Source of the DNA: an uncultured Candidatus Saccharibacteria bacterium
GTDB taxonomy: Bacteria; Patescibacteriota; Dojkabacteria; J137
Direction: 5' to 3'
DNA length: 64,000 nt
Assembly: GCA_964607415.1 (NCBI GenBank)
Contig: CAZSKK010000002.1
Span: 73,991 to 137,990 of the forward strand
How positions within the stretch are numbered: the stretch's first letter is position 1; the number at the start of each line of letters is the position of its first letter. The notes beneath the pieces are model-generated. The model was not told the origin of the DNA and made no database searches. It saw nothing but the letters and a program-made list of their open reading frames with translations. Positions 1 to 64,000 of this stretch are shown here, piece after piece. The translations under genes and the position numbers were made by a program.

Positions 1-1510
1 GAAAGAATTGTAGAAATAATAGATGCATAAGTTGAAGGTCTTCCTATTCCCAATTCTTCCAACTTCTTTATTAATGTAGCCTCGCTAAACCTTGCAGGTG
101 GTTTTGTAAAATGTTGTTTACACAAAATATCGCTTGCATATAGTTCCTGACCTTTTTTAAGTTCTGGAAGAATATTTTCTGCTTGTTTTTCTCTTAAAAC
201 TTTTAAGAATCCGTCAAATAACACTCTTGAACCATTTGCTCTAAACCTATACTCATCAATAACAATATCTACTTGCAATGTTTCAAATAAAGCTGAACTC
301 ATTTGAGAAGCCATTGCCCTATTTCTAATTAAATCGTAAATCTTCTTTTCGTCCGTATCCAATCCTATCGCATCAGCTGTTAACTCAACATTTACAGGTC
401 TAATACATTCATGCGCTTCTTGAGCATTTTTTGACTTTGTTTTATAAATCAATGGTCTTTCTGGAACATACTTTGAACCGTATTTAGATTCAACAAATTT
501 TCTTGTTTTTGCAACTGCTTCATCAGACATTGTTACAGAATCAGTTCTCATATAAGTGATATGCCCATTTTCATAAAGCTTTTGAGCTATTGTCATTGTT
601 CTTTTTGCAGAAAATCCCAATGTGTTAACCGCAGCCTGTTGTAACGTGCTTGTTATGAATGGAGGTTTAGCATTTCTAGCCTGATTCGATTTAGTAACTG
701 AGTCTATGATCCATTTAGAGTTTTTAATCTTACCCACAACTTCTTCACTACTTGTTTTATTTGGAAGCTCGGCCTTCTTGCCCTTTACCTCAACTAGTGA
801 AAATTTAATACCTTGCTTGTCTTTAAAGCTTATTTCTTCCTCCTCTTCGCTTACCTCCTTTTCAATATTTACAAAGTTGATTTCAATCTTTGATTTTTTT
901 TCTTCGTGTAAAAGACTATCAATGCTCCAATATTCTTTAGCATCAAAGGCTTCGCGTTCAATTTCTTTCTCAACAACTAGTCTAACCGCAGCGGATTGAA
1001 CCCTACCTGCTGAAAGACCAAAAGAAATCTTTTTCCATAGTAGCGGTGAAAGTTTATAACCTACAAGCCTATCCAGGATTCTTCGTGCTTGCTGTGAGTT
1101 AACAAGATCCATATTTAAATCTCTTGGAGAATTTATGGCTTCTTCTATAGCTTTTTTTGAAATCTCGTGGAAAACAATTCTTTCAAGCTTATTTCCTGCT
1201 TTGATTTTATTTTTTGAATCAAGTGCTCCTAATTTTTGCGCAATGTGCCACCCAATGGCTTCCCCTTCTCTATCCATATCCACAGCCAGTATAAGTTTAT
1301 CTGCATTTTTATAAGCATCCTTGAGCTTCTTTAAAGAATCCTTTTTAGTTACAACATAATTAGGTTTAAAGTTATGTTCAACATCAACCCCAATATCAGA
1401 TTTAGGAAGGTCAATAACATGACCTTTAGAAGCTATAACTTCATAGCTTTTGCCAAGGTATTTTTTTATTGTTTTTGCTTTTGATGGTGATTCTACAACA
1501 ACTAAATTCA
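1..1510 (-). CDS. topA: DNA topoisomerase I, N-terminal part; the C-terminus lies beyond the window edge
   Basis: Reverse translation from ATG at about 1508-1510 gives MNLVVVESPSKAKTIKKYLG...DMDREGEAIGWHI..., a Toprim/TopA N-terminus. The ORF runs off the window start, so it is absent from the supplied track. The dprA-topA adjacency is common. Confidence 0.8.
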
Positions 1511-1515
1511 TAAAA

Positions 1516-2667
1516 TTATGCTAATTCATAATTACCGTAAATATTTTTTCTAATTAAATCTTTTAACTCTAAAACGCTGCACACACTTGTTACTTTATCT
1601 ATAGTCCAGTTTAGCTCTAAACTCAAATCCATCTCGTTTAAGGTTTTCAAGGCTATAAAAGAGTACACGTCGGATTCATCTTTTGTCAAGCTTTCCAAAA
1701 ATTTATTATTCTTAACCTTACCCCCAATCTCATCTGTAGAATAACCTAATTCCTCTAAAATGTCATCAGCGTTTGTTACTAACTTAGCCTTTGAGTTCTT
1801 TATTAAATCATTAGAACCTTTTGCATTTTCAGTAAAAATACTTCCAGGTATACAAAAAACATCTTTATTATAGTCAAGCGCAAGATCAGCTGTAATTAAA
1901 CTTCCGCTTTTATTTGGAGCTTCAATTACTAATGTTGCCATAGAAATTCCAGCAACTAATCTATTACGCTCTGCAAACATTCCAGCAACAACATTTGTGT
2001 TAGGCAAGTATTCTGAAATTATAACTCCACCAGAATCAAGAATCTGATTATAGATTGAAATGTTACCTTTAGGCAAGCAGTTGTCTACCGATCCTGCTAA
2101 AATTGCAGCAGTATACCCACCATTATGGAATGTTGACTTGTGTGCCTCTGCATCAATACCAAATGCTAGACCACTTACAATACAAAATCCGTTTTGACTT
2201 AATTGAGAACAAATAAAATTTGCTGCTTTTTTGCCGTACTCGGTAATTTTCCTTGTCCCAACTACCGAAATTGATTTATCAAGGGTTTCTTTTTTATAAT
2301 TCCCTTTGTAAAAAATGATAATTGGTGGGTCAGGCATGTTTCTTAGCCCTGAAGGAAATCCATCTTCCCAAAAACATAAATAACTTATACATCTTCTTTC
2401 CAATTCCTTTTCCAACTTGTATATTTCAGGTTCTGAACTTATTGCATTTACAATTTTAAGTTTTACATCGTCAGAGATATCCGATTCCTTGTACTGTAGG
2501 ACTATTTGGTCCAAATCACCATAAAAATCAAAAAGAGTTTTGACTGACTTTCTTCCTAAGCCCTTCTGATTTATAAGTGCTAAAGTTAACCTTCTTTTTT
2601 GTTCTATTGATAAATTTCTCACATTAGCAATTTTAAAAGCATTCTGCTGGAAAATCGGCATTAACAC
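1516..2667 (-). CDS. dprA: DNA processing protein A (DprA/Smf)
   Basis: 383 aa. Rossmann-like DprA core with a GLAFGIDAEAH-type motif. Sits immediately upstream of topA, as in many bacteria. Confidence 0.8.
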   Translation of the reverse strand: MLMPIFQQNAFKIANVRNLSIEQKRRLTLALINQKGLGRKSVKTLFDFYGDLDQIVLQYKESDISDDVKLKIVNAISSEPEIYKLEKELERRCISYLCFWEDGFPSGLRNMPDPPIIIFYKGNYKKETLDKSISVVGTRKITEYGKKAANFICSQLSQNGFCIVSGLAFGIDAEAHKSTFHNGGYTAAILAGSVDNCLPKGNISIYNQILDSGGVIISEYLPNTNVVAGMFAERNRLVAGISMATLVIEAPNKSGSLITADLALDYNKDVFCIPGSIFTENAKGSNDLIKNSKAKLVTNADDILEELGYSTDEIGGKVKNNKFLESLTKDESDVYSFIALKTLNEMDLSLELNWTIDKVTSVCSVLELKDLIRKNIYGNYELA

Positions 2668-4435
2668 ATGCCAAATAATTTCCTAGATAAGGAGCCATGT
2701 AGTAACTACCAGGTCCAAATATAGAAAACATTACGAAGGAATAGGACTTACCTTTTTTGTCAAACGTTCCTATAATCCAACTGTTAGTTCTTGGATATGC
2801 AATTCCATCAATAATCTCGAAGGTTTCTGCCGTACCAGTTTTTACCCTTAAATTTATTGGTAAATCATTTAAAAATCCATACACAAAACTTTCTGGATTA
2901 TGCGCAGTTCCATACATTCCTGAAAGAATCAATTCTCTACTCTCCTCACTCATAGGTATGGTTTTTTGTACTGTTGGTCCGTAATTTTCGATCTTGCTTT
3001 TATCAAACTCTTCAACAGATTTGATTAGATGTGGAGTATAATAAATTCCCTGATTATTGATACTTGATGCGACCATTACCATCTGGATTGGTGTCGTAAC
3101 AACCGACCCTTGCCCAATTGTCGCATTACATGTATCTCCACTAAACCAACGCTGATTGAAAGTATTCATTTTATATTCAGGAGAATCCATATTCCCTGTA
3201 ACTTCCCCAGAAATGTTAACTCCGGTTAAACCACCAATATTAAATAGCCTTGCCGTTTCGACAAATCTATTGATTCCATAATTTTTCTCAAGTTCAAGCA
3301 TGTAATTACAAAAGAATACATTACTGGATTTATAAATAGCTCTTTCTATATTCATTTCTCCGTAAAAAAGTTTATTAAATTCGCAAAACTCACTGCCCGG
3401 GAAATAGATGCACCTATTAGAATAATAAATTGAATTCCTGTCTATAATATTGTTTTCAAGTAAAGTATAGGCAGAAATCACTTTAAAAATTGATCCAGGA
3501 GTGGCTTGTGCGCCTATTGCTTTATCCGAGAGTGGCTTTTTATAATCGTTTAACAACGATTGATAATAATTGAAATCTAGTCCTTGCGAAACTTTATTTG
3601 TATCAAAGCCTGGATAACTAGTCATTGCGATAACTTCACCTGTTTCATTATCAACAACTATTCCCGCACCTCCTGGAGTATTATATGTTTCAATGTAGTC
3701 TTTCAATACTCTATAAAAAGATCTTTGCCAGTTGCTATCAATTGTTAAAACTATATTCTTTCCTGGTTGCCCCTGCTGTTCTGTAATTACATCCCCTGTT
3801 TTTGCAACTTTTCCTTTTACGCCTTTTAATTGTTCTTCTAAATCCTTCTCAAGTTTATACTTACCAAGCTGATCGTTAATACTATAATTATTTTTTAGGT
3901 CTTCTTCACTAGCTATACCTGTATACCCAAGTATATGAGCAAATTCTTCAGGAAAAGCATACTCTCTTTTGTAGCCTGAGTTAAAATAAATGTAGCTATC
4001 TTGGCTAAAAGATTCCTTTAATTGATAGCTTTCTTCTGCAGATAGATTAAATAGCAACCTTACATCTTTTTCTTTTGTCAATTCTAAGTTAGCTCTTAGT
4101 GCAACTTTATCTACTGATAGCGTTTTTTCAATTTTTTCCACAATAGCTTCCTTGGTTTCTGAGGAGTAGTTATTCTGTTTGATAAACATATCATACTTGA
4201 TCACATTTTGTACTAATGGGATACCATTTCTATCAAAAAAAAGCCCACGTTCTGGTTGAAAATAGTTTTGAATAACATTTAGCGATTTTGCTTTGGCATC
4301 GTAGGAACTTCCATTTAAAGCCTGTATATTAAAAAGACTTACAAACAGAATTACAGCCAAAAGCGTAAAAGCAATAAATAAACCCAGAGGCTTTGAATGC
4401 ATAGCCTTAACCTTTGGACTATTTATAGTTTCCAA
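2633..4435 (-). CDS. mrdA: Penicillin-binding protein 2 family transpeptidase
   Basis: 600 aa with an N-terminal TM segment. Shows SXXK (GSIFKV), SXN (KSSN) and KTG (KTGTA) motifs. Lies directly downstream of mreB. Confidence 0.8.
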   Translation of the reverse strand: METINSPKVKAMHSKPLGLFIAFTLLAVILFVSLFNIQALNGSSYDAKAKSLNVIQNYFQPERGLFFDRNGIPLVQNVIKYDMFIKQNNYSSETKEAIVEKIEKTLSVDKVALRANLELTKEKDVRLLFNLSAEESYQLKESFSQDSYIYFNSGYKREYAFPEEFAHILGYTGIASEEDLKNNYSINDQLGKYKLEKDLEEQLKGVKGKVAKTGDVITEQQGQPGKNIVLTIDSNWQRSFYRVLKDYIETYNTPGGAGIVVDNETGEVIAMTSYPGFDTNKVSQGLDFNYYQSLLNDYKKPLSDKAIGAQATPGSIFKVISAYTLLENNIIDRNSIYYSNRCIYFPGSEFCEFNKLFYGEMNIERAIYKSSNVFFCNYMLELEKNYGINRFVETARLFNIGGLTGVNISGEVTGNMDSPEYKMNTFNQRWFSGDTCNATIGQGSVVTTPIQMVMVASSINNQGIYYTPHLIKSVEEFDKSKIENYGPTVQKTIPMSEESRELILSGMYGTAHNPESFVYGFLNDLPINLRVKTGTAETFEIIDGIAYPRTNSWIIGTFDKKGKSYSFVMFSIFGPGSYYMAPYLGNYLACVNADFPAECF

Positions 4436-4494
4436 ACTATCAATTTTAAAAACCTTTAAATTTTTAGTTATTTTTGGTCTTTATAACAACTAAA

Positions 4495-5541
4495 CTATTT
4501 AAGTATAAGATCCTTTACTTGAACTTTCTCTAACAGTTGGGGATTTTGCATTAAAACTTGTAAGCCTCTTAGCACAGAAAAATTAGGATCATTATCTAAT
4601 TTTACTGGCATTTTTAGTTTTCTCGAAAGAAATTTATCCAGATTTTTTATCTGAGCACCACCTCCCGAGAGCGTTAATCCTTCAGATAAAAGATCTGAAA
4701 CAATTTCAGGTGGGGATTTTTCAATAGCATCTCTTATTGCCATTGTGATTTCATCTACTACAGGCATCAATGCCTCACTAGCTTCTACGGTTGAAAATTC
4801 CACAGCTTTAGGCAGACCGGAAAGCATATCCTGCCCTTTTATATTCATTGTTTCAATTTTGCTTGGAAGTACATCTCCAATTTGAATCTTTGCATCTTCT
4901 GCCATTTTAATACCTATCTTCAAATTATATTTGTTTTTAATATAATCTAAAATAGACTTATCCATTTCGTCACCAGCTACATTTATTGTATTATCTACAA
5001 CAACTCCACCCAAAGACATTACTGCTATATCAGTTGTTCCACCTCCAATATCAACAATCATAGATCCGCTAGCATCTTCTATTTTAAGATCAGCCCCAAT
5101 TGCACTTGCAACAGGTTCTTCTACAATATAAACTTTTCTAGCCCCTGCTGATTTAGCTGCATCAACAACTGCATTAATCTCAACTTCTGTAATCAAAGAT
5201 GGAACTCCTACTATCACTCGTGTTATTGCCATGCTCTTAAAAAAACCATTTTTATCTTTAACTTTATTAATGAAAAATCTTATCATAGCCTCAGTTGCAT
5301 CAAAATCAGAAATTACACCATCTTTTAACGGTTGAGTTGCAACAATTGTACCTGGAGTCCTTCCAATCATTTGTCTGGCATCTACACCTACAGCAAGAAT
5401 TTGCCTTGTGATTGTATTAAAAGCAACAACAGATGGCTCTCGAATAAGGTTTTTAGAACCTTTAACAGCAACTCTAATATTAGCTGTCCCTAAATCAATA
5501 GCTATGTCTTGAAAAAGTGAATTAAACATACGAAAATCCAA
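4495..5541 (-). CDS. mreB: Rod-shape-determining actin homologue MreB
   Basis: 348 aa with DLGTANIRV..., DIGGGTTDIAV and the actin-fold phosphate loops. Confidence 0.9.
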   Translation of the reverse strand: MDFRMFNSLFQDIAIDLGTANIRVAVKGSKNLIREPSVVAFNTITRQILAVGVDARQMIGRTPGTIVATQPLKDGVISDFDATEAMIRFFINKVKDKNGFFKSMAITRVIVGVPSLITEVEINAVVDAAKSAGARKVYIVEEPVASAIGADLKIEDASGSMIVDIGGGTTDIAVMSLGGVVVDNTINVAGDEMDKSILDYIKNKYNLKIGIKMAEDAKIQIGDVLPSKIETMNIKGQDMLSGLPKAVEFSTVEASEALMPVVDEITMAIRDAIEKSPPEIVSDLLSEGLTLSGGGAQIKNLDKFLSRKLKMPVKLDNDPNFSVLRGLQVLMQNPQLLEKVQVKDLILK

Positions 5542-5637
5542 TTTTTAAATAAATCTAATTTTTAAAACTGTTTGAAAATTAAAAAATTGCAAAATTAATT
5601 AATTGTTTCTAGGTGATTATACCTTTATTTGTTGGGG

Positions 5638-5662
5638 CAAAACAGTGTAATTAAGCTGTTTT
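5638..5662 (-). terminator. Hairpin (aaaacag...ctgtttt) downstream of the tRNA cluster; possible terminator
   Basis: Inverted repeat immediately 3' of tRNA-Thr(GGT) on the minus strand, with T residues continuing past the stem. Confidence 0.3.
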
Positions 5663-5688
5663 GAAGATTTTATTCATTGGTAAGAAAA

Positions 5689-5761
5689 AGCCGCTGTGCA
5701 GGATCGAACTGCAGACCTTTCCCTTACCATGGGAATGCTCTACCAGCTGAGCTACAGCGGC
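5689..5761 (-). tRNA. tRNA-Thr (anticodon GGT)
   Basis: Minus-strand cloverleaf GCCGCTGTAGCTCAGCTGGTAGAGC...TTCCC-ATGGTAA-GGGAA...GGTCTGCAGTTCGATCCTGCA CAGCGGC. The 7-bp acceptor stem pairs fully. Confidence 0.8.
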
Positions 5762-5776
5762 GGGCAAATTTTAATT

Positions 5777-5862
5777 TTCCGGAGAGAAGGATTTGAACCT
5801 CCGTAACCCTAAGGGTGCCTGATTTACAGTCAGGTGCGATTGACCACTCCGCCATCTCCGGG
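5777..5862 (-). tRNA. tRNA-Tyr (anticodon GTA), class II with long variable arm
   Basis: Minus strand ...GGCGGAGTGGTCAATCGCACCTGA-CTGTAAA-TCAGGCACCCTTAGGGTTACGGAGGTTCAAATCCTCC..., with the long variable arm typical of bacterial tRNA-Tyr. Confidence 0.8.
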
Positions 5863-5966
5863 TAATAAGCAATAATTTAAGTATAAGTTAAGTAAATATT
5901 TATATTCTCAACAGCATAATATGCTGTTTCATACTATTGCTATCGCTTACACTATTGCTAATTCTA

Positions 5967-6039
5967 AGCCACTCGTCAGACTCGAACTGACGACCCGCTG
6001 TTTACAAAACAGCTGCTCTACCAACTGAGCTAGAGTGGC
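5967..6039 (-). tRNA. tRNA-Thr (anticodon TGT)
   Basis: Minus strand GCCACTCTAGCTCAGTTGGTAGAGCAGCTGT-TTTGTAA-ACAGCGGGTCGTCAGTTCGAGTCTGACGAGTGGCT. Order Thr(TGT)-Tyr-Thr(GGT) resembles the enterobacterial thrU-tyrU-(glyT)-thrT cluster. Confidence 0.8.
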
Positions 6040-6258
6040 GGATTTTGTTTAAATCTGTAGATTAAAATATCACAGATCTTGCTATTGCTCAACAGAAAAT
6101 ATTTAAGTATAATTGATTACTTTTAAAAGAGCACTAGAAGTATAACAAAAAATCTTTAAAAATTACAAAGCAAACTACTAGAAAAATAATTAATAGTTTG
6201 CCACAATATAGATTTTTTGTGCTAAAATAACTTCGTTTAATTTAAGAAAGAGAAAATC

Positions 6259-6513
6259 ATGGCTAAAAAATGCGACCTAACAGGAAAAAAAACAGTTTTT
6301 GGTGGAAATAGAAAGCACAGAAGAGGATCTTCAGGAGGAGGAGGTAAATGGAGATTTAAAGCCCAAAGAACTTCTAGAAAATGGGAGCCTAATTTAAGAA
6401 CTGTTAGAGTAATCGCTAACGGCGTCCCTCAGACGATCAAAGTATCCATGAAGGCTTACAAAAAAATAAAAGAATTCCCAACAAGCAAAAACGGAAGAAT
6501 CATTTTAGACTAA
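6259..6513 (+). CDS. rpmB: 50S ribosomal protein L28
   Basis: 84 aa, MAKKCDLTGKK...NLRTVRV...: the L28 signature. Confidence 0.85.
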   Translation: MAKKCDLTGKKTVFGGNRKHRRGSSGGGGKWRFKAQRTSRKWEPNLRTVRVIANGVPQTIKVSMKAYKKIKEFPTSKNGRIILD

Positions 6514-6517
6514 CTAA

Positions 6518-7234
6518 ATGATAATTTTTGGAAAAAATACAGTATTGGAGGCTTTAAGATCTGATTTTAATTCAGAAGAAGTTTTTGTGGATAACACTTC
6601 AGACAAATCCAATAAAATCCCTGAAATAATAGCTATCGCTAAAACCAAAAACGTAAAAGTAACTTTTCTTGGAAACAGGCAATTAAGTAAAATCGCGGGA
6701 ACCGAAGATCATCAAAGTGTTGCATTAAAAGTTGATTACAAGCCCTACCCTTCACTAAAAAAGTTTTCAGATAGTAATTTAATCGAAGGCTCATTTATAT
6801 ACATATATGATTCTCAACTAACACATAATATTGGTGCAATAACCAGAAGTGCCGAATGCGCTGGCTTAAAAGGTGTAATTTTACCACACAAGATCGATAT
6901 TACTCCTGCAAATGCAAAAACATCGGTTGGAAGCATTTTTAATATTCCAATTATTAACGAATCGATATTTGAAACAATTAAGACATTTAAGCATAATGGT
7001 TACAAAATATTTGCAATAGAAAGAGGTGGAGAAAATTATTTTGATCAAGACATTTCAGGCGATTGTCTATTTATAATTGGTGGTGAGGATAAGTCCCTGG
7101 GTAACAACATCCTTGAAAGATGTGATGCAGTTTTGACAATTCCACAATTTGGAAAAGTAAACTCTTTAAATATGAGTGTCGCTGCCAGTATAATAATGTA
7201 TGAGCATGTGAGACAGAGACTGACCAATTCTTAA
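6518..7234 (+). CDS. SpoU/TrmH-family RNA 2'-O-methyltransferase (RlmB-like)
   Basis: 238 aa. SPOUT fold with ...AIERGGENY..., ...FIIGGEDKSL... and ...NSLNMSVAASIIMYE... motifs. Confidence 0.75.
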   Translation: MIIFGKNTVLEALRSDFNSEEVFVDNTSDKSNKIPEIIAIAKTKNVKVTFLGNRQLSKIAGTEDHQSVALKVDYKPYPSLKKFSDSNLIEGSFIYIYDSQLTHNIGAITRSAECAGLKGVILPHKIDITPANAKTSVGSIFNIPIINESIFETIKTFKHNGYKIFAIERGGENYFDQDISGDCLFIIGGEDKSLGNNILERCDAVLTIPQFGKVNSLNMSVAASIIMYEHVRQRLTNS

Positions 7235-7330
7235 ATTTTTTAATTTTTGAAACTTAGTTCATGTTTCAAAAATTAAGTTTATTCAAAAATTCAGAAATTT
7301 TCTTAGATCTTAATTCTTAATTCAAAAATT

Positions 7331-8089
7331 GTGTTCAAAGAAGAAGGTAGAACTTGGCTATACTTCATAGGAATAATAATAATGTTTGGTATTTTAATTA
7401 CCATCAGTTCTGACGTACTAGTACCATTCATTTACGGAAGAAGATCAATAGACCTAACCCCAAATGATTTTAATGATGCACCTAACTTTACACTTGACTT
7501 AAGTAAGGATTACCTTGCAAATATTGTTACAAATTATGGAACAATAACCCTTGATTTATATGAAGATAGGGCACCTCAGAATGTGAACAACTTTGTTTAT
7601 CTTTCCAACGAAGGCTACTATTCTAGGACCAAATTCCATAGGCTTATTAGCGATTTTTTACTTCAAGGTGGAGACAGGAACACACTAGATGAAGAAGACG
7701 GAAATGATGGAAAAGGAAGACCAAACTATCTAATTAAAGATGAAATAAATTGGGATAGTCTGGATCTGAATCAGAGTATACGAAATGAGCTTTCCAGTAA
7801 AGGATATTCTTCCACTCCAGGCATCGAAACTCTTAAATTCGAGCGATTCAGTGTTGGAATGGCTAATGCTGGAGCTAATACAAACGGTTCTCAATTTTTT
7901 ATTATAATTGCAAATTTTGATGATCCTAGAATTCAAGAACTTGATGGAAGGTTTACGCCAATTGGAAAGATAATAAGCGGTGGAATTGTATTAACGGAGA
8001 TTTCACAAATTCCCACAGAAGAAAAAAATAGTCAACCTACCCCTACCAAGGATATTGTTATAGAAAGAATAGAAATCTATAACAGATAG
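7331..8089 (+). CDS. Cyclophilin-type peptidyl-prolyl cis-trans isomerase with an N-terminal membrane anchor
   Basis: Cyclophilin core HRLISDFLLQGGD...FSVGMANAGANTNGSQFFI. N-terminal hydrophobic segment. Likely GTG start at 7331. Confidence 0.8.
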   Translation: MFKEEGRTWLYFIGIIIMFGILITISSDVLVPFIYGRRSIDLTPNDFNDAPNFTLDLSKDYLANIVTNYGTITLDLYEDRAPQNVNNFVYLSNEGYYSRTKFHRLISDFLLQGGDRNTLDEEDGNDGKGRPNYLIKDEINWDSLDLNQSIRNELSSKGYSSTPGIETLKFERFSVGMANAGANTNGSQFFIIIANFDDPRIQELDGRFTPIGKIISGGIVLTEISQIPTEEKNSQPTPTKDIVIERIEIYNR

Positions 8090-8146
8090 TACATTTCCCC
8101 CCAACAAAACGATATCTCTGAGATTACTTAATTTATTAGGTTAGTC

Positions 8147-8710
8147 TTGATGAGCAAATTTTTTAGTAAACTCAGCAAAATTCTTATATGTGCACTGTTT
8201 ATAAGTTCAGTAATAGTTTTAATACTAAGTTTTTACTTCACATTTCAAAGTGATGGTAAGTTAGTTTTTACAAAAGAAGTCCCAAAAGAAAGTGCGTTGT
8301 TAAAAAACTATGCTTATATATCTGGTCAAGTTAATAATCCTGGCGTCTATGAAATAAATTCAGCTACAAGAGTCATAGATTTGATCAATCTTGCGGCCGG
8401 TTTTACCGAAAATGCTGATCCTGATTATATTAACAACGAGTTAAATTTATCACGAAAAGTTCAAAATGAAGATCATATATTTATCAATTCAAAGATCACA
8501 AACAGTTCTCAACCCTCCAAAACAAGCAATCTTATAAATTTAAATACCGCAACAATTTCTGAACTCATGCAATTACCAGGTATTGGTGAATCTACCGGGC
8601 AAAAAATCATTGAAAATAGACCTTATTTATCTATCGAGGAGTTATTAGATGTTCCAGGCATTGGAGAATCAAAATTTAATCAAGTTAAACACTTAGTTTC
8701 GCTAGAATGA
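8147..8710 (+). CDS. comEA: Competence protein ComEA (SLBB domain plus tandem helix-hairpin-helix)
   Basis: 187 aa. N-terminal TM, then ...LNTATISELMQLPGIGESTGQKIIENRPY...LLDVPGIGESKF..., a HhH DNA-binding motif. Confidence 0.8.
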   Translation: MMSKFFSKLSKILICALFISSVIVLILSFYFTFQSDGKLVFTKEVPKESALLKNYAYISGQVNNPGVYEINSATRVIDLINLAAGFTENADPDYINNELNLSRKVQNEDHIFINSKITNSSQPSKTSNLINLNTATISELMQLPGIGESTGQKIIENRPYLSIEELLDVPGIGESKFNQVKHLVSLE

Positions 8711-10119
8711 TCACATCGTTGTTTCTAAAACTTCTTATTCTAAGAAGGTATTTTAACAATCACCTGGCCTTAAATATCTCCATGGGCTTTATTATTGGAA
8801 GCTTAATTTTTCAATATCAACCCTTTGGGCTTATTTTGTTACTCTTTTGGTGCGGAATAAACTTCAGGTTATCTCTTATATTATTGGTATTTTCAGTGGT
8901 TTTTGGTTTTTACTATTCACAAATCTATATAAAAACCATCATTTTTCAAAACAAAAGCTATACAGCTTTAGATTCTGTAGAGCTTGTTGTTGCTTCTGCG
9001 CCTGTTCAAAAAGAATTCGGCACAGAGGCAATTGTAAAACTTAAAGGTGTCAAAGGAAACGCTCTTGCTATTTTTCCAAAATATAGCAAAGTTTCTATTG
9101 GAGATAATATAAAAGCTAACATTAAGTTTTTAGAAATAAACTTTGATGATAGCTACGGTAAATTTCTAATGTCACAGAAAATTTTTAATAAACTTGAAGT
9201 TAATAGATTTGAAATCACAGACAGCAAAACTAGCCTAAGCTCTATTGGATTTAGAATAAGCAAAAAATTTACTGAAAGCTCAAGCATGTATCTAAACGAA
9301 CCATACCTATCACTATTTAATGGTATAACTATTGGTAAAGACAACTTCAGCAAAGATTATAGCCAAAAAATAACTGCTTCAGGATTATCACATATATTAG
9401 CCGTTTCTGGATTCAACCTACTTCTGAGCTTTAATATTCTTTTGCGATTATCAGGGAAATTTAATCGAAAAAAACTAACTATAACCTCATGCTTATTTAT
9501 TTTTTCATATTTACTAGTTGTAGGTTTAAATAACTTGACGGCTTTACGTGCATTTATTGTAATAGTTCTGTTTTTAATAAGCTCCATTTATGGAAGAAAG
9601 TCCACACAGCAATCTATTTTAGCTTATAGCCTTGTGCTTCTTATTCTGATTTACCCGTATTATCTATCAAATATCAGCATTCAACTTTCAATTTCAGCTG
9701 CCCTTGGGATTATTTATTTTAAAGAACCGCTTAGCAGCAGGTTGCATCATCTGATAAAAAATAGTGTTTTATTAGACCTTATAGCAACATCGCTTGCAGC
9801 CTATTTTGCGACCCTACCCGTCATCCATCTTGCATTTCAAGAAAGCTCTGTAGCAGGGCTTATTACAAATATACTTGTACTACCATTAATTCCGTTTATA
9901 ACAATCTATGGGATACTGACTGAAATTTTAAGCCTTGCAGGTATTGAGCCTCTCAACAGGTTTATGTTTATAATAATCTATCCATTTATTTATTATATAG
10001 ATCTAATAATCCATGGCAGCTTTGAACTTGGATTACCAAATCTAAAGGGTTTAGGGCTCTTGCTTCCATACTTATTACTTTTTACTTACTTAATAATAGT
10101 TAAATCTAAAAATGAATAA
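8707..10119 (+). CDS. comEC: ComEC/Rec2 DNA-uptake channel: DUF4131 and competence domains only (membrane part)
   Basis: 470 aa polytopic membrane protein with the ComEC competence-domain motif ...ASGLSHILAVSGFNL... Confidence 0.8.
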   Translation: MITSLFLKLLILRRYFNNHLALNISMGFIIGSLIFQYQPFGLILLLFWCGINFRLSLILLVFSVVFGFYYSQIYIKTIIFQNKSYTALDSVELVVASAPVQKEFGTEAIVKLKGVKGNALAIFPKYSKVSIGDNIKANIKFLEINFDDSYGKFLMSQKIFNKLEVNRFEITDSKTSLSSIGFRISKKFTESSSMYLNEPYLSLFNGITIGKDNFSKDYSQKITASGLSHILAVSGFNLLLSFNILLRLSGKFNRKKLTITSCLFIFSYLLVVGLNNLTALRAFIVIVLFLISSIYGRKSTQQSILAYSLVLLILIYPYYLSNISIQLSISAALGIIYFKEPLSSRLHHLIKNSVLLDLIATSLAAYFATLPVIHLAFQESSVAGLITNILVLPLIPFITIYGILTEILSLAGIEPLNRFMFIIIYPFIYYIDLIIHGSFELGLPNLKGLGLLLPYLLLFTYLIIVKSKNE

Positions 10120-10954
10120 AATCATAATTTTGCTATCACTAATAATTTTAAACTTAATTTATGTAAGAGATCTTGGAGCTGTGATATTCTCTGATGCTAG
10201 TCAAGTAGAGATTGTGTTTATGGATGTTGGTCAAGGTGACTCCATTTTAATTAAAGATCACAAGACAATTGGTTTAATTGATGCTGGTCCTAACAACAAT
10301 ATTAGTTACCAAATCGATAAATTCATCCCCAAAAGTCGAACAACTCTCGATTTTGCAATAGCTACGCACTTGGACAAAGATCATATTGAAGGATTTTTAA
10401 GCATTCTGGATCGGTTTAAAATAAATAAGTTTTTTATAAATACATCCTCAAAGGATAACGAGTTAATAAAAGAGTTGAAGAATAAACTCGTATTAACCAA
10501 TACTACCACTTACGAACTGTTTTCTGAAAACGACTTCGAGACAGAAAATCTTTATTTTGATGTGTTATGGCCTTTAAAAGACGCATCAGAAAAGGAAAGT
10601 AATGAAAATTCCGTAGCCATTCTTATTAAATACAACAAAATCAGCATGTTTACAGCAGGAGATCTAGGTAGAATAAATGAGATGAAGTCTCTTGAAAAAT
10701 TTTTAGATGAAGATATTGATACAAATATATTAAAGATTGGGCATCACGGAAGTAAGACATCCACTTCACAAGATTTAATCAATTTCATTGAACCAGAAGT
10801 TGCAATAATACCTGTTGGCAAAGATAATTCCTATGGACATCCAGCTTTAGATACTCTGGACCTATTGGAAGCAAACAATATAAAAGTACTGCGTACAGAT
10901 CAGCTTCATAATATTAAATTAAAAACTAATGGATTTAGCTACACAATTTTGTAA
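10112..10954 (+). CDS. comEC: ComEC metallo-beta-lactamase domain encoded as a separate overlapping ORF (split comEC)
   Basis: 280 aa with VFMDVGQGDSILI...ATHLDKDHIEGF...KIGHHGSKTS..., the MBL fold usually fused to the ComEC C-terminus. It overlaps the upstream ORF by 8 nt (ATGAATAA). Confidence 0.75.
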   Translation: MNKIIILLSLIILNLIYVRDLGAVIFSDASQVEIVFMDVGQGDSILIKDHKTIGLIDAGPNNNISYQIDKFIPKSRTTLDFAIATHLDKDHIEGFLSILDRFKINKFFINTSSKDNELIKELKNKLVLTNTTTYELFSENDFETENLYFDVLWPLKDASEKESNENSVAILIKYNKISMFTAGDLGRINEMKSLEKFLDEDIDTNILKIGHHGSKTSTSQDLINFIEPEVAIIPVGKDNSYGHPALDTLDLLEANNIKVLRTDQLHNIKLKTNGFSYTIL

Positions 10955-11049
10955 AAATAGGTTATTATTCTTTGTTGAAATTAACTGGATTTACATATAT
11001 AATTACATGCCAATTAATTCCCAGAATCTAACATTAGTAAGTAAATAAT

Positions 11050-11226
11050 ATGGCCAAGAAGAACAAATCAAACGTATTTAGATTTATATATCCAGAAACT
11101 GGAGAGCATTACACTATTAGATTATCTAGAGAAGCATTTGATAAACTAGCAGATAAAAAGATAATGAAATATAGCTCTAAGCTTAAAAAACACGTTGAGT
11201 TCAAATTAACCAAGAAGGTAAAGTAG
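11050..11226 (+). CDS. rpmG: 50S ribosomal protein L33 (58 aa, below the track's size cutoff)
   Basis: Manual translation gives MAKKNKSNVFRFIYPETGEHYTIRLSREAFDKLADKKIMKYSSKLKKHVEFKLTKKVK. It sits at the canonical position upstream of tRNA-Trp-secE-nusG. Confidence 0.65.
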   Translation: MAKKNKSNVFRFIYPETGEHYTIRLSREAFDKLADKKIMKYSSKLKKHVEFKLTKKVK

Positions 11227-11266
11227 ATTGAGTAAGAGAGCTACCATTTGAAAAGATCGAAGTTTT

Positions 11267-11338
11267 AGAGTCGTGATGTCAATGGTAGCATGACGGTCTC
11301 CAAAACCGTTCGTAGAGGTTCGAATCCTCTCGACTCTG
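11267..11338 (+). tRNA. tRNA-Trp (anticodon CCA)
   Basis: AGAGTCG...ACGGT-CTCCAAA-ACCGT...GAGGTTCGAATCCTC CGACTCT. Canonical rpmG-trpT-secE arrangement. Confidence 0.85.
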
Positions 11339-11352
11339 AATTTATAAGAACT

Positions 11353-11562
11353 ATGAAATTAATAAATATATTAAATATTGTGCCAAATTTTTTAAGCAAT
11401 GTTGTAGCTGAGCTTAAAAAAGTTACATGGCTTCCAAGAAACAATTTAGTTAAGTTTAGTATTTTTGTAATTCTAGTCTTGGTTATTGGAACACTTGTAA
11501 TATTGGGTTTTGATAAAATTTTTACAGAAATTAGAGGGGTTTTAATACTACAAAACATTTAA
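11353..11562 (+). CDS. secE: Preprotein translocase subunit SecE
   Basis: 69 aa, MKLINILNIVPNFLSNVVAELKKVTWLPRNNLVKFSIFVILVLVIGTLVILGFDKIF..., single TM with the SecE motif. The track ORF 11290..11562 overlaps the tRNA, so the internal ATG was chosen as start. Confidence 0.7.
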   Translation: MKLINILNIVPNFLSNVVAELKKVTWLPRNNLVKFSIFVILVLVIGTLVILGFDKIFTEIRGVLILQNI

Positions 11563-11573
11563 AAATATTAAAA

Positions 11574-12164
11574 ATGGCAAAAAAAGAAGAAAATTTACAA
11601 GAAGAGATTAAAATGATTGAAGCACCAGTGAATTTAAAATGGTATATAGTAAGCAGCAGCTCAGGTCAGGAAAAAAAGACAGCCAAACTAATTGAACAAA
11701 GAGTAAAAGCAAATAGCCTTGAACATTTAATTACAGAAGTTGTTGTTCCAACTCAAGAGAAAGTAGTTATAAAAAGAGGTAAAAAACAAAATGTGGAGGA
11801 AAGAATTTTTCCAGGATACATTTTGGTTCATATGGCAGCTACCGATGATACTTTGCACTTGATTAGAAATACTGAAGGAGTAATTGGATTTATAGGATCA
11901 ACAAGTACAACCAAAAAGCCTACACCAATTTCAGAAAAAGAAGTTGAAAGTATTTTGGCATTTATGAAGGTTAAACAACCTGCTGTATTCCAATCTAATT
12001 TCAGTGTTGGAGATGCAGTTAAAGTTGTTGAAGGACCTTTCAAAGAATTTGTTGGTACTATTCAAGATGTTAACGAAGGAAAAGGTCAGGTTACTGTAAT
12101 TCTTTCTATGTTTGGAAGAGAAGTTCCTGTACAACTAGATTTTCTACAAGTTAACAAAATTTAA
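11574..12164 (+). CDS. nusG: Transcription termination/antitermination factor NusG
   Basis: 196 aa. NGN domain plus C-terminal KOW (GDAVKVVEGPFKEFVGTIQDV...). Confidence 0.9.
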   Translation: MAKKEENLQEEIKMIEAPVNLKWYIVSSSSGQEKKTAKLIEQRVKANSLEHLITEVVVPTQEKVVIKRGKKQNVEERIFPGYILVHMAATDDTLHLIRNTEGVIGFIGSTSTTKKPTPISEKEVESILAFMKVKQPAVFQSNFSVGDAVKVVEGPFKEFVGTIQDVNEGKGQVTVILSMFGREVPVQLDFLQVNKI

Positions 12165-12212
12165 TTAATTTATCGCTAATAGCAAAGAGCTAAAAGCTAA
12201 TCGCTAACATAT

Positions 12213-12638
12213 ATGGCAAAAGAGATAGCAAATAAATTTAGTTTGGTTATTGCAGCAGGAAAAGCTAATCCAGCCCCTCCAATTGGACCTATTTTAGGTC
12301 AGAACGGAATTAATATCCAGGAGTTTTGCAACGAGTTTAATAAAAAGACTGCGGAAATGGGAAATGATGAGCTTCCAGTAGTTGTAACAGTTTTTAAAGA
12401 TAGATCATTTGTAATGACTATCAAACAACCAACTGTAACAAGCATGTTAAAAAGAAAGCTTGGATTGCAAAAAGGTTCTGGAACTCCTAATAAGGACAAG
12501 GTTGGCAAAGTTAAAAGAAAAGATCTTGTTGATATTGCAGAAAGAAAAATGCCTGATTTAAATACAAAAAAGATTGATTCAGCAGTAAAGATAGTTGAAG
12601 GTGTTGCAAAAAGCATGGGTATCGAAGTAACCGATTAA
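12213..12638 (+). CDS. rplK: 50S ribosomal protein L11
   Basis: 141 aa, ...AAGKANPAPPIGPILGQNGINI... Confidence 0.95.
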   Translation: MAKEIANKFSLVIAAGKANPAPPIGPILGQNGINIQEFCNEFNKKTAEMGNDELPVVVTVFKDRSFVMTIKQPTVTSMLKRKLGLQKGSGTPNKDKVGKVKRKDLVDIAERKMPDLNTKKIDSAVKIVEGVAKSMGIEVTD

Positions 12639-12666
12639 TTAATTTATAAATTTAAAATTTAAAGCA

Positions 12667-13356
12667 ATGAAAAAAGAAAATAAACTTGAAGGAATCGATA
12701 CAAAACTTCCAAAGACATTGGATGAAGCAGTTGAATTGCTTCCGAAACTTTCAACTAGCAAATTTGTAGGGTCTGTAGATGTGGATGTTGTTTTAAGATT
12801 AAAAGAAAATCAGAAAAAAGAATCCGTAAGAGGAAGTGTTGAATTGCCTAACAAGTTAGGAGAAGATAAAAAAGTAATAGTATTTTGTGATGCTAAAAAT
12901 GTAAGTCTTGCATTAAATGCAGGAGCTGTTAAGGCTGGACTTGAGGATTTAGTTGAGGAAGTAGTTAATGGTTTTAGCGATTTTGATGTTGTTATTGCAA
13001 CTCCAGATGTAATGGCTAAAATTGTAAAAGCAGGCAAAATTTTAGGCCCAAAAGGATTGATGCCTAATCCTAAAAATGGCACGATCACAACAGATATAGA
13101 AAAAACTGTAAAAAGTTTTAAATCTGGAAAAATTAGTTTTAGAATGACTCAGGATCAAGGGGTAATAAGATCAAAAGTTGCAAAACTTGATATGACTCCA
13201 GAACAAATAAAAGAAAATATCATGGCATTTCTATCAGCATGTTCAATTGAAGCAAAAAAACTAAATGGAGCCAATCCATTTAAAAAGATTGTTGTTTCCC
13301 CAACAATGGGCGCTGGTCTAAAGCTTGATGTTAATGATATAATGCGAAGGATCTAA
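12667..13356 (+). CDS. rplA: 50S ribosomal protein L1
   Basis: 229 aa with canonical L1 sequence. Confidence 0.95.
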   Translation: MKKENKLEGIDTKLPKTLDEAVELLPKLSTSKFVGSVDVDVVLRLKENQKKESVRGSVELPNKLGEDKKVIVFCDAKNVSLALNAGAVKAGLEDLVEEVVNGFSDFDVVIATPDVMAKIVKAGKILGPKGLMPNPKNGTITTDIEKTVKSFKSGKISFRMTQDQGVIRSKVAKLDMTPEQIKENIMAFLSACSIEAKKLNGANPFKKIVVSPTMGAGLKLDVNDIMRRI

Positions 13357-13379
13357 CAATTTAATTAGTCAAAGAAAGC

Positions 13380-13610
13380 AGGCATTAATTAGTTTAAGTG
13401 TAAGTAGAAAGCAATAGGAATTATTTTTATTCTTTTTACATTAAACCAATTCTCTAAGCCCTACCGAGACCTATCATGTAAGATTCAAGACGAGCTTAAA
13501 CTCGTTACTTGAAGTTACACATTTAAGAGCGTCTCGAAGGAGGTGCTTTTTTTTGTTAAAGGTTATTCTTTTGACTTTTTATCTTTTACATTTAACTTTT
13601 AACACTTAAA
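13380..13610 (+). promoter_or_regulatory. Long rplJ 5' leader (candidate L10-leader autoregulatory element) ending in a T8 tract
   Basis: About 255-nt non-coding gap between rplA and rplJ with local hairpins (ACGAG-CTTAAA-CTCGT) and ...GAAGGAGGTGCTTTTTTTTG just before rplJ. Bacteria commonly carry an L10(L12)4-binding leader at this position. Confidence 0.3.
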
Positions 13611-13613
13611 TAA

Positions 13614-14150
13614 ATGGCCAAATCTAAAGATCAAAAAAAGGAGATGCTTAAAGCCTACGTTGCAAAGCTGAAGGCTTCTAAATGTATAGTTATAGTAACT
13701 CCAAAAAAATTAACTGCAAACGATGTAGTTAAATTCAAAAAAGATATCTTTGAGACTCAATCAAGTTTCAATGTTGTTAAAAATACTGTTTTTAAAATTG
13801 CTCTAAAAGAAGCTGGGCTTCCTGAGGTTGAAAATTTAACCAGTGGTGAACATGCGGTTTTGTTCAGTGGAGATGACTTTGTCTCTGCAATAAAACAGTT
13901 AAAGAAATTTATGAACGATACCAAAGTCGGTGAAGATTATAAAATTTCAGTTGTTTCAGGAATCTTAGACGGAGCAAGCTTAACAAAAGAACAGGTAGTT
14001 GAACTATCTGATCTACCTACATTTGAAGGAAGCCTTTCTCAAATTGTTGGTATTCTTAACATGGCTCTTTCAAGTGTTATTACAGTTACTGAAGATCCAG
14101 TTAGAAGCTACATGAGTATAATTGAGCAAGCATACGCAAATAAACAATAA
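13614..14150 (+). CDS. rplJ: 50S ribosomal protein L10
   Basis: 178 aa. L10 family, immediately upstream of rplL. Confidence 0.9.
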   Translation: MAKSKDQKKEMLKAYVAKLKASKCIVIVTPKKLTANDVVKFKKDIFETQSSFNVVKNTVFKIALKEAGLPEVENLTSGEHAVLFSGDDFVSAIKQLKKFMNDTKVGEDYKISVVSGILDGASLTKEQVVELSDLPTFEGSLSQIVGILNMALSSVITVTEDPVRSYMSIIEQAYANKQ

Positions 14151-14194
14151 AAGTTATTATTACATTTTTAATTATTAATTTTTAATTTATTGAT

Positions 14195-14581
14195 ATGGCA
14201 ACAAAAAAAGTAACAGAGATCGTTGATCTTATTAAAGAACTTTCAGTAGTCGAAGCTTTTGAACTAAAGAAAGCTTTAGAAGAAGAGTTCGGTGTAAGTG
14301 CAGCAGCTCCAGTTGCAATGGCAATGGCTCCAGCAGCAGGCGGTGCAGCTGAACCAGTTGAAGAAAAAACTGAGTTCAATGTTGTTCTTGCAAATGCAGG
14401 TTCAAACAAAATCGGTGTTATTAAAGTAGTTAAGAATGCAACAGGATTAGGTCTAAAAGAAGCTAAAGATCTTGTAGATGGAACTCTTCCAGTTGTTGTA
14501 AAAGAAAATGTCAAGAAAGAAGATGCTGAAACTCTAAAGAAAGAGCTTGAAGAAAACGGAGCAACAGTAGAACTTAAATAA
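14195..14581 (+). CDS. rplL: 50S ribosomal protein L7/L12
   Basis: 128 aa with an Ala/Pro-rich hinge and the conserved C-terminal domain ...[13 protein letters not shown]... Confidence 0.95.
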
Positions 14582-14654
14582 GTTATTGGGGTTGTCCCAT
14601 AAATTGGCTTATCGCTTGTAAAATTGCTTTAAGTTCATTGTATTTGTAACTCAA

Positions 14655-14705
14655 GGCAGGTTTATTATATACTGATATGTTATAATAAACCTGCCTATTT
14701 TTTTA
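14655..14705 (+). terminator. Rho-independent terminator after rplL
   Basis: Perfect 15-bp stem aggcaggtttattat...ataataaacctgcct followed by TATTTTTTTA. Confidence 0.75.
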
Positions 14706-14717
14706 CTTAAAAACATA

Positions 14718-15446
14718 ATGGATCAAATTTGGCAATTATTTTTAGACAGAGGGATTTCAGCTGAGGAATTGGAGATATTAAAGCATTCGCTTCTGCTTCT
14801 TTTAATGTTGCCTTTTGTTTCAACAGTTGTTGGAATAACAAGGCATATAATAGGAATCAGCAACATAAGTATTTATGCACCCATTGTTATAACATTTGCA
14901 CTTTATGAAATAAGTTTCGTAAGTGGACAAAATTATGTTTTTCAAGGTCTAAAATTGGGAACCATTCTGTTTTACACAGTTTTACTAACCTCCGCGCTCC
15001 TTTACTACTTTCTAATAAAGCAACTAAGGATGCACTATATTCCTAAAACAAGCTTAGTAATTACTGGAGTTAGTTTTAGTGTGGCTTTTTTATTATTCTT
15101 TAATGCTTACTTTAATAAAACAGGTTTCTTTAGTATTAATACATTTACACTTATCATGATAATTGCTTTATCCGAAGGGTTTATGTCCATTTTCCCAAAG
15201 AAAAATTTTAAGTATGCATTCATTATCAGTACTGAAACGTTTATAATTTCAGTAATTTGTTATCTTGTAATAACCTTAGAATCCTTCCAGGAAGTTTTAA
15301 AACGATATCCATATATAGTTCTTGTTACGATTTTGATAAACTTATTCGTAGGTAGGTTTACAGGCCTAAGAGTAACAGAATACTGGCGTTTTAAAGACTT
15401 ACTTCTGAAACAAGATGTCGACAATAACAACAATTCTCCAAAATAG
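14718..15446 (+). CDS. Polytopic (about 7TM) membrane protein, first gene of an ATP-grasp/protease module
   Basis: 242 aa, almost entirely hydrophobic helices. Architecture and context match the 7TM partners of alpha-L-glutamate-ligase-like ATP-grasp operons; this is inferred, not confirmed by similarity search. Confidence 0.45.
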   Translation: MDQIWQLFLDRGISAEELEILKHSLLLLLMLPFVSTVVGITRHIIGISNISIYAPIVITFALYEISFVSGQNYVFQGLKLGTILFYTVLLTSALLYYFLIKQLRMHYIPKTSLVITGVSFSVAFLLFFNAYFNKTGFFSINTFTLIMIIALSEGFMSIFPKKNFKYAFIISTETFIISVICYLVITLESFQEVLKRYPYIVLVTILINLFVGRFTGLRVTEYWRFKDLLLKQDVDNNNNSPK

Positions 15447-16851
15447 GAAAAGGGTTTTAGGTAGAAACGAGCGGTATCTAAACTTTATTAGACCTAGCAA
15501 CAAATCCCACGCTATAAAAATTGCTGACGATAAAATCCTTACAAAAAAGATTTTGAAAAAACATAATATCCCAGTAACTAAACAGCTTGGAGTAATAAAG
15601 AATAGAAGAGAATTAGAAAAATTTGATTTTGGATCTCTGCCAAAATCATTTGTAGTAAAACCAGTACGAGGTGTAAGAGGTGGTGGAGTTGAAATTTTTT
15701 ATAATAGAGACAAAGATGGCAATTGGATTAAGTCTGATGGTTCAAGGTTTACAATTGAAGATATAAAATTACTTTGCAGAGACATTCTGGATGGTAAATA
15801 TTCCTTATTCAATGAACCTGACACAGTTCTAATTGAAGAACGAATAAGAGCTCATAAGAATTTTAAATACTATGCATATAAAGGTGCCGCTGACATTAGA
15901 GTGATTGTCTACAATAAAGTCCCTGTAATGTCTTATGTCAGGCTTCCAACAAAAGAATCTCAAGGTAAAGCGAATTTAGATAAAGGGGCAATCGGCGCAG
16001 GAATTGATATGGCCGTTGGTAAAACTACTAACTCTATTATTGGAAAGTCTACAAAAATTGAATATCTACCTGAGTACAAGCTTCCTTTATCTGGTTTGAA
16101 AATTCCTTATTGGGATAGAATTTTAAGATATGCTGCAGAAGCAAGTGTGGCAACAGGGCTAGGTTTTGGTGCCATTGATTTTTTAATTGATAAAGAGCTA
16201 GGCCCGTTAATTGTTGAATTAAATGCAAGGCCAGGGCTTTCAATTCAACTCGCAAATGATGATGGGTTAAGATGGAGACTTAAAAAAACTGGAGACATTA
16301 AAGTTAATAAAATTGAAAAAGGTGTACGATTAGCAAAAGATTTATTTGGAGGTGAAATTGAAGAAGAAATTGAAGAAATCTCTGGTAAGCAGGTTATTGG
16401 GCTTATTGAAAACGTTAATATTTACGGTAAAGAAGAGAAATCTGAACTGGTGAAGGCTAAAATTGATACAGGAGCTACAATTTCTTCAATTGATGTGGAA
16501 CTTGCAAAAGAACTTGGTTTTAAAGAAGCAATCGAATATGCTCAAAGTATTTTAAGTGAAATCCCTCAAACATTTTCCTCAATTCACGAAGCAAAAGAGT
16601 ACGCAACTAAACACAACTTAAACGAAAGGCTTGAACAGCATCCAGATATTCAAAAAACTGCTATTGTCAAAGCGAGTAACGGAATTACTTATAGAATTCA
16701 GCTTCCAATGAAGCTTGAAATTTCAGACTTTCAGATAGATACTTATATTAATGTTGCAGATAGAAGCAACTTGCTTTATAAAGTCATTATAGGAAAAAGG
16801 GATCTTAAGAAATTTTTAATTGACCCTGCTAAAAGATTGAAGCTCAAATGA
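15415..16851 (+). CDS. ATP-grasp ligase (alpha-L-glutamate-ligase/RimK-related) fused to a C-terminal retropepsin-like aspartic protease domain
   Basis: 478 aa. N-terminal half carries ATP-grasp motifs (...FVVKPVRGVRGGGV..., ...GAIDFLIDKELGPLIVELNARPGLS...). C-terminal roughly 140 aa contain ...KAKIDTGATISSID..., a DTGA catalytic motif typical of the DUF785/retropepsin-like family that partners RimK. Confidence 0.6.
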   Translation: MSTITTILQNRKRVLGRNERYLNFIRPSNKSHAIKIADDKILTKKILKKHNIPVTKQLGVIKNRRELEKFDFGSLPKSFVVKPVRGVRGGGVEIFYNRDKDGNWIKSDGSRFTIEDIKLLCRDILDGKYSLFNEPDTVLIEERIRAHKNFKYYAYKGAADIRVIVYNKVPVMSYVRLPTKESQGKANLDKGAIGAGIDMAVGKTTNSIIGKSTKIEYLPEYKLPLSGLKIPYWDRILRYAAEASVATGLGFGAIDFLIDKELGPLIVELNARPGLSIQLANDDGLRWRLKKTGDIKVNKIEKGVRLAKDLFGGEIEEEIEEISGKQVIGLIENVNIYGKEEKSELVKAKIDTGATISSIDVELAKELGFKEAIEYAQSILSEIPQTFSSIHEAKEYATKHNLNERLEQHPDIQKTAIVKASNGITYRIQLPMKLEISDFQIDTYINVADRSNLLYKVIIGKRDLKKFLIDPAKRLKLK

Positions 16852-17774
16852 AAGCTCAAATAGCATTATTTTCTGAAACGGATGATAACAACTATACTGT
16901 TGAGCGCTTTAAAACTGAGGCAGACAATTTGGGCTTGGAATTGGACCACTTAAGATACTCTGATATCAACTTCTTCTTTAAAAAAGGTGAGTTAAGAGCA
17001 TGGAGAGAAAATAGTAAAGATAAAGAAATCACCAATTACTACGATTACTTTATTTTTAGATGTACTAAAGATAAACATGGGAATAATTATAAACAAACAG
17101 CGGAAGTCATTAAAAGATTTGCTTTTGATAAAGGCAAAAGAATTCTTAATTTTACAGAAGAATCCAGAAATGTTTTTGGTAATACACCCAAAGTTGAAAC
17201 TTATAGAATTCTTTCTCAAAATAAAATACCAATAATTCAAAGTTTTATTTTCCCAAATGTAGTTTGTTTAAAGAAAAGTTTACCTGGCTTTAAATTCCCT
17301 TTAATTATAAAGAAAGTTAACGAAAGCCATGGGCGAGGGATAAAACTAGTACGCTCCGAGAAAGACCTGCTAAATTTTTTCGAGAAGCATACAAAAGTAT
17401 ATGAATTCCTCATACAAGAATACATTCAATCTAACTCTACTAACAAAGAGGACATTCGGATCATAACAATAGGAAAAAAGGTTTTGGGAGCTTATAAAAA
17501 AGTAGCACCTAGAGATTCTATTATCACTAACATTGCAAGCGGAGGCAATGCCGTTCCCATAGAATTAACTTCTGATATTATTACACTTGGTGAACAAGTA
17601 GCCGAGGCCATGAAGTTTGAATTTATGGGCATAGATGCTATTTATAACCAGGATGGAGAACTTTTAGTATTAGAAGTAAATCGAGCGCCACAGTTTGAAG
17701 GATTTGAAAAAGTAACTGGGAAAAATATACCAAAAGAAGTGTTACACCACATGCTAGACTCTACCCCCGCTTAA
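16848..17774 (+). CDS. RimK-like ATP-grasp (ribosomal protein S6 / alpha-L-glutamate ligase family)
   Basis: 308 aa with ...PLIIKKVNESHGRGIKLV..., ...IQEYIQ..., ...EDIRIITIGKKVLGAYKKV... and ...GIDAIYNQDGELLVLEVNRAPQFEG..., the RimK fold. Confidence 0.7.
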   Translation: MKAQIALFSETDDNNYTVERFKTEADNLGLELDHLRYSDINFFFKKGELRAWRENSKDKEITNYYDYFIFRCTKDKHGNNYKQTAEVIKRFAFDKGKRILNFTEESRNVFGNTPKVETYRILSQNKIPIIQSFIFPNVVCLKKSLPGFKFPLIIKKVNESHGRGIKLVRSEKDLLNFFEKHTKVYEFLIQEYIQSNSTNKEDIRIITIGKKVLGAYKKVAPRDSIITNIASGGNAVPIELTSDIITLGEQVAEAMKFEFMGIDAIYNQDGELLVLEVNRAPQFEGFEKVTGKNIPKEVLHHMLDSTPA

Positions 17775-18864
17775 CACTCCTCTTAAACTGATCAATGTTA
17801 TTTAATGCTATTTCTAGGCCCCTAGCAACGCATAAAAGCGGTTCTTCCACTACATGAGCAGGAATACCTATCGAATTAGTAATTAGTTGATCCAGTCCAT
17901 CCAAAAGAGCTGTACCTCCACTTAACACCATTCCTCTATCGTAAATATCTGCAATTAACTCTGGTGGGGTTTTATCTAAAACTCGCTTTATAACATCTAT
18001 TATTTCATTTAAAACTGGCCTTATGGATTCTACAAGCTCAATATTTGTAACTACTACTGTATCTGGAAGGCCTGTTTTAATGTTTCTTCCCTTCACTTCC
18101 ATTTCTTTTTCATGTTTTGGAATTATTGCACTAGCCAGCTTAATTTTTATGTTTTCTGCAGTCTGCTCTCCGATAACCAAGCCCTTATGTGTTTTCAAAT
18201 AATTTATAATAGCGTTATTTAAAGCATCACCAGCACCCCTATAAGATGAATACGTGACAATACCATTTAGTGAAAGTACAGCAATTTCTGCGGTTCCCCC
18301 ACCAAGGTTTACAATCATATTTCCCGAAGATTCATGTATGGGCAATTTAGCACCAATGCTTGCTGCAATGGGTTCTGGGAACAAAAATATCTTTCCTGCA
18401 CCGACGGAGTTTAATGCCTGTATAACTGCTCTTTCTTCAACAGAAGTAAGCCCTGCAGGAACAGAAACTATTACTTCCGGTTTAAAAAATCTAATTTTTC
18501 CCAATGCATTGTTAAAAAAACGCTTCAACAACGCTTCAGCAAGTCGATAATTAGCAATCCCTCCATTTTTAAGTGGTCGTTTTGCTTCTAAACCTACAGG
18601 AACTTTTCCTAACATTTTTTTTGCTTCGTTACCTATTGCTACAACTTTTTTTTCCTTTGGAGATACTGCAACAACAGTAGGTTCATTAACAACTACACCT
18701 TTACCTTCTAGTATAATCACACAATTAGCAGTACCAAAATCAACTGCCATTTTGGGTTGTTTGAACATACCAGTGGTAGGTTTTGGAATTTTTATTGTTT
18801 TCAAACTCTTTTGAATAAATATTGTATAATTTGTGTGGCAATTAAATTGATTAAATTTTATCAT
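17761..18864 (-). CDS. Second MreB/Mbl-like actin homologue; the true start is probably an internal Met (MFKQPKMAVDFG...)
   Basis: 367-aa ORF with ...VDFGTANCVII... and ...NLGGGTAEIAVLSLNGIV... actin-fold motifs. The 30-aa N-terminal extension looks non-native. Confidence 0.75.
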   Translation of the reverse strand: MIKFNQFNCHTNYTIFIQKSLKTIKIPKPTTGMFKQPKMAVDFGTANCVIILEGKGVVVNEPTVVAVSPKEKKVVAIGNEAKKMLGKVPVGLEAKRPLKNGGIANYRLAEALLKRFFNNALGKIRFFKPEVIVSVPAGLTSVEERAVIQALNSVGAGKIFLFPEPIAASIGAKLPIHESSGNMIVNLGGGTAEIAVLSLNGIVTYSSYRGAGDALNNAIINYLKTHKGLVIGEQTAENIKIKLASAIIPKHEKEMEVKGRNIKTGLPDTVVVTNIELVESIRPVLNEIIDVIKRVLDKTPPELIADIYDRGMVLSGGTALLDGLDQLITNSIGIPAHVVEEPLLCVARGLEIALNNIDQFKRSVKRG

Positions 18865-18942
18865 AGTTAATAGCTATTAGCAGTTAGCTTTTAGAACTTT
18901 AGTATTTATTAACTTTTTGTAACTATAAGCTATTGACCAATT

Positions 18943-20409
18943 ATGAAGAAACCAAACAAAGATATAGTAAATCGAACTGTTTTATTAAGACTGATTTCTT
19001 TCTTTTTATTATTATCCTTTTTTATAGCTTCAGTTCTTGCAATTATTATAGCTCAAGGTAATATTATCGATTTATCTAATGGAGAAATTGTTACAACAGG
19101 TACCTTAAGAATTGAAAGCAATGTAAAAGATTACAAAGTTTTTTTTGAAGACAAAGAAGTAAGTATAAGTAACAACAGGGTTGAAGATCTGCAGCCAGGA
19201 GAGTATAAAATCAGGCTTGAAAAAGCAGGTTACTCATCATGGGAAAACCTTGTAAAAATAAGAGCTGGAATAATCTCATCAATTAACGTGCAATTATTTC
19301 CTTCTAAAATAAACATTCAACGTTTTATAGATTCAGATATTAAATTCGCCACCTATTCTGGAGATGGGAAATATATTTTCTACATTGTTTCTGATCCGAT
19401 TTCTTTTCAGAATAGCGGAATTTGGAGAAGGTCATTACAGTCTTCAATTATTTCTGTAATTGAGGACTCTAAATTAAAACTTATGGACTTAACTCCAGAA
19501 CTAGAAACCTTAATCGCTACCAATGAACTCCAGGTATTCGTGTCGCCTGATAATGAAAAACTACTTATAAAAAGTATTGACAATACATCTATACAAACTA
19601 TTTCGGCTAACAAGTTTAATGCACCAAATGATCAAGATTTGATAGAAATTCCTTATCCAGTAGGAAATTTACACTGGTTTAAAGATTCCAAACATCTAAT
19701 TGTAAATTCTGGTAATTTACTTTTCAGATACAACCTTGAAGATAAATCCACAAATTTAGTTAATGTTTTCGATAAAGATCAAATTTATAATCTCTCAAAT
19801 GATTTGGGACAAATATATTTTGTTAGAAATAATAAGCTATATAGGTTTGTCGATAGAAGTGAAGAAATCGTTCAGCTGGAAGGCGAAGATGTATTTACAG
19901 AATTAGAATACATAAAATCTATAGTTTATTCAAAAGATAACATTATTATAACCAATAACACCGATGGGCTTTATTACATTGATGTTGAAGCTGGCATCAA
20001 ACAAAACATAGGTAGCTATATCCTAATCTCTGCAAGCCCTGATAATAAGAATTTTCTTCTAGAAAAAGATGGTAATTACTTCGCTCTGGAACTTGAAAAA
20101 ATAGCTAATAACAAAAGTGTAAGCTTGAATTACCAAAAATCAGACATTACTTCACCAATTAATCAAGAAAGTATACACTGGTCAACAGATTCATCTTTTT
20201 TTACTTTTAAATATATTAATAATGCTGGGGTTATTTATGCAGCAAGTAGAAAAATAAATAATATTGTTGAACTTGTAAATTTAGAGAATACTCAAATTGG
20301 CAATAATACTTTAATTAATAAAAGCAATACCGAAATACTAATTCAAATAAACATTATTTCAGAAGAAACAGGGAAAGAAATTGCCTACATTTACAGGCTA
20401 GATATTTAA
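18943..20409 (+). CDS. Membrane-anchored PEGA-domain protein with a C-terminal beta-propeller-like region
   Basis: 488 aa. N-terminal TM, a PEGA-like stretch (...YKIRLEKAGYSSWENLVKIRAGIISSINVQLFP...), then repeated beta-rich segments (TolB-like). Divergently transcribed from the mreB paralogue. Confidence 0.45.
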   Translation: MKKPNKDIVNRTVLLRLISFFLLLSFFIASVLAIIIAQGNIIDLSNGEIVTTGTLRIESNVKDYKVFFEDKEVSISNNRVEDLQPGEYKIRLEKAGYSSWENLVKIRAGIISSINVQLFPSKINIQRFIDSDIKFATYSGDGKYIFYIVSDPISFQNSGIWRRSLQSSIISVIEDSKLKLMDLTPELETLIATNELQVFVSPDNEKLLIKSIDNTSIQTISANKFNAPNDQDLIEIPYPVGNLHWFKDSKHLIVNSGNLLFRYNLEDKSTNLVNVFDKDQIYNLSNDLGQIYFVRNNKLYRFVDRSEEIVQLEGEDVFTELEYIKSIVYSKDNIIITNNTDGLYYIDVEAGIKQNIGSYILISASPDNKNFLLEKDGNYFALELEKIANNKSVSLNYQKSDITSPINQESIHWSTDSSFFTFKYINNAGVIYAASRKINNIVELVNLENTQIGNNTLINKSNTEILIQINIISEETGKEIAYIYRLDI

Positions 20410-20455
20410 ATACCGTAGACTACAGTCAGGATAGCAATCTACGGTATTTTGTTTC
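20410..20455. terminator. Bidirectional hairpin terminator between convergent genes
   Basis: taccgtag-(19 nt)-ctacggta flanked by T/A runs, between the PEGA gene (+) and ndk (-). Confidence 0.5.
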
Positions 20456-20473
20456 TTAATTACATTTAATTTT

Positions 20474-21082
20474 CTAATTCTTTTTTTCAGATTCCCATTC
20501 CATTGAATAAAGAATTTTTTCTATTGCCAAATCATAGTCAAATATTTCTTTTTCGGTAAACCATACTTTAAGTTCTCTTTCAGCTTCATCAACGGAACTT
20601 GAAGCATGCACAAGATTTCTTGCAGCTCTATCCACCTCATCGGCAACAATATATGAATCTATGGTAAAATCTGCTCTAATTGTTCCTACGTCTGCAGACA
20701 ATGGGCTACCATGCCCTACAAGCTTCCTTACATGTTCAATTGCATGAGCTGATTCAATAACCATTGCAATTACTGGCCCAGCAGTTAAAAACCTTACTAA
20801 TTTTTCTTGCACTTTTTCCGCTAATTCAATGGGAGACTTATCTAATTCAATCCCCTTAGCTTTATAAATTTCAATTGTTCTGTTACCAGTTTTTGTTTTC
20901 TCTTCATCACTCCACCAGTAGTGTTTTCTTGCTTGTTCTTCTGTAGCCCAGACCATTTTCATTGCTGCTACTTTTAAACCTTTTTTTTCAAACCTTGATA
21001 AAATTTCGCCCATTAGCCCTCTTTGAACTGCATCGGGTTTTAGAAGAACCAAGGTTCTTTCGTGAGATTGTGTTTTAACCAT
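20474..21082 (-). CDS. ndk: Nucleoside diphosphate kinase with an internal insertion of about 45 aa
   Basis: 202 aa. ...RTLVLLKPDAVQRGLMGEILSRFEKKGLKVAAMKM... and the NLVHAS(S) active-site region. About 60 aa longer than typical Ndk, owing to an insert after the Kpn loop region. Confidence 0.8.
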   Translation of the reverse strand: MVKTQSHERTLVLLKPDAVQRGLMGEILSRFEKKGLKVAAMKMVWATEEQARKHYWWSDEEKTKTGNRTIEIYKAKGIELDKSPIELAEKVQEKLVRFLTAGPVIAMVIESAHAIEHVRKLVGHGSPLSADVGTIRADFTIDSYIVADEVDRAARNLVHASSSVDEAERELKVWFTEKEIFDYDLAIEKILYSMEWESEKKN

Positions 21083-21221
21083 AATAAAAATTTAAAAGTT
21101 AAATGTTAAATGAATAAGTTGATTGTCCTTAGCCAATAGTTATTATATTCTCAATAGCATGAATCGTGAATCACACATTCACGACGAATTTGGTCTAAGA
21201 GTTCAGTAACTTTATCTACTT

Positions 21222-21404
21222 AACAACATAAAATGTTGTTTCGGGAATGCCTTGTGATATCCCAAACAACACATTGTGTTGTTTGCAAAAATTATATACC
21301 CTTGATAGGAGTCGAACCTATTTCTTTTTTATATTCTCGACAGCATAATATGCTGTCTCGGGATTGCTCTATCCCAAAACATGACATTGTCATGTTTTGC
21401 AAAA
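21222..21404. repeat. Two tandem modules of [palindromic hairpin]-[tRNA-Arg D/anticodon-arm-like fragment]-[palindromic hairpin]-GCAAAA, plus a tRNA-Arg 3'-half-like fragment
   Basis: Module 1 (21222-21290): aacaacat-aaa-atgttgtt | tcgggaatgccttgtgatatccc | aaacaacac-att-gtgttgttt | gcaaaa. Module 2 (21339-21404): gacagcat-aat-atgctgtc | tcgggattgctctatccc | aaaacatgac-att-gtcatgtttt | gcaaaa. Between them, acccttgataggagtcgaacctat mimics the acceptor/T-arm of the adjacent tRNA-Arg. Confidence 0.6.
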
Positions 21405-21412
21405 CTAAAAAC

Positions 21413-21484
21413 TACCCTCACTAGGAATCGAACCTAGATCTAGGCGTTAGGAATGCCTTGTTCTATCCGTTGAACTATGAGGGC
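21413..21484 (-). tRNA. tRNA-Arg (anticodon CCT)
   Basis: Minus strand GCCCTCATAGTTCAACGGATAGAAC-AAGGCA-TTCCTAA-CGCCT-AGATC-TAGGTTCGATTCCTAG-TGAGGGT. There is one A-C mismatch at the base of the anticodon stem. Confidence 0.7.
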
Positions 21485-21581
21485 TTTTGTTACATCGAAT
21501 TATATAGCAGAATTCTTAACTGTGAAAGAATAAAATTAAAGAAACGAAGGCTTAAAGTAACTACCAACTTATTACTTAATC

Positions 21582-22823
21582 TTAATACGGTCTCCAGTAT
21601 GGTATATATGGCGCTGTATCAACTGCGAACCCGCCAACTTTTAAAGTCAAGTGAAGGTGAGTACCAGTGCAATTGCCTGTACACCCCATATTCAGGATCT
21701 CCTGCCCTCCATATACTGTGTCCCCTGCTCTAACCCATACATTTCCATCTCCGTGATAGTAGTATGACCTTATCCCATTACCATGATCTATTACTACAGA
21801 ATAACCTCCACCTGCAACTACTTCCCACCCTGCAACTACAACTTTACCCGCAGCAATAGCCCTGATAGGACACCCTCCTCCTTTTGCAAGGTCAACTCCA
21901 TCATGCCATCCTGAAAAGCCTCTACTCCATGAGTATCCGGCACACGAAGGATGAGACAACGGATCAACAAAGTTAAGCCCATTTAAAGCTTGAACTTGTA
22001 CATCAGTTAAAATTGAAGCACTAGTATAAGGAGCGGAAAAATATGATGATGGACCTGGTATTGGTGGAGGTGGAGCTGGTAAGCTTCCTCCAGGAATTAG
22101 AACTCTAAAATCCTGAGCTAGTGTTTTATTAGCATCATTTATCTGATTAATTTCTAAAACTTCAAATTGATCACCATTCTTAACCTGGCTTAAAATCCAA
22201 CTTATTGTGTCTCCTGATTTTGCTTTATATAAGACTCCATTAATTTCTGGAATATATAAAATGTCCCCAGGTTTAAGATTCTCTTGGTAATAATCTATCT
22301 TATCCCTATTAGAATCTTTGATTGTTTCTTTTGAAATACTATATTTTTTAGCAAGATCTTCAAGCTTATCTCCCGATTGAACGGTGTATTCGAAAATTCT
22401 AAAGTTTGAAGGAGTGGTTGAAGCTAAAACAGTTTGTATGCTTCCGCCCTGCTCCAATACGTCAATGTTACTTATAATTCCAGATCCGGATTCTATGGTT
22501 GCATTTACTTGACTACTTTCACTGATTCTTGAAGAAATTCCCGTTACTAAAATAGACACAGTTAGAATTACAAAAAGAGTATGCAAAATCTTTTTATACA
22601 AATTTCCTCTACCCCAGAATAACCTATAAACAAAGCCTGTTTTTACATTCAATGAAATTTCAAATAAAGAACCGACAATAATTGGTATTATTTGAGAAAG
22701 TTTTTTCAAAGCCATAATCAATAGTCCCAGCAAATTTACCGGTATATTAATTATGTTTTTGGCTATATTCTTTGTTTTTAAATTCTTTAAAGGTTTGACC
22801 TTTAAAGATCTTATTTTCTTCAC
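21582..22823 (-). CDS. Membrane-anchored LysM-domain M23 (LytM-type) peptidoglycan endopeptidase
   Basis: 413 aa. TM segments, two LysM motifs (YTVQSGDKLEDLAKKY..., YKAKSGDTISWIL...) and a C-terminal M23 catalytic region (...HDGVDLA..., ...GTHLHL...). Confidence 0.8.
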   Translation of the reverse strand: MKKIRSLKVKPLKNLKTKNIAKNIINIPVNLLGLLIMALKKLSQIIPIIVGSLFEISLNVKTGFVYRLFWGRGNLYKKILHTLFVILTVSILVTGISSRISESSQVNATIESGSGIISNIDVLEQGGSIQTVLASTTPSNFRIFEYTVQSGDKLEDLAKKYSISKETIKDSNRDKIDYYQENLKPGDILYIPEINGVLYKAKSGDTISWILSQVKNGDQFEVLEINQINDANKTLAQDFRVLIPGGSLPAPPPPIPGPSSYFSAPYTSASILTDVQVQALNGLNFVDPLSHPSCAGYSWSRGFSGWHDGVDLAKGGGCPIRAIAAGKVVVAGWEVVAGGGYSVVIDHGNGIRSYYYHGDGNVWVRAGDTVYGGQEILNMGCTGNCTGTHLHLTLKVGGFAVDTAPYIPYWRPY

Positions 22824-22897
22824 TTTTATTTAGTTTTAATATAAAAGATTATTAGAAACCTTCTACAATTATACCAAAAAATGCGTTTTATTTCCTC

Positions 22898-24187
22898 CTA
22901 TAAAGGCTCATGCAATGTTGCAAGAAATTCCTCATTATTTTTAGTCTTTTTTAATCTTTGAACCAAAACTTCTGTAGGATTTGAATTTGTCTCAGCTTTC
23001 AAAGTATCCAACATACGTACAACTTTCCAACTTTGAGCCAATACTTCAGGTGATAGCAATTTATCTTCATTTCTTGTATAAGATGAAGTAACATCTATTG
23101 CTGGGTAAATTCTTCTTTCTGTAAGCCTTCTATCAAGTTTAACTTCCATGTTTCCTGTACCTTTGAACTCTTCAAAAATAACATCGTCCATTTTACTTCC
23201 AGTATCAACAAGTGCCGTTGCAATAATAGTTAAACTACCACCATTTTCCATGTTTCTTGCAGCTCCAAAGAATTTCTTTGGAGGATAAACAGCAACAGGA
23301 TCAAAACCTCCCGATAGAGTTCTACCTGAAGGAGGAGCAGTTATGTTATATGCTCTAGCAAGCCTTGTAATACTATCCATTAAAATAACTACATCTTTTC
23401 CCATTTCTACAAGCCTCTTAGCTCGCTCGACCGCCATTTCAGCAATCTTTGTATGATACTCAGGTGGTTCATCAAAATTTGCTGCAATCACTTCTCCTTT
23501 AACAAATCTTCTCAAATCAGTCACTTCCTCTGGTCTTTCACCAACTAAAACCACCATTAAGTGAATTTCAGGATGGTTAGCAGCAACCCCTGCAGCAATA
23601 TCCTTAAGCAACCATGTCTTACCAGCTTTAGGAGGGGCTACGATCATGCCTCTTTGACCTTTACCTATTGGGCAAAGAACATCAATAATTCTTGTTGCTA
23701 AAGTATGCTGATCTGTTTCCAGTTTTATTTGCTCATCTGGGTAAATTGGAGTTAATTCCATAAATGAAGGTCTAGCAATTGCATATTCGGGGCTCATTCC
23801 GTTAATAGCTTCAATTTTAAGAAGGCTCAAATATCTTTCCCCTTCTTTAGGTGGCCTTGCTTGTCCTGAGATAAAATCACCTTGCCTTAAATTGAACCTT
23901 TTTATTTGTGAGCTTGAAACATATACATCATTTTCACCGGGTAACATTGAAAGGGATCTTAAAACACCGTGAGAATCTTTTACAAGTTCCAAATAACCTT
24001 CAGCAAAAATATTTCCACCTCTTTTAGTTTGCTCTGCAAGTATTTGTAAAATCAGTTCGTTTTTTTTGTAGTCCTGCAAGTTCTTTATATCAAGTTTACC
24101 TGCAAGCTTTCTAAGTTCCGCTAATGTTTTATCTTCAAGTTCTTTAAGACTTGTAGACTGAACAATATTATCTTTCTGAACAGCCAT
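22898..24187 (-). CDS. rho: Transcription termination factor Rho
   Basis: 429 aa. N-terminal OB RNA-binding domain, Walker A (...[17 protein letters not shown]...), Q and R loops. Confidence 0.9.
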
Positions 24188-24781
24188 AATAATGAAAAGT
24201 TAATAGTTAAATATATTTAATAATAAATTTACAATTTTTAATTTTTAAACAATTTTCAAGAATTTAAATCACAAATAGCTAAATCTGAACAGTTTAATGC
24301 CTTAAGTTTTAAATTTTTCTATGTTATTAATTTCAAATTAAAAATTAGAAATTGACTCCTGGGGAATTAATTGCGAGAGATCTCAGTAACAATATATATA
24401 AAAAAATAAAATGAATCAATACGTTTGTGAAATTTAATTTAAGAAGCAATTGCTATTTAATCCGAGAGTCCAGTAAGTTCAATCCCGGATTGGGAAATGA
24501 TGTACGCGAACCAGACTCTGGGACCAAATAGCAATTGTAAAAGAACGTAAATTAACGATTTCTATACCTATTATACCCTATAAATTCACTTCGTCAAGTC
24601 TTATAGTATTTTTTTTATACCGTCTTATAGTATTTTGGGGGTGCTGCAAAAATTCACAAAATTACCGCCTGATCTTTAAATACAGGTGTAATAAGATCTT
24701 AGCGAACAGATAGCCAATTTAACGGTTTCTGAAAAATTTGGGAAAAATTTGGGAAGCGATGCTGTTTTTGGGAGTCATTAA

Positions 24782-27355
24782 TTATTTTTCCATCTCAAAA
24801 CTTACTCTTTTATTTTTTAATACAGCATTAATTCTAAGCAATTCCTTCCTTTTTCTAATAACTTTAGTTTGAAGCAGGAATGTAGCAAGTCCATCTTCAA
24901 GTACCTCAGTTACTTTTCTTCTTATATTTCTCCCTCCATATTCTTTACTATAGCCATGCTCATTTATATATTTAGCTACAGAATCGGATACATTTAACAT
25001 TATGCCTTTCTCTATAAGTCTCAAGATCAGTTCGTTTACAAGATTTTTAGAAATTTGCAAACAATCATCCTTATTCAAACCCCTGAATACATTTATAGAA
25101 TCTATTCTGTTAATAAATTCTGGAGTTAACGAAAATTTTAATTCCTCAAGGATCCTTTCCCTCATCTCATCATATGCAGTCTCTACCTCTGCATCATTCT
25201 TAGATTCTATAGGGATATCAAATCCAAGTTTTGTATCTTTTGAAACTTTCTCCGCACCAATATTCGAAGTCATTATGATAATACAATTTTTAAAGCTTAC
25301 CTTAATCCCTTTAGAATCTGTAAGATTCCCCTCCTCTAAAATTTGCAAAAGTACATTTAGTGTATCAGCATGAGCCTTTTCAATTTCATCAAAAAGAATT
25401 ACAGAATATGGCTTTCTCCTCACAAAAGTCGTTAGCTGGCCGCCTTCCTGATGCCCAACGTATCCAGGAGGAGATCCAATAAGCTTAGAAACGCTGTGCA
25501 TTTCCATAAACTCACTCATATCAACTTGATACAAAAGATTACTGGAGCCAAACAGTTCTTTCGCAAGAGTTTTAGCAAGCTCTGTTTTGCCTACTCCTGT
25601 TGGACCCAGGAACAAAAATGATGCCAGAGGTCTTTTTTCATCGTTTAATCCTAAATGCGATCTTTGTATCGCAAGTGATACGTTTTCTACCACATTATCT
25701 TGCCCCACTATACTCTCTTTAAGCTTTGAGGTTAATGTCTTTAAAGTTTTATCGGATATGTCGCTGGCTGCGATTGGGATTTTTGTCCACTCAACAATAA
25801 TGCTTCGTATCAAATCTGCATCTACTTTCTGAGCAAACTTTGTTTTAGGTTTCTTCTTACCTTCAATTATATCTTCAATCTCATCTACTATAATGTCTTC
25901 TTCCTGTTTAAATTTAGAAGCGATTTCGTAATTAGAGGCATCAAGTGCTTGCTGTTTTTTATTTTGAATTTTAATTAACTTATTTCCTAAAGAGCTTAAT
26001 TCAGGTTCTATTGCTACTTCTCTACCAATTTTTACACTAGCAGCGGCTTCATCAATCAAATCGATTGCTTTATCTGGTAAATACCTATCTTGAATAAATT
26101 TAGACGACAAAACAACAGCATCATCAATTGCTTCCTTACTAATTTTAACCTTATGAAAAGATTCAAATTGAGGAACCAAGTTATATAAAATCTCTTTTGC
26201 ACTTTCCACGTTTATTTCATCAACCATAATGGGCTGAAACCGCCTTTTTAGAGCAGAATCCTCCTCGAAGTACTTGTTGTACTCATCATAGGTTGTAGCG
26301 CCTATTACGGTCAATTCTGAGCTTGTAAGATATGGTTTTAATATGTTTGCAATATCGAGCGAGTCTTTTCCTCCACTGGACCCAGCTCCAACAATCATAT
26401 GTATCTCATCAATAAACAGAATTGTTTGGCCATCTTCGATCACTTCATCTATTACTCCTTTAATCCTTTCCTCCACATCTCCCCTTAATCTTGCACCAGC
26501 TATAATAGATGAAATATCAAGGCTCATTACCCTTTTATTAATAAAAGATGCAGGCAGTTGTTTATTTACAAGCAAATTAACAAAACCTTCAACTATTGCT
26601 GTTTTACCAACACCAGCATCTCCAACTAAAATTGCATTATTCTTTGTTTTCCTTGAAAGTATATGAATTAACCTTTGTATTTCTTTATCGCGACCAGTAA
26701 TATTATGATATTTCCCCTGAGCCGCTATTTCATTCATATCTCTACAGAAATATGGCATCTGCGCTTCCTCTTCTTTGCTTCTAAGAAAATCTTTGCCAAA
26801 TGGAACTCCTAATGATGAAAATGGATCATCTTTAGTTTCAAAATTTGAATCTTTTAATGGATAACTTCCGATTGATATCAATGTTTTTCTTAGTGATTCA
26901 TAATCTATACCTATTTTCTTTACATCTTCTATAAAGTCAATTCCAGGAGTTCTAAACATTGACAGTAAAATATGTTCCGTTCCTACGTAAACATGATTTA
27001 AATCAGAAGCAACAAGGAAACTTTCGTTTAAAACATTTTTGATCTGTATAGAAAATCCTGGTTTAGTTATTACTTCTAAATTTAGTGGATTCAAATCAGA
27101 AGGACTATATTCACTTAGTTTACTTCTTACACGTTTAATTGTTGCTTCTATGTCAATTCCAAGTCTATTAAATACTTCATCAACAACACCATTTTTATCA
27201 AGCATAAGACTTAGGAAAAGATGAATAGGCATGTATTCAAAAGCTTTATTTTCTAAAGCAATCCTGTACCCTTCACCTATTATCCTTCGTGCATTTATGG
27301 TGAATCTATTTACTCCTTTTATATCTTCTTCGTTCAGAGGTATATTGCTATTCAT
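24782..27355 (-). CDS. clpC: Clp/Hsp100 family chaperone ATPase, ClpC-like (two AAA+ modules, short M-domain, LGF-type loop)
   Basis: 857 aa. N-terminal Clp_N repeats, D1 Walker A LVGDAGVGKTAI, D2 Walker A FLGPTGVGKTELAK, sensor ...LFDEIEKAH... A ...KLGFDIP... loop suggests ClpP coupling. ClpB cannot be excluded. Confidence 0.6.
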   Translation of the reverse strand: MNSNIPLNEEDIKGVNRFTINARRIIGEGYRIALENKAFEYMPIHLFLSLMLDKNGVVDEVFNRLGIDIEATIKRVRSKLSEYSPSDLNPLNLEVITKPGFSIQIKNVLNESFLVASDLNHVYVGTEHILLSMFRTPGIDFIEDVKKIGIDYESLRKTLISIGSYPLKDSNFETKDDPFSSLGVPFGKDFLRSKEEEAQMPYFCRDMNEIAAQGKYHNITGRDKEIQRLIHILSRKTKNNAILVGDAGVGKTAIVEGFVNLLVNKQLPASFINKRVMSLDISSIIAGARLRGDVEERIKGVIDEVIEDGQTILFIDEIHMIVGAGSSGGKDSLDIANILKPYLTSSELTVIGATTYDEYNKYFEEDSALKRRFQPIMVDEINVESAKEILYNLVPQFESFHKVKISKEAIDDAVVLSSKFIQDRYLPDKAIDLIDEAAASVKIGREVAIEPELSSLGNKLIKIQNKKQQALDASNYEIASKFKQEEDIIVDEIEDIIEGKKKPKTKFAQKVDADLIRSIIVEWTKIPIAASDISDKTLKTLTSKLKESIVGQDNVVENVSLAIQRSHLGLNDEKRPLASFLFLGPTGVGKTELAKTLAKELFGSSNLLYQVDMSEFMEMHSVSKLIGSPPGYVGHQEGGQLTTFVRRKPYSVILFDEIEKAHADTLNVLLQILEEGNLTDSKGIKVSFKNCIIIMTSNIGAEKVSKDTKLGFDIPIESKNDAEVETAYDEMRERILEELKFSLTPEFINRIDSINVFRGLNKDDCLQISKNLVNELILRLIEKGIMLNVSDSVAKYINEHGYSKEYGGRNIRRKVTEVLEDGLATFLLQTKVIRKRKELLRINAVLKNKRVSFEMEK

Positions 27356-27459
27356 AAAATGATTTGGTTAACTAAACAACAAATATTATATCATAGGGGT
27401 TTAGGTAATCATGCCAAGGATTTTAAGGCGAATCCTAAATGTCGTTTGGATTCTTTCAT

Positions 27460-27496
27460 TACGCAAAAGAGGCGGAAATAAATTTCCGCCTCTTTT
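27460..27496 (-). terminator. Rho-independent terminator downstream of rpsA
   Basis: aaagaggcggaaa-taaa-tttccgcctcttt on the plus strand reads as stem-loop plus U-run on the minus strand, immediately 3' of rpsA. Confidence 0.6.
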
Positions 27497-27515
27497 AAAG
27501 TCTCTAGTTTAAAAC

Positions 27516-28757
27516 CTATTCCTCTTCCTTTACATCTTCAAGAATCGCATCCAATCCCTCCATTTCTCTCGAGCTTTCTTCTACTTTTTCTGTGTCTTCT
27601 GATTCTGTTGCTTTTGATTTGGTTTTAGCAGCAAGCCTCTTTAAGCTCAAGCCTAAATGCCTGTCTTCATTTGAAATAGAAATAATCATAACCTTAACTT
27701 TATCTCCAATGTTTACTATTTGTGAAGGATCTTTAACAAGTTTGTTTGAAAGCTCAGAAATATGAATTAATCCGTTTAATCCTTCTTCGATTCTTACGAA
27801 TGCTCCATAATCTGCAAGACTTTTGATTTCTCCTTCAACAATTTGTCCAATCTTATACTTCTTAACAATGTTCTGCCATGGATCTTGAATAAGTCTTTTG
27901 ATACTGTAAGCAACTTTCTTACCGTTATCCATTAATCCAATTAATTGTACAGTAACTTTATCTCCAACTTTGAAAAGATCTGCTGGATTTGAAACTTTGT
28001 CCCATGAGATTTCTGACAAATGAACCAGTCCTTCAAGCCCTTTAGCATTTACGAATAGACCAAATGGTGCAATTCCTGTTACAACCCCATCTAATTTGTC
28101 TCCAACTTTCAAATTTTCTAAAGTTTCTTTTCTTTGATTAACATCTGTATCAGAATATGCATATCGTTCAGAAAGAATTACTCTATTTTTCTGTTTTTCA
28201 ATTTCCATTACTTTAACTTGAAGCTCCTCGCCAATCATTTCTGCCAATTTACCTTGAAGTTGTTTTGTAGCATCTTCTTTACTATTGTATGAACCTCCAG
28301 AATAAATTCTGCTATTTTTTAATTGAGAGCTTGGAACAAATCCTCTTAAGCCACCTCCTATTTCTACAATAACTCCCCCAGTATTAGCTTCAATTACTTT
28401 AACAGTAATTGCGGAATCATTTTTCTTAGCTTCATCAAGCTCATGCCATTTAAGCGCTACACCTGTCCTTCTGATTGAAAGTTCTATTAAACCTTCTTCA
28501 TTTTCAGGTTTTACTACAAAAGCGATAACTTTATCGCCAATTTTTTTTGCGATTTTTTCACCATCAAATCTAAGTTCTTTTCCTGAAATAACACCTTCTG
28601 CTCTACCTTCAACGTCAACTATAAGTTCTCCTGGTTTTACAGCGACAACACTACCCTCAATAATTTGACCTTTTTTGTATGTTTTTGGGAATTTGATTCC
28701 TTCAAGGAGTTTATCCATTTCACTGGATGATTTTGCTGCAAGAGTTTTTTTTGCCAT
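27516..28757 (-). CDS. rpsA: 30S ribosomal protein S1 (short, about 4 S1 domains)
   Basis: 413 aa with repeated S1 OB-fold motifs (...GQIIEGSVVAV..., ...GDKVTVQLIGL...) and an acidic C-terminus. Confidence 0.85.
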   Translation of the reverse strand: MAKKTLAAKSSSEMDKLLEGIKFPKTYKKGQIIEGSVVAVKPGELIVDVEGRAEGVISGKELRFDGEKIAKKIGDKVIAFVVKPENEEGLIELSIRRTGVALKWHELDEAKKNDSAITVKVIEANTGGVIVEIGGGLRGFVPSSQLKNSRIYSGGSYNSKEDATKQLQGKLAEMIGEELQVKVMEIEKQKNRVILSERYAYSDTDVNQRKETLENLKVGDKLDGVVTGIAPFGLFVNAKGLEGLVHLSEISWDKVSNPADLFKVGDKVTVQLIGLMDNGKKVAYSIKRLIQDPWQNIVKKYKIGQIVEGEIKSLADYGAFVRIEEGLNGLIHISELSNKLVKDPSQIVNIGDKVKVMIISISNEDRHLGLSLKRLAAKTKSKATESEDTEKVEESSREMEGLDAILEDVKEEE

Positions 28758-29042
28758 TTTAATTTTGTCTGGTTAAATCACCAAGACTAAAAGAGATCCA
28801 AAAATAAAAAATTTGCTCTGTCTCTTAAAGAGCGTATAGCTGATAGCATATAGCACATAGTTAACAGCTCCTCAGATATTCCAATTACGCTATTCGCTAT
28901 GTGCTATTTGCTTATTGCTAATAAAAAACCGGCGACTACCTTAGTTATTTAATTAAGTTTCTTCTGCTAAACGCAGGTAGGAGCTTTAATTAAATTGAAA
29001 AATTCTAAGAAGCGTCTGTTTGATTTTAGATTTTTAATGAAA

Positions 29043-29158
29043 AACCGGCGACTACCTATTTTCCCAGGACCCTTCGGACCAAGTATCTTCGGCTCAACTC
29101 TGTTTCACTTCTGAGTTCGAGATGGATCAGGTGGTTCCAGAGCGATACCGTCACCGGA
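29043..29158 (-). rRNA. rrf: 5S ribosomal RNA
   Basis: Minus strand TCCGGTGACGGTATCGCTCTGGAACCACCTGATCCATCTCGAACTCAGAAGTGAAACAGAGTTGAGCCGAAGATACTTGGTCCGAAGGGTCCTGGGAAAATAGGTAGTCGCCGG. Conserved helix I pairing and the CCGAACTCAGAAGTGAAAC core. Confidence 0.85.
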
Positions 29159-29354
29159 CAAATGCGTTTTACGTTTTGCATAAAGCGTTGTATGTATTAG
29201 CGCATTTGTCTGATGACAAGTACAATAAATTTTAAAAGATCACATCACGTTTAACATCATACTTCTAACGTTAAACGCTTATGAACTCTAAAAACTGAAT
29301 AGAAAAAAGTACTCCGAGCATTTGATATAAATACCAAGAAATGATTAAAAAATT

Positions 29355-32395
<3,041 letters not shown>

Positions 32396-32576
32396 ATTTT
32401 TTAATCAATTATATACCCGGTGTACTTTTTCTATTCAGTTGTTAAAGATCAAATACCACTTCCGTGGACGAAATCCGAAAATCGAATTCCGAAATTTATA
32501 TTACTTTATTTTAATACAAGATTTCGAATTTCGAATTTATATTTAGAATTTGCAATTTTGTTTATAAAATTGTTTT

Positions 32577-32649
32577 TGGAGCCTAAGGGATTCGAACCCT
32601 TGACCTCCTCATTGCAAATGAGGCGCTCTACCAACTAAGCTAAGGCCCC
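32577..32649 (-). tRNA. tRNA-Ala (anticodon TGC) in the 16S-23S spacer
   Basis: Minus strand GGGGCCTTAGCTTAGTTGGTAGAGCGCCTCA-TTTGCAA-TGAGGAGGTCAAGGGTTCGAATCCCTTAGGCTCCA, with the G3:U70 identity pair. Confidence 0.85.
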
Positions 32650-32673
32650 AAGCACTCCGTGCTAAGAATAACT

Positions 32674-32750
32674 TGGTAGGCGATCCAAGACTCGAACTTG
32701 GGACCTTTCCCTTATCAGAGGAACGCTCTAACCACCTGAGCTAATCGCCT
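32674..32750 (-). tRNA. tRNA-Ile (anticodon GAT) in the 16S-23S spacer, CCA encoded
   Basis: Minus strand AGGCGATTAGCTCAGGTGGTTAGAGCGTTCCT-CTGATAA-GGGAAAGGTCCCAAGTTCGAGTCTTGGATCGCCTACCA. Confidence 0.85.
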
Positions 32751-32928
32751 GTGATAGCGGTATAGCTCATAGTGCTTAGCTTTTAGCTAGAAACTACTTG
32801 CTATATGCTAGCAGCTAATTAAATCCTTAAAAGTGATAAGAATTCACCGTCTTTTGTTTCAACTTGAATCATGGGTTGGAAATCTGTATCCAAAACGTTA
32901 TTCGTTTTATTTGGAATAAAGCTCCTTA

Positions 32929-34446
<1,518 letters not shown>

Positions 34447-34863
34447 AAACTAAAAAAGTCCGAAGACTAGATTAGCTTGAAAAAATTTGATTATGTTCTT
34501 TTGAAAAAAGAACTAAAACTTTTTTGAGAATATTTAGATCCAAGCGAATTTACAAAAGAATTGTCGGTGATTCTTATCACTGTTAAAGTTTCAATGTGCT
34601 TCCCCTGCTGGTTTTTGACCAAGCAAACAGAACAAAAGATGCTTAAAAATTTAAGCACCTAATAATTCGGAAAATATTTTAGAGGAACCATAATCACTGC
34701 TTCCTGTGGTTAGGATTAGCAATGGACTGGTAAGAATTTTATCAAAGAAAAAAACAATTAGCAAGCAGGAAAAACCAGAATTTTTCAAATAACAATTTAA
34801 AGAATTTTCAAAAGGCTTTGCAGTTACAAATTGAAAATTTTTATAACTGTAAATTGTTAATTT

Positions 34864-35286
34864 TTAGCGTAAGTATTCATAGAAGCTATCCTTCGTTTTT
34901 CCAGTCTGTTTTACAATTCCTAACTTTTCAAGTTTATCAAAATCTCGTCGTAACGTTCTTTCATTTATATTCTTAAACTGATTTCTTATTTCTGAAGACT
35001 TAACTTTCTTTTGATTTTTAACTTCTTGAAGGATTTTTTGCTGCCTCTCGTTAAGATTTGAATGTTTTAGGGAAGGTTTTTCAAGTTTTGAAGCGATAGC
35101 TTTAACTTTAACAGGAACTTTCTTCGCAGGTTTTTGCCCTAAGATATGATCTTTTTCATCTTCAAGGATATTTCCAAAACTTTCTTTTCCAACAAAGTAT
35201 AGCCAAGCAAGGCCAATAATTCCAATCACACTAAAAAGTGCTACTAAAACTACTACGATTGTAAGAAATATTTTTAATAATCTCAT
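34864..35286 (-). CDS. Small membrane-anchored protein with a C-terminal winged-helix (DeoR-like HTH) domain
   Basis: 140 aa. N-terminal TM (LKIFLTIVVVLVALFSVIGIIGLAWLYF) and a C-terminal ...ERQQKILQEVKNQKKVKSSEIRNQFKNINERTLRRDFDKLEKLGIVKQ... HTH. Confidence 0.4.
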   Translation of the reverse strand: MRLLKIFLTIVVVLVALFSVIGIIGLAWLYFVGKESFGNILEDEKDHILGQKPAKKVPVKVKAIASKLEKPSLKHSNLNERQQKILQEVKNQKKVKSSEIRNQFKNINERTLRRDFDKLEKLGIVKQTGKTKDSFYEYLR

Positions 35287-35297
35287 GGCATTTTTTA

Positions 35298-35392
35298 TTT
35301 CCTCTCCTTTTAGGAGAGGTCGATCCTGAAAGGATCGGGTGAGGTTATCAACCCCTCACCTTAGTCCTCTCCCAGTGGGAGAGGAAATTAGT
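35298..35392. repeat. Multi-hairpin repeat element (cctctcc-N6-ggagagg / tcgatcc-N5-ggatcgg / ggtgagg-N9-cctcacc / cctctcc-N6-gagagg) downstream of polA
   Basis: Four consecutive perfect short hairpins. The same element family recurs at 61874-62254. Confidence 0.55.
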
Positions 35393-38007
35393 TAAGTAAG
35401 TTTCTCCATCTTTCCCCAACTTTTTCCAACCGACGCATCAACTTTGTATACAACTTCTAATGTTAAAGAATTAGTCATCGCAACTTTAATTTCCTCTATA
35501 AATTTATTAAATTGTATATCTTTTTTATAGTCAATTCCACCCAATTCGTATTCAAACAAGAATTCATCGTGGATCTGAGCTATCATATTAGCTTTATACT
35601 TTTTAAGAGTCTTTTTTATCTTAGTCATTGCAACCTTCATGATATCTGCAGCCGTTCCCTGGATTACAAAGTTAATAAGTTCACGTTCTGCAGCCATTTT
35701 TAGATTTCTATTATTGGCATTGATCATTTCATTAATTCTTCTTCTACCATAAAAAGTTTCTGAATATCCACGCTCTTTTATTTCCTCAACTATATTATCA
35801 AAATATTTTTTAACATTTGGATAAGTTTCAAAATACCTTTTTATAAACTCTGATGCAGTTGCTCTATCAATATCCATCCTATCACTCAGCCCAAAGGAAG
35901 AAATCCCATAAACCAAGCTGAAATTTAAAGTTTTTCCTACATTTCTTTGCATGTCGGTAACTTCATCTAAAGGAACATTGAACATTTCGCTTGCAGTAAC
36001 TTTATGAATATCAACTCCAGAGTTAAAACTGTCAATCATATTTTGTTCTTTTGAAAGACTAGCTAAAATTCTTAACTCTTGCTGAGAAAAGTCAAAAGAA
36101 ACTAAAATATTTCCTTCGCTTGCCACAAATCCTTCTCGCATATTTACACCTTGGGTTTCGCCTTTTGGAATATTTTGAATATTTGGATTTTTAGAAGAAA
36201 ATCTTCCAGATACTGCACCCATTTGGTCAAAAAAGCCATGAACTCTCCCTGTAACAGAATTAATGTAAGTCGGTAACGTCTCTGCATAGGTTGATAAAAG
36301 CTTGTCAACTTCTCTAAAATTTAAAATTTCTGCAACAATTGGATCTGCTGCTTTTAATTTTCTTAAAATTCGTTCGTTTGTACTAAATTTCCCAGTTTTT
36401 GTTTTCACAGCTCCTGGAAGCTGTTTTTCATTAAATAAAACCTCTGATACTTGCTGTGGAGAATTAATATTAAATTCATGTCCCGCATATTTAAAGATAT
36501 TTTGCCTAATAAGATCAAGTTTATTTCTTAAGGTTTCTTCTATTTCATTAAACTTTTTAATATCAATCTTAATCCCTTTTCTTTCCATATCAATTACGAG
36601 CGGCAGAACCTCTTCTTCAAGTTTTACAACTTTTAGAAGCTCTGGATCTGAACCTGAAAGACCAGTGTAAATTTGCTTACAACTTATAATGTTTTTGTAA
36701 AATTCGTCTTCAAAATCCTTACCCCAAAAATTCATTGCGTTTTTTAAGTTTGCAACAGTTTTGCCACAAGATAAAATCACAGAATAAAATCCAAGATCGC
36801 AAAAGTTATTGGATAAAATATCAATCCCAATATTTAAGAAAGCATGTACCAAAAATTTATAATTGAAAGTGACAATTTTTTTGTCTTTAATTATTTCTAC
36901 AAACGAATGAATATTTTCTTCATCAACCCAATAGCAATTATCATTATTATAAAAGAAGATTTCCTTTATCCTTAAATCTACTGGACTGACAGTATCAGAG
37001 TGATATGTTGAAAGTAAAATTGCCTCATTTGAACTAATAGTGCTACCATCCCACTTTAGCAATTTCAAGTTTTCTACTTCTCCATTTTTTTCAACTTGTA
37101 AGAAATTTAGATCATTGATTTGATAAGCTTCAGCCAATTTTTTTAGCTTTGGAATAATCGATCTAAATCCTAATTCTTCGAAAAGTGCAGATGAGGCCTC
37201 TAAGTTCAACTTTTCCTGAAAATGTGATTCAGTAAAGTCAAATGAGATTGGAACGTCCTTGTCAATTGTTGCCAAAGACTTCGAAAGCAGGGCAATGTCA
37301 TGACTATCAATTAATTTTTGAGCATAACGTTTTTCAACTCTATCAATATTTTGATAAATTAAATCTAGTGTTCCAAAATCTTTAATTAAACTTGCAGCGC
37401 CAATTTTTCCAATACCTTTAACACCTGGGATGTTGTCTGACTGATCCCCAGCAATTGCCTTGTAATCCGGAACTTGAGTAGGAGTAATACCAAGTTTTTC
37501 GAAAACGCCATCTGAGTTGTAAAGTTTAGACTCAGAAAATTTTCTACCAGCCAGGTACACATTTGTATTTTCATCTACCAATTGAAAGATATCCTGATCA
37601 CCAGTTACAATAATTACTTTGTCTACTTCCTTTGCATGTTTATTATCAATAGTTCCAATAATATCGTCAGCTTCAATTCCCCTTAGTTTTAAAGTTGGAA
37701 TTCCTAACGATGCAAGAACTTCCTGTACTCTAGGGATCTGTGCAATAAAAGCATCATCAGTTTTTTCCCTATTAGCTTTATACTGTGTAAAGTTTGACTG
37801 CCTTATCGTTGGTCCTTCCGAATCCATTACTGCAATTACGTTTGTTGGTTGAAATTTATTAATTACATCAACTAAAAGCGATGTAAATCCATACACTGCG
37901 TTTATCTGCTCACCATTTTTTGTTGTTAAAGTTGGTGGCATTGCATAGTAGGCTCTGTAAATTAATGCGTGCGAATCAATTATTAGAAGAATTTTTTCTT
38001 TAGACAT
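35392..38007 (-). CDS. polA: DNA polymerase I
   Basis: 871 aa. N-terminal 5'-3' exonuclease/FEN domain (...GDQSDNIPGVKGIGKI...) and C-terminal family A polymerase motifs (...RRINEMINA...KMAAERE..., ...QIHDEFLFE...). Confidence 0.9.
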   Translation of the reverse strand: MSKEKILLIIDSHALIYRAYYAMPPTLTTKNGEQINAVYGFTSLLVDVINKFQPTNVIAVMDSEGPTIRQSNFTQYKANREKTDDAFIAQIPRVQEVLASLGIPTLKLRGIEADDIIGTIDNKHAKEVDKVIIVTGDQDIFQLVDENTNVYLAGRKFSESKLYNSDGVFEKLGITPTQVPDYKAIAGDQSDNIPGVKGIGKIGAASLIKDFGTLDLIYQNIDRVEKRYAQKLIDSHDIALLSKSLATIDKDVPISFDFTESHFQEKLNLEASSALFEELGFRSIIPKLKKLAEAYQINDLNFLQVEKNGEVENLKLLKWDGSTISSNEAILLSTYHSDTVSPVDLRIKEIFFYNNDNCYWVDEENIHSFVEIIKDKKIVTFNYKFLVHAFLNIGIDILSNNFCDLGFYSVILSCGKTVANLKNAMNFWGKDFEDEFYKNIISCKQIYTGLSGSDPELLKVVKLEEEVLPLVIDMERKGIKIDIKKFNEIEETLRNKLDLIRQNIFKYAGHEFNINSPQQVSEVLFNEKQLPGAVKTKTGKFSTNERILRKLKAADPIVAEILNFREVDKLLSTYAETLPTYINSVTGRVHGFFDQMGAVSGRFSSKNPNIQNIPKGETQGVNMREGFVASEGNILVSFDFSQQELRILASLSKEQNMIDSFNSGVDIHKVTASEMFNVPLDEVTDMQRNVGKTLNFSLVYGISSFGLSDRMDIDRATASEFIKRYFETYPNVKKYFDNIVEEIKERGYSETFYGRRRINEMINANNRNLKMAAERELINFVIQGTAADIMKVAMTKIKKTLKKYKANMIAQIHDEFLFEYELGGIDYKKDIQFNKFIEEIKVAMTNSLTLEVVYKVDASVGKSWGKMEKLT

Positions 38008-38058
38008 GATTTGATTTTAGCATGACGTTAAAATCAAAGGTACATAGAAGCAAAATAG

Positions 38059-38832
38059 CTACAACCAACATTCCTGCACATACTCTCTTATTTTTGCCAT
38101 TAACCGAGACTTTTTCTGATCGATGTTATCAACAGAAATATCTACATTAAATTCTTGTTTTATTAAAAACTGGATATCTTTAGAACTGCAATTTTGAAAG
38201 ACACGGAATTTCAGTATAAAAACATCGATAAAATCTATTCCGTATTCATTCTCAAGTGCTTTAATCATAAGTTCCATGTCAATTTTAAAATCTACATCAC
38301 CATATACTGATTGCGCGTTGGGATTAATCCATTCATCAACCGGGCCGGAGTTTTCTTCATTGCTAACATCTGAAAACACAACTTCTTGGTTATTAAATGT
38401 TCTTAATTTATCGCGAATTTTATTAACAAAGCATGTACCTAAATATGCGATTGGGGGAGCTTTTTCACAGTTAATTATTCCTGATTTATATTTTTGAAGT
38501 CCTTGCCTTATTCCTAACCTAGCCTCTTGCATAAGATCATCAGGATCTTCATACCAATCTATTTTAGACTGCGTAGAAAAAATATAACCTCTAACAGAAG
38601 GCGTAAAGATCTCGTAAATTTCTTCTTCTAAATCTTTTAGCTCCTCAAGATTATTTGTATAAACATATGCCCCGACTAAAGACTCGATAGTTTTTTCAAG
38701 AATTTCTTGTTCCATAATAAAACTAAGGGCTAATAAAATACGGGATTTTATCATCTCTTTCAGATTATTTACAAGAAAGAAATTGGAAGTTGTGATTTGG
38801 AATTTATATCTTGCGTCTGGTAAATTCTCCAA
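38059..38832 (-). CDS. Sigma-70-family-like protein (region 2 and region 4-like segments); the true start is probably an internal Met
   Basis: ...DLMQEARLGIRQGLQKYKSG...PIAYLGTCFVNKIRDKL... resembles sigma region 2.1-2.3. The C-terminal ...KKSRLMAKIREYV... is region 4-like. The 5' 29 nt overlap the upstream gene. Confidence 0.45.
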   Translation of the reverse strand: MENLPDARYKFQITTSNFFLVNNLKEMIKSRILLALSFIMEQEILEKTIESLVGAYVYTNNLEELKDLEEEIYEIFTPSVRGYIFSTQSKIDWYEDPDDLMQEARLGIRQGLQKYKSGIINCEKAPPIAYLGTCFVNKIRDKLRTFNNQEVVFSDVSNEENSGPVDEWINPNAQSVYGDVDFKIDMELMIKALENEYGIDFIDVFILKFRVFQNCSSKDIQFLIKQEFNVDISVDNIDQKKSRLMAKIREYVQECWL

Positions 38833-39703
38833 TCATATGTACGCCTTGTTTTACTCTCGCATTAATTCTTAAACCAAGATTGTGTTGTTTTTGAAGACTA
38901 AAGCCGTGTTTTGAAAGTATGTTAACCCAATCTTCCCAAGTTCTATATTGCATGCTCCACTGCATATGAGGATTATTTACGTTAATTATCCAATCGTTGA
39001 TTATTATAAACTCCCACTTTTCTAGATCGGATAAATTATTAAATTCCTGCGTCAAATCAAAATCAGTTTGAATATTAAGTCTTTGATTTGACGCAACAAG
39101 TTCTTTTATATCAGTAAGATTTTCAAAAGTTTCTTCCCATAAAACCAATTTTCCTCCAGTCTTTAGAGCTTTAAAAGCATTTGTTAGTATGCTCGTAATA
39201 ACTTCTAAAGATTCAACGTGATGAAGTACAAATTGGATATTAATCAAATCAACAGATTCTGGCTTTATGGTCCAATTCTCATTTGAAGTTACCTGCAAAT
39301 ATTGACTCTTAGATGGCTCTAAGAAAGGTCTTGATTGTGGAATTACATCAATTGCGATTAGCTTTTCAACATTAGTATAGCGAGTTGCAACTTTATTTAG
39401 TGCATCTAGTTTATTTGCGCCGTAATCTAAAAATGTTTTAACATCTGCAAAATCTATCAGTTCTATTGGATCCAATTCTTTAGTTTGCGAAGTTTTTAAG
39501 TCTCTTGCGTTATTAAATAACTTATTAATTTCTTCTCGAAGTGCTTCAGAAGTTGAATTATCCCTACCATCATAAAAAGTTTTGATAATATTTTGGCCGT
39601 AAGAATAACCAATTCCAGCTTTCTGAAAATTTTTAGAATAGAAATTTAATAATAGATTTTTAACATTTGGAGAATTGTAAGTAGAAAGGTCTGGGTGGTT
39701 CAT
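38804..39703 (-). CDS. Hypothetical protein, possibly a SAM-dependent methyltransferase
   Basis: 299 aa. A ...FLDYGANKLDALNKVA... glycine-rich, motif-I-like stretch and ...GGKLVLWEE... support this only weakly. Confidence 0.35.
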   Translation of the reverse strand: MNHPDLSTYNSPNVKNLLLNFYSKNFQKAGIGYSYGQNIIKTFYDGRDNSTSEALREEINKLFNNARDLKTSQTKELDPIELIDFADVKTFLDYGANKLDALNKVATRYTNVEKLIAIDVIPQSRPFLEPSKSQYLQVTSNENWTIKPESVDLINIQFVLHHVESLEVITSILTNAFKALKTGGKLVLWEETFENLTDIKELVASNQRLNIQTDFDLTQEFNNLSDLEKWEFIIINDWIINVNNPHMQWSMQYRTWEDWVNILSKHGFSLQKQHNLGLRINARVKQGVHMIGEFTRRKI

Positions 39704-39752
39704 ACATTAAAAATGCGTAGATCTGAGGCATGCCTGAAATCTACGCATTTTA

Positions 39753-42179
39753 TTAATCGAATAATTTATCAAATTCTTCTTTATCAATAACCTCTTTTTC
39801 TAGAAGCAATAGAGCAAGTTTATCTAATTTAGCTCTATGTTCAACAATAATCTTCTTTGCTTCGTCATAGGCTTTTGTGACTGCCACTCTTACTTCATCA
39901 TCTATTATCTCAGCTGTTTTTTCTGAATAATCTTTACTATCTGCATAATCATACCCAAGAAAATCTGAATCTGCGTGATCACCGTACTCAACTAAGCCTA
40001 GTTTATCATTCATACCAAATTGCTGGATCATTTTTCTTACTGTTCTAGTTGCTTGTTTTATGTCATTTGAAGCTCCCGTTGAGATATCTCCTAGAACAAC
40101 TTCTTCGGCAGCGCGACCTCCAAGACTAACTGTAACATCAGCCATAAGTTTTGACTTAGAAATGATATTTTCATCTTTTTCTGGTAAGAACATTGTAACT
40201 CCGCCTGTTCCACCTCGGGACACAATTGAAATTTTATCTACAGGCGTAGCTTTTGGCGTAAATTTAGCAACTATAGCATGTCCAGCTTCGTGATACGCAA
40301 CAAGTTTAAGTTCATCGTCAGTTCTTTTTCTGGATCTTTTAGCGGGACCTAAAACAACTTTGGAAACAGCTTCTTCAATATCATGCATTCCTATTGTTTT
40401 TTTGCCAGCTCCTGCGGCAATAATAGCTGCTTCATTCATAATATTTTCAAGATCTGCTCCTGTAAATCCTACTGTTCTTTTTGCAATTCTTTCTAAATCA
40501 ACAGTCGAATCTAATTTTTTATTAGATCCGTGAATAGCTAGTATTTGTTTTCTACCTTCCACATCCGGAACCTCTATTCTTACTTGCCTATCAAACCTAC
40601 CTGGCCTTAGAATAGCTGGGTCAAGCACATCAGGTCTATTAGTTGCTGCAATTACTATTACGTTTGTATTAGTTTCAAAGCCATCCATTTCAACCAGAAT
40701 CTGGTTTAGTGTTTGTTCGGTACTTCCAGATTGAATTCTTGTTCCTCTTTTTCTTGCAACTGCATCAATTTCATCAATAAAAATCAATGAAGGCGCTGCC
40801 TTTTTAGCTTTTGCAAAAAGGTCTCTAACTCTAGATGCTCCTGCCCCAACCAACATCTCTTCAAATTCAGACCCAGAAGTATGAAAAAATGGAACTGCCG
40901 CTTCACCTGCAATTGCTCTTGCTAGTAAAGTTTTTCCTGTGCCTGGAGGACCAAACATTAAAATACCTTTTGGAATTCTAGCTCCTATACTTGTATATTT
41001 CCCTGGATTTCTTAAGAAGTCTACAATTTCATTAAGCTCATCTCTTGCCTCATCAATTCCTGCAACATCCTTAAAGCTTGTATTTGTTTTTGAGCCAAAA
41101 TACATTTTTGCTTTTGACTGTCCAAATTGCATCAATCCCATCCCTGAAGATTGAGCACCTCTAAAAATTATAATTCCTAAAACTACAAACCCAATTAAAG
41201 TTAAGATAGTCAAAATGTCATCAAGACTGATTCCTGCCGGAACATTTACAGATATTATCTGGAAATCTTCTGAGCTCAGGGAAATGCCCTCGTTTTGCAG
41301 GATTTCTGTAAAGCTGTTTATATTTGGAGTCCAATCTATGTAGACTTTTTCAACATAATCATTGTTTATTTCCCCGACTACAATATTATCTAATTGATAA
41401 ATCCTCGAGAACTGTTGTGACTCTAGTCTTGATGAGAACGAATCTTCTTCTACTTTTTTACCAAACACACTCAATTTTCTTACCTCTATTTGTAAATCAC
41501 TTAAGTTGATATTGCTTTCTTCAAGCTTTTCTGTAAAAGCTTGCTCATTGACATTTTCAAGGAGAATATCTTTTGCCGTTCCACCTGTAATACCAAGAAT
41601 AAAATTATCACCCACTATTATCTTTTCAACATTCTGATTACCTGAATTTAAAAAGGTTCTTAGTTCATTTACTAAGCCCTCAGGTTTTAGATAATTGACA
41701 AATTCAGTAAACTCAACCTTTCTTATACTTGTATCAAATCTTAGCACCTTAGTGTCGTTAGTTGATTTAACGTTATCTCCAATACTTCCTTCATAAAAAA
41801 CGTAATATTTGCCATTAGCTACAATCTTTCCATCATCTTGCACTAAAAGTTGAGAAAATTCGTTTGAATTTAGCCCTTTTATCAAATTGTCTAAAGTTGT
41901 TTTATCTAGAAAGAACTGCCTATTAAGAAGACTAAAAATTACAAAAATTCCAAGAAGAACGGTCACAATAATAATAAAAGGGTTTACCTTAATCGATAAA
42001 GTTCTTTTATTATTCTTTGTTTTTTTGCTTGGAGTATTAATTTGAGAAAGTTTTTGTGTAAGCTCTTGAGAGAACTTCTCAATTTCTTCTTGTGTTAGAT
42101 CTTTTTCTGAATTTTTGGTTTGTTTTTCTTTTTTTGCCATATCAATAGTAATTATACCAGCTTGAAGGTGAGAAGGCAT
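39753..42179 (-). CDS. ftsH: ATP-dependent zinc metalloprotease FtsH with an unusually long (about 240 aa) extracytoplasmic domain between TM1 and TM2
   Basis: 808 aa. AAA+ Walker [22 protein letters not shown], the HEAGHAIV zinc motif, and two TM helices separated by a large domain. Confidence 0.9.
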
Positions 42180-42404
42180 ATTATCTCTTCAAGAATTATT
42201 AAGTTTAAATAAGCTACCAGTTTCCTTATTGTCTTTTAGTATTATTCTCCTTTCTAAATTCTGACCATTCTTCTTAGTTTTAATTCGTAAGAATGTAGAA
42301 TAAAGGTTAGGATATGAATGAAATAGTTTAAGTGAAAGTTAAATTTTTATTCTCAACAGCATATTATGCTGTTTCGTGCTTTCACTTACACTATTGCTTT
42401 CTCA

Positions 42405-42478
42405 TAGTGAGAGCTAGGGATCGAACTCGCGACCTCAGGTTTACCTGCCTGACAAATTACAAACTCTAGTTTCAAATT
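42405..42478 (-). pseudogene. Degenerate partial copy (anticodon-stem 3' strand through T-arm) of the adjacent tRNA-Met
   Basis: ...cctgaggtcgcgagttcgatccctagctctc... versus the intact ...cctgaggtcgagggttcgatcccctcccttggt. The T-stem is no longer complementary. Confidence 0.5.
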
Positions 42479-42552
42479 TACCAAGGGAGGGGATCGAACC
42501 CTCGACCTCAGGTTTATGAATCCTGTGCTCTAGCCAACTGAGCTACCTTGGT
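42479..42552 (-). tRNA. tRNA with CAT anticodon (elongator Met, or Ile2 if lysidinylated)
   Basis: Minus strand ACCAAGGTAGCTCAGTTGGCTAGAGCA-CAGGA-TTCATAA-ACCTG-AGGTC-GAGGGTTCGATCCCCTC-CCTTGGTA. A1:U72 pair, so not an initiator. Confidence 0.7.
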
Positions 42553-42565
42553 TAAGTGGCTTTGT

Positions 42566-42600
42566 ACTTTGTGGGCAGATGAATCCTGTGCTCCTTGCCA
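42566..42600 (-). pseudogene. Partial copy of the tRNA-Met D/anticodon region
   Basis: ...gcagatgaatcctgtgctccttgcc... matches ...gaatcctgtgctctagcc... of the intact gene. Confidence 0.4.
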
Positions 42601-42863
42601 ATATGCCAAGCATTTTGGCAGTTCGGAACTCTTTCCCTAAAATACCAGATGATTGATATAAAGTGCTTTTGTATTTTAACACGAGACAACACCATGTGTT
42701 GCCGAGAATAAAACTTTTATTTATTTAGAAACGGTCCCACTAACATGCGGGACCGTAGAGACATTATACGGGTTACTGGAAAAATTGTCTACGAGTTATG
42801 CTGGGGAAAGAGTTGAAGTTCAAGTACCAAGCTATTGTTATTTACTTAAACTATTGCTTTATT

Positions 42864-42935
<72 letters not shown>

Positions 42936-42966
42936 ATATTTTGTGCAAACAATGATAACACTTATT

Positions 42967-43419
42967 TTAAAAATTAATCAAGTTTAACCACCAGTCCAAA
43001 AAATTATCTTTAGACTTTAAATCCAGATATTCCTTATTCTCTGAAATATAGTAAGTAATTGGTTCTTTTGTTCTAAAAAGTGTTTCGTTGGCTCCAGCAT
43101 ATCCAAAGCCATTTCTTAAAGCTAATTCCCTAAATTCATCTGAAGAATAGTATGAATAATCATCCAATAAATCCCTATTTTTTTCTTCCAGCTCAGATAA
43201 GCTTTCCTTTTCATAAAGATAGGTATCGTAGTTAAATTTACCTCTATTAAGAGTACTAATTATATTAAAAATTAATATAACCGACAGAAAGGATAGCAAA
43301 AAAGTTAAACTAACTCCCTCGAAAATAATGTGGCTGGTATAGTGTTTCAATCTTAAAATTAAAACATTTTTTTTAGAAAAGAATCTGTTTTTTAACATAA
43401 AAAATTTTATTTGACCCAA
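42967..43419 (-). CDS. Hypothetical small membrane protein
   Basis: 150 aa with one TM segment, no recognisable domain, and a basic N-terminus. Confidence 0.35.
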   Translation of the reverse strand: MGQIKFFMLKNRFFSKKNVLILRLKHYTSHIIFEGVSLTFLLSFLSVILIFNIISTLNRGKFNYDTYLYEKESLSELEEKNRDLLDDYSYYSSDEFRELALRNGFGYAGANETLFRTKEPITYYISENKEYLDLKSKDNFLDWWLNLINF

Positions 43420-43486
43420 AAACTAAAGCTATGATAACATTCGCAAGGTAAGCGTCCTATAATATTATACATTAGATCCTTTATAA

Positions 43487-44356
43487 ATGCAGACTTCTCA
43501 AGAACTGATAGAAAATTTCGTACAATACTTGCGAAGAAAAAATAAGTCTCATTCAACTATTATTGCATACAAAAAAGATCTTGAGCAACTCGCAAGTTTA
43601 AATGTCAGAAAAAATCTAACTGAGTACACTGTTGATGATATAAAAAATGGGCTAAATTACCTAAGAACAGACAAGGGACTAACTTTAAAGACTGTTTCAA
43701 GAAAATTAAATAGTATTAGAACTTTTTATAAATATTTAGAAGCTAAGAACTTAATAAAAGATAATCCCAGCAAGAATGTTACTCACCCAAAGTTTCCACT
43801 AAAAAAACAAAGAGTTCTGTCAGAGATGGAGTGTCTTGCGCTTAAGGAAGTAAGCAGAGATAATGCAAGACTTTACGCAATGATTGAACTACTACTACAA
43901 ACCGGAATTAGAATAAGTGAATTATCGAATCTAAATTTGAAAGATGTGCAAAACAAAATTGGTGAACATTACCTTCACGTTGAAAAATATTCAAACAACC
44001 CTGAAAGAAGAGTTCCTTTAAACGATAAAATAAATAAAATCTTAGCTTCTTACATTGATTCTTTACCTAGAAAAACTCAAACTAGCCCACTATTCCCTAC
44101 ACGTAGTGGCAAAAATATGGAAATTAGAAACATTAGGAGCTCAATTGATAGGGCAATAATTAAAGCTAAGGTTAAAAATGCATGTGTAAACGATATTAGA
44201 AATACTTTTATCGTAAGGCAATTGGAAAATGGGATGTCTATTTCAAAATTAGCTGAAATTGTTGGCCACAGAAATATTCTTACAACGCAAAAATATATCC
44301 GTCTTCTTTCAAAAAAATACAAACCTACTGGAATAGATAAAGTGTGCGAGTTATAA
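43487..44356 (+). CDS. Tyrosine site-specific recombinase (XerC/XerD or phage-integrase family)
   Basis: 289 aa. N-terminal SAM-like core-binding domain. The catalytic domain has ...LLQTGIRISELSNLNLKDV... (box I R), ...DIRNTF..., and ...GHRNILTTQKYIRL (catalytic Y). It sits directly beside tRNA genes and tRNA fragments. Confidence 0.8.
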   Translation: MQTSQELIENFVQYLRRKNKSHSTIIAYKKDLEQLASLNVRKNLTEYTVDDIKNGLNYLRTDKGLTLKTVSRKLNSIRTFYKYLEAKNLIKDNPSKNVTHPKFPLKKQRVLSEMECLALKEVSRDNARLYAMIELLLQTGIRISELSNLNLKDVQNKIGEHYLHVEKYSNNPERRVPLNDKINKILASYIDSLPRKTQTSPLFPTRSGKNMEIRNIRSSIDRAIIKAKVKNACVNDIRNTFIVRQLENGMSISKLAEIVGHRNILTTQKYIRLLSKKYKPTGIDKVCEL

Positions 44357-44383
44357 TACTGAAGTTAATAATTCAGTACAGAT

Positions 44384-44402
44384 TTCTAGCTCAGCTGGTT
44401 AC
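44384..44402 (+). pseudogene. 5' tRNA fragment (acceptor plus D-arm-like: TTCTAGCTCAGCTGGTTA)
   Basis: Resembles the 5' end of the tRNA at 44473 but lacks the remainder of the cloverleaf. Confidence 0.4.
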
Positions 44403-44472
44403 TTGCCTTGCCGAAATGCATGGCATGCAGGCAGGTAGCACGGGTTCTTTAAAGAAGTTAGGTATTAAAAAT

Positions 44473-44546
44473 AGACCTGTAGCTCAGTTGGTTAGAGCAC
44501 GGTTCTTATAAAGCCGGGGTCCGTGGTTCGAGTCCACGCAGGTCTA
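44473..44546 (+). tRNA. tRNA-Ile (anticodon TAT; AUA-decoding)
   Basis: AGACCTG-TA-GCTC-AGTTGGTTA-GAGC-A-CGGTT-CTTATAA-AGCCG-GGGTC-CGTGG-TTCGAGT-CCACG-CAGGTCT-A. All stems pair and the anticodon is UAU. Confidence 0.6.
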
Positions 44547-44594
44547 TTTTTAATATCTTTACTTTAGAATTAAAGCTCGGGAACTCATTCGACA

Positions 44595-44645
44595 TGATAA
44601 TATCATGTCTCACGTGGTTCGAGTCCAAGTGGCCTACTTTGAATA
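44595..44645 (+). pseudogene. Palindromic hairpin (gacatgataatatcatgtc) followed by a 3'-half copy of the neighbouring tRNA T-arm/acceptor (att-like remnant)
   Basis: ...cacgtggttcgagtccaagtggcct... versus ...ccgtggttcgagtccacgcaggtct in the intact tRNA 50 nt upstream. Confidence 0.45.
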
Positions 44646-44650
44646 ACTTT

Positions 44651-47092
44651 TTAGAATCCAAATGAAGGCATTCCGAAAGGATTTGATTTTTCTTTCTCCT
44701 CTTCTTTTATAAATGTACCTCTTAGCTTAACTTCATTTTCAATAATATTTCTATCCTTGCCGTATTTGAGTCTTGAAATCTGTTTAATTATATCTGAAAG
44801 CTCTGGATTTGGTGATGTAATCATACCAAATGGAGATTGATCATACATTGAAGTAATGGAGAATGGTGGTGTTGGCTTACCATCCACAAGCATTTTTATA
44901 AATGCATTTCTGTTTTCTACTTGAATTAAATCATTTCTCGTAAATGCCCCTTCAAACTCCTTTTCTAAAAATTCTGCATCATCAACCCCAACTCTGAATA
45001 CAGCCTTATTACCAACGTTTCCAAAAATAGCATCTCTAATTTTTGTATCCCCTCCAGTTCTTGTCAGCTGTCCTATAAACTGATGGCCTATCGTTAAAGA
45101 TAATTTGTACTTTCTAGCTTCCGACAAAATAATCATAATTCCATCAGTCAAGAAGTTTTGGAACTCATCTATGTACAAAAAGAACGGTTTTCTTTGACTT
45201 TCAGAAACACTTTCACGGCCAAGACCTGCAACCAGTAACTTACCTATTAAAATCATACCCAATAGATTTGCATTGAAGTCTCCAATTTTACCCTTTGAAA
45301 GCTTAGCCAAAAGAATTTTCCCATCATCCATAATATTTCTGAAATTTACTGTAGAATTTTGTTGAGCCACTATTGGTCTTACATAGGCATTTGACAAGAA
45401 ACTTGCAAGTTTTGAAGTAATGTATGGCGTCATATTCTTAAGTGATGCTTCTCCTCCTGCTTTTTCAGCCTGTTTTTTCCAGAAGTCAATAACTTCCTGG
45501 TCATCACACTTGGAAAGTTTATAAGCTCTATAGCCATCATCTGCAAAAATTTTAGGTATTTCTAGAAGTGTTGAGCCCGATTCTTTATCGGCGGTTAAAA
45601 GTAAGATTCCGTATCTCATATACTGCTCAAAAATAGGACCTCCAGTTTTTTTCAAATCGTATAGTGTATCAAAAATATTTAGCATTTCGTTAATTACAAG
45701 AGTTTTTTCTGCTTCAGTGTTGAATTCGAGCATGTTCAGGCCAATTGGTCTTTCAAGATCCGCTGGGTCAAAAACAACAACATCTTCGACTCTCTCTGGT
45801 GGTATTTGTTCCATTATCCTTTCTACATCAGTACCATGTGGGTCAATATAGGCACACCCATGCCCCATTTTTATATCCCTGATCATCATGCTGCTCATAA
45901 AATATGATTTACCAGAACCTGTCTGCCCAATAATGTACATATGCCTCAACCTATCATCAGGCTTAATAAAGATTTCCTTGGTTTTTCCTCTAAAAATGTT
46001 TCTCCCCATATACATGTAATCCTGTTGATATGCAGTTGTTACAAAATCCGCAGCTGGCATTTTGCTAGATAAAAGCCATTGTATGTGGGGAGTTGTTATT
46101 AGCTTGTTAGGGAAATGAAAAAGTGTCGCAAGCTCCGATGAGTTTAAAATCATAGACTCCCTTGGCAATCTGTACACAAAATCCTTTGTTATTTTCTTTA
46201 ATTTCTTTTTATCGACTTTCTTAAATCTATTGCCCCCTTCTTTTGTAAACTGATCAAAAGTACTAAGAATATTAGAAAGATGAGTGTTTGCTGACCCTTC
46301 CATATCGGAAACCACCACTACGCGCACGTCTGTTTGAAACCCAGATTTGCTTGCTTTCACATCGATCATTTCAAGAGTGTCTTCATTCACCTTGACCTTA
46401 CCCTTGTTATCGGGGTCACTCATCTTTTCTTTTATTTTTCTGATATAGTCTTTTGAATCATTTCGCCAGCTTGACCCTGCCGGGGTTATTACAACCTGAT
46501 ATGCGGCAGCTTCGTTTGATTGAAGCTTACTGAAAGCATCTAAAAGTGTAGCAAGAGGATCTACAGGAAGCTCTTCGTAATTTCTGACCGGTAATCTTGA
46601 TTCTTTATCTAATGTAAGTGCAGCAAAAGCAACAGATGCATCATCAGGGAATAAATTGTACTCTTTTACTCTATTAATTTCTGCCTCAGGATAATTACCA
46701 TTAATTTGCCTATCAACAAGATTCGCAATTTTTTCAGGGCAAACCACAAAAAACCTTATATTATCTTTGAACGCAACAATTTCAAAACTTACGAAAGTTT
46801 GGGCATCTAAATATTTTTGAAGTCTTTTTAATTTCTTCCCGATTCCAGTTAATCCTGTAAACATTTGGTCGGCAGCCTTAATCTCAATTTCATTATCTTG
46901 TGGTAATTTAACTTCAAAGTAAGCAAGGCCCAAAGATTTTTTCAAAGAAGACTTTTCTTTTATATTCTTTAGAAACTCCTTAAAAAGTCTTATTGCTAAA
47001 ATTGATATACCTGCAAGTACGACAACAACAGCTAGGATTGTTATCAAAAAACTTGCTATTGCATTTGTATCTACTGAAGGAGCATCGATCAT
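44651..47092 (-). CDS. Membrane-anchored FtsK/HerA-superfamily ATPase of type-IV-secretion type (VirD4/TraG-like, or a VirB3-VirB4-like fusion)
   Basis: 813 aa. N-terminal TM, Walker A IIGQTGSGKSY followed by IDPHGTD, Walker B FFLYIDEFQNF, then ...EARKYKLSLTIGHQFIGQL...AIFGNVGNKAVFRV..., the DEF/R-K-Y-G/HQ..QL motif series of conjugative coupling/transfer ATPases. Confidence 0.6.
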   Translation of the reverse strand: MIDAPSVDTNAIASFLITILAVVVVLAGISILAIRLFKEFLKNIKEKSSLKKSLGLAYFEVKLPQDNEIEIKAADQMFTGLTGIGKKLKRLQKYLDAQTFVSFEIVAFKDNIRFFVVCPEKIANLVDRQINGNYPEAEINRVKEYNLFPDDASVAFAALTLDKESRLPVRNYEELPVDPLATLLDAFSKLQSNEAAAYQVVITPAGSSWRNDSKDYIRKIKEKMSDPDNKGKVKVNEDTLEMIDVKASKSGFQTDVRVVVVSDMEGSANTHLSNILSTFDQFTKEGGNRFKKVDKKKLKKITKDFVYRLPRESMILNSSELATLFHFPNKLITTPHIQWLLSSKMPAADFVTTAYQQDYMYMGRNIFRGKTKEIFIKPDDRLRHMYIIGQTGSGKSYFMSSMMIRDIKMGHGCAYIDPHGTDVERIMEQIPPERVEDVVVFDPADLERPIGLNMLEFNTEAEKTLVINEMLNIFDTLYDLKKTGGPIFEQYMRYGILLLTADKESGSTLLEIPKIFADDGYRAYKLSKCDDQEVIDFWKKQAEKAGGEASLKNMTPYITSKLASFLSNAYVRPIVAQQNSTVNFRNIMDDGKILLAKLSKGKIGDFNANLLGMILIGKLLVAGLGRESVSESQRKPFFLYIDEFQNFLTDGIMIILSEARKYKLSLTIGHQFIGQLTRTGGDTKIRDAIFGNVGNKAVFRVGVDDAEFLEKEFEGAFTRNDLIQVENRNAFIKMLVDGKPTPPFSITSMYDQSPFGMITSPNPELSDIIKQISRLKYGKDRNIIENEVKLRGTFIKEEEKEKSNPFGMPSFGF

Positions 47093-47140
47093 TATTTAGA
47101 ATTAAGATTCATTAATTAACAATAGTTTCAACTAAGGCCG

Positions 47141-47689
47141 CTAGAGCTTTCCTGCCTTCATTTCATTTAAAAACTTTTCGAATTGAATAGCAAGCCACTT
47201 ATTTGATGCTGTATCTGATTGTTTTTTATTTTGCTCTATAAAGTTTAGGGTCTGGGCAATATCTGTAGGATCAAAATTTTTAGGTTTAAATCCATCGCCA
47301 TAAGGCAAAGGCTTTGGCTTTACTATTACAGGTGCAGGAACAGTGCCTTGCACGGCTTGGGTTTGCTGCTGAGACTGATTTTGCTGAGATTCAATGTTCG
47401 ATTCAGGTTTTTTAATATCAAGGCTATGCTCCAAGGTCGACTCCAAAGATTTTTCAGGAGTAGATTGTGGCATTTGTGGTACAGATTCTATTGATCCAGA
47501 AGAGCTACTACTTACCTTTGTTTGCTCAATTTGATTTTTAACAAAGTTATAAGCAACATCTAAAGGTACAACCTGTCCATTAGGTGCATAAACCAAGGGT
47601 GCTCCATTTTCATCATTGCCAAAATAATTAAACCCGAATTGAGACAGTGTTTTTAGAATTTCTTGTATATTTGGATTTTGCGGATTCAT
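47141..47689 (-). CDS. Hypothetical protein with a low-complexity Ser/Gln/Pro-rich centre
   Basis: 182 aa with no recognisable domain. Sits between smpB and the ATPase. Confidence 0.3.
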   Translation of the reverse strand: MNPQNPNIQEILKTLSQFGFNYFGNDENGAPLVYAPNGQVVPLDVAYNFVKNQIEQTKVSSSSSGSIESVPQMPQSTPEKSLESTLEHSLDIKKPESNIESQQNQSQQQTQAVQGTVPAPVIVKPKPLPYGDGFKPKNFDPTDIAQTLNFIEQNKKQSDTASNKWLAIQFEKFLNEMKAGKL

Positions 47690-47766
47690 TTATTAACTTA
47701 TTTAGTTATAAAAGTTTTTAATATTCCAACGTTAAAAAGTTAAATCCTTTTAACTTTTAAACTTTC

Positions 47767-48222
47767 TTATATTCCGTATTTCTTTCTATCCATATCAATA
47801 TTTCTTTTAATATCACGTTCCTTTAGCTTTGCTCTCTTATCAAATTTTTTTAAACCTTTTGCAATTCCAACTTCGACTTTGATTAGATTATTATCTTTTA
47901 TATAAACCATTAGTGGAACTACTGTTAGCCCAGGCACCTTAATTGCTTCACGAATTTTTGCCATTTCTTTTCTTTTTAGCAGTAATTTTCTATCTCTCTT
48001 TACTTCAGCTAAAGTCTTTTCCCCAGCAAATCTTAACGGATTAACTTGAGAACCAAGAAGAAAAATTTCTTCTTTTTTTTCTTTTATATAGCTACTTTTA
48101 AGATTAATTCGGGATTCTTTTATAGATTTAACTTCCCACCCTTGAAGTACAATTCCAGCCTCAAATTTATCTAATATTTCAAAACTAGCATAAGCTTTTT
48201 TATTATTTGCAACTATTTTCAT
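47767..48222 (-). CDS. smpB: SsrA-binding protein SmpB
   Basis: 151 aa, ...[27 protein letters not shown]...[28 protein letters not shown].... Confidence 0.9.
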   Translation of the reverse strand: [151 protein letters not shown]

Positions 48223-48225
48223 TAC

Positions 48226-50712
48226 TTAAAAATCTAATCTGATAACCTTCGTTCCATCTAATACATATATCTTTCTTGAAGCTTCATTAATTACTACTTC
48301 TTCAAGGCTAGAGAACATGTTTTCAGACCCTTTGTAAACAAACTGCTTAACAAATTTCATAGACTTCTGTTCGTTATCTTGAATCTCAAATAATAAGACC
48401 CTTTTATTTTTACCATCAGCAACAACCATAAAATTCTCAGACACATCAAAACTGGTAGCAGAATTCATTGCAGTATAATCTGAGCTAACAAGACCACTAA
48501 AGGTGTCTTGGGTAATAGTATTATCGCCTCCCCCAAGGTATCTTCTAATACCTTTTCCTGAAATCAAAACGTATATTTCGTAAGGTGTTGCAATATCTAT
48601 AGCATTCGCAAGTTCAGGATCTGTTTTCCAATTAGGTGGATTTGTTGCGACATACAGAACACCTCCGCCAACAAACTCATTACCATTCCTATCTCTTTTG
48701 AAAATTTGTTGATGATTTTGATGAATTTCGTAAATTGCTTGGTTGCCTTCAAATACTGAGGCTTCAACAACTTTTCCAATAATTGCCTGAGCCGTACCAT
48801 TAATTCGAGTAAGCGAGTTCGATTGACCTTCTTTAAACCTACCTACTGATGCCGTTTGATCATTATCAAAAACTAGAATATCATTTGAAGGCTCCCTCAC
48901 TAGGAACATTGGTTGGCTTAAGCCTGTAATGTGTTCTTGTGCAGTTGAACCTAAATTTACACCTGTTTTGTATACAACATTTCTGGTTTTATCAGATATG
49001 AATAGGTTACCGTTAGAATATTCTAGATCCGAAAGACTTGCATTAGGAAATACTTTTCCAACATCAACAATTATCTGAGGTTCGGTAATACCATCAACTA
49101 AAAGTAGCTCATCTTTTTCTGTGCCTACCCGTCCGATTATCGTATCTAGCCTATCAGTAAATAAATCTTCTTTCTTTTGAGTTTCAGCACTAGATGCTAG
49201 ATTATTCAAACTTGCAAGAACAAGATTTTTTCTTTGTTCACCTTCATTTTTAGCAGTATCAACTTGTTGAGAAAGACTTTGCAATTGAAGTTCTAAGTTG
49301 GAAACTGCATTTTCAGCTTCATTAACTCTCCTCTTTTCTGCCCTATCACTTTGAGCTTTCCTGATACCAAAAAATAAAACTATAACTAAAATTACGGTTA
49401 CAATAATTAATAATCTTCTATTTCTTTTTAACTTGGAGCCTCGCAAATAGATATCTCTTCTATCACCCGTTCCTACAATTTGGGTCTTAAAAAAAGAGTA
49501 AATCTTGTTTGCTACTAAAGATATTTTGGCAGAAATGATGTTAATAATATGTGCATAAGTTTTCTTGTTATTTTTGAAATGAGCTTTTACTTTTCCATTC
49601 CAAACACCAGAGACCCCGGACGCGGCCTTCTTTGAAAAAATTTCAATTTTACCTGTAGATTCGCGTCCATATACATTATCTTCCAACAACGCTTCATCAT
49701 TTTCATACAAATCTTCCTTTTTGGACATTCTTGGAAGATCATCATCATATTCAAATTCATCATCATCTTCTTCTTCACGGTTTCTGAAGCTTTTGGCTTT
49801 ATCGATAAGGTTAGATGATTTTATTTTTACAGTAGCTTTTAAAGTTCGTAACTTTGAAGTCCATTTGGATTTCAGCGAAATATCCTGAGCATCCTCATCT
49901 ACTTCTAATGCCTCTTCATCTTCAATTACATCTAGTTGTTCTGCATCATTTTTGTCTATTTCAACTGAAGAATGATCAAAACTGTTTGCAATATTTTTTT
50001 CTAAATCATCGTCGTGTTCTATGTCATCGCTTCTTACATCTTCGAGCTCTTGTACAAAAGGCATTTCCCATGACTGCTCTTCATCGCCAATCATTAAAAA
50101 CGCCCATCCGATCTTTGCTTTAATTTCATCCAGCGAGATCAAATTTTTATCATTCATTACTTTTTCAACAAGACTACTTCCGTCTTGCGCCACTTTTGAA
50201 GTTGCCAATGCAACAAGATCTGTTGATTCCAATTCTAGGCTTCCACTTTTCATAAAGCCGCTTTGCGCAGCATCAATCAAAACTTTTGATATTTCAATTG
50301 TTTTTTCACCACGCTTTACGTAAATCTTACTTTCTCCAATTACCAGTGCATACATAATATTTCCTACTATAACGCACACCGCCATTTCTAAATCTAATCC
50401 TTCTTTCAAAATATCTTCCTCTCGAGATAAGACAAAGTCCATTTTAGACTTCATTGACCAAACAGCATTTTCAAGCCTAGCAAGAATCTCGCTTTCCTCT
50501 GAAGAATCATAGTAAGCATTTTGAAGCTCATCAACCATTATTTTAGCAACAGGCTCTACATTTACGTCTTTGGCTGTTGTTTTTAAACGTGTTACAGCAA
50601 AAATGTCCCCAAGTCTTTCATGGATTTCAAGCTCCTTAGGGATATAACCGTAAATGCCAGCCCAGTCATAACCCAGTAATTTTCCAAATGTAAATTCAGT
50701 TCGTAAGTTCAT
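48226..50712 (-). CDS. Large bitopic membrane protein with an N-terminal cytoplasmic domain, acidic linker, TM, coiled coil and a C-terminal beta-propeller-like extracytoplasmic domain
   Basis: 828 aa. Has a DE-rich stretch (...EDEEALEVDEDAQD..., ...EEEDDDEFEYDDD...), the TM LLIIVTVILVIVLFFGI, a coiled coil (...NLELQLQSLSQQVDTAKNEGEQ...), and then beta-rich repeats. Confidence 0.4.
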   Translation of the reverse strand: MNLRTEFTFGKLLGYDWAGIYGYIPKELEIHERLGDIFAVTRLKTTAKDVNVEPVAKIMVDELQNAYYDSSEESEILARLENAVWSMKSKMDFVLSREEDILKEGLDLEMAVCVIVGNIMYALVIGESKIYVKRGEKTIEISKVLIDAAQSGFMKSGSLELESTDLVALATSKVAQDGSSLVEKVMNDKNLISLDEIKAKIGWAFLMIGDEEQSWEMPFVQELEDVRSDDIEHDDDLEKNIANSFDHSSVEIDKNDAEQLDVIEDEEALEVDEDAQDISLKSKWTSKLRTLKATVKIKSSNLIDKAKSFRNREEEDDDEFEYDDDLPRMSKKEDLYENDEALLEDNVYGRESTGKIEIFSKKAASGVSGVWNGKVKAHFKNNKKTYAHIINIISAKISLVANKIYSFFKTQIVGTGDRRDIYLRGSKLKRNRRLLIIVTVILVIVLFFGIRKAQSDRAEKRRVNEAENAVSNLELQLQSLSQQVDTAKNEGEQRKNLVLASLNNLASSAETQKKEDLFTDRLDTIIGRVGTEKDELLLVDGITEPQIIVDVGKVFPNASLSDLEYSNGNLFISDKTRNVVYKTGVNLGSTAQEHITGLSQPMFLVREPSNDILVFDNDQTASVGRFKEGQSNSLTRINGTAQAIIGKVVEASVFEGNQAIYEIHQNHQQIFKRDRNGNEFVGGGVLYVATNPPNWKTDPELANAIDIATPYEIYVLISGKGIRRYLGGGDNTITQDTFSGLVSSDYTAMNSATSFDVSENFMVVADGKNKRVLLFEIQDNEQKSMKFVKQFVYKGSENMFSSLEEVVINEASRKIYVLDGTKVIRLDF

Positions 50713-50841
50713 AAGATATAAAGTTACAGATTTTAGATTTATTGGCGAAGGTCAATAGCTAATAGTCCATGAAAGACTTAAGTAATTAGGATAAACTATC
50801 GACTATTCACACTAACTTAGTATATCAAAAATTTTGGTGTT

Positions 50842-51057
50842 TTAGGCTAAAATGAATATCGCCAGAATAATTGTCAACACAACTATATAAAAATTTGTGA
50901 AGAATGTGAAGAAGAAAGAATTCTTAGTTCTTAGCTCGCGATTCATCTTTGTCATATCAAGGTATAGTTTAAAACCTAAAAGCAAATGCCCTAAAGCGAA
51001 AATTATCGCTCCAATCTTAACTAATTCTAAAACTTCAGGTAATACAAGATTTTCCAT
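50842..51057 (-). CDS. Small 2-TM membrane protein
   Basis: 71 aa, two hydrophobic helices. Its start overlaps the stop of the upstream gene by 1 nt, suggesting translational coupling. Confidence 0.3.
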   Translation of the reverse strand: MENLVLPEVLELVKIGAIIFALGHLLLGFKLYLDMTKMNRELRTKNSFFFTFFTNFYIVVLTIILAIFILA

Positions 51058-51806
51058 TATTGAATTTTTCTAACAATATTTCTTAAGTCCAAAATTGTAT
51101 CTCTAATTTGAGTCGGCTTTGGAACGGATTTAAACATAACTTGACCTGTCCTGGATGCCGTTAGAATTCGAATATCCCCATAATTAAATATCGACTGAAA
51201 GATTCCACTTGCACCAGTTTCTTTGACATCTTCAATATTTTCTAGGGCTGCTTCCGTAACTGTATAGGAGAAAAAGGGCTTAAACTCATAACTTAGCATT
51301 CTTTCGTTTGTAACTATATAAGGATCAAAATACCAATCAAAAAATTCTTTTACCAGATTGGTAAATATTACTGAATAGAAAGCTAAAAGTATTAAAAAAA
51401 TACCTTTAGGTGTAAATACTTCATTAAACTCAATATTTAATAAGTTCAATATAAAAATAAAGATTGGTGGAACCAAACTATAGCCTAAATTTCTAATTAT
51501 CCAGCTTATATTTGTAATCCAATGCCTTCTAACTAGAACATAAACTTTTTCTCCTTTATTCTGTGTTGCAAATCGAACATGTGAAGGTCTGTATTCTACA
51601 CTTCCCCAAGAAGATCCTTTATGTTGCGGAACAGCTCTGTTAATCTCTCTAAGGCCTATGGTTTTACTTGAATTAGGCAACATCTGTGGTGCAGGTATTC
51701 CTCCAGGAGATGATACTGGAATTGGCGCATAAGAAGGATATGGTTGATTTATTCTGGGTTGAACTGGTTGTGGTTGAATATTAGGATTGTAAGGTTGATT
51801 ATTCAT
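51057..51806 (-). CDS. Membrane protein with a Pro/Gln-rich N-terminus, two TM helices and a C-terminal soluble domain
   Basis: 249 aa. MNNQPYNPNIQPQPVQPRINQPYPSYAPIP..., then the TM pair, then a PH-like beta-rich C-terminus. Confidence 0.35.
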   Translation of the reverse strand: MNNQPYNPNIQPQPVQPRINQPYPSYAPIPVSSPGGIPAPQMLPNSSKTIGLREINRAVPQHKGSSWGSVEYRPSHVRFATQNKGEKVYVLVRRHWITNISWIIRNLGYSLVPPIFIFILNLLNIEFNEVFTPKGIFLILLAFYSVIFTNLVKEFFDWYFDPYIVTNERMLSYEFKPFFSYTVTEAALENIEDVKETGASGIFQSIFNYGDIRILTASRTGQVMFKSVPKPTQIRDTILDLRNIVRKIQ

Positions 51807-51950
51807 TTAGGTTGAGTGTTTTTATCTGTTCGAATTTTAGCACATTTAGCTTCACCCTGTCCTGAGACAACATACTATGTTGTCGAATGGAGCTGATTAA
51901 TACTCGATAGGATAATATCCTATCTCGGGGTGGCTGCAGGCCGGGTGAGG

Positions 51951-53711
51951 CTAATGCACGCTAATATAAAACGTCTGGCTGTAAATATAATCTAGTCTTC
52001 CTGTATCGTACGACCATGAATTCCAAATGTTTTTAAACCACCATCCTCCAATTGATCTAGTTTGACCTGTGCTACCAGTTAACCAAACTCTTTTTACCCT
52101 TTGCGACGCGTCTCTTTCAAATCCAACACCTGTAACGTTACCAATAGCACTCTTAAGACTTCCTGCTTCGTTACTTACATTGGGTGCATATGGCCCAGAT
52201 GGGTTTGCTGCGTAATTAAGCATTTCGTCAATATGAGTAAAATTATAGTTACCTGTATTGTAGTGCCAATTTGTCCACTGAGTGTATGCCGCGTAAGCAT
52301 TATCATTAACTGCTCTCAAATATCCGACAGGAGTACCATAACCGGAAAAGTTTTGCCATATTGTATCGTTATCTGCTGTCCCATTTCCTTGATTGTTATC
52401 AGAAGAATATAGCGCATCAATCACTTGCCCTGCGTATGTAATTACTTGCCCTCTTGTTTCATCTGCGGCCCATCTAGTATATTGCCCACCATTGTACACT
52501 TGAGACCTTGCATCACTATACAACCACCCTCTGCTAATACCATACGTTCTGAAGGCAATAACTTGTGCTTTTATAGCCTCTTCCGGCCAACAGTCCCAAG
52601 GAGTTGAAGTATTATCTACTACATACTTATCAGGTCTTGCATCTCTTTGTTCTTGTGTTCCGCAAGCTCTTCCAGGAACTTCGCCTTGACCTGCAACATA
52701 ATTCTCCACATTAATAACCCCATAACCATCAACCGTTACAGAAGCATTTTCATATCCTGTAGCGATCGCAACATTTGTATAATAAAAATTAATAATATTC
52801 TGAGCAGTAAATCCATGGCTTAAGGCCATTCCATAAGCCCCCCATTGGCTCATACCGACTCCATGTCCTTGATATAAATCTCTTCCAACTCCAAAAAAGT
52901 TTAACTGTGTTCCTTCGTTTATGGTTCCGCCATTCCCATTTTCCTGCTCTAAAATCCATTTTTCTCTTTCGTATGCAGATTTTTGTTCATCTAAAAGATT
53001 ATTTATTTGTTTTTGTATGTTCTGCGACTGGTTTTGTAATGTACTTACTTGCCCGTATGTACTTGCAGCAAGTGAGTTTAAATAAGCAACTCTAGCCTCA
53101 AGTTCCTTTTTTTTGTTTTCCAAGTCAGCATTAATCTGTTCTAGTTTTTTAAGCTGTTCTTGATAATCAGAAATTTGCCCATCTAAATCCCGAAGGTCAT
53201 CAATTATTAAGTTGATATCAATATTATCGTCTTTAAGAACAGTAGCATTGTACTGCTCTGTTTTATTAAAATCATATTGAGTTTTAGCAATAGAATTTGC
53301 AATTGGATTATTAGTTCTCCAATCCATGTAAGAATTTCGAAGTGATAGTGATTGTCTTGCCAGTCTTTCTTCTTTTTCTAGCTCCTTAAGTTTTTGCTCA
53401 GAAATAACTATTTCCAGTAACGTTTCGTTATATTTTTTTTCAGCAGTAAGTTTTTCTATTTCAGCCAAGATTGTTGCAAGTTCACCTTGAGCGCCATTTA
53501 GGTCTGTAACTTTTGCGTTAAGATCTTGTTGTGCTTTTTCAAGATCCTGTTTAGTTTTATTTAATGTTGCGTTTTGAGCATCAATCTCTGCTTGAATTTC
53601 TGCAGATGACCGAGCCTGTACAAGAGAAATGAAACTAAAGCTAGAAATAGCCAGGATTAGTATTACAGTTATTATTTCCGTAAGTTTATTTTTTATCATG
53701 TTAAAAAACAA
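51951..53711 (-). CDS. Secreted or membrane-anchored coiled-coil protein with a C-terminal SpoIID/LytB-like domain (peptidoglycan-remodelling)
   Basis: 586 aa. Signal/TM, about 250 aa of coiled coil, then ...GHGVGMSQWGAYGMA..., the SpoIID/LytB signature. Confidence 0.55.
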   Translation of the reverse strand: MFFNMIKNKLTEIITVILILAISSFSFISLVQARSSAEIQAEIDAQNATLNKTKQDLEKAQQDLNAKVTDLNGAQGELATILAEIEKLTAEKKYNETLLEIVISEQKLKELEKEERLARQSLSLRNSYMDWRTNNPIANSIAKTQYDFNKTEQYNATVLKDDNIDINLIIDDLRDLDGQISDYQEQLKKLEQINADLENKKKELEARVAYLNSLAASTYGQVSTLQNQSQNIQKQINNLLDEQKSAYEREKWILEQENGNGGTINEGTQLNFFGVGRDLYQGHGVGMSQWGAYGMALSHGFTAQNIINFYYTNVAIATGYENASVTVDGYGVINVENYVAGQGEVPGRACGTQEQRDARPDKYVVDNTSTPWDCWPEEAIKAQVIAFRTYGISRGWLYSDARSQVYNGGQYTRWAADETRGQVITYAGQVIDALYSSDNNQGNGTADNDTIWQNFSGYGTPVGYLRAVNDNAYAAYTQWTNWHYNTGNYNFTHIDEMLNYAANPSGPYAPNVSNEAGSLKSAIGNVTGVGFERDASQRVKRVWLTGSTGQTRSIGGWWFKNIWNSWSYDTGRLDYIYSQTFYISVH

Positions 53712-53773
53712 GTAATAAAGTTGTAATACATAGTAATGCGATTGTATTTCAATTTATTACCAAGTATTACTTG

Positions 53774-55108
53774 CTATTCTTTTACATAAAACACCTGTCC
53801 CACCACATTATTTTCTTTAAGGAACTCTTTAATTTGCTGTACCAATTGAGTTTGAGTGCCGCCGTTACTAACTACAAAAAGCGGCATAACTTCATTATAA
53901 ACATTACTAGTATTACTGGCAAACCCTGTTGACGAAAAATCAGTAGGTGCTAGGTTTTTAAGCCGCTCTTTTAAAGCTGTATACTCTTCTCTACTCATAG
54001 AATTTAGAGCAGTTGTAATTATTGCCGCATTCATCTTTGCAAGTTCTTTACTTTTATTATCTAACTCTACTCTAAAGTCATTATAAGTTCTATTATGTAA
54101 AATATTTAAAATGCTAGACTGAAGTTTTTGAAGTTCGGTTTCCAGAGCTTTTGCCCAAGCCGATTTTACAAAAACAGCATTTCTCGATTCGTGAATGTCG
54201 GTAGGATTTGGCTCAACTTCTGGCTCTTTGTTATAAAATTGTAAATCAACTGGGGATTCCAATAAATTGAGTAATATTAAGTTTAATATTTGAAGAAACA
54301 AACCAAATAAACCTACTATTATAACCGTTTTAGAAAAAGATCCGAAATAAAGGCTTACTGTTATTAGAAATTGCAAAATAATAAGAATCAATAACCCCTT
54401 TGCTCTGAAGGCAAAATCATCTTCATCTTTACGGACAAGGAAATTTGCAAAAGAATTTGTAAGTTGTAGTTTTTGCTCTCCGAAAAGTCTTTCTGCTTTA
54501 AGCTCACTAATATTTTTTCCCGCAAGATCACGATTTACTTCCTGCTTATAAAATGAAAGGTCATCTTTAATTGCATTTTGAATTATCATGTAATCCTGAA
54601 TTTCAATGCTAAGCTTTTGCATGTTATCTACCTCTTGCTCTTTTTCTTGGGCTTTTATCTCTGTTTTTACTACAAAATCCATTTTCTGCTCGTAGTCCTT
54701 AATTTTTTGAAAGTCGGATTTTAAGCTATTTGTAGATTCTTTGAGTTTAATATTTTTTTGTTCAAGAAGAGTTTTAAAATCCTCAATTGAAACTGCACTC
54801 TCAATGTTTATTATCCTTGAGTTCAGATTTTCTTGTGTAAATTCTTGATTTGTGATTTTTGAAATATATTCAAAAAAATTTTCGAAGGTATGATTTCCAT
54901 CTATATATAAATCCAGCGTGCCTTTTGAATAATCCTTTTTTAATTTGAGCTTTTGTCCTGAAAAGTCAAAATCTATTTCAATAAGTTCTTTAGTAAAATT
55001 TGCAAAACCATAAAGATCAGCAAGTTCTCTAAAAACTTTTTGAGGCAAATTTTTAGAAAGATCTACTGCTGAGTTATCGATTTTGACAGATATTAATGAA
55101 ATACTCAT
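53774..55108 (-). CDS. Hypothetical membrane protein with a central TM hairpin
   Basis: 444 aa. Predicted helical soluble halves flank LLILIILQFLITVSLYFGSF...IIVGLFGLFLQILNLILLNLL. Confidence 0.35.
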   Translation of the reverse strand: MSISLISVKIDNSAVDLSKNLPQKVFRELADLYGFANFTKELIEIDFDFSGQKLKLKKDYSKGTLDLYIDGNHTFENFFEYISKITNQEFTQENLNSRIINIESAVSIEDFKTLLEQKNIKLKESTNSLKSDFQKIKDYEQKMDFVVKTEIKAQEKEQEVDNMQKLSIEIQDYMIIQNAIKDDLSFYKQEVNRDLAGKNISELKAERLFGEQKLQLTNSFANFLVRKDEDDFAFRAKGLLILIILQFLITVSLYFGSFSKTVIIVGLFGLFLQILNLILLNLLESPVDLQFYNKEPEVEPNPTDIHESRNAVFVKSAWAKALETELQKLQSSILNILHNRTYNDFRVELDNKSKELAKMNAAIITTALNSMSREEYTALKERLKNLAPTDFSSTGFASNTSNVYNEVMPLFVVSNGGTQTQLVQQIKEFLKENNVVGQVFYVKE

Positions 55109-55191
55109 TAATATATACTAGCAGAAATAAACTTCAAAATAAAAAACTTGAGAAGCAAGTTTTAATAAAACCCATCCCCAAAAAAGCTAGA

Positions 55192-55932
55192 TTAATACCT
55201 AATCCAAACACCCCCACTACATTCATATGTATCAAAAGCAGGCACTGCACCGCCTCCAACTTGATTGCATGTATGTGTCTGCCCTTCTGGAGCACATGCG
55301 TATCCTGAAGCATCGGGTTGAGAAAAATTACATGGATCTCCAACCATCAAGCCCTTAGGATCTGTACAAAGTTCAGGGAAGAAAAATTGAAATCTTGGTA
55401 AAGTGTCGAATTGGTAACACTTAACATCTCCATTTAACCCCAAAACTCTAAAAAAGGTAGTCAAAATAGGGATAGCTGTAAATACTAGAATAAAGCCTAA
55501 AACATAATTTATTATTCTTTGCCTTATTGCAGTAATTTTTGTTACATCACCTCGAGTAATTGTATATTGATAACCAAGATAGACTAACATTAAAAATGAG
55601 AATGATCCCACCAAACCCCATACGATATATACTACCCTTACAAACCAAACTTCTGCCTGTTGTAGTTTAGGAGGTCTTAAAAGTGCTTTCTCTGTAGATA
55701 TTATTGCGCCTGATCCATCTTTATACAAACATTGGCAAAGTTGTTTTGAAGAATCATATATTAATTGCGACGAACCGCCGCTCACGTCTCTACATTGATA
55801 ACTACTGCAACTTGAGCTATTAGCTGAAAAATCAAAATCCTGAAACTGTGCAGAAGCATTTCTTATAAGTGAAAGAAATGAGAAAGATGCTACAAATACG
55901 AATAATGTAGCTATAAATGCCCTGCTACCCAT
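55192..55932 (-). CDS. Signal-peptide, Cys-rich membrane protein
   Basis: 246 aa. Signal peptide, Cys-containing mature N-terminal region, two TM helices, Cys-rich C-terminal tail. Confidence 0.4.
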   Translation of the reverse strand: MGSRAFIATLFVFVASFSFLSLIRNASAQFQDFDFSANSSSCSSYQCRDVSGGSSQLIYDSSKQLCQCLYKDGSGAIISTEKALLRPPKLQQAEVWFVRVVYIVWGLVGSFSFLMLVYLGYQYTITRGDVTKITAIRQRIINYVLGFILVFTAIPILTTFFRVLGLNGDVKCYQFDTLPRFQFFFPELCTDPKGLMVGDPCNFSQPDASGYACAPEGQTHTCNQVGGGAVPAFDTYECSGGVWIRY

Positions 55933-55944
55933 AATGTTTTTGAA

Positions 55945-56418
55945 TTAAATTGGTAAATCAATTCCAAAACCATCATCAGGTCTATCAACTTCATCTTGGC
56001 TCAAGCCACCTGTAGCATTGAAGAACGCAATTACAACCACAATCCCTATAATTCCTATAAATAATGCTGCAATTCCAATAAATACACTCTTTATTGCTTT
56101 TTGTGCTTCTTGAATTTTATCAGCATCTCCTTCACTTCTAATATACTTAACAGCAGCCTTAATGATAATGTAAATTGAAACAACAATAATTCCAACAAAT
56201 ACTAGTGATAGCCCGAATTGGACAAGTCCTGCAGTTGTATCCACTGCGTCTTGGGCACCTGTTGTTTCACCAGTACATAAAGAATCGCTTAAAAAAGATA
56301 CATTCTTTAAAAATGGGAATATATCGTCACAGATTACGTTTTGTGCATGTACATTTGGTGTATAAATAGAGAAAAATGAAACTACTAATAAAAGAACACT
56401 TAAAACTTTTCTTTTCAT
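55945..56418 (-). CDS. VirB2/TrbC-like pilin paralogue 1
   Basis: 157 aa. Signal peptide, Cys-containing N-domain, TM, charged loop KAAVKYIRSEGDADKIQEAQKAIKSV, TM. Confidence 0.5.
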   Translation of the reverse strand: MKRKVLSVLLLVVSFFSIYTPNVHAQNVICDDIFPFLKNVSFLSDSLCTGETTGAQDAVDTTAGLVQFGLSLVFVGIIVVSIYIIIKAAVKYIRSEGDADKIQEAQKAIKSVFIGIAALFIGIIGIVVVIAFFNATGGLSQDEVDRPDDGFGIDLPI

Positions 56419-56470
56419 TTTTTTTGTTTGATTTAAAAGATAAGTAACGAATTAAGTATAATTTACAATA

Positions 56471-56995
56471 TTAATCTACAAATGGCAAGTTTGAGCCAGG
56501 GTCTGGGGATTCCAAATCAGGCGAAAATATTCCAGAACCACTAAATAACCCAACCACTACTATCAAACCTATTAATCCTATAAATATAACAGCGATCCCT
56601 ATCATTACTGCTTTTATTCCAGCAAATCCTTCCTGAACCTTTTCTGCATTTGATTCAGCTCTGATTATTGTAAGGCTGGCCTTGATAACTAAAAAGATTC
56701 CATAAATAATTATTAAAACAAAAATTATACTTAGCCCAAAACTTACATATTCTTCTATAGTATTATTTACAGCATCTTCGGAGGACCCTTGATCTGGATT
56801 TAATGGACCAGGACAAGGAAATATATCGCAGAAGGTAAAGCTGTCTGCACTTGAAGCCTGGACGGTGTTTCTGCCTAGAAATGGAGATATTGTAAACACA
56901 GTAAATGCAAATAGCCCTAAGGACATAGCGTATAGCGTATAGCGTATAGCTTGTTGTCTTTTCATTTTCCATTTTTCATTTTTCATTTCTTTCAT
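56471..56995 (-). CDS. VirB2/TrbC-like pilin paralogue 2, with 5' heptanucleotide repeats
   Basis: 174 aa. Same topology, loop ...KASLTIIRAESNAEKVQEGFAGIKAV... The 5' end contains (ATGAAAA)n-like and (CGCTATA)x3 repeats. Confidence 0.5.
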   Translation of the reverse strand: MKEMKNEKWKMKRQQAIRYTLYAMSLGLFAFTVFTISPFLGRNTVQASSADSFTFCDIFPCPGPLNPDQGSSEDAVNNTIEEYVSFGLSIIFVLIIIYGIFLVIKASLTIIRAESNAEKVQEGFAGIKAVMIGIAVIFIGLIGLIVVVGLFSGSGIFSPDLESPDPGSNLPFVD

Positions 56996-57086
56996 ATTAA
57001 TTGCTTATGGGTTAGAGATTTACGTGTTTGCGCTATGCTGAAAGAACTTTTGAACTCATTAACTCGCTAACACAAAAACACACAAA

Positions 57087-57668
57087 CTATTGTATAAAAC
57101 ATACACTATCCGCTTCTTCTTTTGAGTCAAGCAACCCAAATGCCTGATAATAGTATTGTACTTCTTTACCATCAATAGTAGTATTGCATTCTCTAAAAGC
57201 TAAAGGCCAATTCCACACTGCTCCAAGTCCCAAGAAAGCACCAACGACTACAATAATTATTGGGAAAACGAAGGTAAGTGCTGCACCTTCTAGAACCGCT
57301 CTAACTTTTTTTACTGCCTCTTGCAACCCTTCTTGGTTTGACGCATTTTTCATGGCTTTTATTCCTGTCATTACAATTTTTATAATCCAAAATATCACAA
57401 TCGCTAATAAAACTACGTTAAAGCCAAAAGATATATATGACATTGTTGTGCTGTATTTAGTATCAAGTGCAAGCTGGGGGAAAAATGGAACTTTTATTTG
57501 CTCCAATCCTACGTTGTCATCAATATTAAAATCTTCATTAAAGTCTACGGATTGCCCCACAACATTTGTAGACAGAAACGTAAAGCTCAAGATTAGGCAT
57601 ATACCGACTAGCGAATAGCTTATAGCGTATAGCGTATTATTGTTTTGCTTGTTCAATTTGAATCCCAT
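57087..57668 (-). CDS. VirB2/TrbC-like pilin paralogue 3, with 5' heptanucleotide repeats
   Basis: 193 aa. Same topology, loop ...MTGIKAMKNASNQEGLQEAVKKVRAV.... The N-terminus is encoded by ACGCTAT-ACGCTAT-AAGCTAT-TCGCTAG heptads. Confidence 0.5.
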   Translation of the reverse strand: MGFKLNKQNNNTLYAISYSLVGICLILSFTFLSTNVVGQSVDFNEDFNIDDNVGLEQIKVPFFPQLALDTKYSTTMSYISFGFNVVLLAIVIFWIIKIVMTGIKAMKNASNQEGLQEAVKKVRAVLEGAALTFVFPIIIVVVGAFLGLGAVWNWPLAFRECNTTIDGKEVQYYYQAFGLLDSKEEADSVCFIQ

Positions 57669-57744
57669 TTATTTAGATTAATACTCGTTTAAAGTTATAA
57701 GGTTAGAATGTTTTAACGTTGAAACATTACAACATTTTAACCAG

Positions 57745-58383
57745 TTACGTTATAGTTATTACTGTTCCTGGATCTGGATCACCCAGAATTATTAACTGAT
57801 TTAAACTACCCAACCCTAGTGCGCTGAATACCAATTGTACTATTATAATCACCATCCATAAAAGTATAAACCCAGGAATTATCGCCTTCAAAATTTCATT
57901 ATATATAGCTTGTATTTCTTCTGGATTTTCAGTATTCGCTCTTTTTACTGCTCCAAGATAAACTCCTCTGCCTAATGCATATAGCGAACCTGCGCCTAAA
58001 GTTGTAGTAATCAAGACATTAATTAATGCTACAAGCTTTCTATTTGATTTGACATAAAATCTAGTACCAAAAGCGTCAACTTCGTCAAAAACTTCAGGCT
58101 CTGTAATACTGCTTGATGAGCCTCTGCACTTATTATTACAACAAATGGTTGTAGGATTTAATATCTTTGCATTTACGCACTGGAAATCTGGTTCGTAACA
58201 GTCCGTATCCTCGCTATTTTCACACGCCCTTGGACATGAAACAGGTGTACCAAGTGGAGGTAGACAATCAGAAGTACCTTTAACCTTCTGACTTTCTGGT
58301 ACTGTTAACGCTACTAAAAATATGAAAACAGCAGAAAATAATATAATAAAAAATTTTAGTCGATTTAGTTGAGACATAGTCAA
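57745..58383 (-). CDS. VirB2/TrbC-like pilin paralogue 4, Cys-rich N-domain
   Basis: 212 aa. Signal peptide, Cys-rich domain with about 11 Cys, TM, loop ...LGAVKRANTENPEEIQAIYNEILKAI..., TM. Confidence 0.45.
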   Translation of the reverse strand: MTMSQLNRLKFFIILFSAVFIFLVALTVPESQKVKGTSDCLPPLGTPVSCPRACENSEDTDCYEPDFQCVNAKILNPTTICCNNKCRGSSSSITEPEVFDEVDAFGTRFYVKSNRKLVALINVLITTTLGAGSLYALGRGVYLGAVKRANTENPEEIQAIYNEILKAIIPGFILLWMVIIIVQLVFSALGLGSLNQLIILGDPDPGTVITIT

Positions 58384-58412
58384 TAATTAAGAATAGGAAT
58401 CAAACAAGGCTT

Positions 58413-58892
58413 CTAAATTGTAAAAAGTTGATCTGTTCCCAACAATCCAGCAACTGCGTTTACAATTGTTGGTGCTAAAACTGCTATAGCAAATCCTGTT
58501 GCCGCTGCAATTATAATCTTTGTACTGCTTGCAATTTTCTCTGCATCTGTTTTGGCAGTTAATCTAACCCACCCTCCATATAAAACCATTGCTCCAAATG
58601 TTAAGATAAAAATAGGTCTGATTAAAGAAGTGGCTACATTGATTAGTTCTTCTAGACTATCGTATTTTGAAGGATTTGGAATTGTGTAATCAAACTCCTG
58701 AGCAGAAACTCCAAAGAGTTTTCCTGCAAAAGCAAGTACAAAAAGAAATGATGTAATTGTTAAGAACAGCTGTTTTGATTTTTTCATGCATACTTGTGTC
58801 ATCCCGAGGGAAATCGAGGGATGAATTATATAAACGTATGTCATGGTTCGATTTCCCTCACCATGACAACTGACCTTAATATACTTTCGCAT
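58413..58892 (-). CDS. VirB2/TrbC-like pilin paralogue 5; the true start is likely the internal MKKSKQLF...
   Basis: 159 aa. Signal peptide, short N-domain, TM, loop ...VRLTAKTDAEKIASSTKIIIAA..., TM. The annotated N-terminal 36 aa overlap the upstream clp-like gene and a hairpin region. Confidence 0.45.
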   Translation of the reverse strand: MRKYIKVSCHGEGNRTMTYVYIIHPSISLGMTQVCMKKSKQLFLTITSFLFVLAFAGKLFGVSAQEFDYTIPNPSKYDSLEELINVATSLIRPIFILTFGAMVLYGGWVRLTAKTDAEKIASSTKIIIAAATGFAIAVLAPTIVNAVAGLLGTDQLFTI

Positions 58893-61461
58893 CTAACCCA
58901 TCAAATTCAACACCTTTTCCACTAACCAATTCGCGACTAATAATCAAATCTGCTAGTTTGTCTTCAATTGTGTCTTGCACTATTCTTCTTAGTTCTCTTG
59001 CACCGTAAACAATGTTATACCCAAGTTTAGTTAATTCATTAAGTGTTTCCTGATTCCACTTTAGGTCCATTCCTTTGTCGTTCAATCTTTTGTCTATATC
59101 ATTTAACATTATTTCGCAAATTTGTTCAACTTCTGATTTATTTAGTGGCTTAAACATTACGATTTTATCAAATCTATTTAAAAACTCGATTCTATAAATT
59201 TTTCTAAGTTCTGGTAAAGTTTGGGTTTGTATATCTTCGTATTTAATATTTTTTGCTGTCAATTCTGCAATTTCTTTCGATGCGGCATTACTCGTTGCAA
59301 TAATAATTGTATTAGAGAAATCAATAACTCTACCAGCCCCATCAGTAATCCTTCCATCGTCCAATATCTGAAGAAATAAATCAAGAACTTTTGGATTTGC
59401 TTTTTCTAATTCGTCAAGAAGGATTAAACTGAATGGTCTTGATTTAACAGCTTCTGTTAGAAGCCCGCCCAAATAGTTTCCGTTAGAATCTGAATATCCG
59501 ATCAATCTATTCAAATTCTTATCCTCGTGAAATTCTGACATATCAAGCCTAATCATCAACTTCTCGTCACCATAATAAAGCCCCGCCAGTGTCTTTGCTA
59601 CTTCCGTTTTCCCTACTCCTGTAGGGCCATAGAACAAAAAAGAAGCCACAGGCCTTCTGCCACTTGCTAAACCTGACCTTGATCTTCTTAAAGCACTTGC
59701 TACCGATCTTATTGCCTGATCTTGTCCTATTACTCTTTTATGCATTTCTTGTTCGAGGCTTTGAAGTAGTTTCGATTCTTCATCAGAAATACTCCCAACA
59801 TTTACACCTGTTTTTTTCTTTAATAATTCATCTACAGTATTTTCATCAACAAATTTTAAGCCTAAATTTTTTGCTGTTATAAAAGATTCTTCCAAAAGTG
59901 CTATCCCCTTGTCTGGCATTGATCTTTCGTATTCAAATTTTGGGGCAAATTCTACAATTCTTTTTATTGCTTTAAATCTTATTGGTATTTGATATTTTGA
60001 CTCAAGTGGTTTTACTTCATCCAAAAGTATTTGCAATGAAAGATTACTTGCAGGTTCGTTCAAAAATACTGTTGAAAATAAACTTGCCAGATTTTTAAGT
60101 GGCTTAACACCCTGGTTGTAATACTCGTTTGTGGTTGTAGCAATCACTTTAATATTGCTTTGACTAATCATATTTACAATCAAATTAATTACTTCCAATC
60201 GACCTTCAGTTCTAATTGTTAAAACTTGAGAGAAATCCTCTAAAACCAAAACAATATTTCCAGATGAAACTATTTCTTCCAGAATTTTTTGTAAGTTCAT
60301 CTTAAAATTATCGATTGAAGAAGATTTTGTAAAAACTTTATTTAGATCAATAACAACCATTCTGTAATCTTTTAAAGAATCAGGAACATCTTCAACAACC
60401 ATTTTTGTTGCTATGCTTCGCAGAAAATGAGTTTTTCCAACTCCCGGCTCTCCAATTAAAAGGCATGCCGCACCATTTTTTCGCTCTAAAATTCTGAATA
60501 AATCTGTAGTTTCAGATTCTCTGCCAATCATTACTTCAAAGTTATTAGTAGCCGCCTGAGTTGTAAAGTCAGATCCAAATGTATCCAAAGTTGGAGTAGC
60601 TTTAGAAGTGTATGCCCTGTTAATTGCACCCTTTGGTTTTAATTTAGATAAACGTTGCCAGATTGTAAAGTACTGAGATTTTGTTCTTTCATTCTTAATC
60701 CACATCCTTAAGCCTTGAATTTCAAGCTCGCCAATATCTAAATCTTTTAAAGGTTGATTCCAGTAAAATCTTGCCAATGTTGTTAATAAAACCACTTCAT
60801 CGATTTTATTAGCCTCAAGAGTTAAAGCTTCATTAAATACGCGTAAAAATAGATCCTTAAAATTTGTATCAAAGCTTGTATCTTTTGTTTTAAAGTATTC
60901 AATAATTCTTTGTCTAATGATTGATTGCTCTGCACCTAGTCTACTTAGAACAATCTTGGAAATTTCAGGATTTTGTAAAATATTGTCGGATAATGCAAGA
61001 AGAAATTGCGAATCGTATTTAAAATAGATTTTATCTATCAAATTAAAAACCGAATCTGAAAGATAATTATCTATTTCTACATTGTGTAATTTGCCATCCG
61101 CCTTTATTTTCTTTTTAACGTGAGTAAGCTCCAAATCTTCCCAGTTTTCGCCAAATTGATTTTTATTTCGATTTAGAAATAAAGAATAAAGAATGAAAAA
61201 TATTGAAAAATAAGGAATCAAAAACAGAGTTTTGGTCGGGGAAAAAACTTCTTTCACTTCAAAACTTCCGTTTAGGATTATAAGCAAATATGGAATTATT
61301 AATATAAATAGCCCTAAAAACAGAACGAATTTTGCAGCATTTTTTTCAATTGCGTCTTTGGATTCATGTTCACCATGGAACCTAAATAAATCATCAAAAT
61401 CTATAACCAGATTTAGATTTGAAAGGGTTCCTATTTGTGTTTTGCCTTTATAGATTTTCAT
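58876..61461 (-). CDS. Membrane-anchored double-AAA+ ATPase of the Clp/Hsp100 (ClpA/ClpB-like) family
   Basis: 861 aa. N-terminal TM helices, D1 Walker A LLIGEPGVGKTHF, D2 Walker A FYGPTGVGKTEVAKTLAG, ...LILLDELEKANPKVLDLFLQILDDGRITD... and sensor-2 ...GARELRR... motifs. No Clp_N domain. Confidence 0.7.
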   Translation of the reverse strand: MKIYKGKTQIGTLSNLNLVIDFDDLFRFHGEHESKDAIEKNAAKFVLFLGLFILIIPYLLIILNGSFEVKEVFSPTKTLFLIPYFSIFFILYSLFLNRNKNQFGENWEDLELTHVKKKIKADGKLHNVEIDNYLSDSVFNLIDKIYFKYDSQFLLALSDNILQNPEISKIVLSRLGAEQSIIRQRIIEYFKTKDTSFDTNFKDLFLRVFNEALTLEANKIDEVVLLTTLARFYWNQPLKDLDIGELEIQGLRMWIKNERTKSQYFTIWQRLSKLKPKGAINRAYTSKATPTLDTFGSDFTTQAATNNFEVMIGRESETTDLFRILERKNGAACLLIGEPGVGKTHFLRSIATKMVVEDVPDSLKDYRMVVIDLNKVFTKSSSIDNFKMNLQKILEEIVSSGNIVLVLEDFSQVLTIRTEGRLEVINLIVNMISQSNIKVIATTTNEYYNQGVKPLKNLASLFSTVFLNEPASNLSLQILLDEVKPLESKYQIPIRFKAIKRIVEFAPKFEYERSMPDKGIALLEESFITAKNLGLKFVDENTVDELLKKKTGVNVGSISDEESKLLQSLEQEMHKRVIGQDQAIRSVASALRRSRSGLASGRRPVASFLFYGPTGVGKTEVAKTLAGLYYGDEKLMIRLDMSEFHEDKNLNRLIGYSDSNGNYLGGLLTEAVKSRPFSLILLDELEKANPKVLDLFLQILDDGRITDGAGRVIDFSNTIIIATSNAASKEIAELTAKNIKYEDIQTQTLPELRKIYRIEFLNRFDKIVMFKPLNKSEVEQICEIMLNDIDKRLNDKGMDLKWNQETLNELTKLGYNIVYGARELRRIVQDTIEDKLADLIISRELVSGKGVEFDGLDAKVY

Positions 61462-61536
61462 AAAGTTCGAATAACCCCATTCTTCTTATTCTCGAATACA
61501 CAATGTGTATTCTCGCCCTTTAATTAAAGGTAGGGG

Positions 61537-61854
61537 TCACAATATCATTCTTGCCACCTGCACCAACGGCAGAAATGGCAACACAATTAAAATTAATAAC
61601 GCCAAGAAATAAGGCATAATCATTATTACTGAAAACAAAGTACCAAATCCAATCCACCAAAATCTAATAAATACACCAATGAATTTACCAGCGCCTGTGT
61701 TATCTCCAAACATTGGTACAAACAAATTTTTAGCCATGGGTAGTGTATTTGTAAGGTTTAGTAAAAACACAAACCTGTACAAAGTGAGCCTAAAAAAGCT
61801 CCTAACTTTAACAAGATAGTACCAGTAGAAGAAGTTTATAAAGTATTCATTCAT
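61537..61854 (-). CDS. Small polytopic membrane protein
   Basis: 105 aa, 3 hydrophobic helices. A hairpin repeat element lies immediately upstream. Confidence 0.35.
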   Translation of the reverse strand: MNEYFINFFYWYYLVKVRSFFRLTLYRFVFLLNLTNTLPMAKNLFVPMFGDNTGAGKFIGVFIRFWWIGFGTLFSVIMIMPYFLALLILIVLPFLPLVQVARMIL

Positions 61855-61873
61855 ATATTAAGCATATTCTACT

Positions 61874-62254
61874 TACTTCTCCTTAAGGAGAAGTCGATTT
61901 TGCCTTTGTGCAAAATCGGATGAGGTTTTTAAATTAACTCTTAAAGATATTGTATATGAAGTAGCGAAAGAGGAAAAGAGCAAATTAGGTACAAGATTTA
62001 GAGGTAAAGAGCAAAAGAGCTAAACAGGTTAGAGGTATGAGGTTAGTGGTTAGAGGAATAGAGCAAGAGAGGCTTGAGGTAAAGGGCGAAAGAGGTAGAG
62101 AGGTGAAAAGGTTTAGAGCAATAGAGAGCAAATGGTTGGATTTCCTCTCCCTCTGGGAGAGGACTTAGGTGAGGGTGTGATCAGAAAGCTTTAGGCTCAC
62201 CTCACCCGTACTCACTGCGTTCGTACGACCTCTCCTCAAAAGGAGAGGAAATTA
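61874..62254. repeat. Second locus of the multi-hairpin element family, split by a ~210-bp GAGG-rich degenerate tandem-repeat tract
   Basis: 61874-61930 reads cttctcc-ttaag-gagaag / tcgattttgc-N-gcaaaatcga / tgagg. 62141-62254 reads cctctcc-ctctgg-gagagg ... ggtgagg...cctcacc ... cctctcc-tcaaaa-ggagagg-aaatta. Compare 35298-35392. The intervening 61931-62140 holds about 15 GAGG/AGAGG motifs. Confidence 0.55.
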
Positions 62255-62405
62255 AAAACGAAATTTTACTTTTGTTCTAGCTATGTGCTATGCGCTATAT
62301 GCTTACCTTAACTCGTTTCTTAAATTTGGAATTTTGGAATTTGGAGTTTATTTTGATCTTTGAAGCTTTGATCTTGTACTTCGCCAAACGTCATACTTCC
62401 TACGT

Positions 62406-63923
62406 CTAACGCTGAACCAGGTTTCCATTTCTATCATAACTCTGCCCTGCCCATTTGCTGAGTTTATCTTCCACAACAAGCCTTGGCTGGGCGTAAGTTT
62501 TTCGGGACATATCTTTTATTTGATTTTTAAGGCCAAAATTTTCAAACTTTGCTGGCAGCGAAATTGCAGTAAACGGTTTGGTTTGTGTTCCGTCAATAGT
62601 CATTTTTAGAACAATTCTAAATCGCTCAAGGTTTACCAAATCTTCTCCTGTTAAATAAGGTGAATACTCTTTTTCCAATCGATTTGCGTCTTTTGGTCCA
62701 ACAACAAAGTTAATCATTGTTCCAACATTTCCAAAGATTGCATCTTGAATATTTCTATCAAGTTGATCAATATATTGATGTGCTACAACTAAATTTAGAC
62801 CATATTTTCTGGCTTCAGATAGGATTTTTACAAAAGTTTCTGTAGAAAAGTTTTGAAATTCATCAACGTATAAATAAAAATCTCGTCTTTCATTTTCAGG
62901 CATTTTGGCCCGCTGCATTGCATTTGTGTAAAGCCTTGTAATTAACATTCCACCTAAAAGCATGCTATTCTCCTCTCCAATTTTTCCTTGAGATAGATTA
63001 ATCAAAATGATTTTTCCTGAGTTCATTGCTTCCTGCAAATCAACAGTAGATTTAACTTGGCCAATCATATTTCTAATCATTGAAGAGCTTAAAAATCTTC
63101 CCACTTTATTTTGAATTGGCGATAGTGTATCCGAAAGCAATTTTTGATTTTTCGCCATTTCGGCAAATTCAACATTCCAGAATTTTAGTAAAAACGGATC
63201 TTTTACTTGTTTTAATAAAAATCTTCTATAATTCTCGTCAGTTAAAATCCTTTGCACAGCAACTAAAGAAACATTTTGGCAATTTAGCAAAGTTAAAATT
63301 GTTGTAGTTAAAATATATTGAAGCCTTGGTCCCCACGATTCGCCAAAAAGCCTTTTGAAAGCTGTAACAATTCCATCTGCCAGAAGTTCCTTTGACTCAC
63401 CTTCTTTTAAGTCCAGCATGTTTAGTGCTACAGGAAAGTCGGTATCCGATGGATCAATATAAATTACGTCTTTCATTCTGTGTTCTGGAATATAGTTTAG
63501 AAGTTCTTCAACCGCATCCCCATGTGGATCAATAAATGCAAGTCCTTCACCGCTCAAAATATCACCGTAAATCATATTTTTTAACATTACAGATTTTCCA
63601 GCTCCTGTTTTTCCAACAACATACATATGCCTTCGTCTATCTTCTTTTTTAATTCCAAAAGGTGTATGTATGCTTCTAAAATCGGTTACGGCAAAAAGTC
63701 TTGCGTTTTCAGTTGGTAGGTCCAAAGGCATCTCAAGCTTACGGGAGTTTGCCCAATTGATTTTTGGCGTTTGTACAGATTCGTTTGGAAGGTGATAAAT
63801 TGATGCAACTTCTTCAATATTTAAAATTCCTGTTTCAAATTCGTTTAAAAATCTTTCGGAAAATTTGTGCTTTAAATCTAGTTTTTGATTTTGCCTTTGA
63901 CCTTTAATGCTATCTTTAATCAT
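62406..63923 (-). CDS. Second, soluble FtsK/HerA-superfamily type-IV-secretion-type ATPase, paralogous to the C-terminal half of the 44651..47092 protein
   Basis: 505 aa. Walker A VVGKTGAGKSV followed by IDPHGDAV, ...YIDPSD...ALNML..., Walker B FYLYVDEFQNF, and ...EARKYGLNLVVAHQYIDQL...AIFGNVGTMINFVVGP.... Confidence 0.6.
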   Translation of the reverse strand: MIKDSIKGQRQNQKLDLKHKFSERFLNEFETGILNIEEVASIYHLPNESVQTPKINWANSRKLEMPLDLPTENARLFAVTDFRSIHTPFGIKKEDRRRHMYVVGKTGAGKSVMLKNMIYGDILSGEGLAFIDPHGDAVEELLNYIPEHRMKDVIYIDPSDTDFPVALNMLDLKEGESKELLADGIVTAFKRLFGESWGPRLQYILTTTILTLLNCQNVSLVAVQRILTDENYRRFLLKQVKDPFLLKFWNVEFAEMAKNQKLLSDTLSPIQNKVGRFLSSSMIRNMIGQVKSTVDLQEAMNSGKIILINLSQGKIGEENSMLLGGMLITRLYTNAMQRAKMPENERRDFYLYVDEFQNFSTETFVKILSEARKYGLNLVVAHQYIDQLDRNIQDAIFGNVGTMINFVVGPKDANRLEKEYSPYLTGEDLVNLERFRIVLKMTIDGTQTKPFTAISLPAKFENFGLKNQIKDMSRKTYAQPRLVVEDKLSKWAGQSYDRNGNLVQR

Positions 63924-64000
63924 ATTTGATTTTAACTTTGTACTTCTTTGCGAAAACGAATTTAGTTCAACCGCATCAAACTGTTTTAAAGACGCCAGGC

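Follow-up and report, generated by a model that had tools for sequence, protein, structure and literature searches.

A conserved six-gene array of probable VirB2-like pilin subunits, set apart from VirB4, in a Dojkabacteria-like bacterium

Patescibacteria, which depend on host cells, account for a large part of the bacterial diversity that is uncultured. The locus described here, a chromosomal row of small membrane-protein genes in a Dojkabacteria (WS6)-like bacterium, raises the question of whether such a row holds a varying repertoire of pilins or a fixed set of parts. The window, i.e. the whole 64-kb stretch of DNA that was analysed, had at first been read as carrying five tandem paralogous genes with the topology of VirB2/TrbC/TraA conjugative pilins, and their diversification was taken to suggest antigenic or functional variation of an extracellular structure.

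Six tandem genes for small membrane proteins were identified on the minus strand at 55192-58787, with gaps of 12-91 nt. These are pF (58413..58787), a short VirB2-like pilin of 124 aa from its likely start, in an ORF that reaches 58892, and five pilin-like subunits: pE (57745..58383, 212 aa; ORF, orthologue alignment and hhalign), pD (57087..57668, 193 aa), pC (56471..56995, 174 aa) and pB (55945..56418, 157 aa), each recognised by ORF, phmmer and hhalign, and pA (55192..55932, 246 aa; PF18895 match, AF2 model and alignment). The five ORFs counted in the original prediction (157, 174, 193, 212 and 159 aa) are all in place, but the array was one gene short; pA at 55192-55932, whose ORF lies 12 nt downstream of pB, had been overlooked.

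The ORF of pF (58413-58892) is too long at its 5′-end, and the likely start was placed at 58787 because all orthologues begin at the corresponding MKK... sequence. The surplus 105 nt run into the upstream gene and contain a stable predicted RNA stem-loop (58797..58868, minus strand; inverted repeat, fold energy -30.1 kcal/mol, z -2.8), which occupies the 88-nt spacer between pF and the upstream AAA+ ATPase gene and lies within the over-extended ORF. This stem-loop cannot be conserved in the relatives, since their spacer is just ~20 nt. An exact look-up with the long ORF returned no match because the start had been over-called. For pC, the alternative start M11 at 56965 may be used. Promoter and terminator scans gave results at chance level, and the regions preceding the pilin genes showed no evident Shine-Dalgarno motifs.

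All six proteins carry, by hydropathy, an N-terminal hydrophobic segment like that of signal peptides and two strong hydrophobic helices with a charged loop between them; in the five ORFs first counted, the segment closes in an A-x-A/Q-like site and the loop is 21-32 aa long. The topology first proposed (N-terminal signal-like segment, domain, TM, charged loop, TM) was thereby borne out in all five ORFs, as was the conserved character of the loop, where [KR]-x(3-4)-[DN]-x-[DE]-[KE]-[IVL]-[QAT]...K is evident in the multiple alignment. The description of several members as Cys-rich held for pE alone (8 Cys) among those five, the counts being 2 each in pB and pC, 3 in pD and zero in mature pF; the overlooked pA has 10.

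The individual subunits differ in what surrounds the hairpin. In pF, which is among the two best-conserved members, a predicted signal peptide ending ...VSA|QEF is followed by a helical hairpin, and a (I/V)PNP-x2-Y-x2-LE motif is invariant. An N-terminal ectodomain with the 8 Cys, most of them conserved among orthologues, precedes the hairpin of pE; the C-terminal extension of pD beyond TM2 bears two conserved Cys; and pB has a short N-terminal loop between two conserved Cys (C-x2-FPF-x(9-11)-C). The hairpin of pA stands between a beta domain on the N-terminal side and a Cys-rich domain on the C-terminal side, and invariant Cys are seen in the alignment. AlphaFold (AF2) monomer models were made of pF and pA, and both showed a helical hairpin. 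Over 39 orthologues, Cys content per 100 residues was 5.2 in the N-terminal and 4.4 in the C-terminal part; none occurred among the 922 loop residues, almost all Cys fall in the predicted extracytoplasmic termini, and K+R reached 15.6 per 100 residues in the loop versus ~5 elsewhere. This distribution of charge and Cys fits an N-out/C-out topology in which the basic loop would be cytoplasmic. Extracytoplasmic disulfide oxidoreductases are enriched in CPR genomes (PMC6744442).

Family membership was assessed by profile comparison. The gathering threshold of PF18895 (T4SS_pilin; 26.6 bits) was passed by pF (36.0-36.9 bits) and pA (31.5 bits) only; pB scored a sub-threshold 12.6 bits, and pC, pD and pE had no match on their own. 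By phmmer, all pairs among pB, pC and pD were significant (1e-11 to 6e-27, with pB-pC at 6e-27), and hhalign of the orthogroup profiles joined all six in a connected network at 92-99.8% probability (pB-pC 99.8%, pB-pD and pC-pD 97.9%, pC-pF 95.5%, pA-pF 94.2%, pA-pE 93.5%, pA-pB 93.4%, pD-pF 92%), with pE-pF at 80.7%. Three neighbouring proteins with membrane hairpins, used as controls, all remained below 3%. The likeness among the paralogues is thus not a matter of chance, because the phmmer pairs are significant and the network links the six while the controls stay below 3%. A profile built from the six cores retrieved 25 proteins, nearly all already annotated as PF18895, and gave 5,053 clusters against a representative library; against PDB sequences, it returned no significant match to a solved pilin.

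The pF orthologues matched PF18895 in 12 of 12 cases and PF04956 (TrbC/VirB2) weakly in 4 of 12 (best 5.6e-4), and no window protein matched PF04956 at E <1. Their only NCBIfam match was NF045849 (Mycoplasma ICE pilin-like; 8/12, best 1.6e-6), a model of 80 residues to which pB to pF also align over nearly the full length with weak scores of 15-21 bits, below the 40-bit cut-off. Several of the 43 pA homologues are named ‘pilin [Candidatus Dojkabacteria bacterium]’; the bacterium was placed in the Patescibacteria/Dojkabacteria from such homologue names and from related genomes. We therefore assign the array members with high confidence, from profile and pairwise comparisons, to PF18895, the VirB2-like pilin family of the patescibacterial T4SS-like apparatus; PF04956 would at best be a related superfamily, not one to which they belong. 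The kind of array is already published, and homologues are already called ‘pilin’ at NCBI.

The neighbourhood is that of a chromosomal block, with all genes named here on the minus strand. The gene immediately upstream of pF, here and in every related genome, encodes a membrane-anchored, ClpB/ClpA-like double AAA+ ATPase of 861 aa (58876..61461; Pfam, hydropathy and synteny), which has two N-terminal TM helices and lacks a Clp_N domain; synteny suggests that it is functionally tied to the array. Upstream of it is a conserved small membrane protein of 105 aa (61537..61854; hydropathy and synteny). The conserved downstream neighbour of the array (53774..55108; hydropathy and synteny) is a protein of 444 aa whose TM hairpin lies in the middle; it evolves fast, sharing 20-22% identity with its positional counterparts, and is followed by a coiled-coil protein with a SpoIID/LytB domain (51951..53711; domain match). 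The latter is a possible peptidoglycan-remodelling enzyme and VirB1 analogue, judged from its domain, and its gene is present in some syntenic loci and missing from others.

Two T4CP-like ATPases were recognised by domain matches, a VirD4/TraD-like P-loop protein of 505 aa (62406..63923) and one of 813 aa (44651..47092; DUF8128 and DUF87, TrwB, TraG-D_C) at the far end of the syntenic block. Both were considered as VirB4 and rejected, their best matches being coupling proteins (TraD, VirD4, DotL). The protein u828 (48226-50712) was likewise weighed as an unrecognised VirB4 or VirB6 and dismissed, as it spans the membrane once and has neither P-loop nor PDB match. VirB4, VirB6 and PrgI/VirB3 were absent from the 64-kb window in Pfam and NCBIfam scans, which covered the ORFs of at least 100 aa other than those antisense to scanned genes or inside rRNA genes, and no relaxase was found among the window ORFs scanned with Pfam.

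Pilin arrays of this type have been surveyed in Patescibacteria, with 441 arrays of 2-11 genes in 383 assemblies and a mean identity of 25% (Quinonero-Coronel 2025, PMC12102498). Their defining trait, at least two tandem chromosomal PF18895/VirB2-like genes of low identity, is present in the window. Southlakia epibionticum has six essential PF18895 pilins, SEML1_0014-0019 (Wang 2023, PMC10633639; PMC12857230); it is the one species tested, and its T4SS-like system is likewise essential (Wang 2023). Arrays lie near virB4 and other T4SS genes in 1,135 of 1,948 assemblies, so that such proximity is not obligatory (Wang 2023; Quinonero-Coronel 2025), and the role of the T4SS-like system with its six-pilin array has been called completely unknown (PMC11665869). 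The window array resembles those of ML1, TM7x and the 2025 survey in PF18895 membership, in its chromosomal tandem arrangement, in the signal peptide and hairpin, and in the lack of a relaxase (window ORFs, Pfam); it shares the number of six with ML1 and TM7x, and the low mutual identity (~25%) with the surveyed arrays. It differs in that it is not beside VirB4, VirB6 or PrgI but has on its flanks the ClpB-like AAA+ ATPase with its membrane anchor and a conserved block specific to Dojkabacteria, and in that several members have larger Cys-rich N- or C-terminal ectodomains. One-to-one orthology with the six-gene array of the distant lineage L015 was tested, and none was found.

With VirB2/TrbC/TraA (PF04956; T-pilus, F-pilus) the proteins have in common the signal peptide, two helices, basic loop and N-out/C-out arrangement, whereas the sequence bridge is weak, being confined to the four pF orthologues and none of the window six. 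Unlike those pilins of diderms, they belong to a monoderm host and carry extra ectodomains, and six paralogues stand in place of one major pilin. Archaeal Ced/Ted pilins (8dfu of Aeropyrum pernix, 8dft of Pyrobaculum calidifontis) share only 12% identity, with a simple hairpin as fold and a small score margin, and come from another domain of life and another gene context. The Mycoplasma proteins Mbov_0395/MMCAP2_0565 (NF045849), from MPF-FATA-type elements of monoderms, are akin to the pF orthologues, with all scores below the 40-bit cut-off, but the Mycoplasma gene is single and inside a mobile conjugative element, in contrast to the chromosomal six-gene array.

On this basis, the locus probably builds a heteromeric pilus-like surface structure of one core and five accessory subunits. 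Once exported by Sec and cleaved by signal peptidase, the subunits would be seated in the membrane like VirB2/TraA propilins, and would then join in one pilus-like or stalk-like structure. The core would be formed by pF, which is short, free of Cys and well conserved, with pA to pE as accessory subunits whose additional ectodomains, most of them with cysteines and probably held firm by disulfides, may face outward for host-cell contact. The essential six-pilin array of Southlakia epibionticum suggests by analogy that the structure may support an epibiotic way of life, by means of attachment or material exchange. Whether the array proteins really form an extracellular filament is a narrower matter, on which our judgement is nearly balanced and tilts slightly to the negative. 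Against the preferred explanation stand the missing genes for VirB4, VirB6 and PrgI/VirB3 in the window, where only the two T4CP-like ATPases occur, the four of six proteins that singly fall under the Pfam threshold, and the lack of a significant match to a solved pilin.

The alternative that survives best is that the hairpin proteins stay in the membrane as a fixed hetero-oligomeric channel or platform of 12 helices, from which no pilus is extruded; we consider it unlikely. It accords with the conserved order and number of six distinct subunits, with the lack of a VirB4 next to the array, and with the reports on PF18895 proteins of Patescibacteria, as no pilus or other filament made of them is documented in PMC12102498, PMC11665869 or PMC12857230. 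It also accords with natural poly-pilins, real ORFs in which a lone signal peptide precedes 3-7 hairpin units fused in a single polypeptide; these suit a complex resident in the membrane no less than a filament. The idea of six as a special unit count in the poly-pilins was dropped, the counts being 3-7 with no clear preference. In the VirB2-type lattice known from F- and T-pilus structures, both termini face outward, and linked units may therefore still be compatible with a filament. The kinship of the family with true conjugative pilins in sequence and fold, and the big Cys-rich terminal ectodomains, which suit surface display, likewise speak against a purely membrane-resident complex.

The reading of the array as a diversifying tandem repertoire, for antigenic variation or host-strain switching, has also been raised in the 2025 survey (PMC12102498). 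It draws on the low identity of the paralogues within the array (13-25%, pB/pC excepted), the strong dissimilarity of the ectodomains and the tandem, sequence-divergent VirB2 arrays of Bartonella and Anaplasma (cited in PMC12102498). Immune evasion in animal hosts is the role proposed for those arrays, whereas the window copies are conserved orthogroups with no ongoing variation seen. The order pF-pE-pD-pC-pB-pA is common to seven genomes, and for 42 of 42 proteins the best hit is the same-position gene of another genome, so that every paralogue has positional orthologues in six further genomes. Orthologue identities of the pilins (31-54%) are comparable to those of SmpB (44-50%), and the pilins diverge at about the rate of SmpB and the neighbouring AAA+ ATPase. 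No DNA cassettes or repeats longer than 37 nt were found to be shared by the pilin genes.

Heptanucleotide repeats occur at the 5′-ends of pD (57609-57637) and pC (56925-56950 and 56959-56988), where slippage would be possible in principle. Phase variation by this route was unsupported, as six independent metagenome contigs from five sequencing runs were 100% identical to the window, heptanucleotide repeat numbers included; the pB protein was found as an exact copy on 11 metagenome contigs. Judged from these alignments, the six paralogues are ancient orthogroups, fixed in order across genomes. Antigenic variation, as first suggested, is unsupported because of the same-order orthogroups, the SmpB-like divergence, the lack of shared DNA cassettes and the identical contigs, and we regard it as improbable. 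Functional variation stands in the sense of a fixed specialisation of subunits, but not of a varying repertoire.

An older reading, in which the TM7x counterparts are ‘six putative effector genes’, would make the proteins soluble effectors secreted by Sec; signal-peptide-like N-termini in all six and the use of the term for the equivalent array in the TM7x transcriptome paper agree with it, but the two strong conserved transmembrane helices after the signal peptide in each member and the PF18895 pilin membership make it highly improbable. The original prediction had named holins and other small-membrane-protein families as speaking against pilins. An origin of the genes in a prophage or mobile element, as holins or as unrelated small membrane proteins, is scarcely credible and effectively refuted by family and synteny evidence, since PHROG and Pfam gave no significant holin match (a non-significant PHROG match of pB, E 0.023, being the one hint), phage genes were not found nearby, plasmid DNA matches were lacking, GC was uniform, and the block keeps its synteny with housekeeping genes from genome to genome.

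A more novel reading can be put forward as speculation and rated as quite unlikely, namely that each of the six paralogues is an obligate partner in a single heteromeric assembly of fixed composition, not an interchangeable pilin of a homopolymer. Pointing to it are the six orthogroups, whose number and order are fixed among Dojkabacteria, the recurrence of six-gene arrays in Saccharibacteria (ML1, TM7x) and in the unrelated lineage L015, and the poly-pilins with their linked units. If true, T4SS pilins would have given rise to a new architecture, possibly a membrane-spanning conduit or composite stalk for epibiont-host material exchange, and the co-inherited ClpB-like AAA+ ATPase, not an adjacent VirB4, may service the assembly.

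The locus adds no new kind of system, and it shows that a pilin array may stand apart from VirB4. What is newly added is the same six-gene order in seven genomes, with positional best hits throughout (42/42) and six contigs of 100% identity. The hypotheses are narrowed to a heteromeric structure, for which pF as the core subunit and the conserved Cys patterns of pA, pB, pD and pE are the targets, and the fused poly-pilins offer a natural experiment in subunit stoichiometry. In the Dojkabacteria/WS6, a second class, the array comprises six specialised subunits that have defined ectodomains and are conserved as a set, not a variable repertoire.

Six consecutive ORFs with spacers of only 12–91 nt were identified on the minus strand at 55192–58892: pA (246 aa, 55192–55932), pB (157 aa, 55945–56418), pC (174 aa, 56471–56995), pD (193 aa, 57087–57668), pE (212 aa, 57745–58383) and pF (159 aa as the longest ORF, 58413–58892). 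The original prediction of tandem pilin-like genes was confirmed with corrected boundaries: its five genes are pB–pF, pA had been overlooked, and the array comprises six. On comparison with its relatives, the longest ORF of pF is judged over-extended, because all of them begin at MKK..., equivalent to 58787 in the window. The surplus 105 nt extend across the stop of the upstream gene and include a stable stem-loop (58797–58868; 28-nt inverted repeat with 13 perfect pairs at the core, −30.1 kcal/mol, z −2.8). This element sits in the spacer just 5′ of the likely pF start, and is specific to the window genome, since the spacer of the relatives is there only about 20 nt.

The window is chromosomal and of low GC (about 33%), with an rRNA operon, ribosomal proteins, NusG, Rho, PolA and FtsH, together with two MreB, ComEC, ComEA and DprA. 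The 23S rRNA match (29344–32403) is 3,060 nt long on a model of 2,925 positions, suggesting that about 135 nt are inserted; rRNA genes of CPR bacteria are often described as carrying insertions. Directly upstream of pF lies a gene for a membrane-anchored ClpB/ClpA-like double AAA+ ATPase with two N-terminal TM helices and no Clp_N (58876–61461, minus), preceded by that of u105, a small membrane protein of 105 aa (61537–61854, minus). In related genomes the two always came before the pilin array. One relative has them after GroES, GroEL and ClpP, so that they may belong to a proteostasis cluster rather than to the pilin system; a canonical ClpB/ClpC with Clp_N is located separately in the window (24782–27355). 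The spacer between u105 and a T4CP-like (coupling protein) ATPase gene (62406–63923, minus) carries an Rfam whalefall-1 sRNA motif (61873–61927, plus; 39.6 bits, gathering score 37, E 7e-7); tandem repeats of 31 nt and 14 nt come after it (61969–62056). Downstream of the array are encoded a 444-aa TM-hairpin protein (u444), a SpoIID-domain coiled-coil protein, a bPH membrane protein (bPH249), an 828-aa single-pass protein (u828), SmpB, a 182-aa protein (u182) and an 813-aa T4CP-like ATPase (44651–47092, minus). The conserved u828 (48226–50712, minus), which keeps its synteny with the pilin block throughout the related genomes, had no match in Pfam or PDB; by eye it appears to consist of a cytoplasmic N-terminal domain, a highly acidic linker, a TM helix and a coiled coil, and its C-terminal part may be rich in beta strands. 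Scans of the window ORFs of at least 100 aa, except those antisense to a scanned gene or inside rRNA genes, revealed no VirB4, VirB6 or PrgI/VirB3.

In Kyte-Doolittle scans all six proteins had the same layout, i.e. an N-terminal hydrophobic segment ending in a small-x-small site (e.g. VSA|QEF, VHA|QNV, ASA|QFQ), and two strong hydrophobic helices with a charged loop of 21–32 residues between them. The charged motif described for this loop was visible in the alignment of the proteins (A2). Over 39 orthologues, cysteine density was 5.2 per 100 residues from signal peptide to TM1 and 4.4 per 100 after TM2, with no cysteine in the 922 loop residues, and K+R reached 15.6 per 100 in the loop versus about 5 outside. 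This distribution fits an N-out/C-out topology with a cytoplasmic loop, in agreement with the positive-inside rule and with extracytoplasmic disulfides. The same topology is that of VirB2/TraA propilins. Exported thiol-disulfide oxidoreductases are enriched in CPR genomes (PMC6744442). AlphaFold2 modelled pF as a signal helix and a hairpin at 45–77 and 82–116 (pLDDT 77), and pA as a small beta domain, a hairpin and an ill-defined Cys-rich C-terminal domain (pLDDT 74). Foldseek gave no significant match against PDB, and only generic matches were obtained for pA. As the next-ranked, unrelated hairpin reached a score of 6.8, the structure search may be taken as supportive, not decisive.

Pairwise searches among the six proteins were significant only between pB, pC and pD (phmmer 6e-27 to 2e-11), and therefore the counterparts of each gene by position were collected from six other genomes, and the resulting orthogroup profiles were compared by hhalign. 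Nine of the 15 orthogroup pairs reached at least 92% probability, in a network linking all six. The neighbouring hairpin proteins u105, bPH249 and u444, used as controls, remained below 3% against every pilin profile, so that the paralogy signal is, as judged from these profiles, more than hydrophobic composition. The cut-off of PF18895 (T4SS_pilin, 26.6 bits) was passed by pF (36–37 bits) and pA (31.5 bits), and pB was sub-threshold. A profile built from the hairpin cores of all six retrieved 25 proteins, nearly all pre-annotated as PF18895, from a 5.8-billion-sequence collection, and 5,053 clusters (E-value ≤0.001) from a 1.84-billion representative library. All 12 pF-type orthologues matched PF18895, and four also PF04956 (TrbC/VirB2; best 5.6e-4), which ranks second among their families by best E-value and equals two others in member count. 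The sole NCBIfam family matched was NF045849, the Mycoplasma ICE ‘Mbov_0395 pilin-like conjugal transfer protein’ (8/12, best 1.6e-6), to which five of the six window pilins gave weak matches spanning almost the full model. NCBI records give homologues of pA the name ‘pilin [Candidatus Dojkabacteria bacterium]’. The assignment to a pilin family was right, and neither a holin nor any other family competed for pA–pF in Pfam, NCBIfam and PHROG searches.

Seven distinct genomes were compared, the window and six fully analysed relatives (L009–L014; L007 and L013 are the same genome); one further contig (L017) with the same block was known from gene calls only. The related loci were from ‘Candidatus Dojkabacteria’, ‘Patescibacteria group bacterium BroJett037’ and MAGs labelled Saccharibacteria. 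The common order was u105, AAA+, pF, pE, pD, pC, pB, pA, u444-like, (SpoIID), bPH, u828, SmpB and u182. When the 42 pilin proteins were searched all-against-all by BLAST, the best match was in every case (42/42) the same-position gene of another genome. Identities of the window proteins to their orthologues were 46–52% (pF), 48–54% (pB), 42–46% (pA), 34–43% (pE), 31–36% (pD) and 32–36% (pC), and 44–50% and 42–51% for the neighbouring SmpB and AAA+ ATPase. Each orthogroup had its own signature: invariant PNP-x2-Y-x2-LE after the signal peptide (pF), a conserved loop C-x2-FPF-x(9-11)-C (pB), a tail beyond TM2 with two conserved Cys (pD), an N-domain with about eight Cys (pE), and invariant Cys in both N- and C-terminal domains (pA). 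No DNA cassettes shared between any of the genes were found, and five sequencing runs yielded six independent metagenome contigs that were 100% identical to the window over 1.7–3.9 kb. Fixed order, positional matching, lack of shared cassettes and identical contigs argue that the array is ancient and fixed in composition, its six specialised subunits being under ordinary purifying constraint, and is not a currently diversifying repertoire; the antigenic variation originally proposed is not supported.

Heptanucleotide repeats were observed on the coding strand at two 5′-ends: in pC (56925–56988 in all) (ATGAAAA)x4.3, with ATGs in different reading frames and directly followed by a perfect (CGCTATA)x3.7, and a related (ACGCTAT)x~4 in pD (57609–57637). 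Their layout would allow frame-shifting slippage; copy numbers were identical in six independent assemblies, and the repeats were missing from the orthologues in other genomes.

Among the best matches of the six-core profile were poly-pilins (P0072, P0074, P0075, P0079, P0088, P0115), single polypeptides with 3–7 hairpin units behind one signal peptide and no internal ones. Of the 150 best representative matches, roughly one in four had at least three units. P0072 and P0074 were uninterrupted ORFs on translation of their contigs, surrounded by further single pilin genes; poly-pilin loci were located at L016:76–1743 and L020:1777–3435. The cited literature on patescibacterial pilins made no mention of such proteins. 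The fusions were taken to show that hairpin units work together in fixed stoichiometry. They also lend weight to the main alternative, judged unlikely, that the pilin-like proteins form a membrane-resident hetero-oligomer. An obligate heteromeric, possibly non-filamentous assembly co-inherited with the membrane AAA+ ATPase, a proposal based only on synteny and fusions, is rather improbable.

For pA–pF, sequence and models support the predicted family membership, a topology fitting charge and cysteine distribution, homology of the six, and fixed orthogroups. In the preferred reading, one heteromeric pilus-like or stalk-like structure, the proteins would be exported by Sec, cleaved by signal peptidase, held as membrane pools of hairpin subunits, and then assembled. 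Both termini face the exterior in lattices of the VirB2 type. The short, Cys-free pF, one of the two best-conserved subunits, would form the core, and pA–pE would be accessory subunits turning outward their terminal ectodomains, most of which bear cysteines and are probably stabilised by disulfides. Such a structure would serve in contact or exchange with the host.

A tandem array of exactly six PF18895-like genes, whose Cys-rich ectodomains vary and one of which encodes 469 aa with a large N-terminal domain, was also found in a distant Patescibacterium (L015:8294–12783, on a 1.2-Mb contig labelled Saccharibacteria), flanked by housekeeping genes; no T4SS component was within 10 kb, and there was no one-to-one orthology with the Dojkabacteria set. 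Quinonero-Coronel et al. (2025) screened 3,035 genomes of Patescibacteria for PF18895 and PF04956, and found VirB2-like pilins in 1,948 assemblies, in 1,135 of these near virB4; antigenic variation or host-range versatility was their speculation, and the Dojkabacteria/WS6 class is not discussed in the main text (PMC12102498). Wang et al. (2023; PMC10633639) showed six PF18895 pilins within the T4SS cluster of Southlakia epibionticum, SEML1_0014–0019, to be essential for its epibiotic growth, and the equivalent array of TM7x is known as ‘six putative effector genes’. In view of these arrays the locus is of a kind already known, a further member in Dojkabacteria/WS6. The finding is of modest importance overall, and its main addition is comparative: the same six-pilin order and positional orthogroups across seven genomes.

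What the first reader, a model, noticed from the sequence alone, without database searches (positions are those of the whole stretch)
58876..61461. Membrane-tethered Clp/Hsp100-type double-AAA+ ATPase inside the secretion-like cluster
This is a second Hsp100 protein, distinct from the housekeeping ClpC-like gene at 24782..27355. It has both AAA+ rings (GEPGVGKT and GPTGVGKTE Walker A boxes, ClpB-D2-type sensor motifs) but no Clp_N domain, and instead carries N-terminal transmembrane helices. It sits directly upstream of the five pilin-like genes. Membrane-anchored ClpB/ClpA-like unfoldases are unusual. By analogy with ClpV in type VI secretion it could power assembly, disassembly or substrate threading for the neighbouring apparatus, perhaps replacing a missing VirB11-type ATPase.
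Basis: partly seen in the sequence, partly recalled or inferred. Interest (0 to 1): 0.75.

Follow-up and report, generated by a model that had tools for sequence, protein, structure and literature searches.

The report
Membrane-anchored Clp ATPase with small partner
This gene encodes a heat-shock-type protein-unfolding motor that is bolted to the cell membrane and is always paired with a tiny membrane protein. The pair is undescribed as far as I could find. It is spread across the ultra-small "CPR" bacteria and sits next to secretion-pilus genes only in this organism's lineage.

Summary
The ORF at 58876..61461 (-) is real. It encodes an 861-aa Hsp100/Clp protein with two N-terminal transmembrane helices and two AAA+ modules, just upstream of six VirB2-like pilin genes.

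- Only ring D2 looks catalytic. D1 keeps its P-loop but has lost the arginine fingers, the canonical Walker B and the pore-loop tyrosine.

The protein has no M-domain and no ClpP-docking loop. It scores far below the NCBIfam cut-offs for ClpB, ClpA and ClpV.

The strongest new result is a conserved partner. A 105-130-aa membrane protein (here 61537..61854) lies directly upstream in 60 of 60 loci that have upstream sequence.

This two-gene module is widespread in Patescibacteria:
- Dojkabacteria-type loci: pilin arrays follow in 13 of 13.
- Other CPR loci: no pilin-like ORFs detected. The module sits beside a WecA-like glycosyltransferase (22 loci) or YidC (at least 9 loci).

The best reading is a ClpP-independent, membrane-facing unfoldase or extractase for membrane proteins, recruited to a T4SS pilin operon in one lineage. 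It is not a dedicated ClpV or VirB11 analogue. I class it as a new variant of a known kind. The function is inferred, not shown.

The parts
61537..61854 (-). Small membrane protein (105 aa), the conserved operon partner of the ATPase. It has an N-terminal amphipathic helix with a (F/Y)W(Y/W)Y motif, a KN(L/I)F.PM(F/Y)G motif and C-terminal hydrophobic helices.
   Evidence: An HMM finds a homologue directly upstream on the same strand in 60 of 60 loci with upstream sequence. Gaps are mostly -8 to +10 nt. At least 1212 clusters exist, all 'hypothetical' with no Pfam hit. There is no Pfam or NCBIfam hit. The AF2 model has pLDDT 83 and is all-helical. It has no PDB fold match.
58876..61461 (-). 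Membrane-anchored Hsp100/Clp-type double-AAA+ ATPase (861 aa plus stop).
61369..61461 (-). Residues 1-31: small cytoplasmic N-terminal element, a beta-hairpin at residues 7-21. Some Parcubacteria-type homologues have a CxxCxGxG zinc ribbon at their N-terminus, ahead of the TM hairpin; I did not test whether it corresponds to this element.
   Evidence: AF2 model; homologue sequences.
61270..61338 (-). TM helix 1 (hydrophobic core, residues ~42-64).
   Evidence: Kyte-Doolittle mean 3.07. AF2 helix 32-63. An N-terminal hydrophobic segment is present in all full-length family members P0001-P0046 and in none of the classical Clp hits P0047-P0120.
61171..61230 (-). TM helix 2 (residues ~78-97). Together with TM1 it forms a hairpin that leaves both ends in the cytoplasm.
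   Evidence: Kyte-Doolittle mean 2.1. AF2 helix 82-96. Lys/Arg-rich flanks are read directly from the sequence.
60643..61128 (-). Divergent Clp_N-type helical domain (residues ~112-273).
60562..60645 (-). Family-specific linker motif KLKPxGxxNRAYTSxATPxLDxxxxDxT (residues 273-300), which replaces the usual N-domain-to-D1 linker.
   Evidence: The core N-R-[AS]-[YWFM]-[TS] motif is found in 42 of 46 family members and in only 1 of 74 other hits; that one (P0053) lacks a detected TM segment and looks like an N-terminally short relative.
59782..60549 (-). D1 AAA+ module (residues ~305-560) plus lid. The P-loop is intact but the catalytic and pore motifs are degenerate. There is no M-domain insertion.
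   Evidence: The Walker A lysine is kept in 34 of 34 Dojkabacteria-type members. Walker B DE is replaced by ED, EE, DD, DN or EN. Arg fingers RR are replaced by (S/A)L in all members. KYRGEFE is lost. The M-domain region is all gaps.
58879..59781 (-). D2 AAA+ module plus ClpB_D2-small (residues 561-861), the apparent motor ring. It lacks a ClpP-docking (I/L)G(F/L) loop.
   Evidence: Walker A K, Walker B DE, sensor-1 N, the Arg finger and sensor-2 R are invariant in 43 of 43 members. The pore loop G-x-(F/Y)-x-G-G keeps an aromatic residue in 29 of 34 Dojkabacteria-type members. The ClpP-loop region is gapped, as in ClpB.
55192..58892 (-). Array of six VirB2-like pilin genes immediately downstream: 58413-58892, 57745-58383, 57087-57668, 56471-56995, 55945-56418 and 55192-55932. 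These are lineage-specific neighbours and candidate clients.
   Evidence: PF18895 hits on the first and last gene. Each has a signal-peptide-like start plus two TM helices. Homologous arrays follow the ATPase in 13 of 13 Dojkabacteria-type loci.

Best explanation
The gene is one half of a conserved two-gene module of Patescibacteria (CPR). The module is a small membrane protein followed, usually with translational coupling, by a membrane-anchored Hsp100/Clp ATPase.

Proposed anatomy. The ATPase would form the usual Hsp100 hexamer. D1 only binds nucleotide and acts as an assembly or scaffold ring. D2 is the ATP-hydrolysing, substrate-gripping motor. The TM hairpin precedes Clp_N and D1 by only about 15-30 residues, so the substrate entry face of the ring is held against the cytoplasmic side of the membrane, as in FtsH or Msp1.

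Proposed activity. With no ClpP-docking loop and no DnaK-coupling M-domain, it most likely works as a stand-alone unfoldase or extractase. It would grip cytoplasmically exposed parts of membrane proteins and pull or remodel them. The small partner would serve as a membrane adaptor or regulator.

Lineage-specific use. In the Dojkabacteria lineage the module has been placed at the head of the operon for the VirB2-like pilin array of the MPF_FATA-like T4SS. There its likely clients are the pilins or other membrane parts of that apparatus, for extraction, recycling or quality control.

Shown: the architecture, the motif states, the partner linkage and the gene contexts. Inferred: hexamer formation, orientation, direction of pulling, clients and the partner's role.
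For: - Architecture and TM hairpin.
- Clp_N present.
- D1 degenerate and D2 fully intact across 43 family members.
- No M-domain and no ClpP loop, whereas the window's own ClpC has LGF.
- Below every Clp equivalog cut-off.
- Partner gene upstream in 60 of 60 loci. Starting from the partner also leads to the ATPase in 2 of 2 look-ups.
- Recurrent neighbours are all membrane or envelope genes. These are pilin arrays (13 of 13 Dojkabacteria-type loci), a WecA-like GT4 (22 loci) and YidC directly upstream (at least 9 loci).
- The ATPase is tightly spaced with, or overlaps, the downstream pilin-cluster genes.
Against: - There is no experimental data for any family member.
- The Parcubacteria-type homologues have a shortened D2 pore loop without the aromatic residue. 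That is awkward for a threading motor and could mean a non-threading mechanism in those lineages.
- groES-groEL lie just upstream in most Dojkabacteria-type loci, so a general chaperone role unrelated to the pilins is possible.
- The pilin HMMs used on the other loci were built from Dojkabacteria sequences and could miss very divergent pilins.
- Genome-wide co-occurrence with a T4SS was not tested.
- Hexamer formation and partner binding are assumed.
Confidence: 0.45

Rival explanations
1. It is a dedicated T4SS energiser. On this reading it is a ClpV-like or VirB11-substituting ATPase that powers assembly, disassembly or substrate threading of the neighbouring T4SS-like apparatus.
For: Linkage to the pilin array is invariant in Dojkabacteria-type loci, 13 of 13, often with overlapping or closely spaced genes. 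A VirD4-like ATPase, a SpoIID-type hydrolase and a large membrane protein lie in the same gene run.
Against: The same module, with the same partner, occurs in about 50 other CPR loci without detectable pilin or T4SS genes nearby. The well-studied Saccharibacteria T4SS and pilin array is described without any Clp or AAA component (PMC10633639; bioRxiv 10.1101/2025.01.22.634366). The ClpV1 model scores 384 against a cut-off of 885. MPF_FATA systems natively lack VirB11 (my own knowledge). The N-terminal anchor points the entry pore at the membrane, so threading would go into the cytoplasm, not into a channel (inference).
Confidence: 0.15
2. It is a general membrane-localised chaperone or disaggregase for proteostasis. 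Its position next to pilins, GT4 or YidC would then be mere synteny with no functional link.
For: groES-groEL lie directly upstream in most Dojkabacteria-type loci, and clpP does in L031. A classical Clp gene lies divergently upstream in many Parcubacteria-type loci. Some homologues carry a DnaJ-like CxxCxGxG zinc ribbon.
Against: It lacks the M-domain that couples ClpB/Hsp104 disaggregases to DnaK. The D1 ring and its pore loop are degenerate. In three separate lineages the adjacent genes are membrane or envelope genes, often with overlapping or near-zero spacing. The strictly conserved partner is an integral membrane protein.
Confidence: 0.22
3. It is the unfoldase of a membrane-bound ClpP protease, in the manner of ClpA or ClpC.
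For: It has a ClpA-like domain order without an M-domain. The NCBIfam ClpA model aligns in one stretch over residues 172-851. clpP lies immediately upstream in one locus, L031.
Against: The D2 segment that carries the (I/L)G(F/L) ClpP-docking tripeptide is absent in all family members. It is present in the window's own ClpC (LGF) and in reference ClpCs. The ClpA score of 398 is far below the cut-off of 993. clpP adjacency is seen in only 1 of about 67 loci.
Confidence: 0.03
4. It is a non-threading nucleotide-driven switch or scaffold. The ring, together with the small partner, would organise or gate a membrane complex without translocating polypeptide.
For: D1 is catalytically dead throughout the family. 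The Parcubacteria-type D2 pore loop is shortened and lacks the aromatic residue.
Against: All D2 catalytic and sensor residues are invariant in 43 of 43 members. Dojkabacteria-type members keep an aromatic pore-loop residue in 29 of 34 cases. Both patterns are typical of an active motor.
Confidence: 0.12

Closest known systems
ClpB / Hsp104 disaggregases
   Same: These are the best sequence matches: T. thermophilus ClpB 1qvr at 390 bits and TIGR03346 at 470 bits, mainly over D2. Shared features are Clp_N, two AAA+ modules, the ClpB_D2-small domain and the absence of a ClpP loop.
   Different: This protein has no coiled-coil M-domain. D1 lacks the Arg fingers, the canonical Walker B and the pore-loop Tyr. 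It has an N-terminal TM hairpin and an obligatory small membrane partner. Its score is far below the equivalog cut-off of 1232.
ClpA / ClpC (ClpP-activating unfoldases)
   Same: Like ClpA, it has Clp_N-D1-D2 with no full M-domain. The ClpA model aligns end to end over residues 172-851.
   Different: It has no (I/L)G(F/L) ClpP-docking loop and none of the short M-domain or UVR seen in ClpC. It is membrane-anchored and D1 is inactive.
ClpV / TssH of type VI secretion
   Different: TIGR03345 scores 384 against a cut-off of 885. The neighbouring genes scanned gave no T6SS family hit. ClpV is soluble. This family also occurs widely without any secretion genes nearby.
Plasmodium HSP101 of the PTEX translocon
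   Different: HSP101 has no TM segment. From my own knowledge, it docks onto the EXP2 pore by its D2 face to push cargo outward. Here the anchor is at the N-terminal, entry side, which implies the opposite polarity.
FtsH, Msp1/ATAD1 and Bcs1 (N-terminally membrane-anchored AAA proteins)
   Same: This is a functional and geometric analogy. An N-terminal TM anchor places the pore entry of an AAA ring against the membrane, and these proteins extract or handle membrane proteins (Msp1: PMC7018516).
   Different: They belong to a different AAA clade, have a single AAA ring, and FtsH carries an M41 protease. The window has its own FtsH at 39753..42179. They are not homologous beyond the AAA+ fold.
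CPR MPF_FATA-like T4SS with VirB2-like pilin arrays
   Same: The downstream genes in this window match what has been described for Patescibacteria: VirB2-like arrays, VirB4/VirD4-type ATPases and cell-wall hydrolases (bioRxiv 10.1101/2025.01.22.634366; PMC10633639).
   Different: Neither paper mentions a Clp or AAA+ component. The link between the ATPase and the pilin array seen here is confined to Dojkabacteria-type genomes.

Membership tests
Hsp100/Clp class I (two-ring) AAA+ superfamily | Two tandem AAA+ modules with a C-terminal ClpB_D2-small domain | tested here: met
   Pfam gives AAA_2 at 2.5e-49, ClpB_D2-small at 1.1e-21 and a D1 P-loop module. PDB hits are to ClpB, ClpC and ClpA.
Hsp100/Clp class I (two-ring) AAA+ superfamily | N-terminal Clp_N double-repeat domain | tested here: met
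Hsp100/Clp class I (two-ring) AAA+ superfamily | Catalytically competent D1 ring (Walker B DE, Arg fingers, pore-loop Tyr) | tested here: not met
   Walker B is ED in the query. The Arg fingers are replaced in 43 of 43 members and KYRGEFE is lost.
ClpB / Hsp104 | Coiled-coil M-domain inserted in the D1 small domain | tested here: not met
   The alignment shows a complete gap where ClpB references have about 120 residues.
ClpB / Hsp104 | Score above the NCBIfam equivalog cut-off (TIGR03346, 1232 bits) | tested here: not met
   469.6 bits.
ClpA / ClpC | ClpP-docking (I/L)G(F/L) loop in D2 | tested here: not met
   The loop segment is absent in all family members. It is present in the window's ClpC (LGF) and in reference ClpCs.
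ClpA / ClpC | Score above the NCBIfam ClpA cut-off (TIGR02639, 993 bits) | tested here: not met
   397.5 bits.
ClpV / TssH (T6SS) | Score above the TIGR03345 cut-off (885 bits) | tested here: not met
   383.6 bits.
ClpV / TssH (T6SS) | Encoded with T6SS sheath and baseplate genes (TssB/C etc.) | tested here: not met
   Pfam scans of the 20 ORFs from 39753 to 63923, and of ten further ORFs elsewhere in the window, show no T6SS family. ORFs between about 4500 and 17700 were not scanned.
ClpV / TssH (T6SS) | N-domain groove that binds the sheath protein (VipB/TssC) helix | not testable with these tools
VirB11-type T4SS ATPase | T2SSE/VirB11 RecA-like hexameric ATPase fold (PF00437) | tested here: not met
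   PF00437 is not among the 25 best of 31 Pfam hits, which are AAA+/Clp-type and generic P-loop families. Any substitution would be functional analogy only.
Proposed new family: CPR membrane-anchored Clp (TM-Clp) plus small partner | N-terminal TM segment(s), the NRAYTS linker motif, a degenerate D1, an intact D2 and the partner gene directly upstream | tested here: met
   The query has all five features. All full-length members P0001-P0046 have TM segments, none of the classical hits do, and 42 of 46 members carry the core linker motif against 1 of 74 other hits.

The most novel reading that the evidence does not exclude
The small membrane protein and the TM-anchored Hsp100 together form a previously unrecognised bacterial membrane-protein dislocase. 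It would be an Hsp100-based functional counterpart of Msp1 or Cdc48, and a core feature of CPR envelope biology. In Dojkabacteria it would be the motor that extracts or retracts VirB2-like pilins, giving a monoderm-type T4SS a dynamic pilus powered by a Clp ATPase.
Probability: 0.2. Interest if true: 0.85.

Novelty: new variant of a known kind. Interest (0 to 1): 0.6.

Why it matters
Hsp100/Clp machines are textbook soluble unfoldases. A membrane-anchored version with a dead D1 ring and an obligatory small membrane partner would add a new architectural class to the family. The partner alone has at least 1212 sequence clusters.

It would also point to a membrane-protein handling system specific to the CPR. 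That radiation makes up a large share of bacterial diversity, and its envelope and host-contact machinery are poorly understood.

In the Dojkabacteria lineage it offers a concrete, testable candidate for how VirB2-like pilin arrays are processed. Such arrays are essential in the one CPR organism where this was tested (PMC10633639). The result also warns against annotating these proteins as 'ClpC' or 'ClpB', as sources currently do.

Tried and rejected
- The search for related loci with an 18-sequence alignment failed because no stretch was conserved enough. A 5-sequence alignment and a 7-sequence alignment worked, but each used a single peptide pattern, so sampling of the family is biased.
- A single-sequence search with the small partner found only one hit. 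The profile search was needed.
- Pfam and NCBIfam give nothing for the partner. Foldseek against the PDB gives no match.
- The whalefall-1 RNA hit upstream of the module was checked in four related loci and not found, so it is not part of the module.
- Literature searches found no description of this protein: T4SS + Patescibacteria + ClpB, membrane-anchored ClpB + CPR and Hsp100 + transmembrane terms. The ClpB mention in the TM7x transcriptome paper refers to the host's ClpB.
- The ClpP-partner idea was rejected for lack of the docking loop.
- I considered that the GT4 neighbour might be MraY. NCBIfam favours WecA-like, though below the cut-off.
- I tried to classify the window's 813-aa and 505-aa P-loop proteins as VirB4 or VirD4. 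Both give only weak T4CP-like matches to TrwB and DotL, so I left them as 'VirB4/VirD4-superfamily'.
- The organism names on several binned genomes ('uncultured Gammaproteobacteria', 'Saccharibacteria') looked unreliable to me, since their gene order matches the Dojkabacteria- and Parcubacteria-type CPR loci. I did not use them for taxonomy.
Full report
**1. The observation**

The ORF at 58876..61461 on the minus strand is real and encodes 861 aa. An identical protein exists on a 445-kb NCBI contig, and about 36 full-length orthologues (40-57% identity) follow. Where sources name them, the name is Candidatus Dojkabacteria. The window is chromosomal, with low GC and an rRNA operon at 29043-34448.

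Pfam finds AAA_2 at residues 603-767, ClpB_D2-small at 773-852 and an upstream P-loop module.

Two hydrophobic segments lie at residues ~42-64 and ~78-97, with Kyte-Doolittle means of 3.07 and 2.1. An AlphaFold2 model of residues 1-335, built on a 44-sequence alignment, has mean pLDDT 86 and shows them as helices 32-63 and 82-96. The flanks are Lys/Arg-rich and the connecting loop is short. This fits a hairpin with both ends in the cytoplasm (read from the sequence; inference).

Six ORFs follow immediately downstream (55192..58892). Each has a signal-peptide-like start plus two TM helices, and two hit PF18895 T4SS_pilin.

**2. Corrections to the observation**

*Clp_N is present.* 'No Clp_N domain' is true for Pfam only.
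- Profile-profile comparison links the N-region to Parcubacteria-type homologues at 99.6%.
- Those homologues link to classical Clp_N at 99.2%.
- The query group links directly to classical Clp_N at 96.1%, E 3e-9.

*The two rings are not equivalent.* I aligned 43 family members with classical Clp proteins, including the window's own ClpC at 24782..27355.
- D1 keeps the Walker A lysine.
- D1 has lost both arginine fingers in 43 of 43 members.
- D1 has ED, EE, DD, DN or EN in place of the Walker B DE.
- D1 lacks the KYRGEFE pore loop.
- D2 has every catalytic and sensor residue invariant in 43 of 43 members.
- The D2 pore loop is remodelled to G-x-(F/Y)-x-G-G, with an aromatic residue in 29 of 34 Dojkabacteria-type members. 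In Parcubacteria-type members the loop is shortened and has no aromatic residue.

*Other missing features.* There is no M-domain. The D2 segment that carries the ClpP-docking (I/L)G(F/L) tripeptide is absent, although the window's ClpC has LGF there. All NCBIfam Clp equivalogs score far below their cut-offs:

| Model | Score (bits) | Cut-off (bits) |
|---|---|---|
| ClpB | 470 | 1232 |
| ClpA | 398 | 993 |
| ClpV1 | 384 | 885 |

**3. The family and its invariant partner**

Among the top 120 hits, all full-length members of P0001-P0046 carry N-terminal hydrophobic segments, and 42 of the 46 carry the core of a family-specific linker motif (KPxGxxNRAYTSxATPxLD). P0047-P0120 have no such TM segment, and only one of them (P0053) has the motif. 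The family therefore extends beyond Dojkabacteria. It includes 870-935-aa proteins of other CPR groups: Parcubacteria group, Pacebacteria, Kuenen-, Uhr- and Falkowbacteria, and 'Patescibacteria group'.

The key finding is a small ORF. In this window it is at 61537..61854 (105 aa). A homologue lies directly upstream on the same strand in every locus with enough upstream sequence, 60 of 60, with some redundancy among contigs. Gaps are mostly between -8 and +10 nt.

A profile of this protein finds at least 1212 clusters. All are about 120 aa, all are 'hypothetical', none has a Pfam domain, and where named they are from Patescibacteria. Two look-ups that started from partner proteins again led to the ATPase immediately downstream.

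The AF2 model of the partner (pLDDT 83) is a simple helical membrane protein with no PDB match.

**4. Gene context**

I examined 80 loci from three sources using HMMs built from the window and related loci.

| Locus type | Neighbours of the module | Count |
|---|---|---|
| Dojkabacteria-type | 3-8 VirB2-like pilin ORFs downstream, often then a SpoIID-domain protein | 13 of 13 loci with at least 2 kb downstream |
| Parcubacteria-type (~50 loci) | no pilin-like ORF detected | 0 |
| Parcubacteria-type, subset | WecA-like family-4 glycosyltransferase just downstream | 22 |
| Parcubacteria-type, another subclade | yidC immediately upstream and rplU downstream | at least 9 |

In the Dojkabacteria-type loci the stop and start codons often overlap or lie within 30 nt. 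groES-groEL usually lie upstream there. In this window a VirD4-like gene does instead.

The pilin and T4SS linkage is therefore real but lineage-specific. The only universal neighbour is the small membrane protein.

**5. Literature**

The CPR T4SS and its VirB2-like arrays are already described. The system is MPF_FATA-like (bioRxiv 10.1101/2025.01.22.634366), and it is essential in Southlakia epibionticum (PMC10633639). Neither paper contains 'Clp' or 'AAA'. Three further searches found no description of a membrane-anchored bacterial Hsp100 or of this module.

**6. Mechanism (inference)**

In Hsp100 hexamers, substrates enter at the N-domain/D1 face and leave at D2. This is established knowledge; ClpP, for example, docks on D2 of ClpA. 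Here a TM hairpin precedes Clp_N by only about 15-30 residues, so the entry face must sit against the cytoplasmic side of the membrane, as in FtsH or Msp1.

- D1 would bind nucleotide and hold the ring together.
- D2 would pull.
- With no ClpP loop and no M-domain, the product would be released rather than degraded or handed to DnaK.

I therefore favour a stand-alone membrane-facing unfoldase or extractase, working with the small partner. Its clients would be encoded nearby in each lineage: pilins in Dojkabacteria, and possibly YidC substrates or the GT4 enzyme elsewhere. My confidence in this is about 0.45.

The rivals are:
- a dedicated T4SS energiser (0.15), weakened by the non-T4SS contexts and by the polarity argument;
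- a generic membrane-localised chaperone (0.22);
- a non-threading switch (0.12), suggested by the pore-loop loss in Parcubacteria-type members;
- a ClpP partner (0.03), contradicted by the missing docking loop.

**7. Verdict**

The protein is a member of the Hsp100/Clp superfamily but of none of its named families. It is best described as a new architectural variant: TM hairpin, divergent Clp_N, pseudo-active D1 and active D2, with an obligatory small membrane partner. It is widespread in CPR and, as far as I could find, undescribed. Its function remains inferred.

Noticed in passing
window 61873-61927 (+): There is an Rfam whalefall-1 RNA (RF01762) match at 39.6 bits against a gathering score of 37. 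It consists of two hairpins followed by GGAUGAGG. It is antisense to the operon and sits immediately upstream of the small partner ORF. No match was found in four related loci.
   Followed up: partly
window 61855-62405: The 550-nt intergenic region between the VirD4-like gene and the partner gene is unusual. It holds a degenerate tandem repeat of about 31 nt (61969-62037) and CCTCTCC...GGAGAGG hairpins.
   Followed up: partly
P0038, P0040, P0045 (loci such as L004): Some Parcubacteria-type homologues begin with a DnaJ-like CxxCxGxG...CxxC zinc-ribbon motif ahead of the TM hairpin. The Dojkabacteria-type protein has only a Cys-free beta-hairpin at its N-terminus.
   Followed up: no
L011, L042-L049, L052, L055, L064: In one CPR subclade the membrane insertase gene yidC lies immediately upstream of the partner gene, sometimes overlapping it. 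The gene order is yidC, partner, TM-Clp, rplU.
   Followed up: partly
window 47767-48222 (-): smpB, the tmRNA partner gene, sits in the middle of the T4SS-like gene run, between the 828-aa membrane protein and the 813-aa P-loop ATPase.
   Followed up: no
window 39753-42179 (-): FtsH is 808 aa and its AAA domain starts only at residue 406. The N-terminal, presumably extracytoplasmic, part therefore looks unusually long to me.
   Followed up: no
window 44651-47092 (-) and 62406-63923 (-): Both P-loop ATPases of the cluster give only weak matches, and these are to coupling proteins (TrwB, DotL, TraD). No clear VirB4 signature was obtained, so which one is the VirB4 equivalent is unresolved.
   Followed up: partly
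L001, L002, L029, L030, L031 (upstream of the module): In most Dojkabacteria-type loci groES-groEL lie directly upstream of the partner/TM-Clp module, preceded by an FtsA/PilM-like gene. In L031 clpP lies between groEL and the module.
   Followed up: no
L030 12544-18701; L002 12577-13719: In some Dojkabacteria-type loci large ORFs with no Pfam hit (650, 198 and 1199 aa, or 380 aa) are inserted between the ATPase and the pilin array. The first of them overlaps the ATPase stop codon.
   Followed up: no
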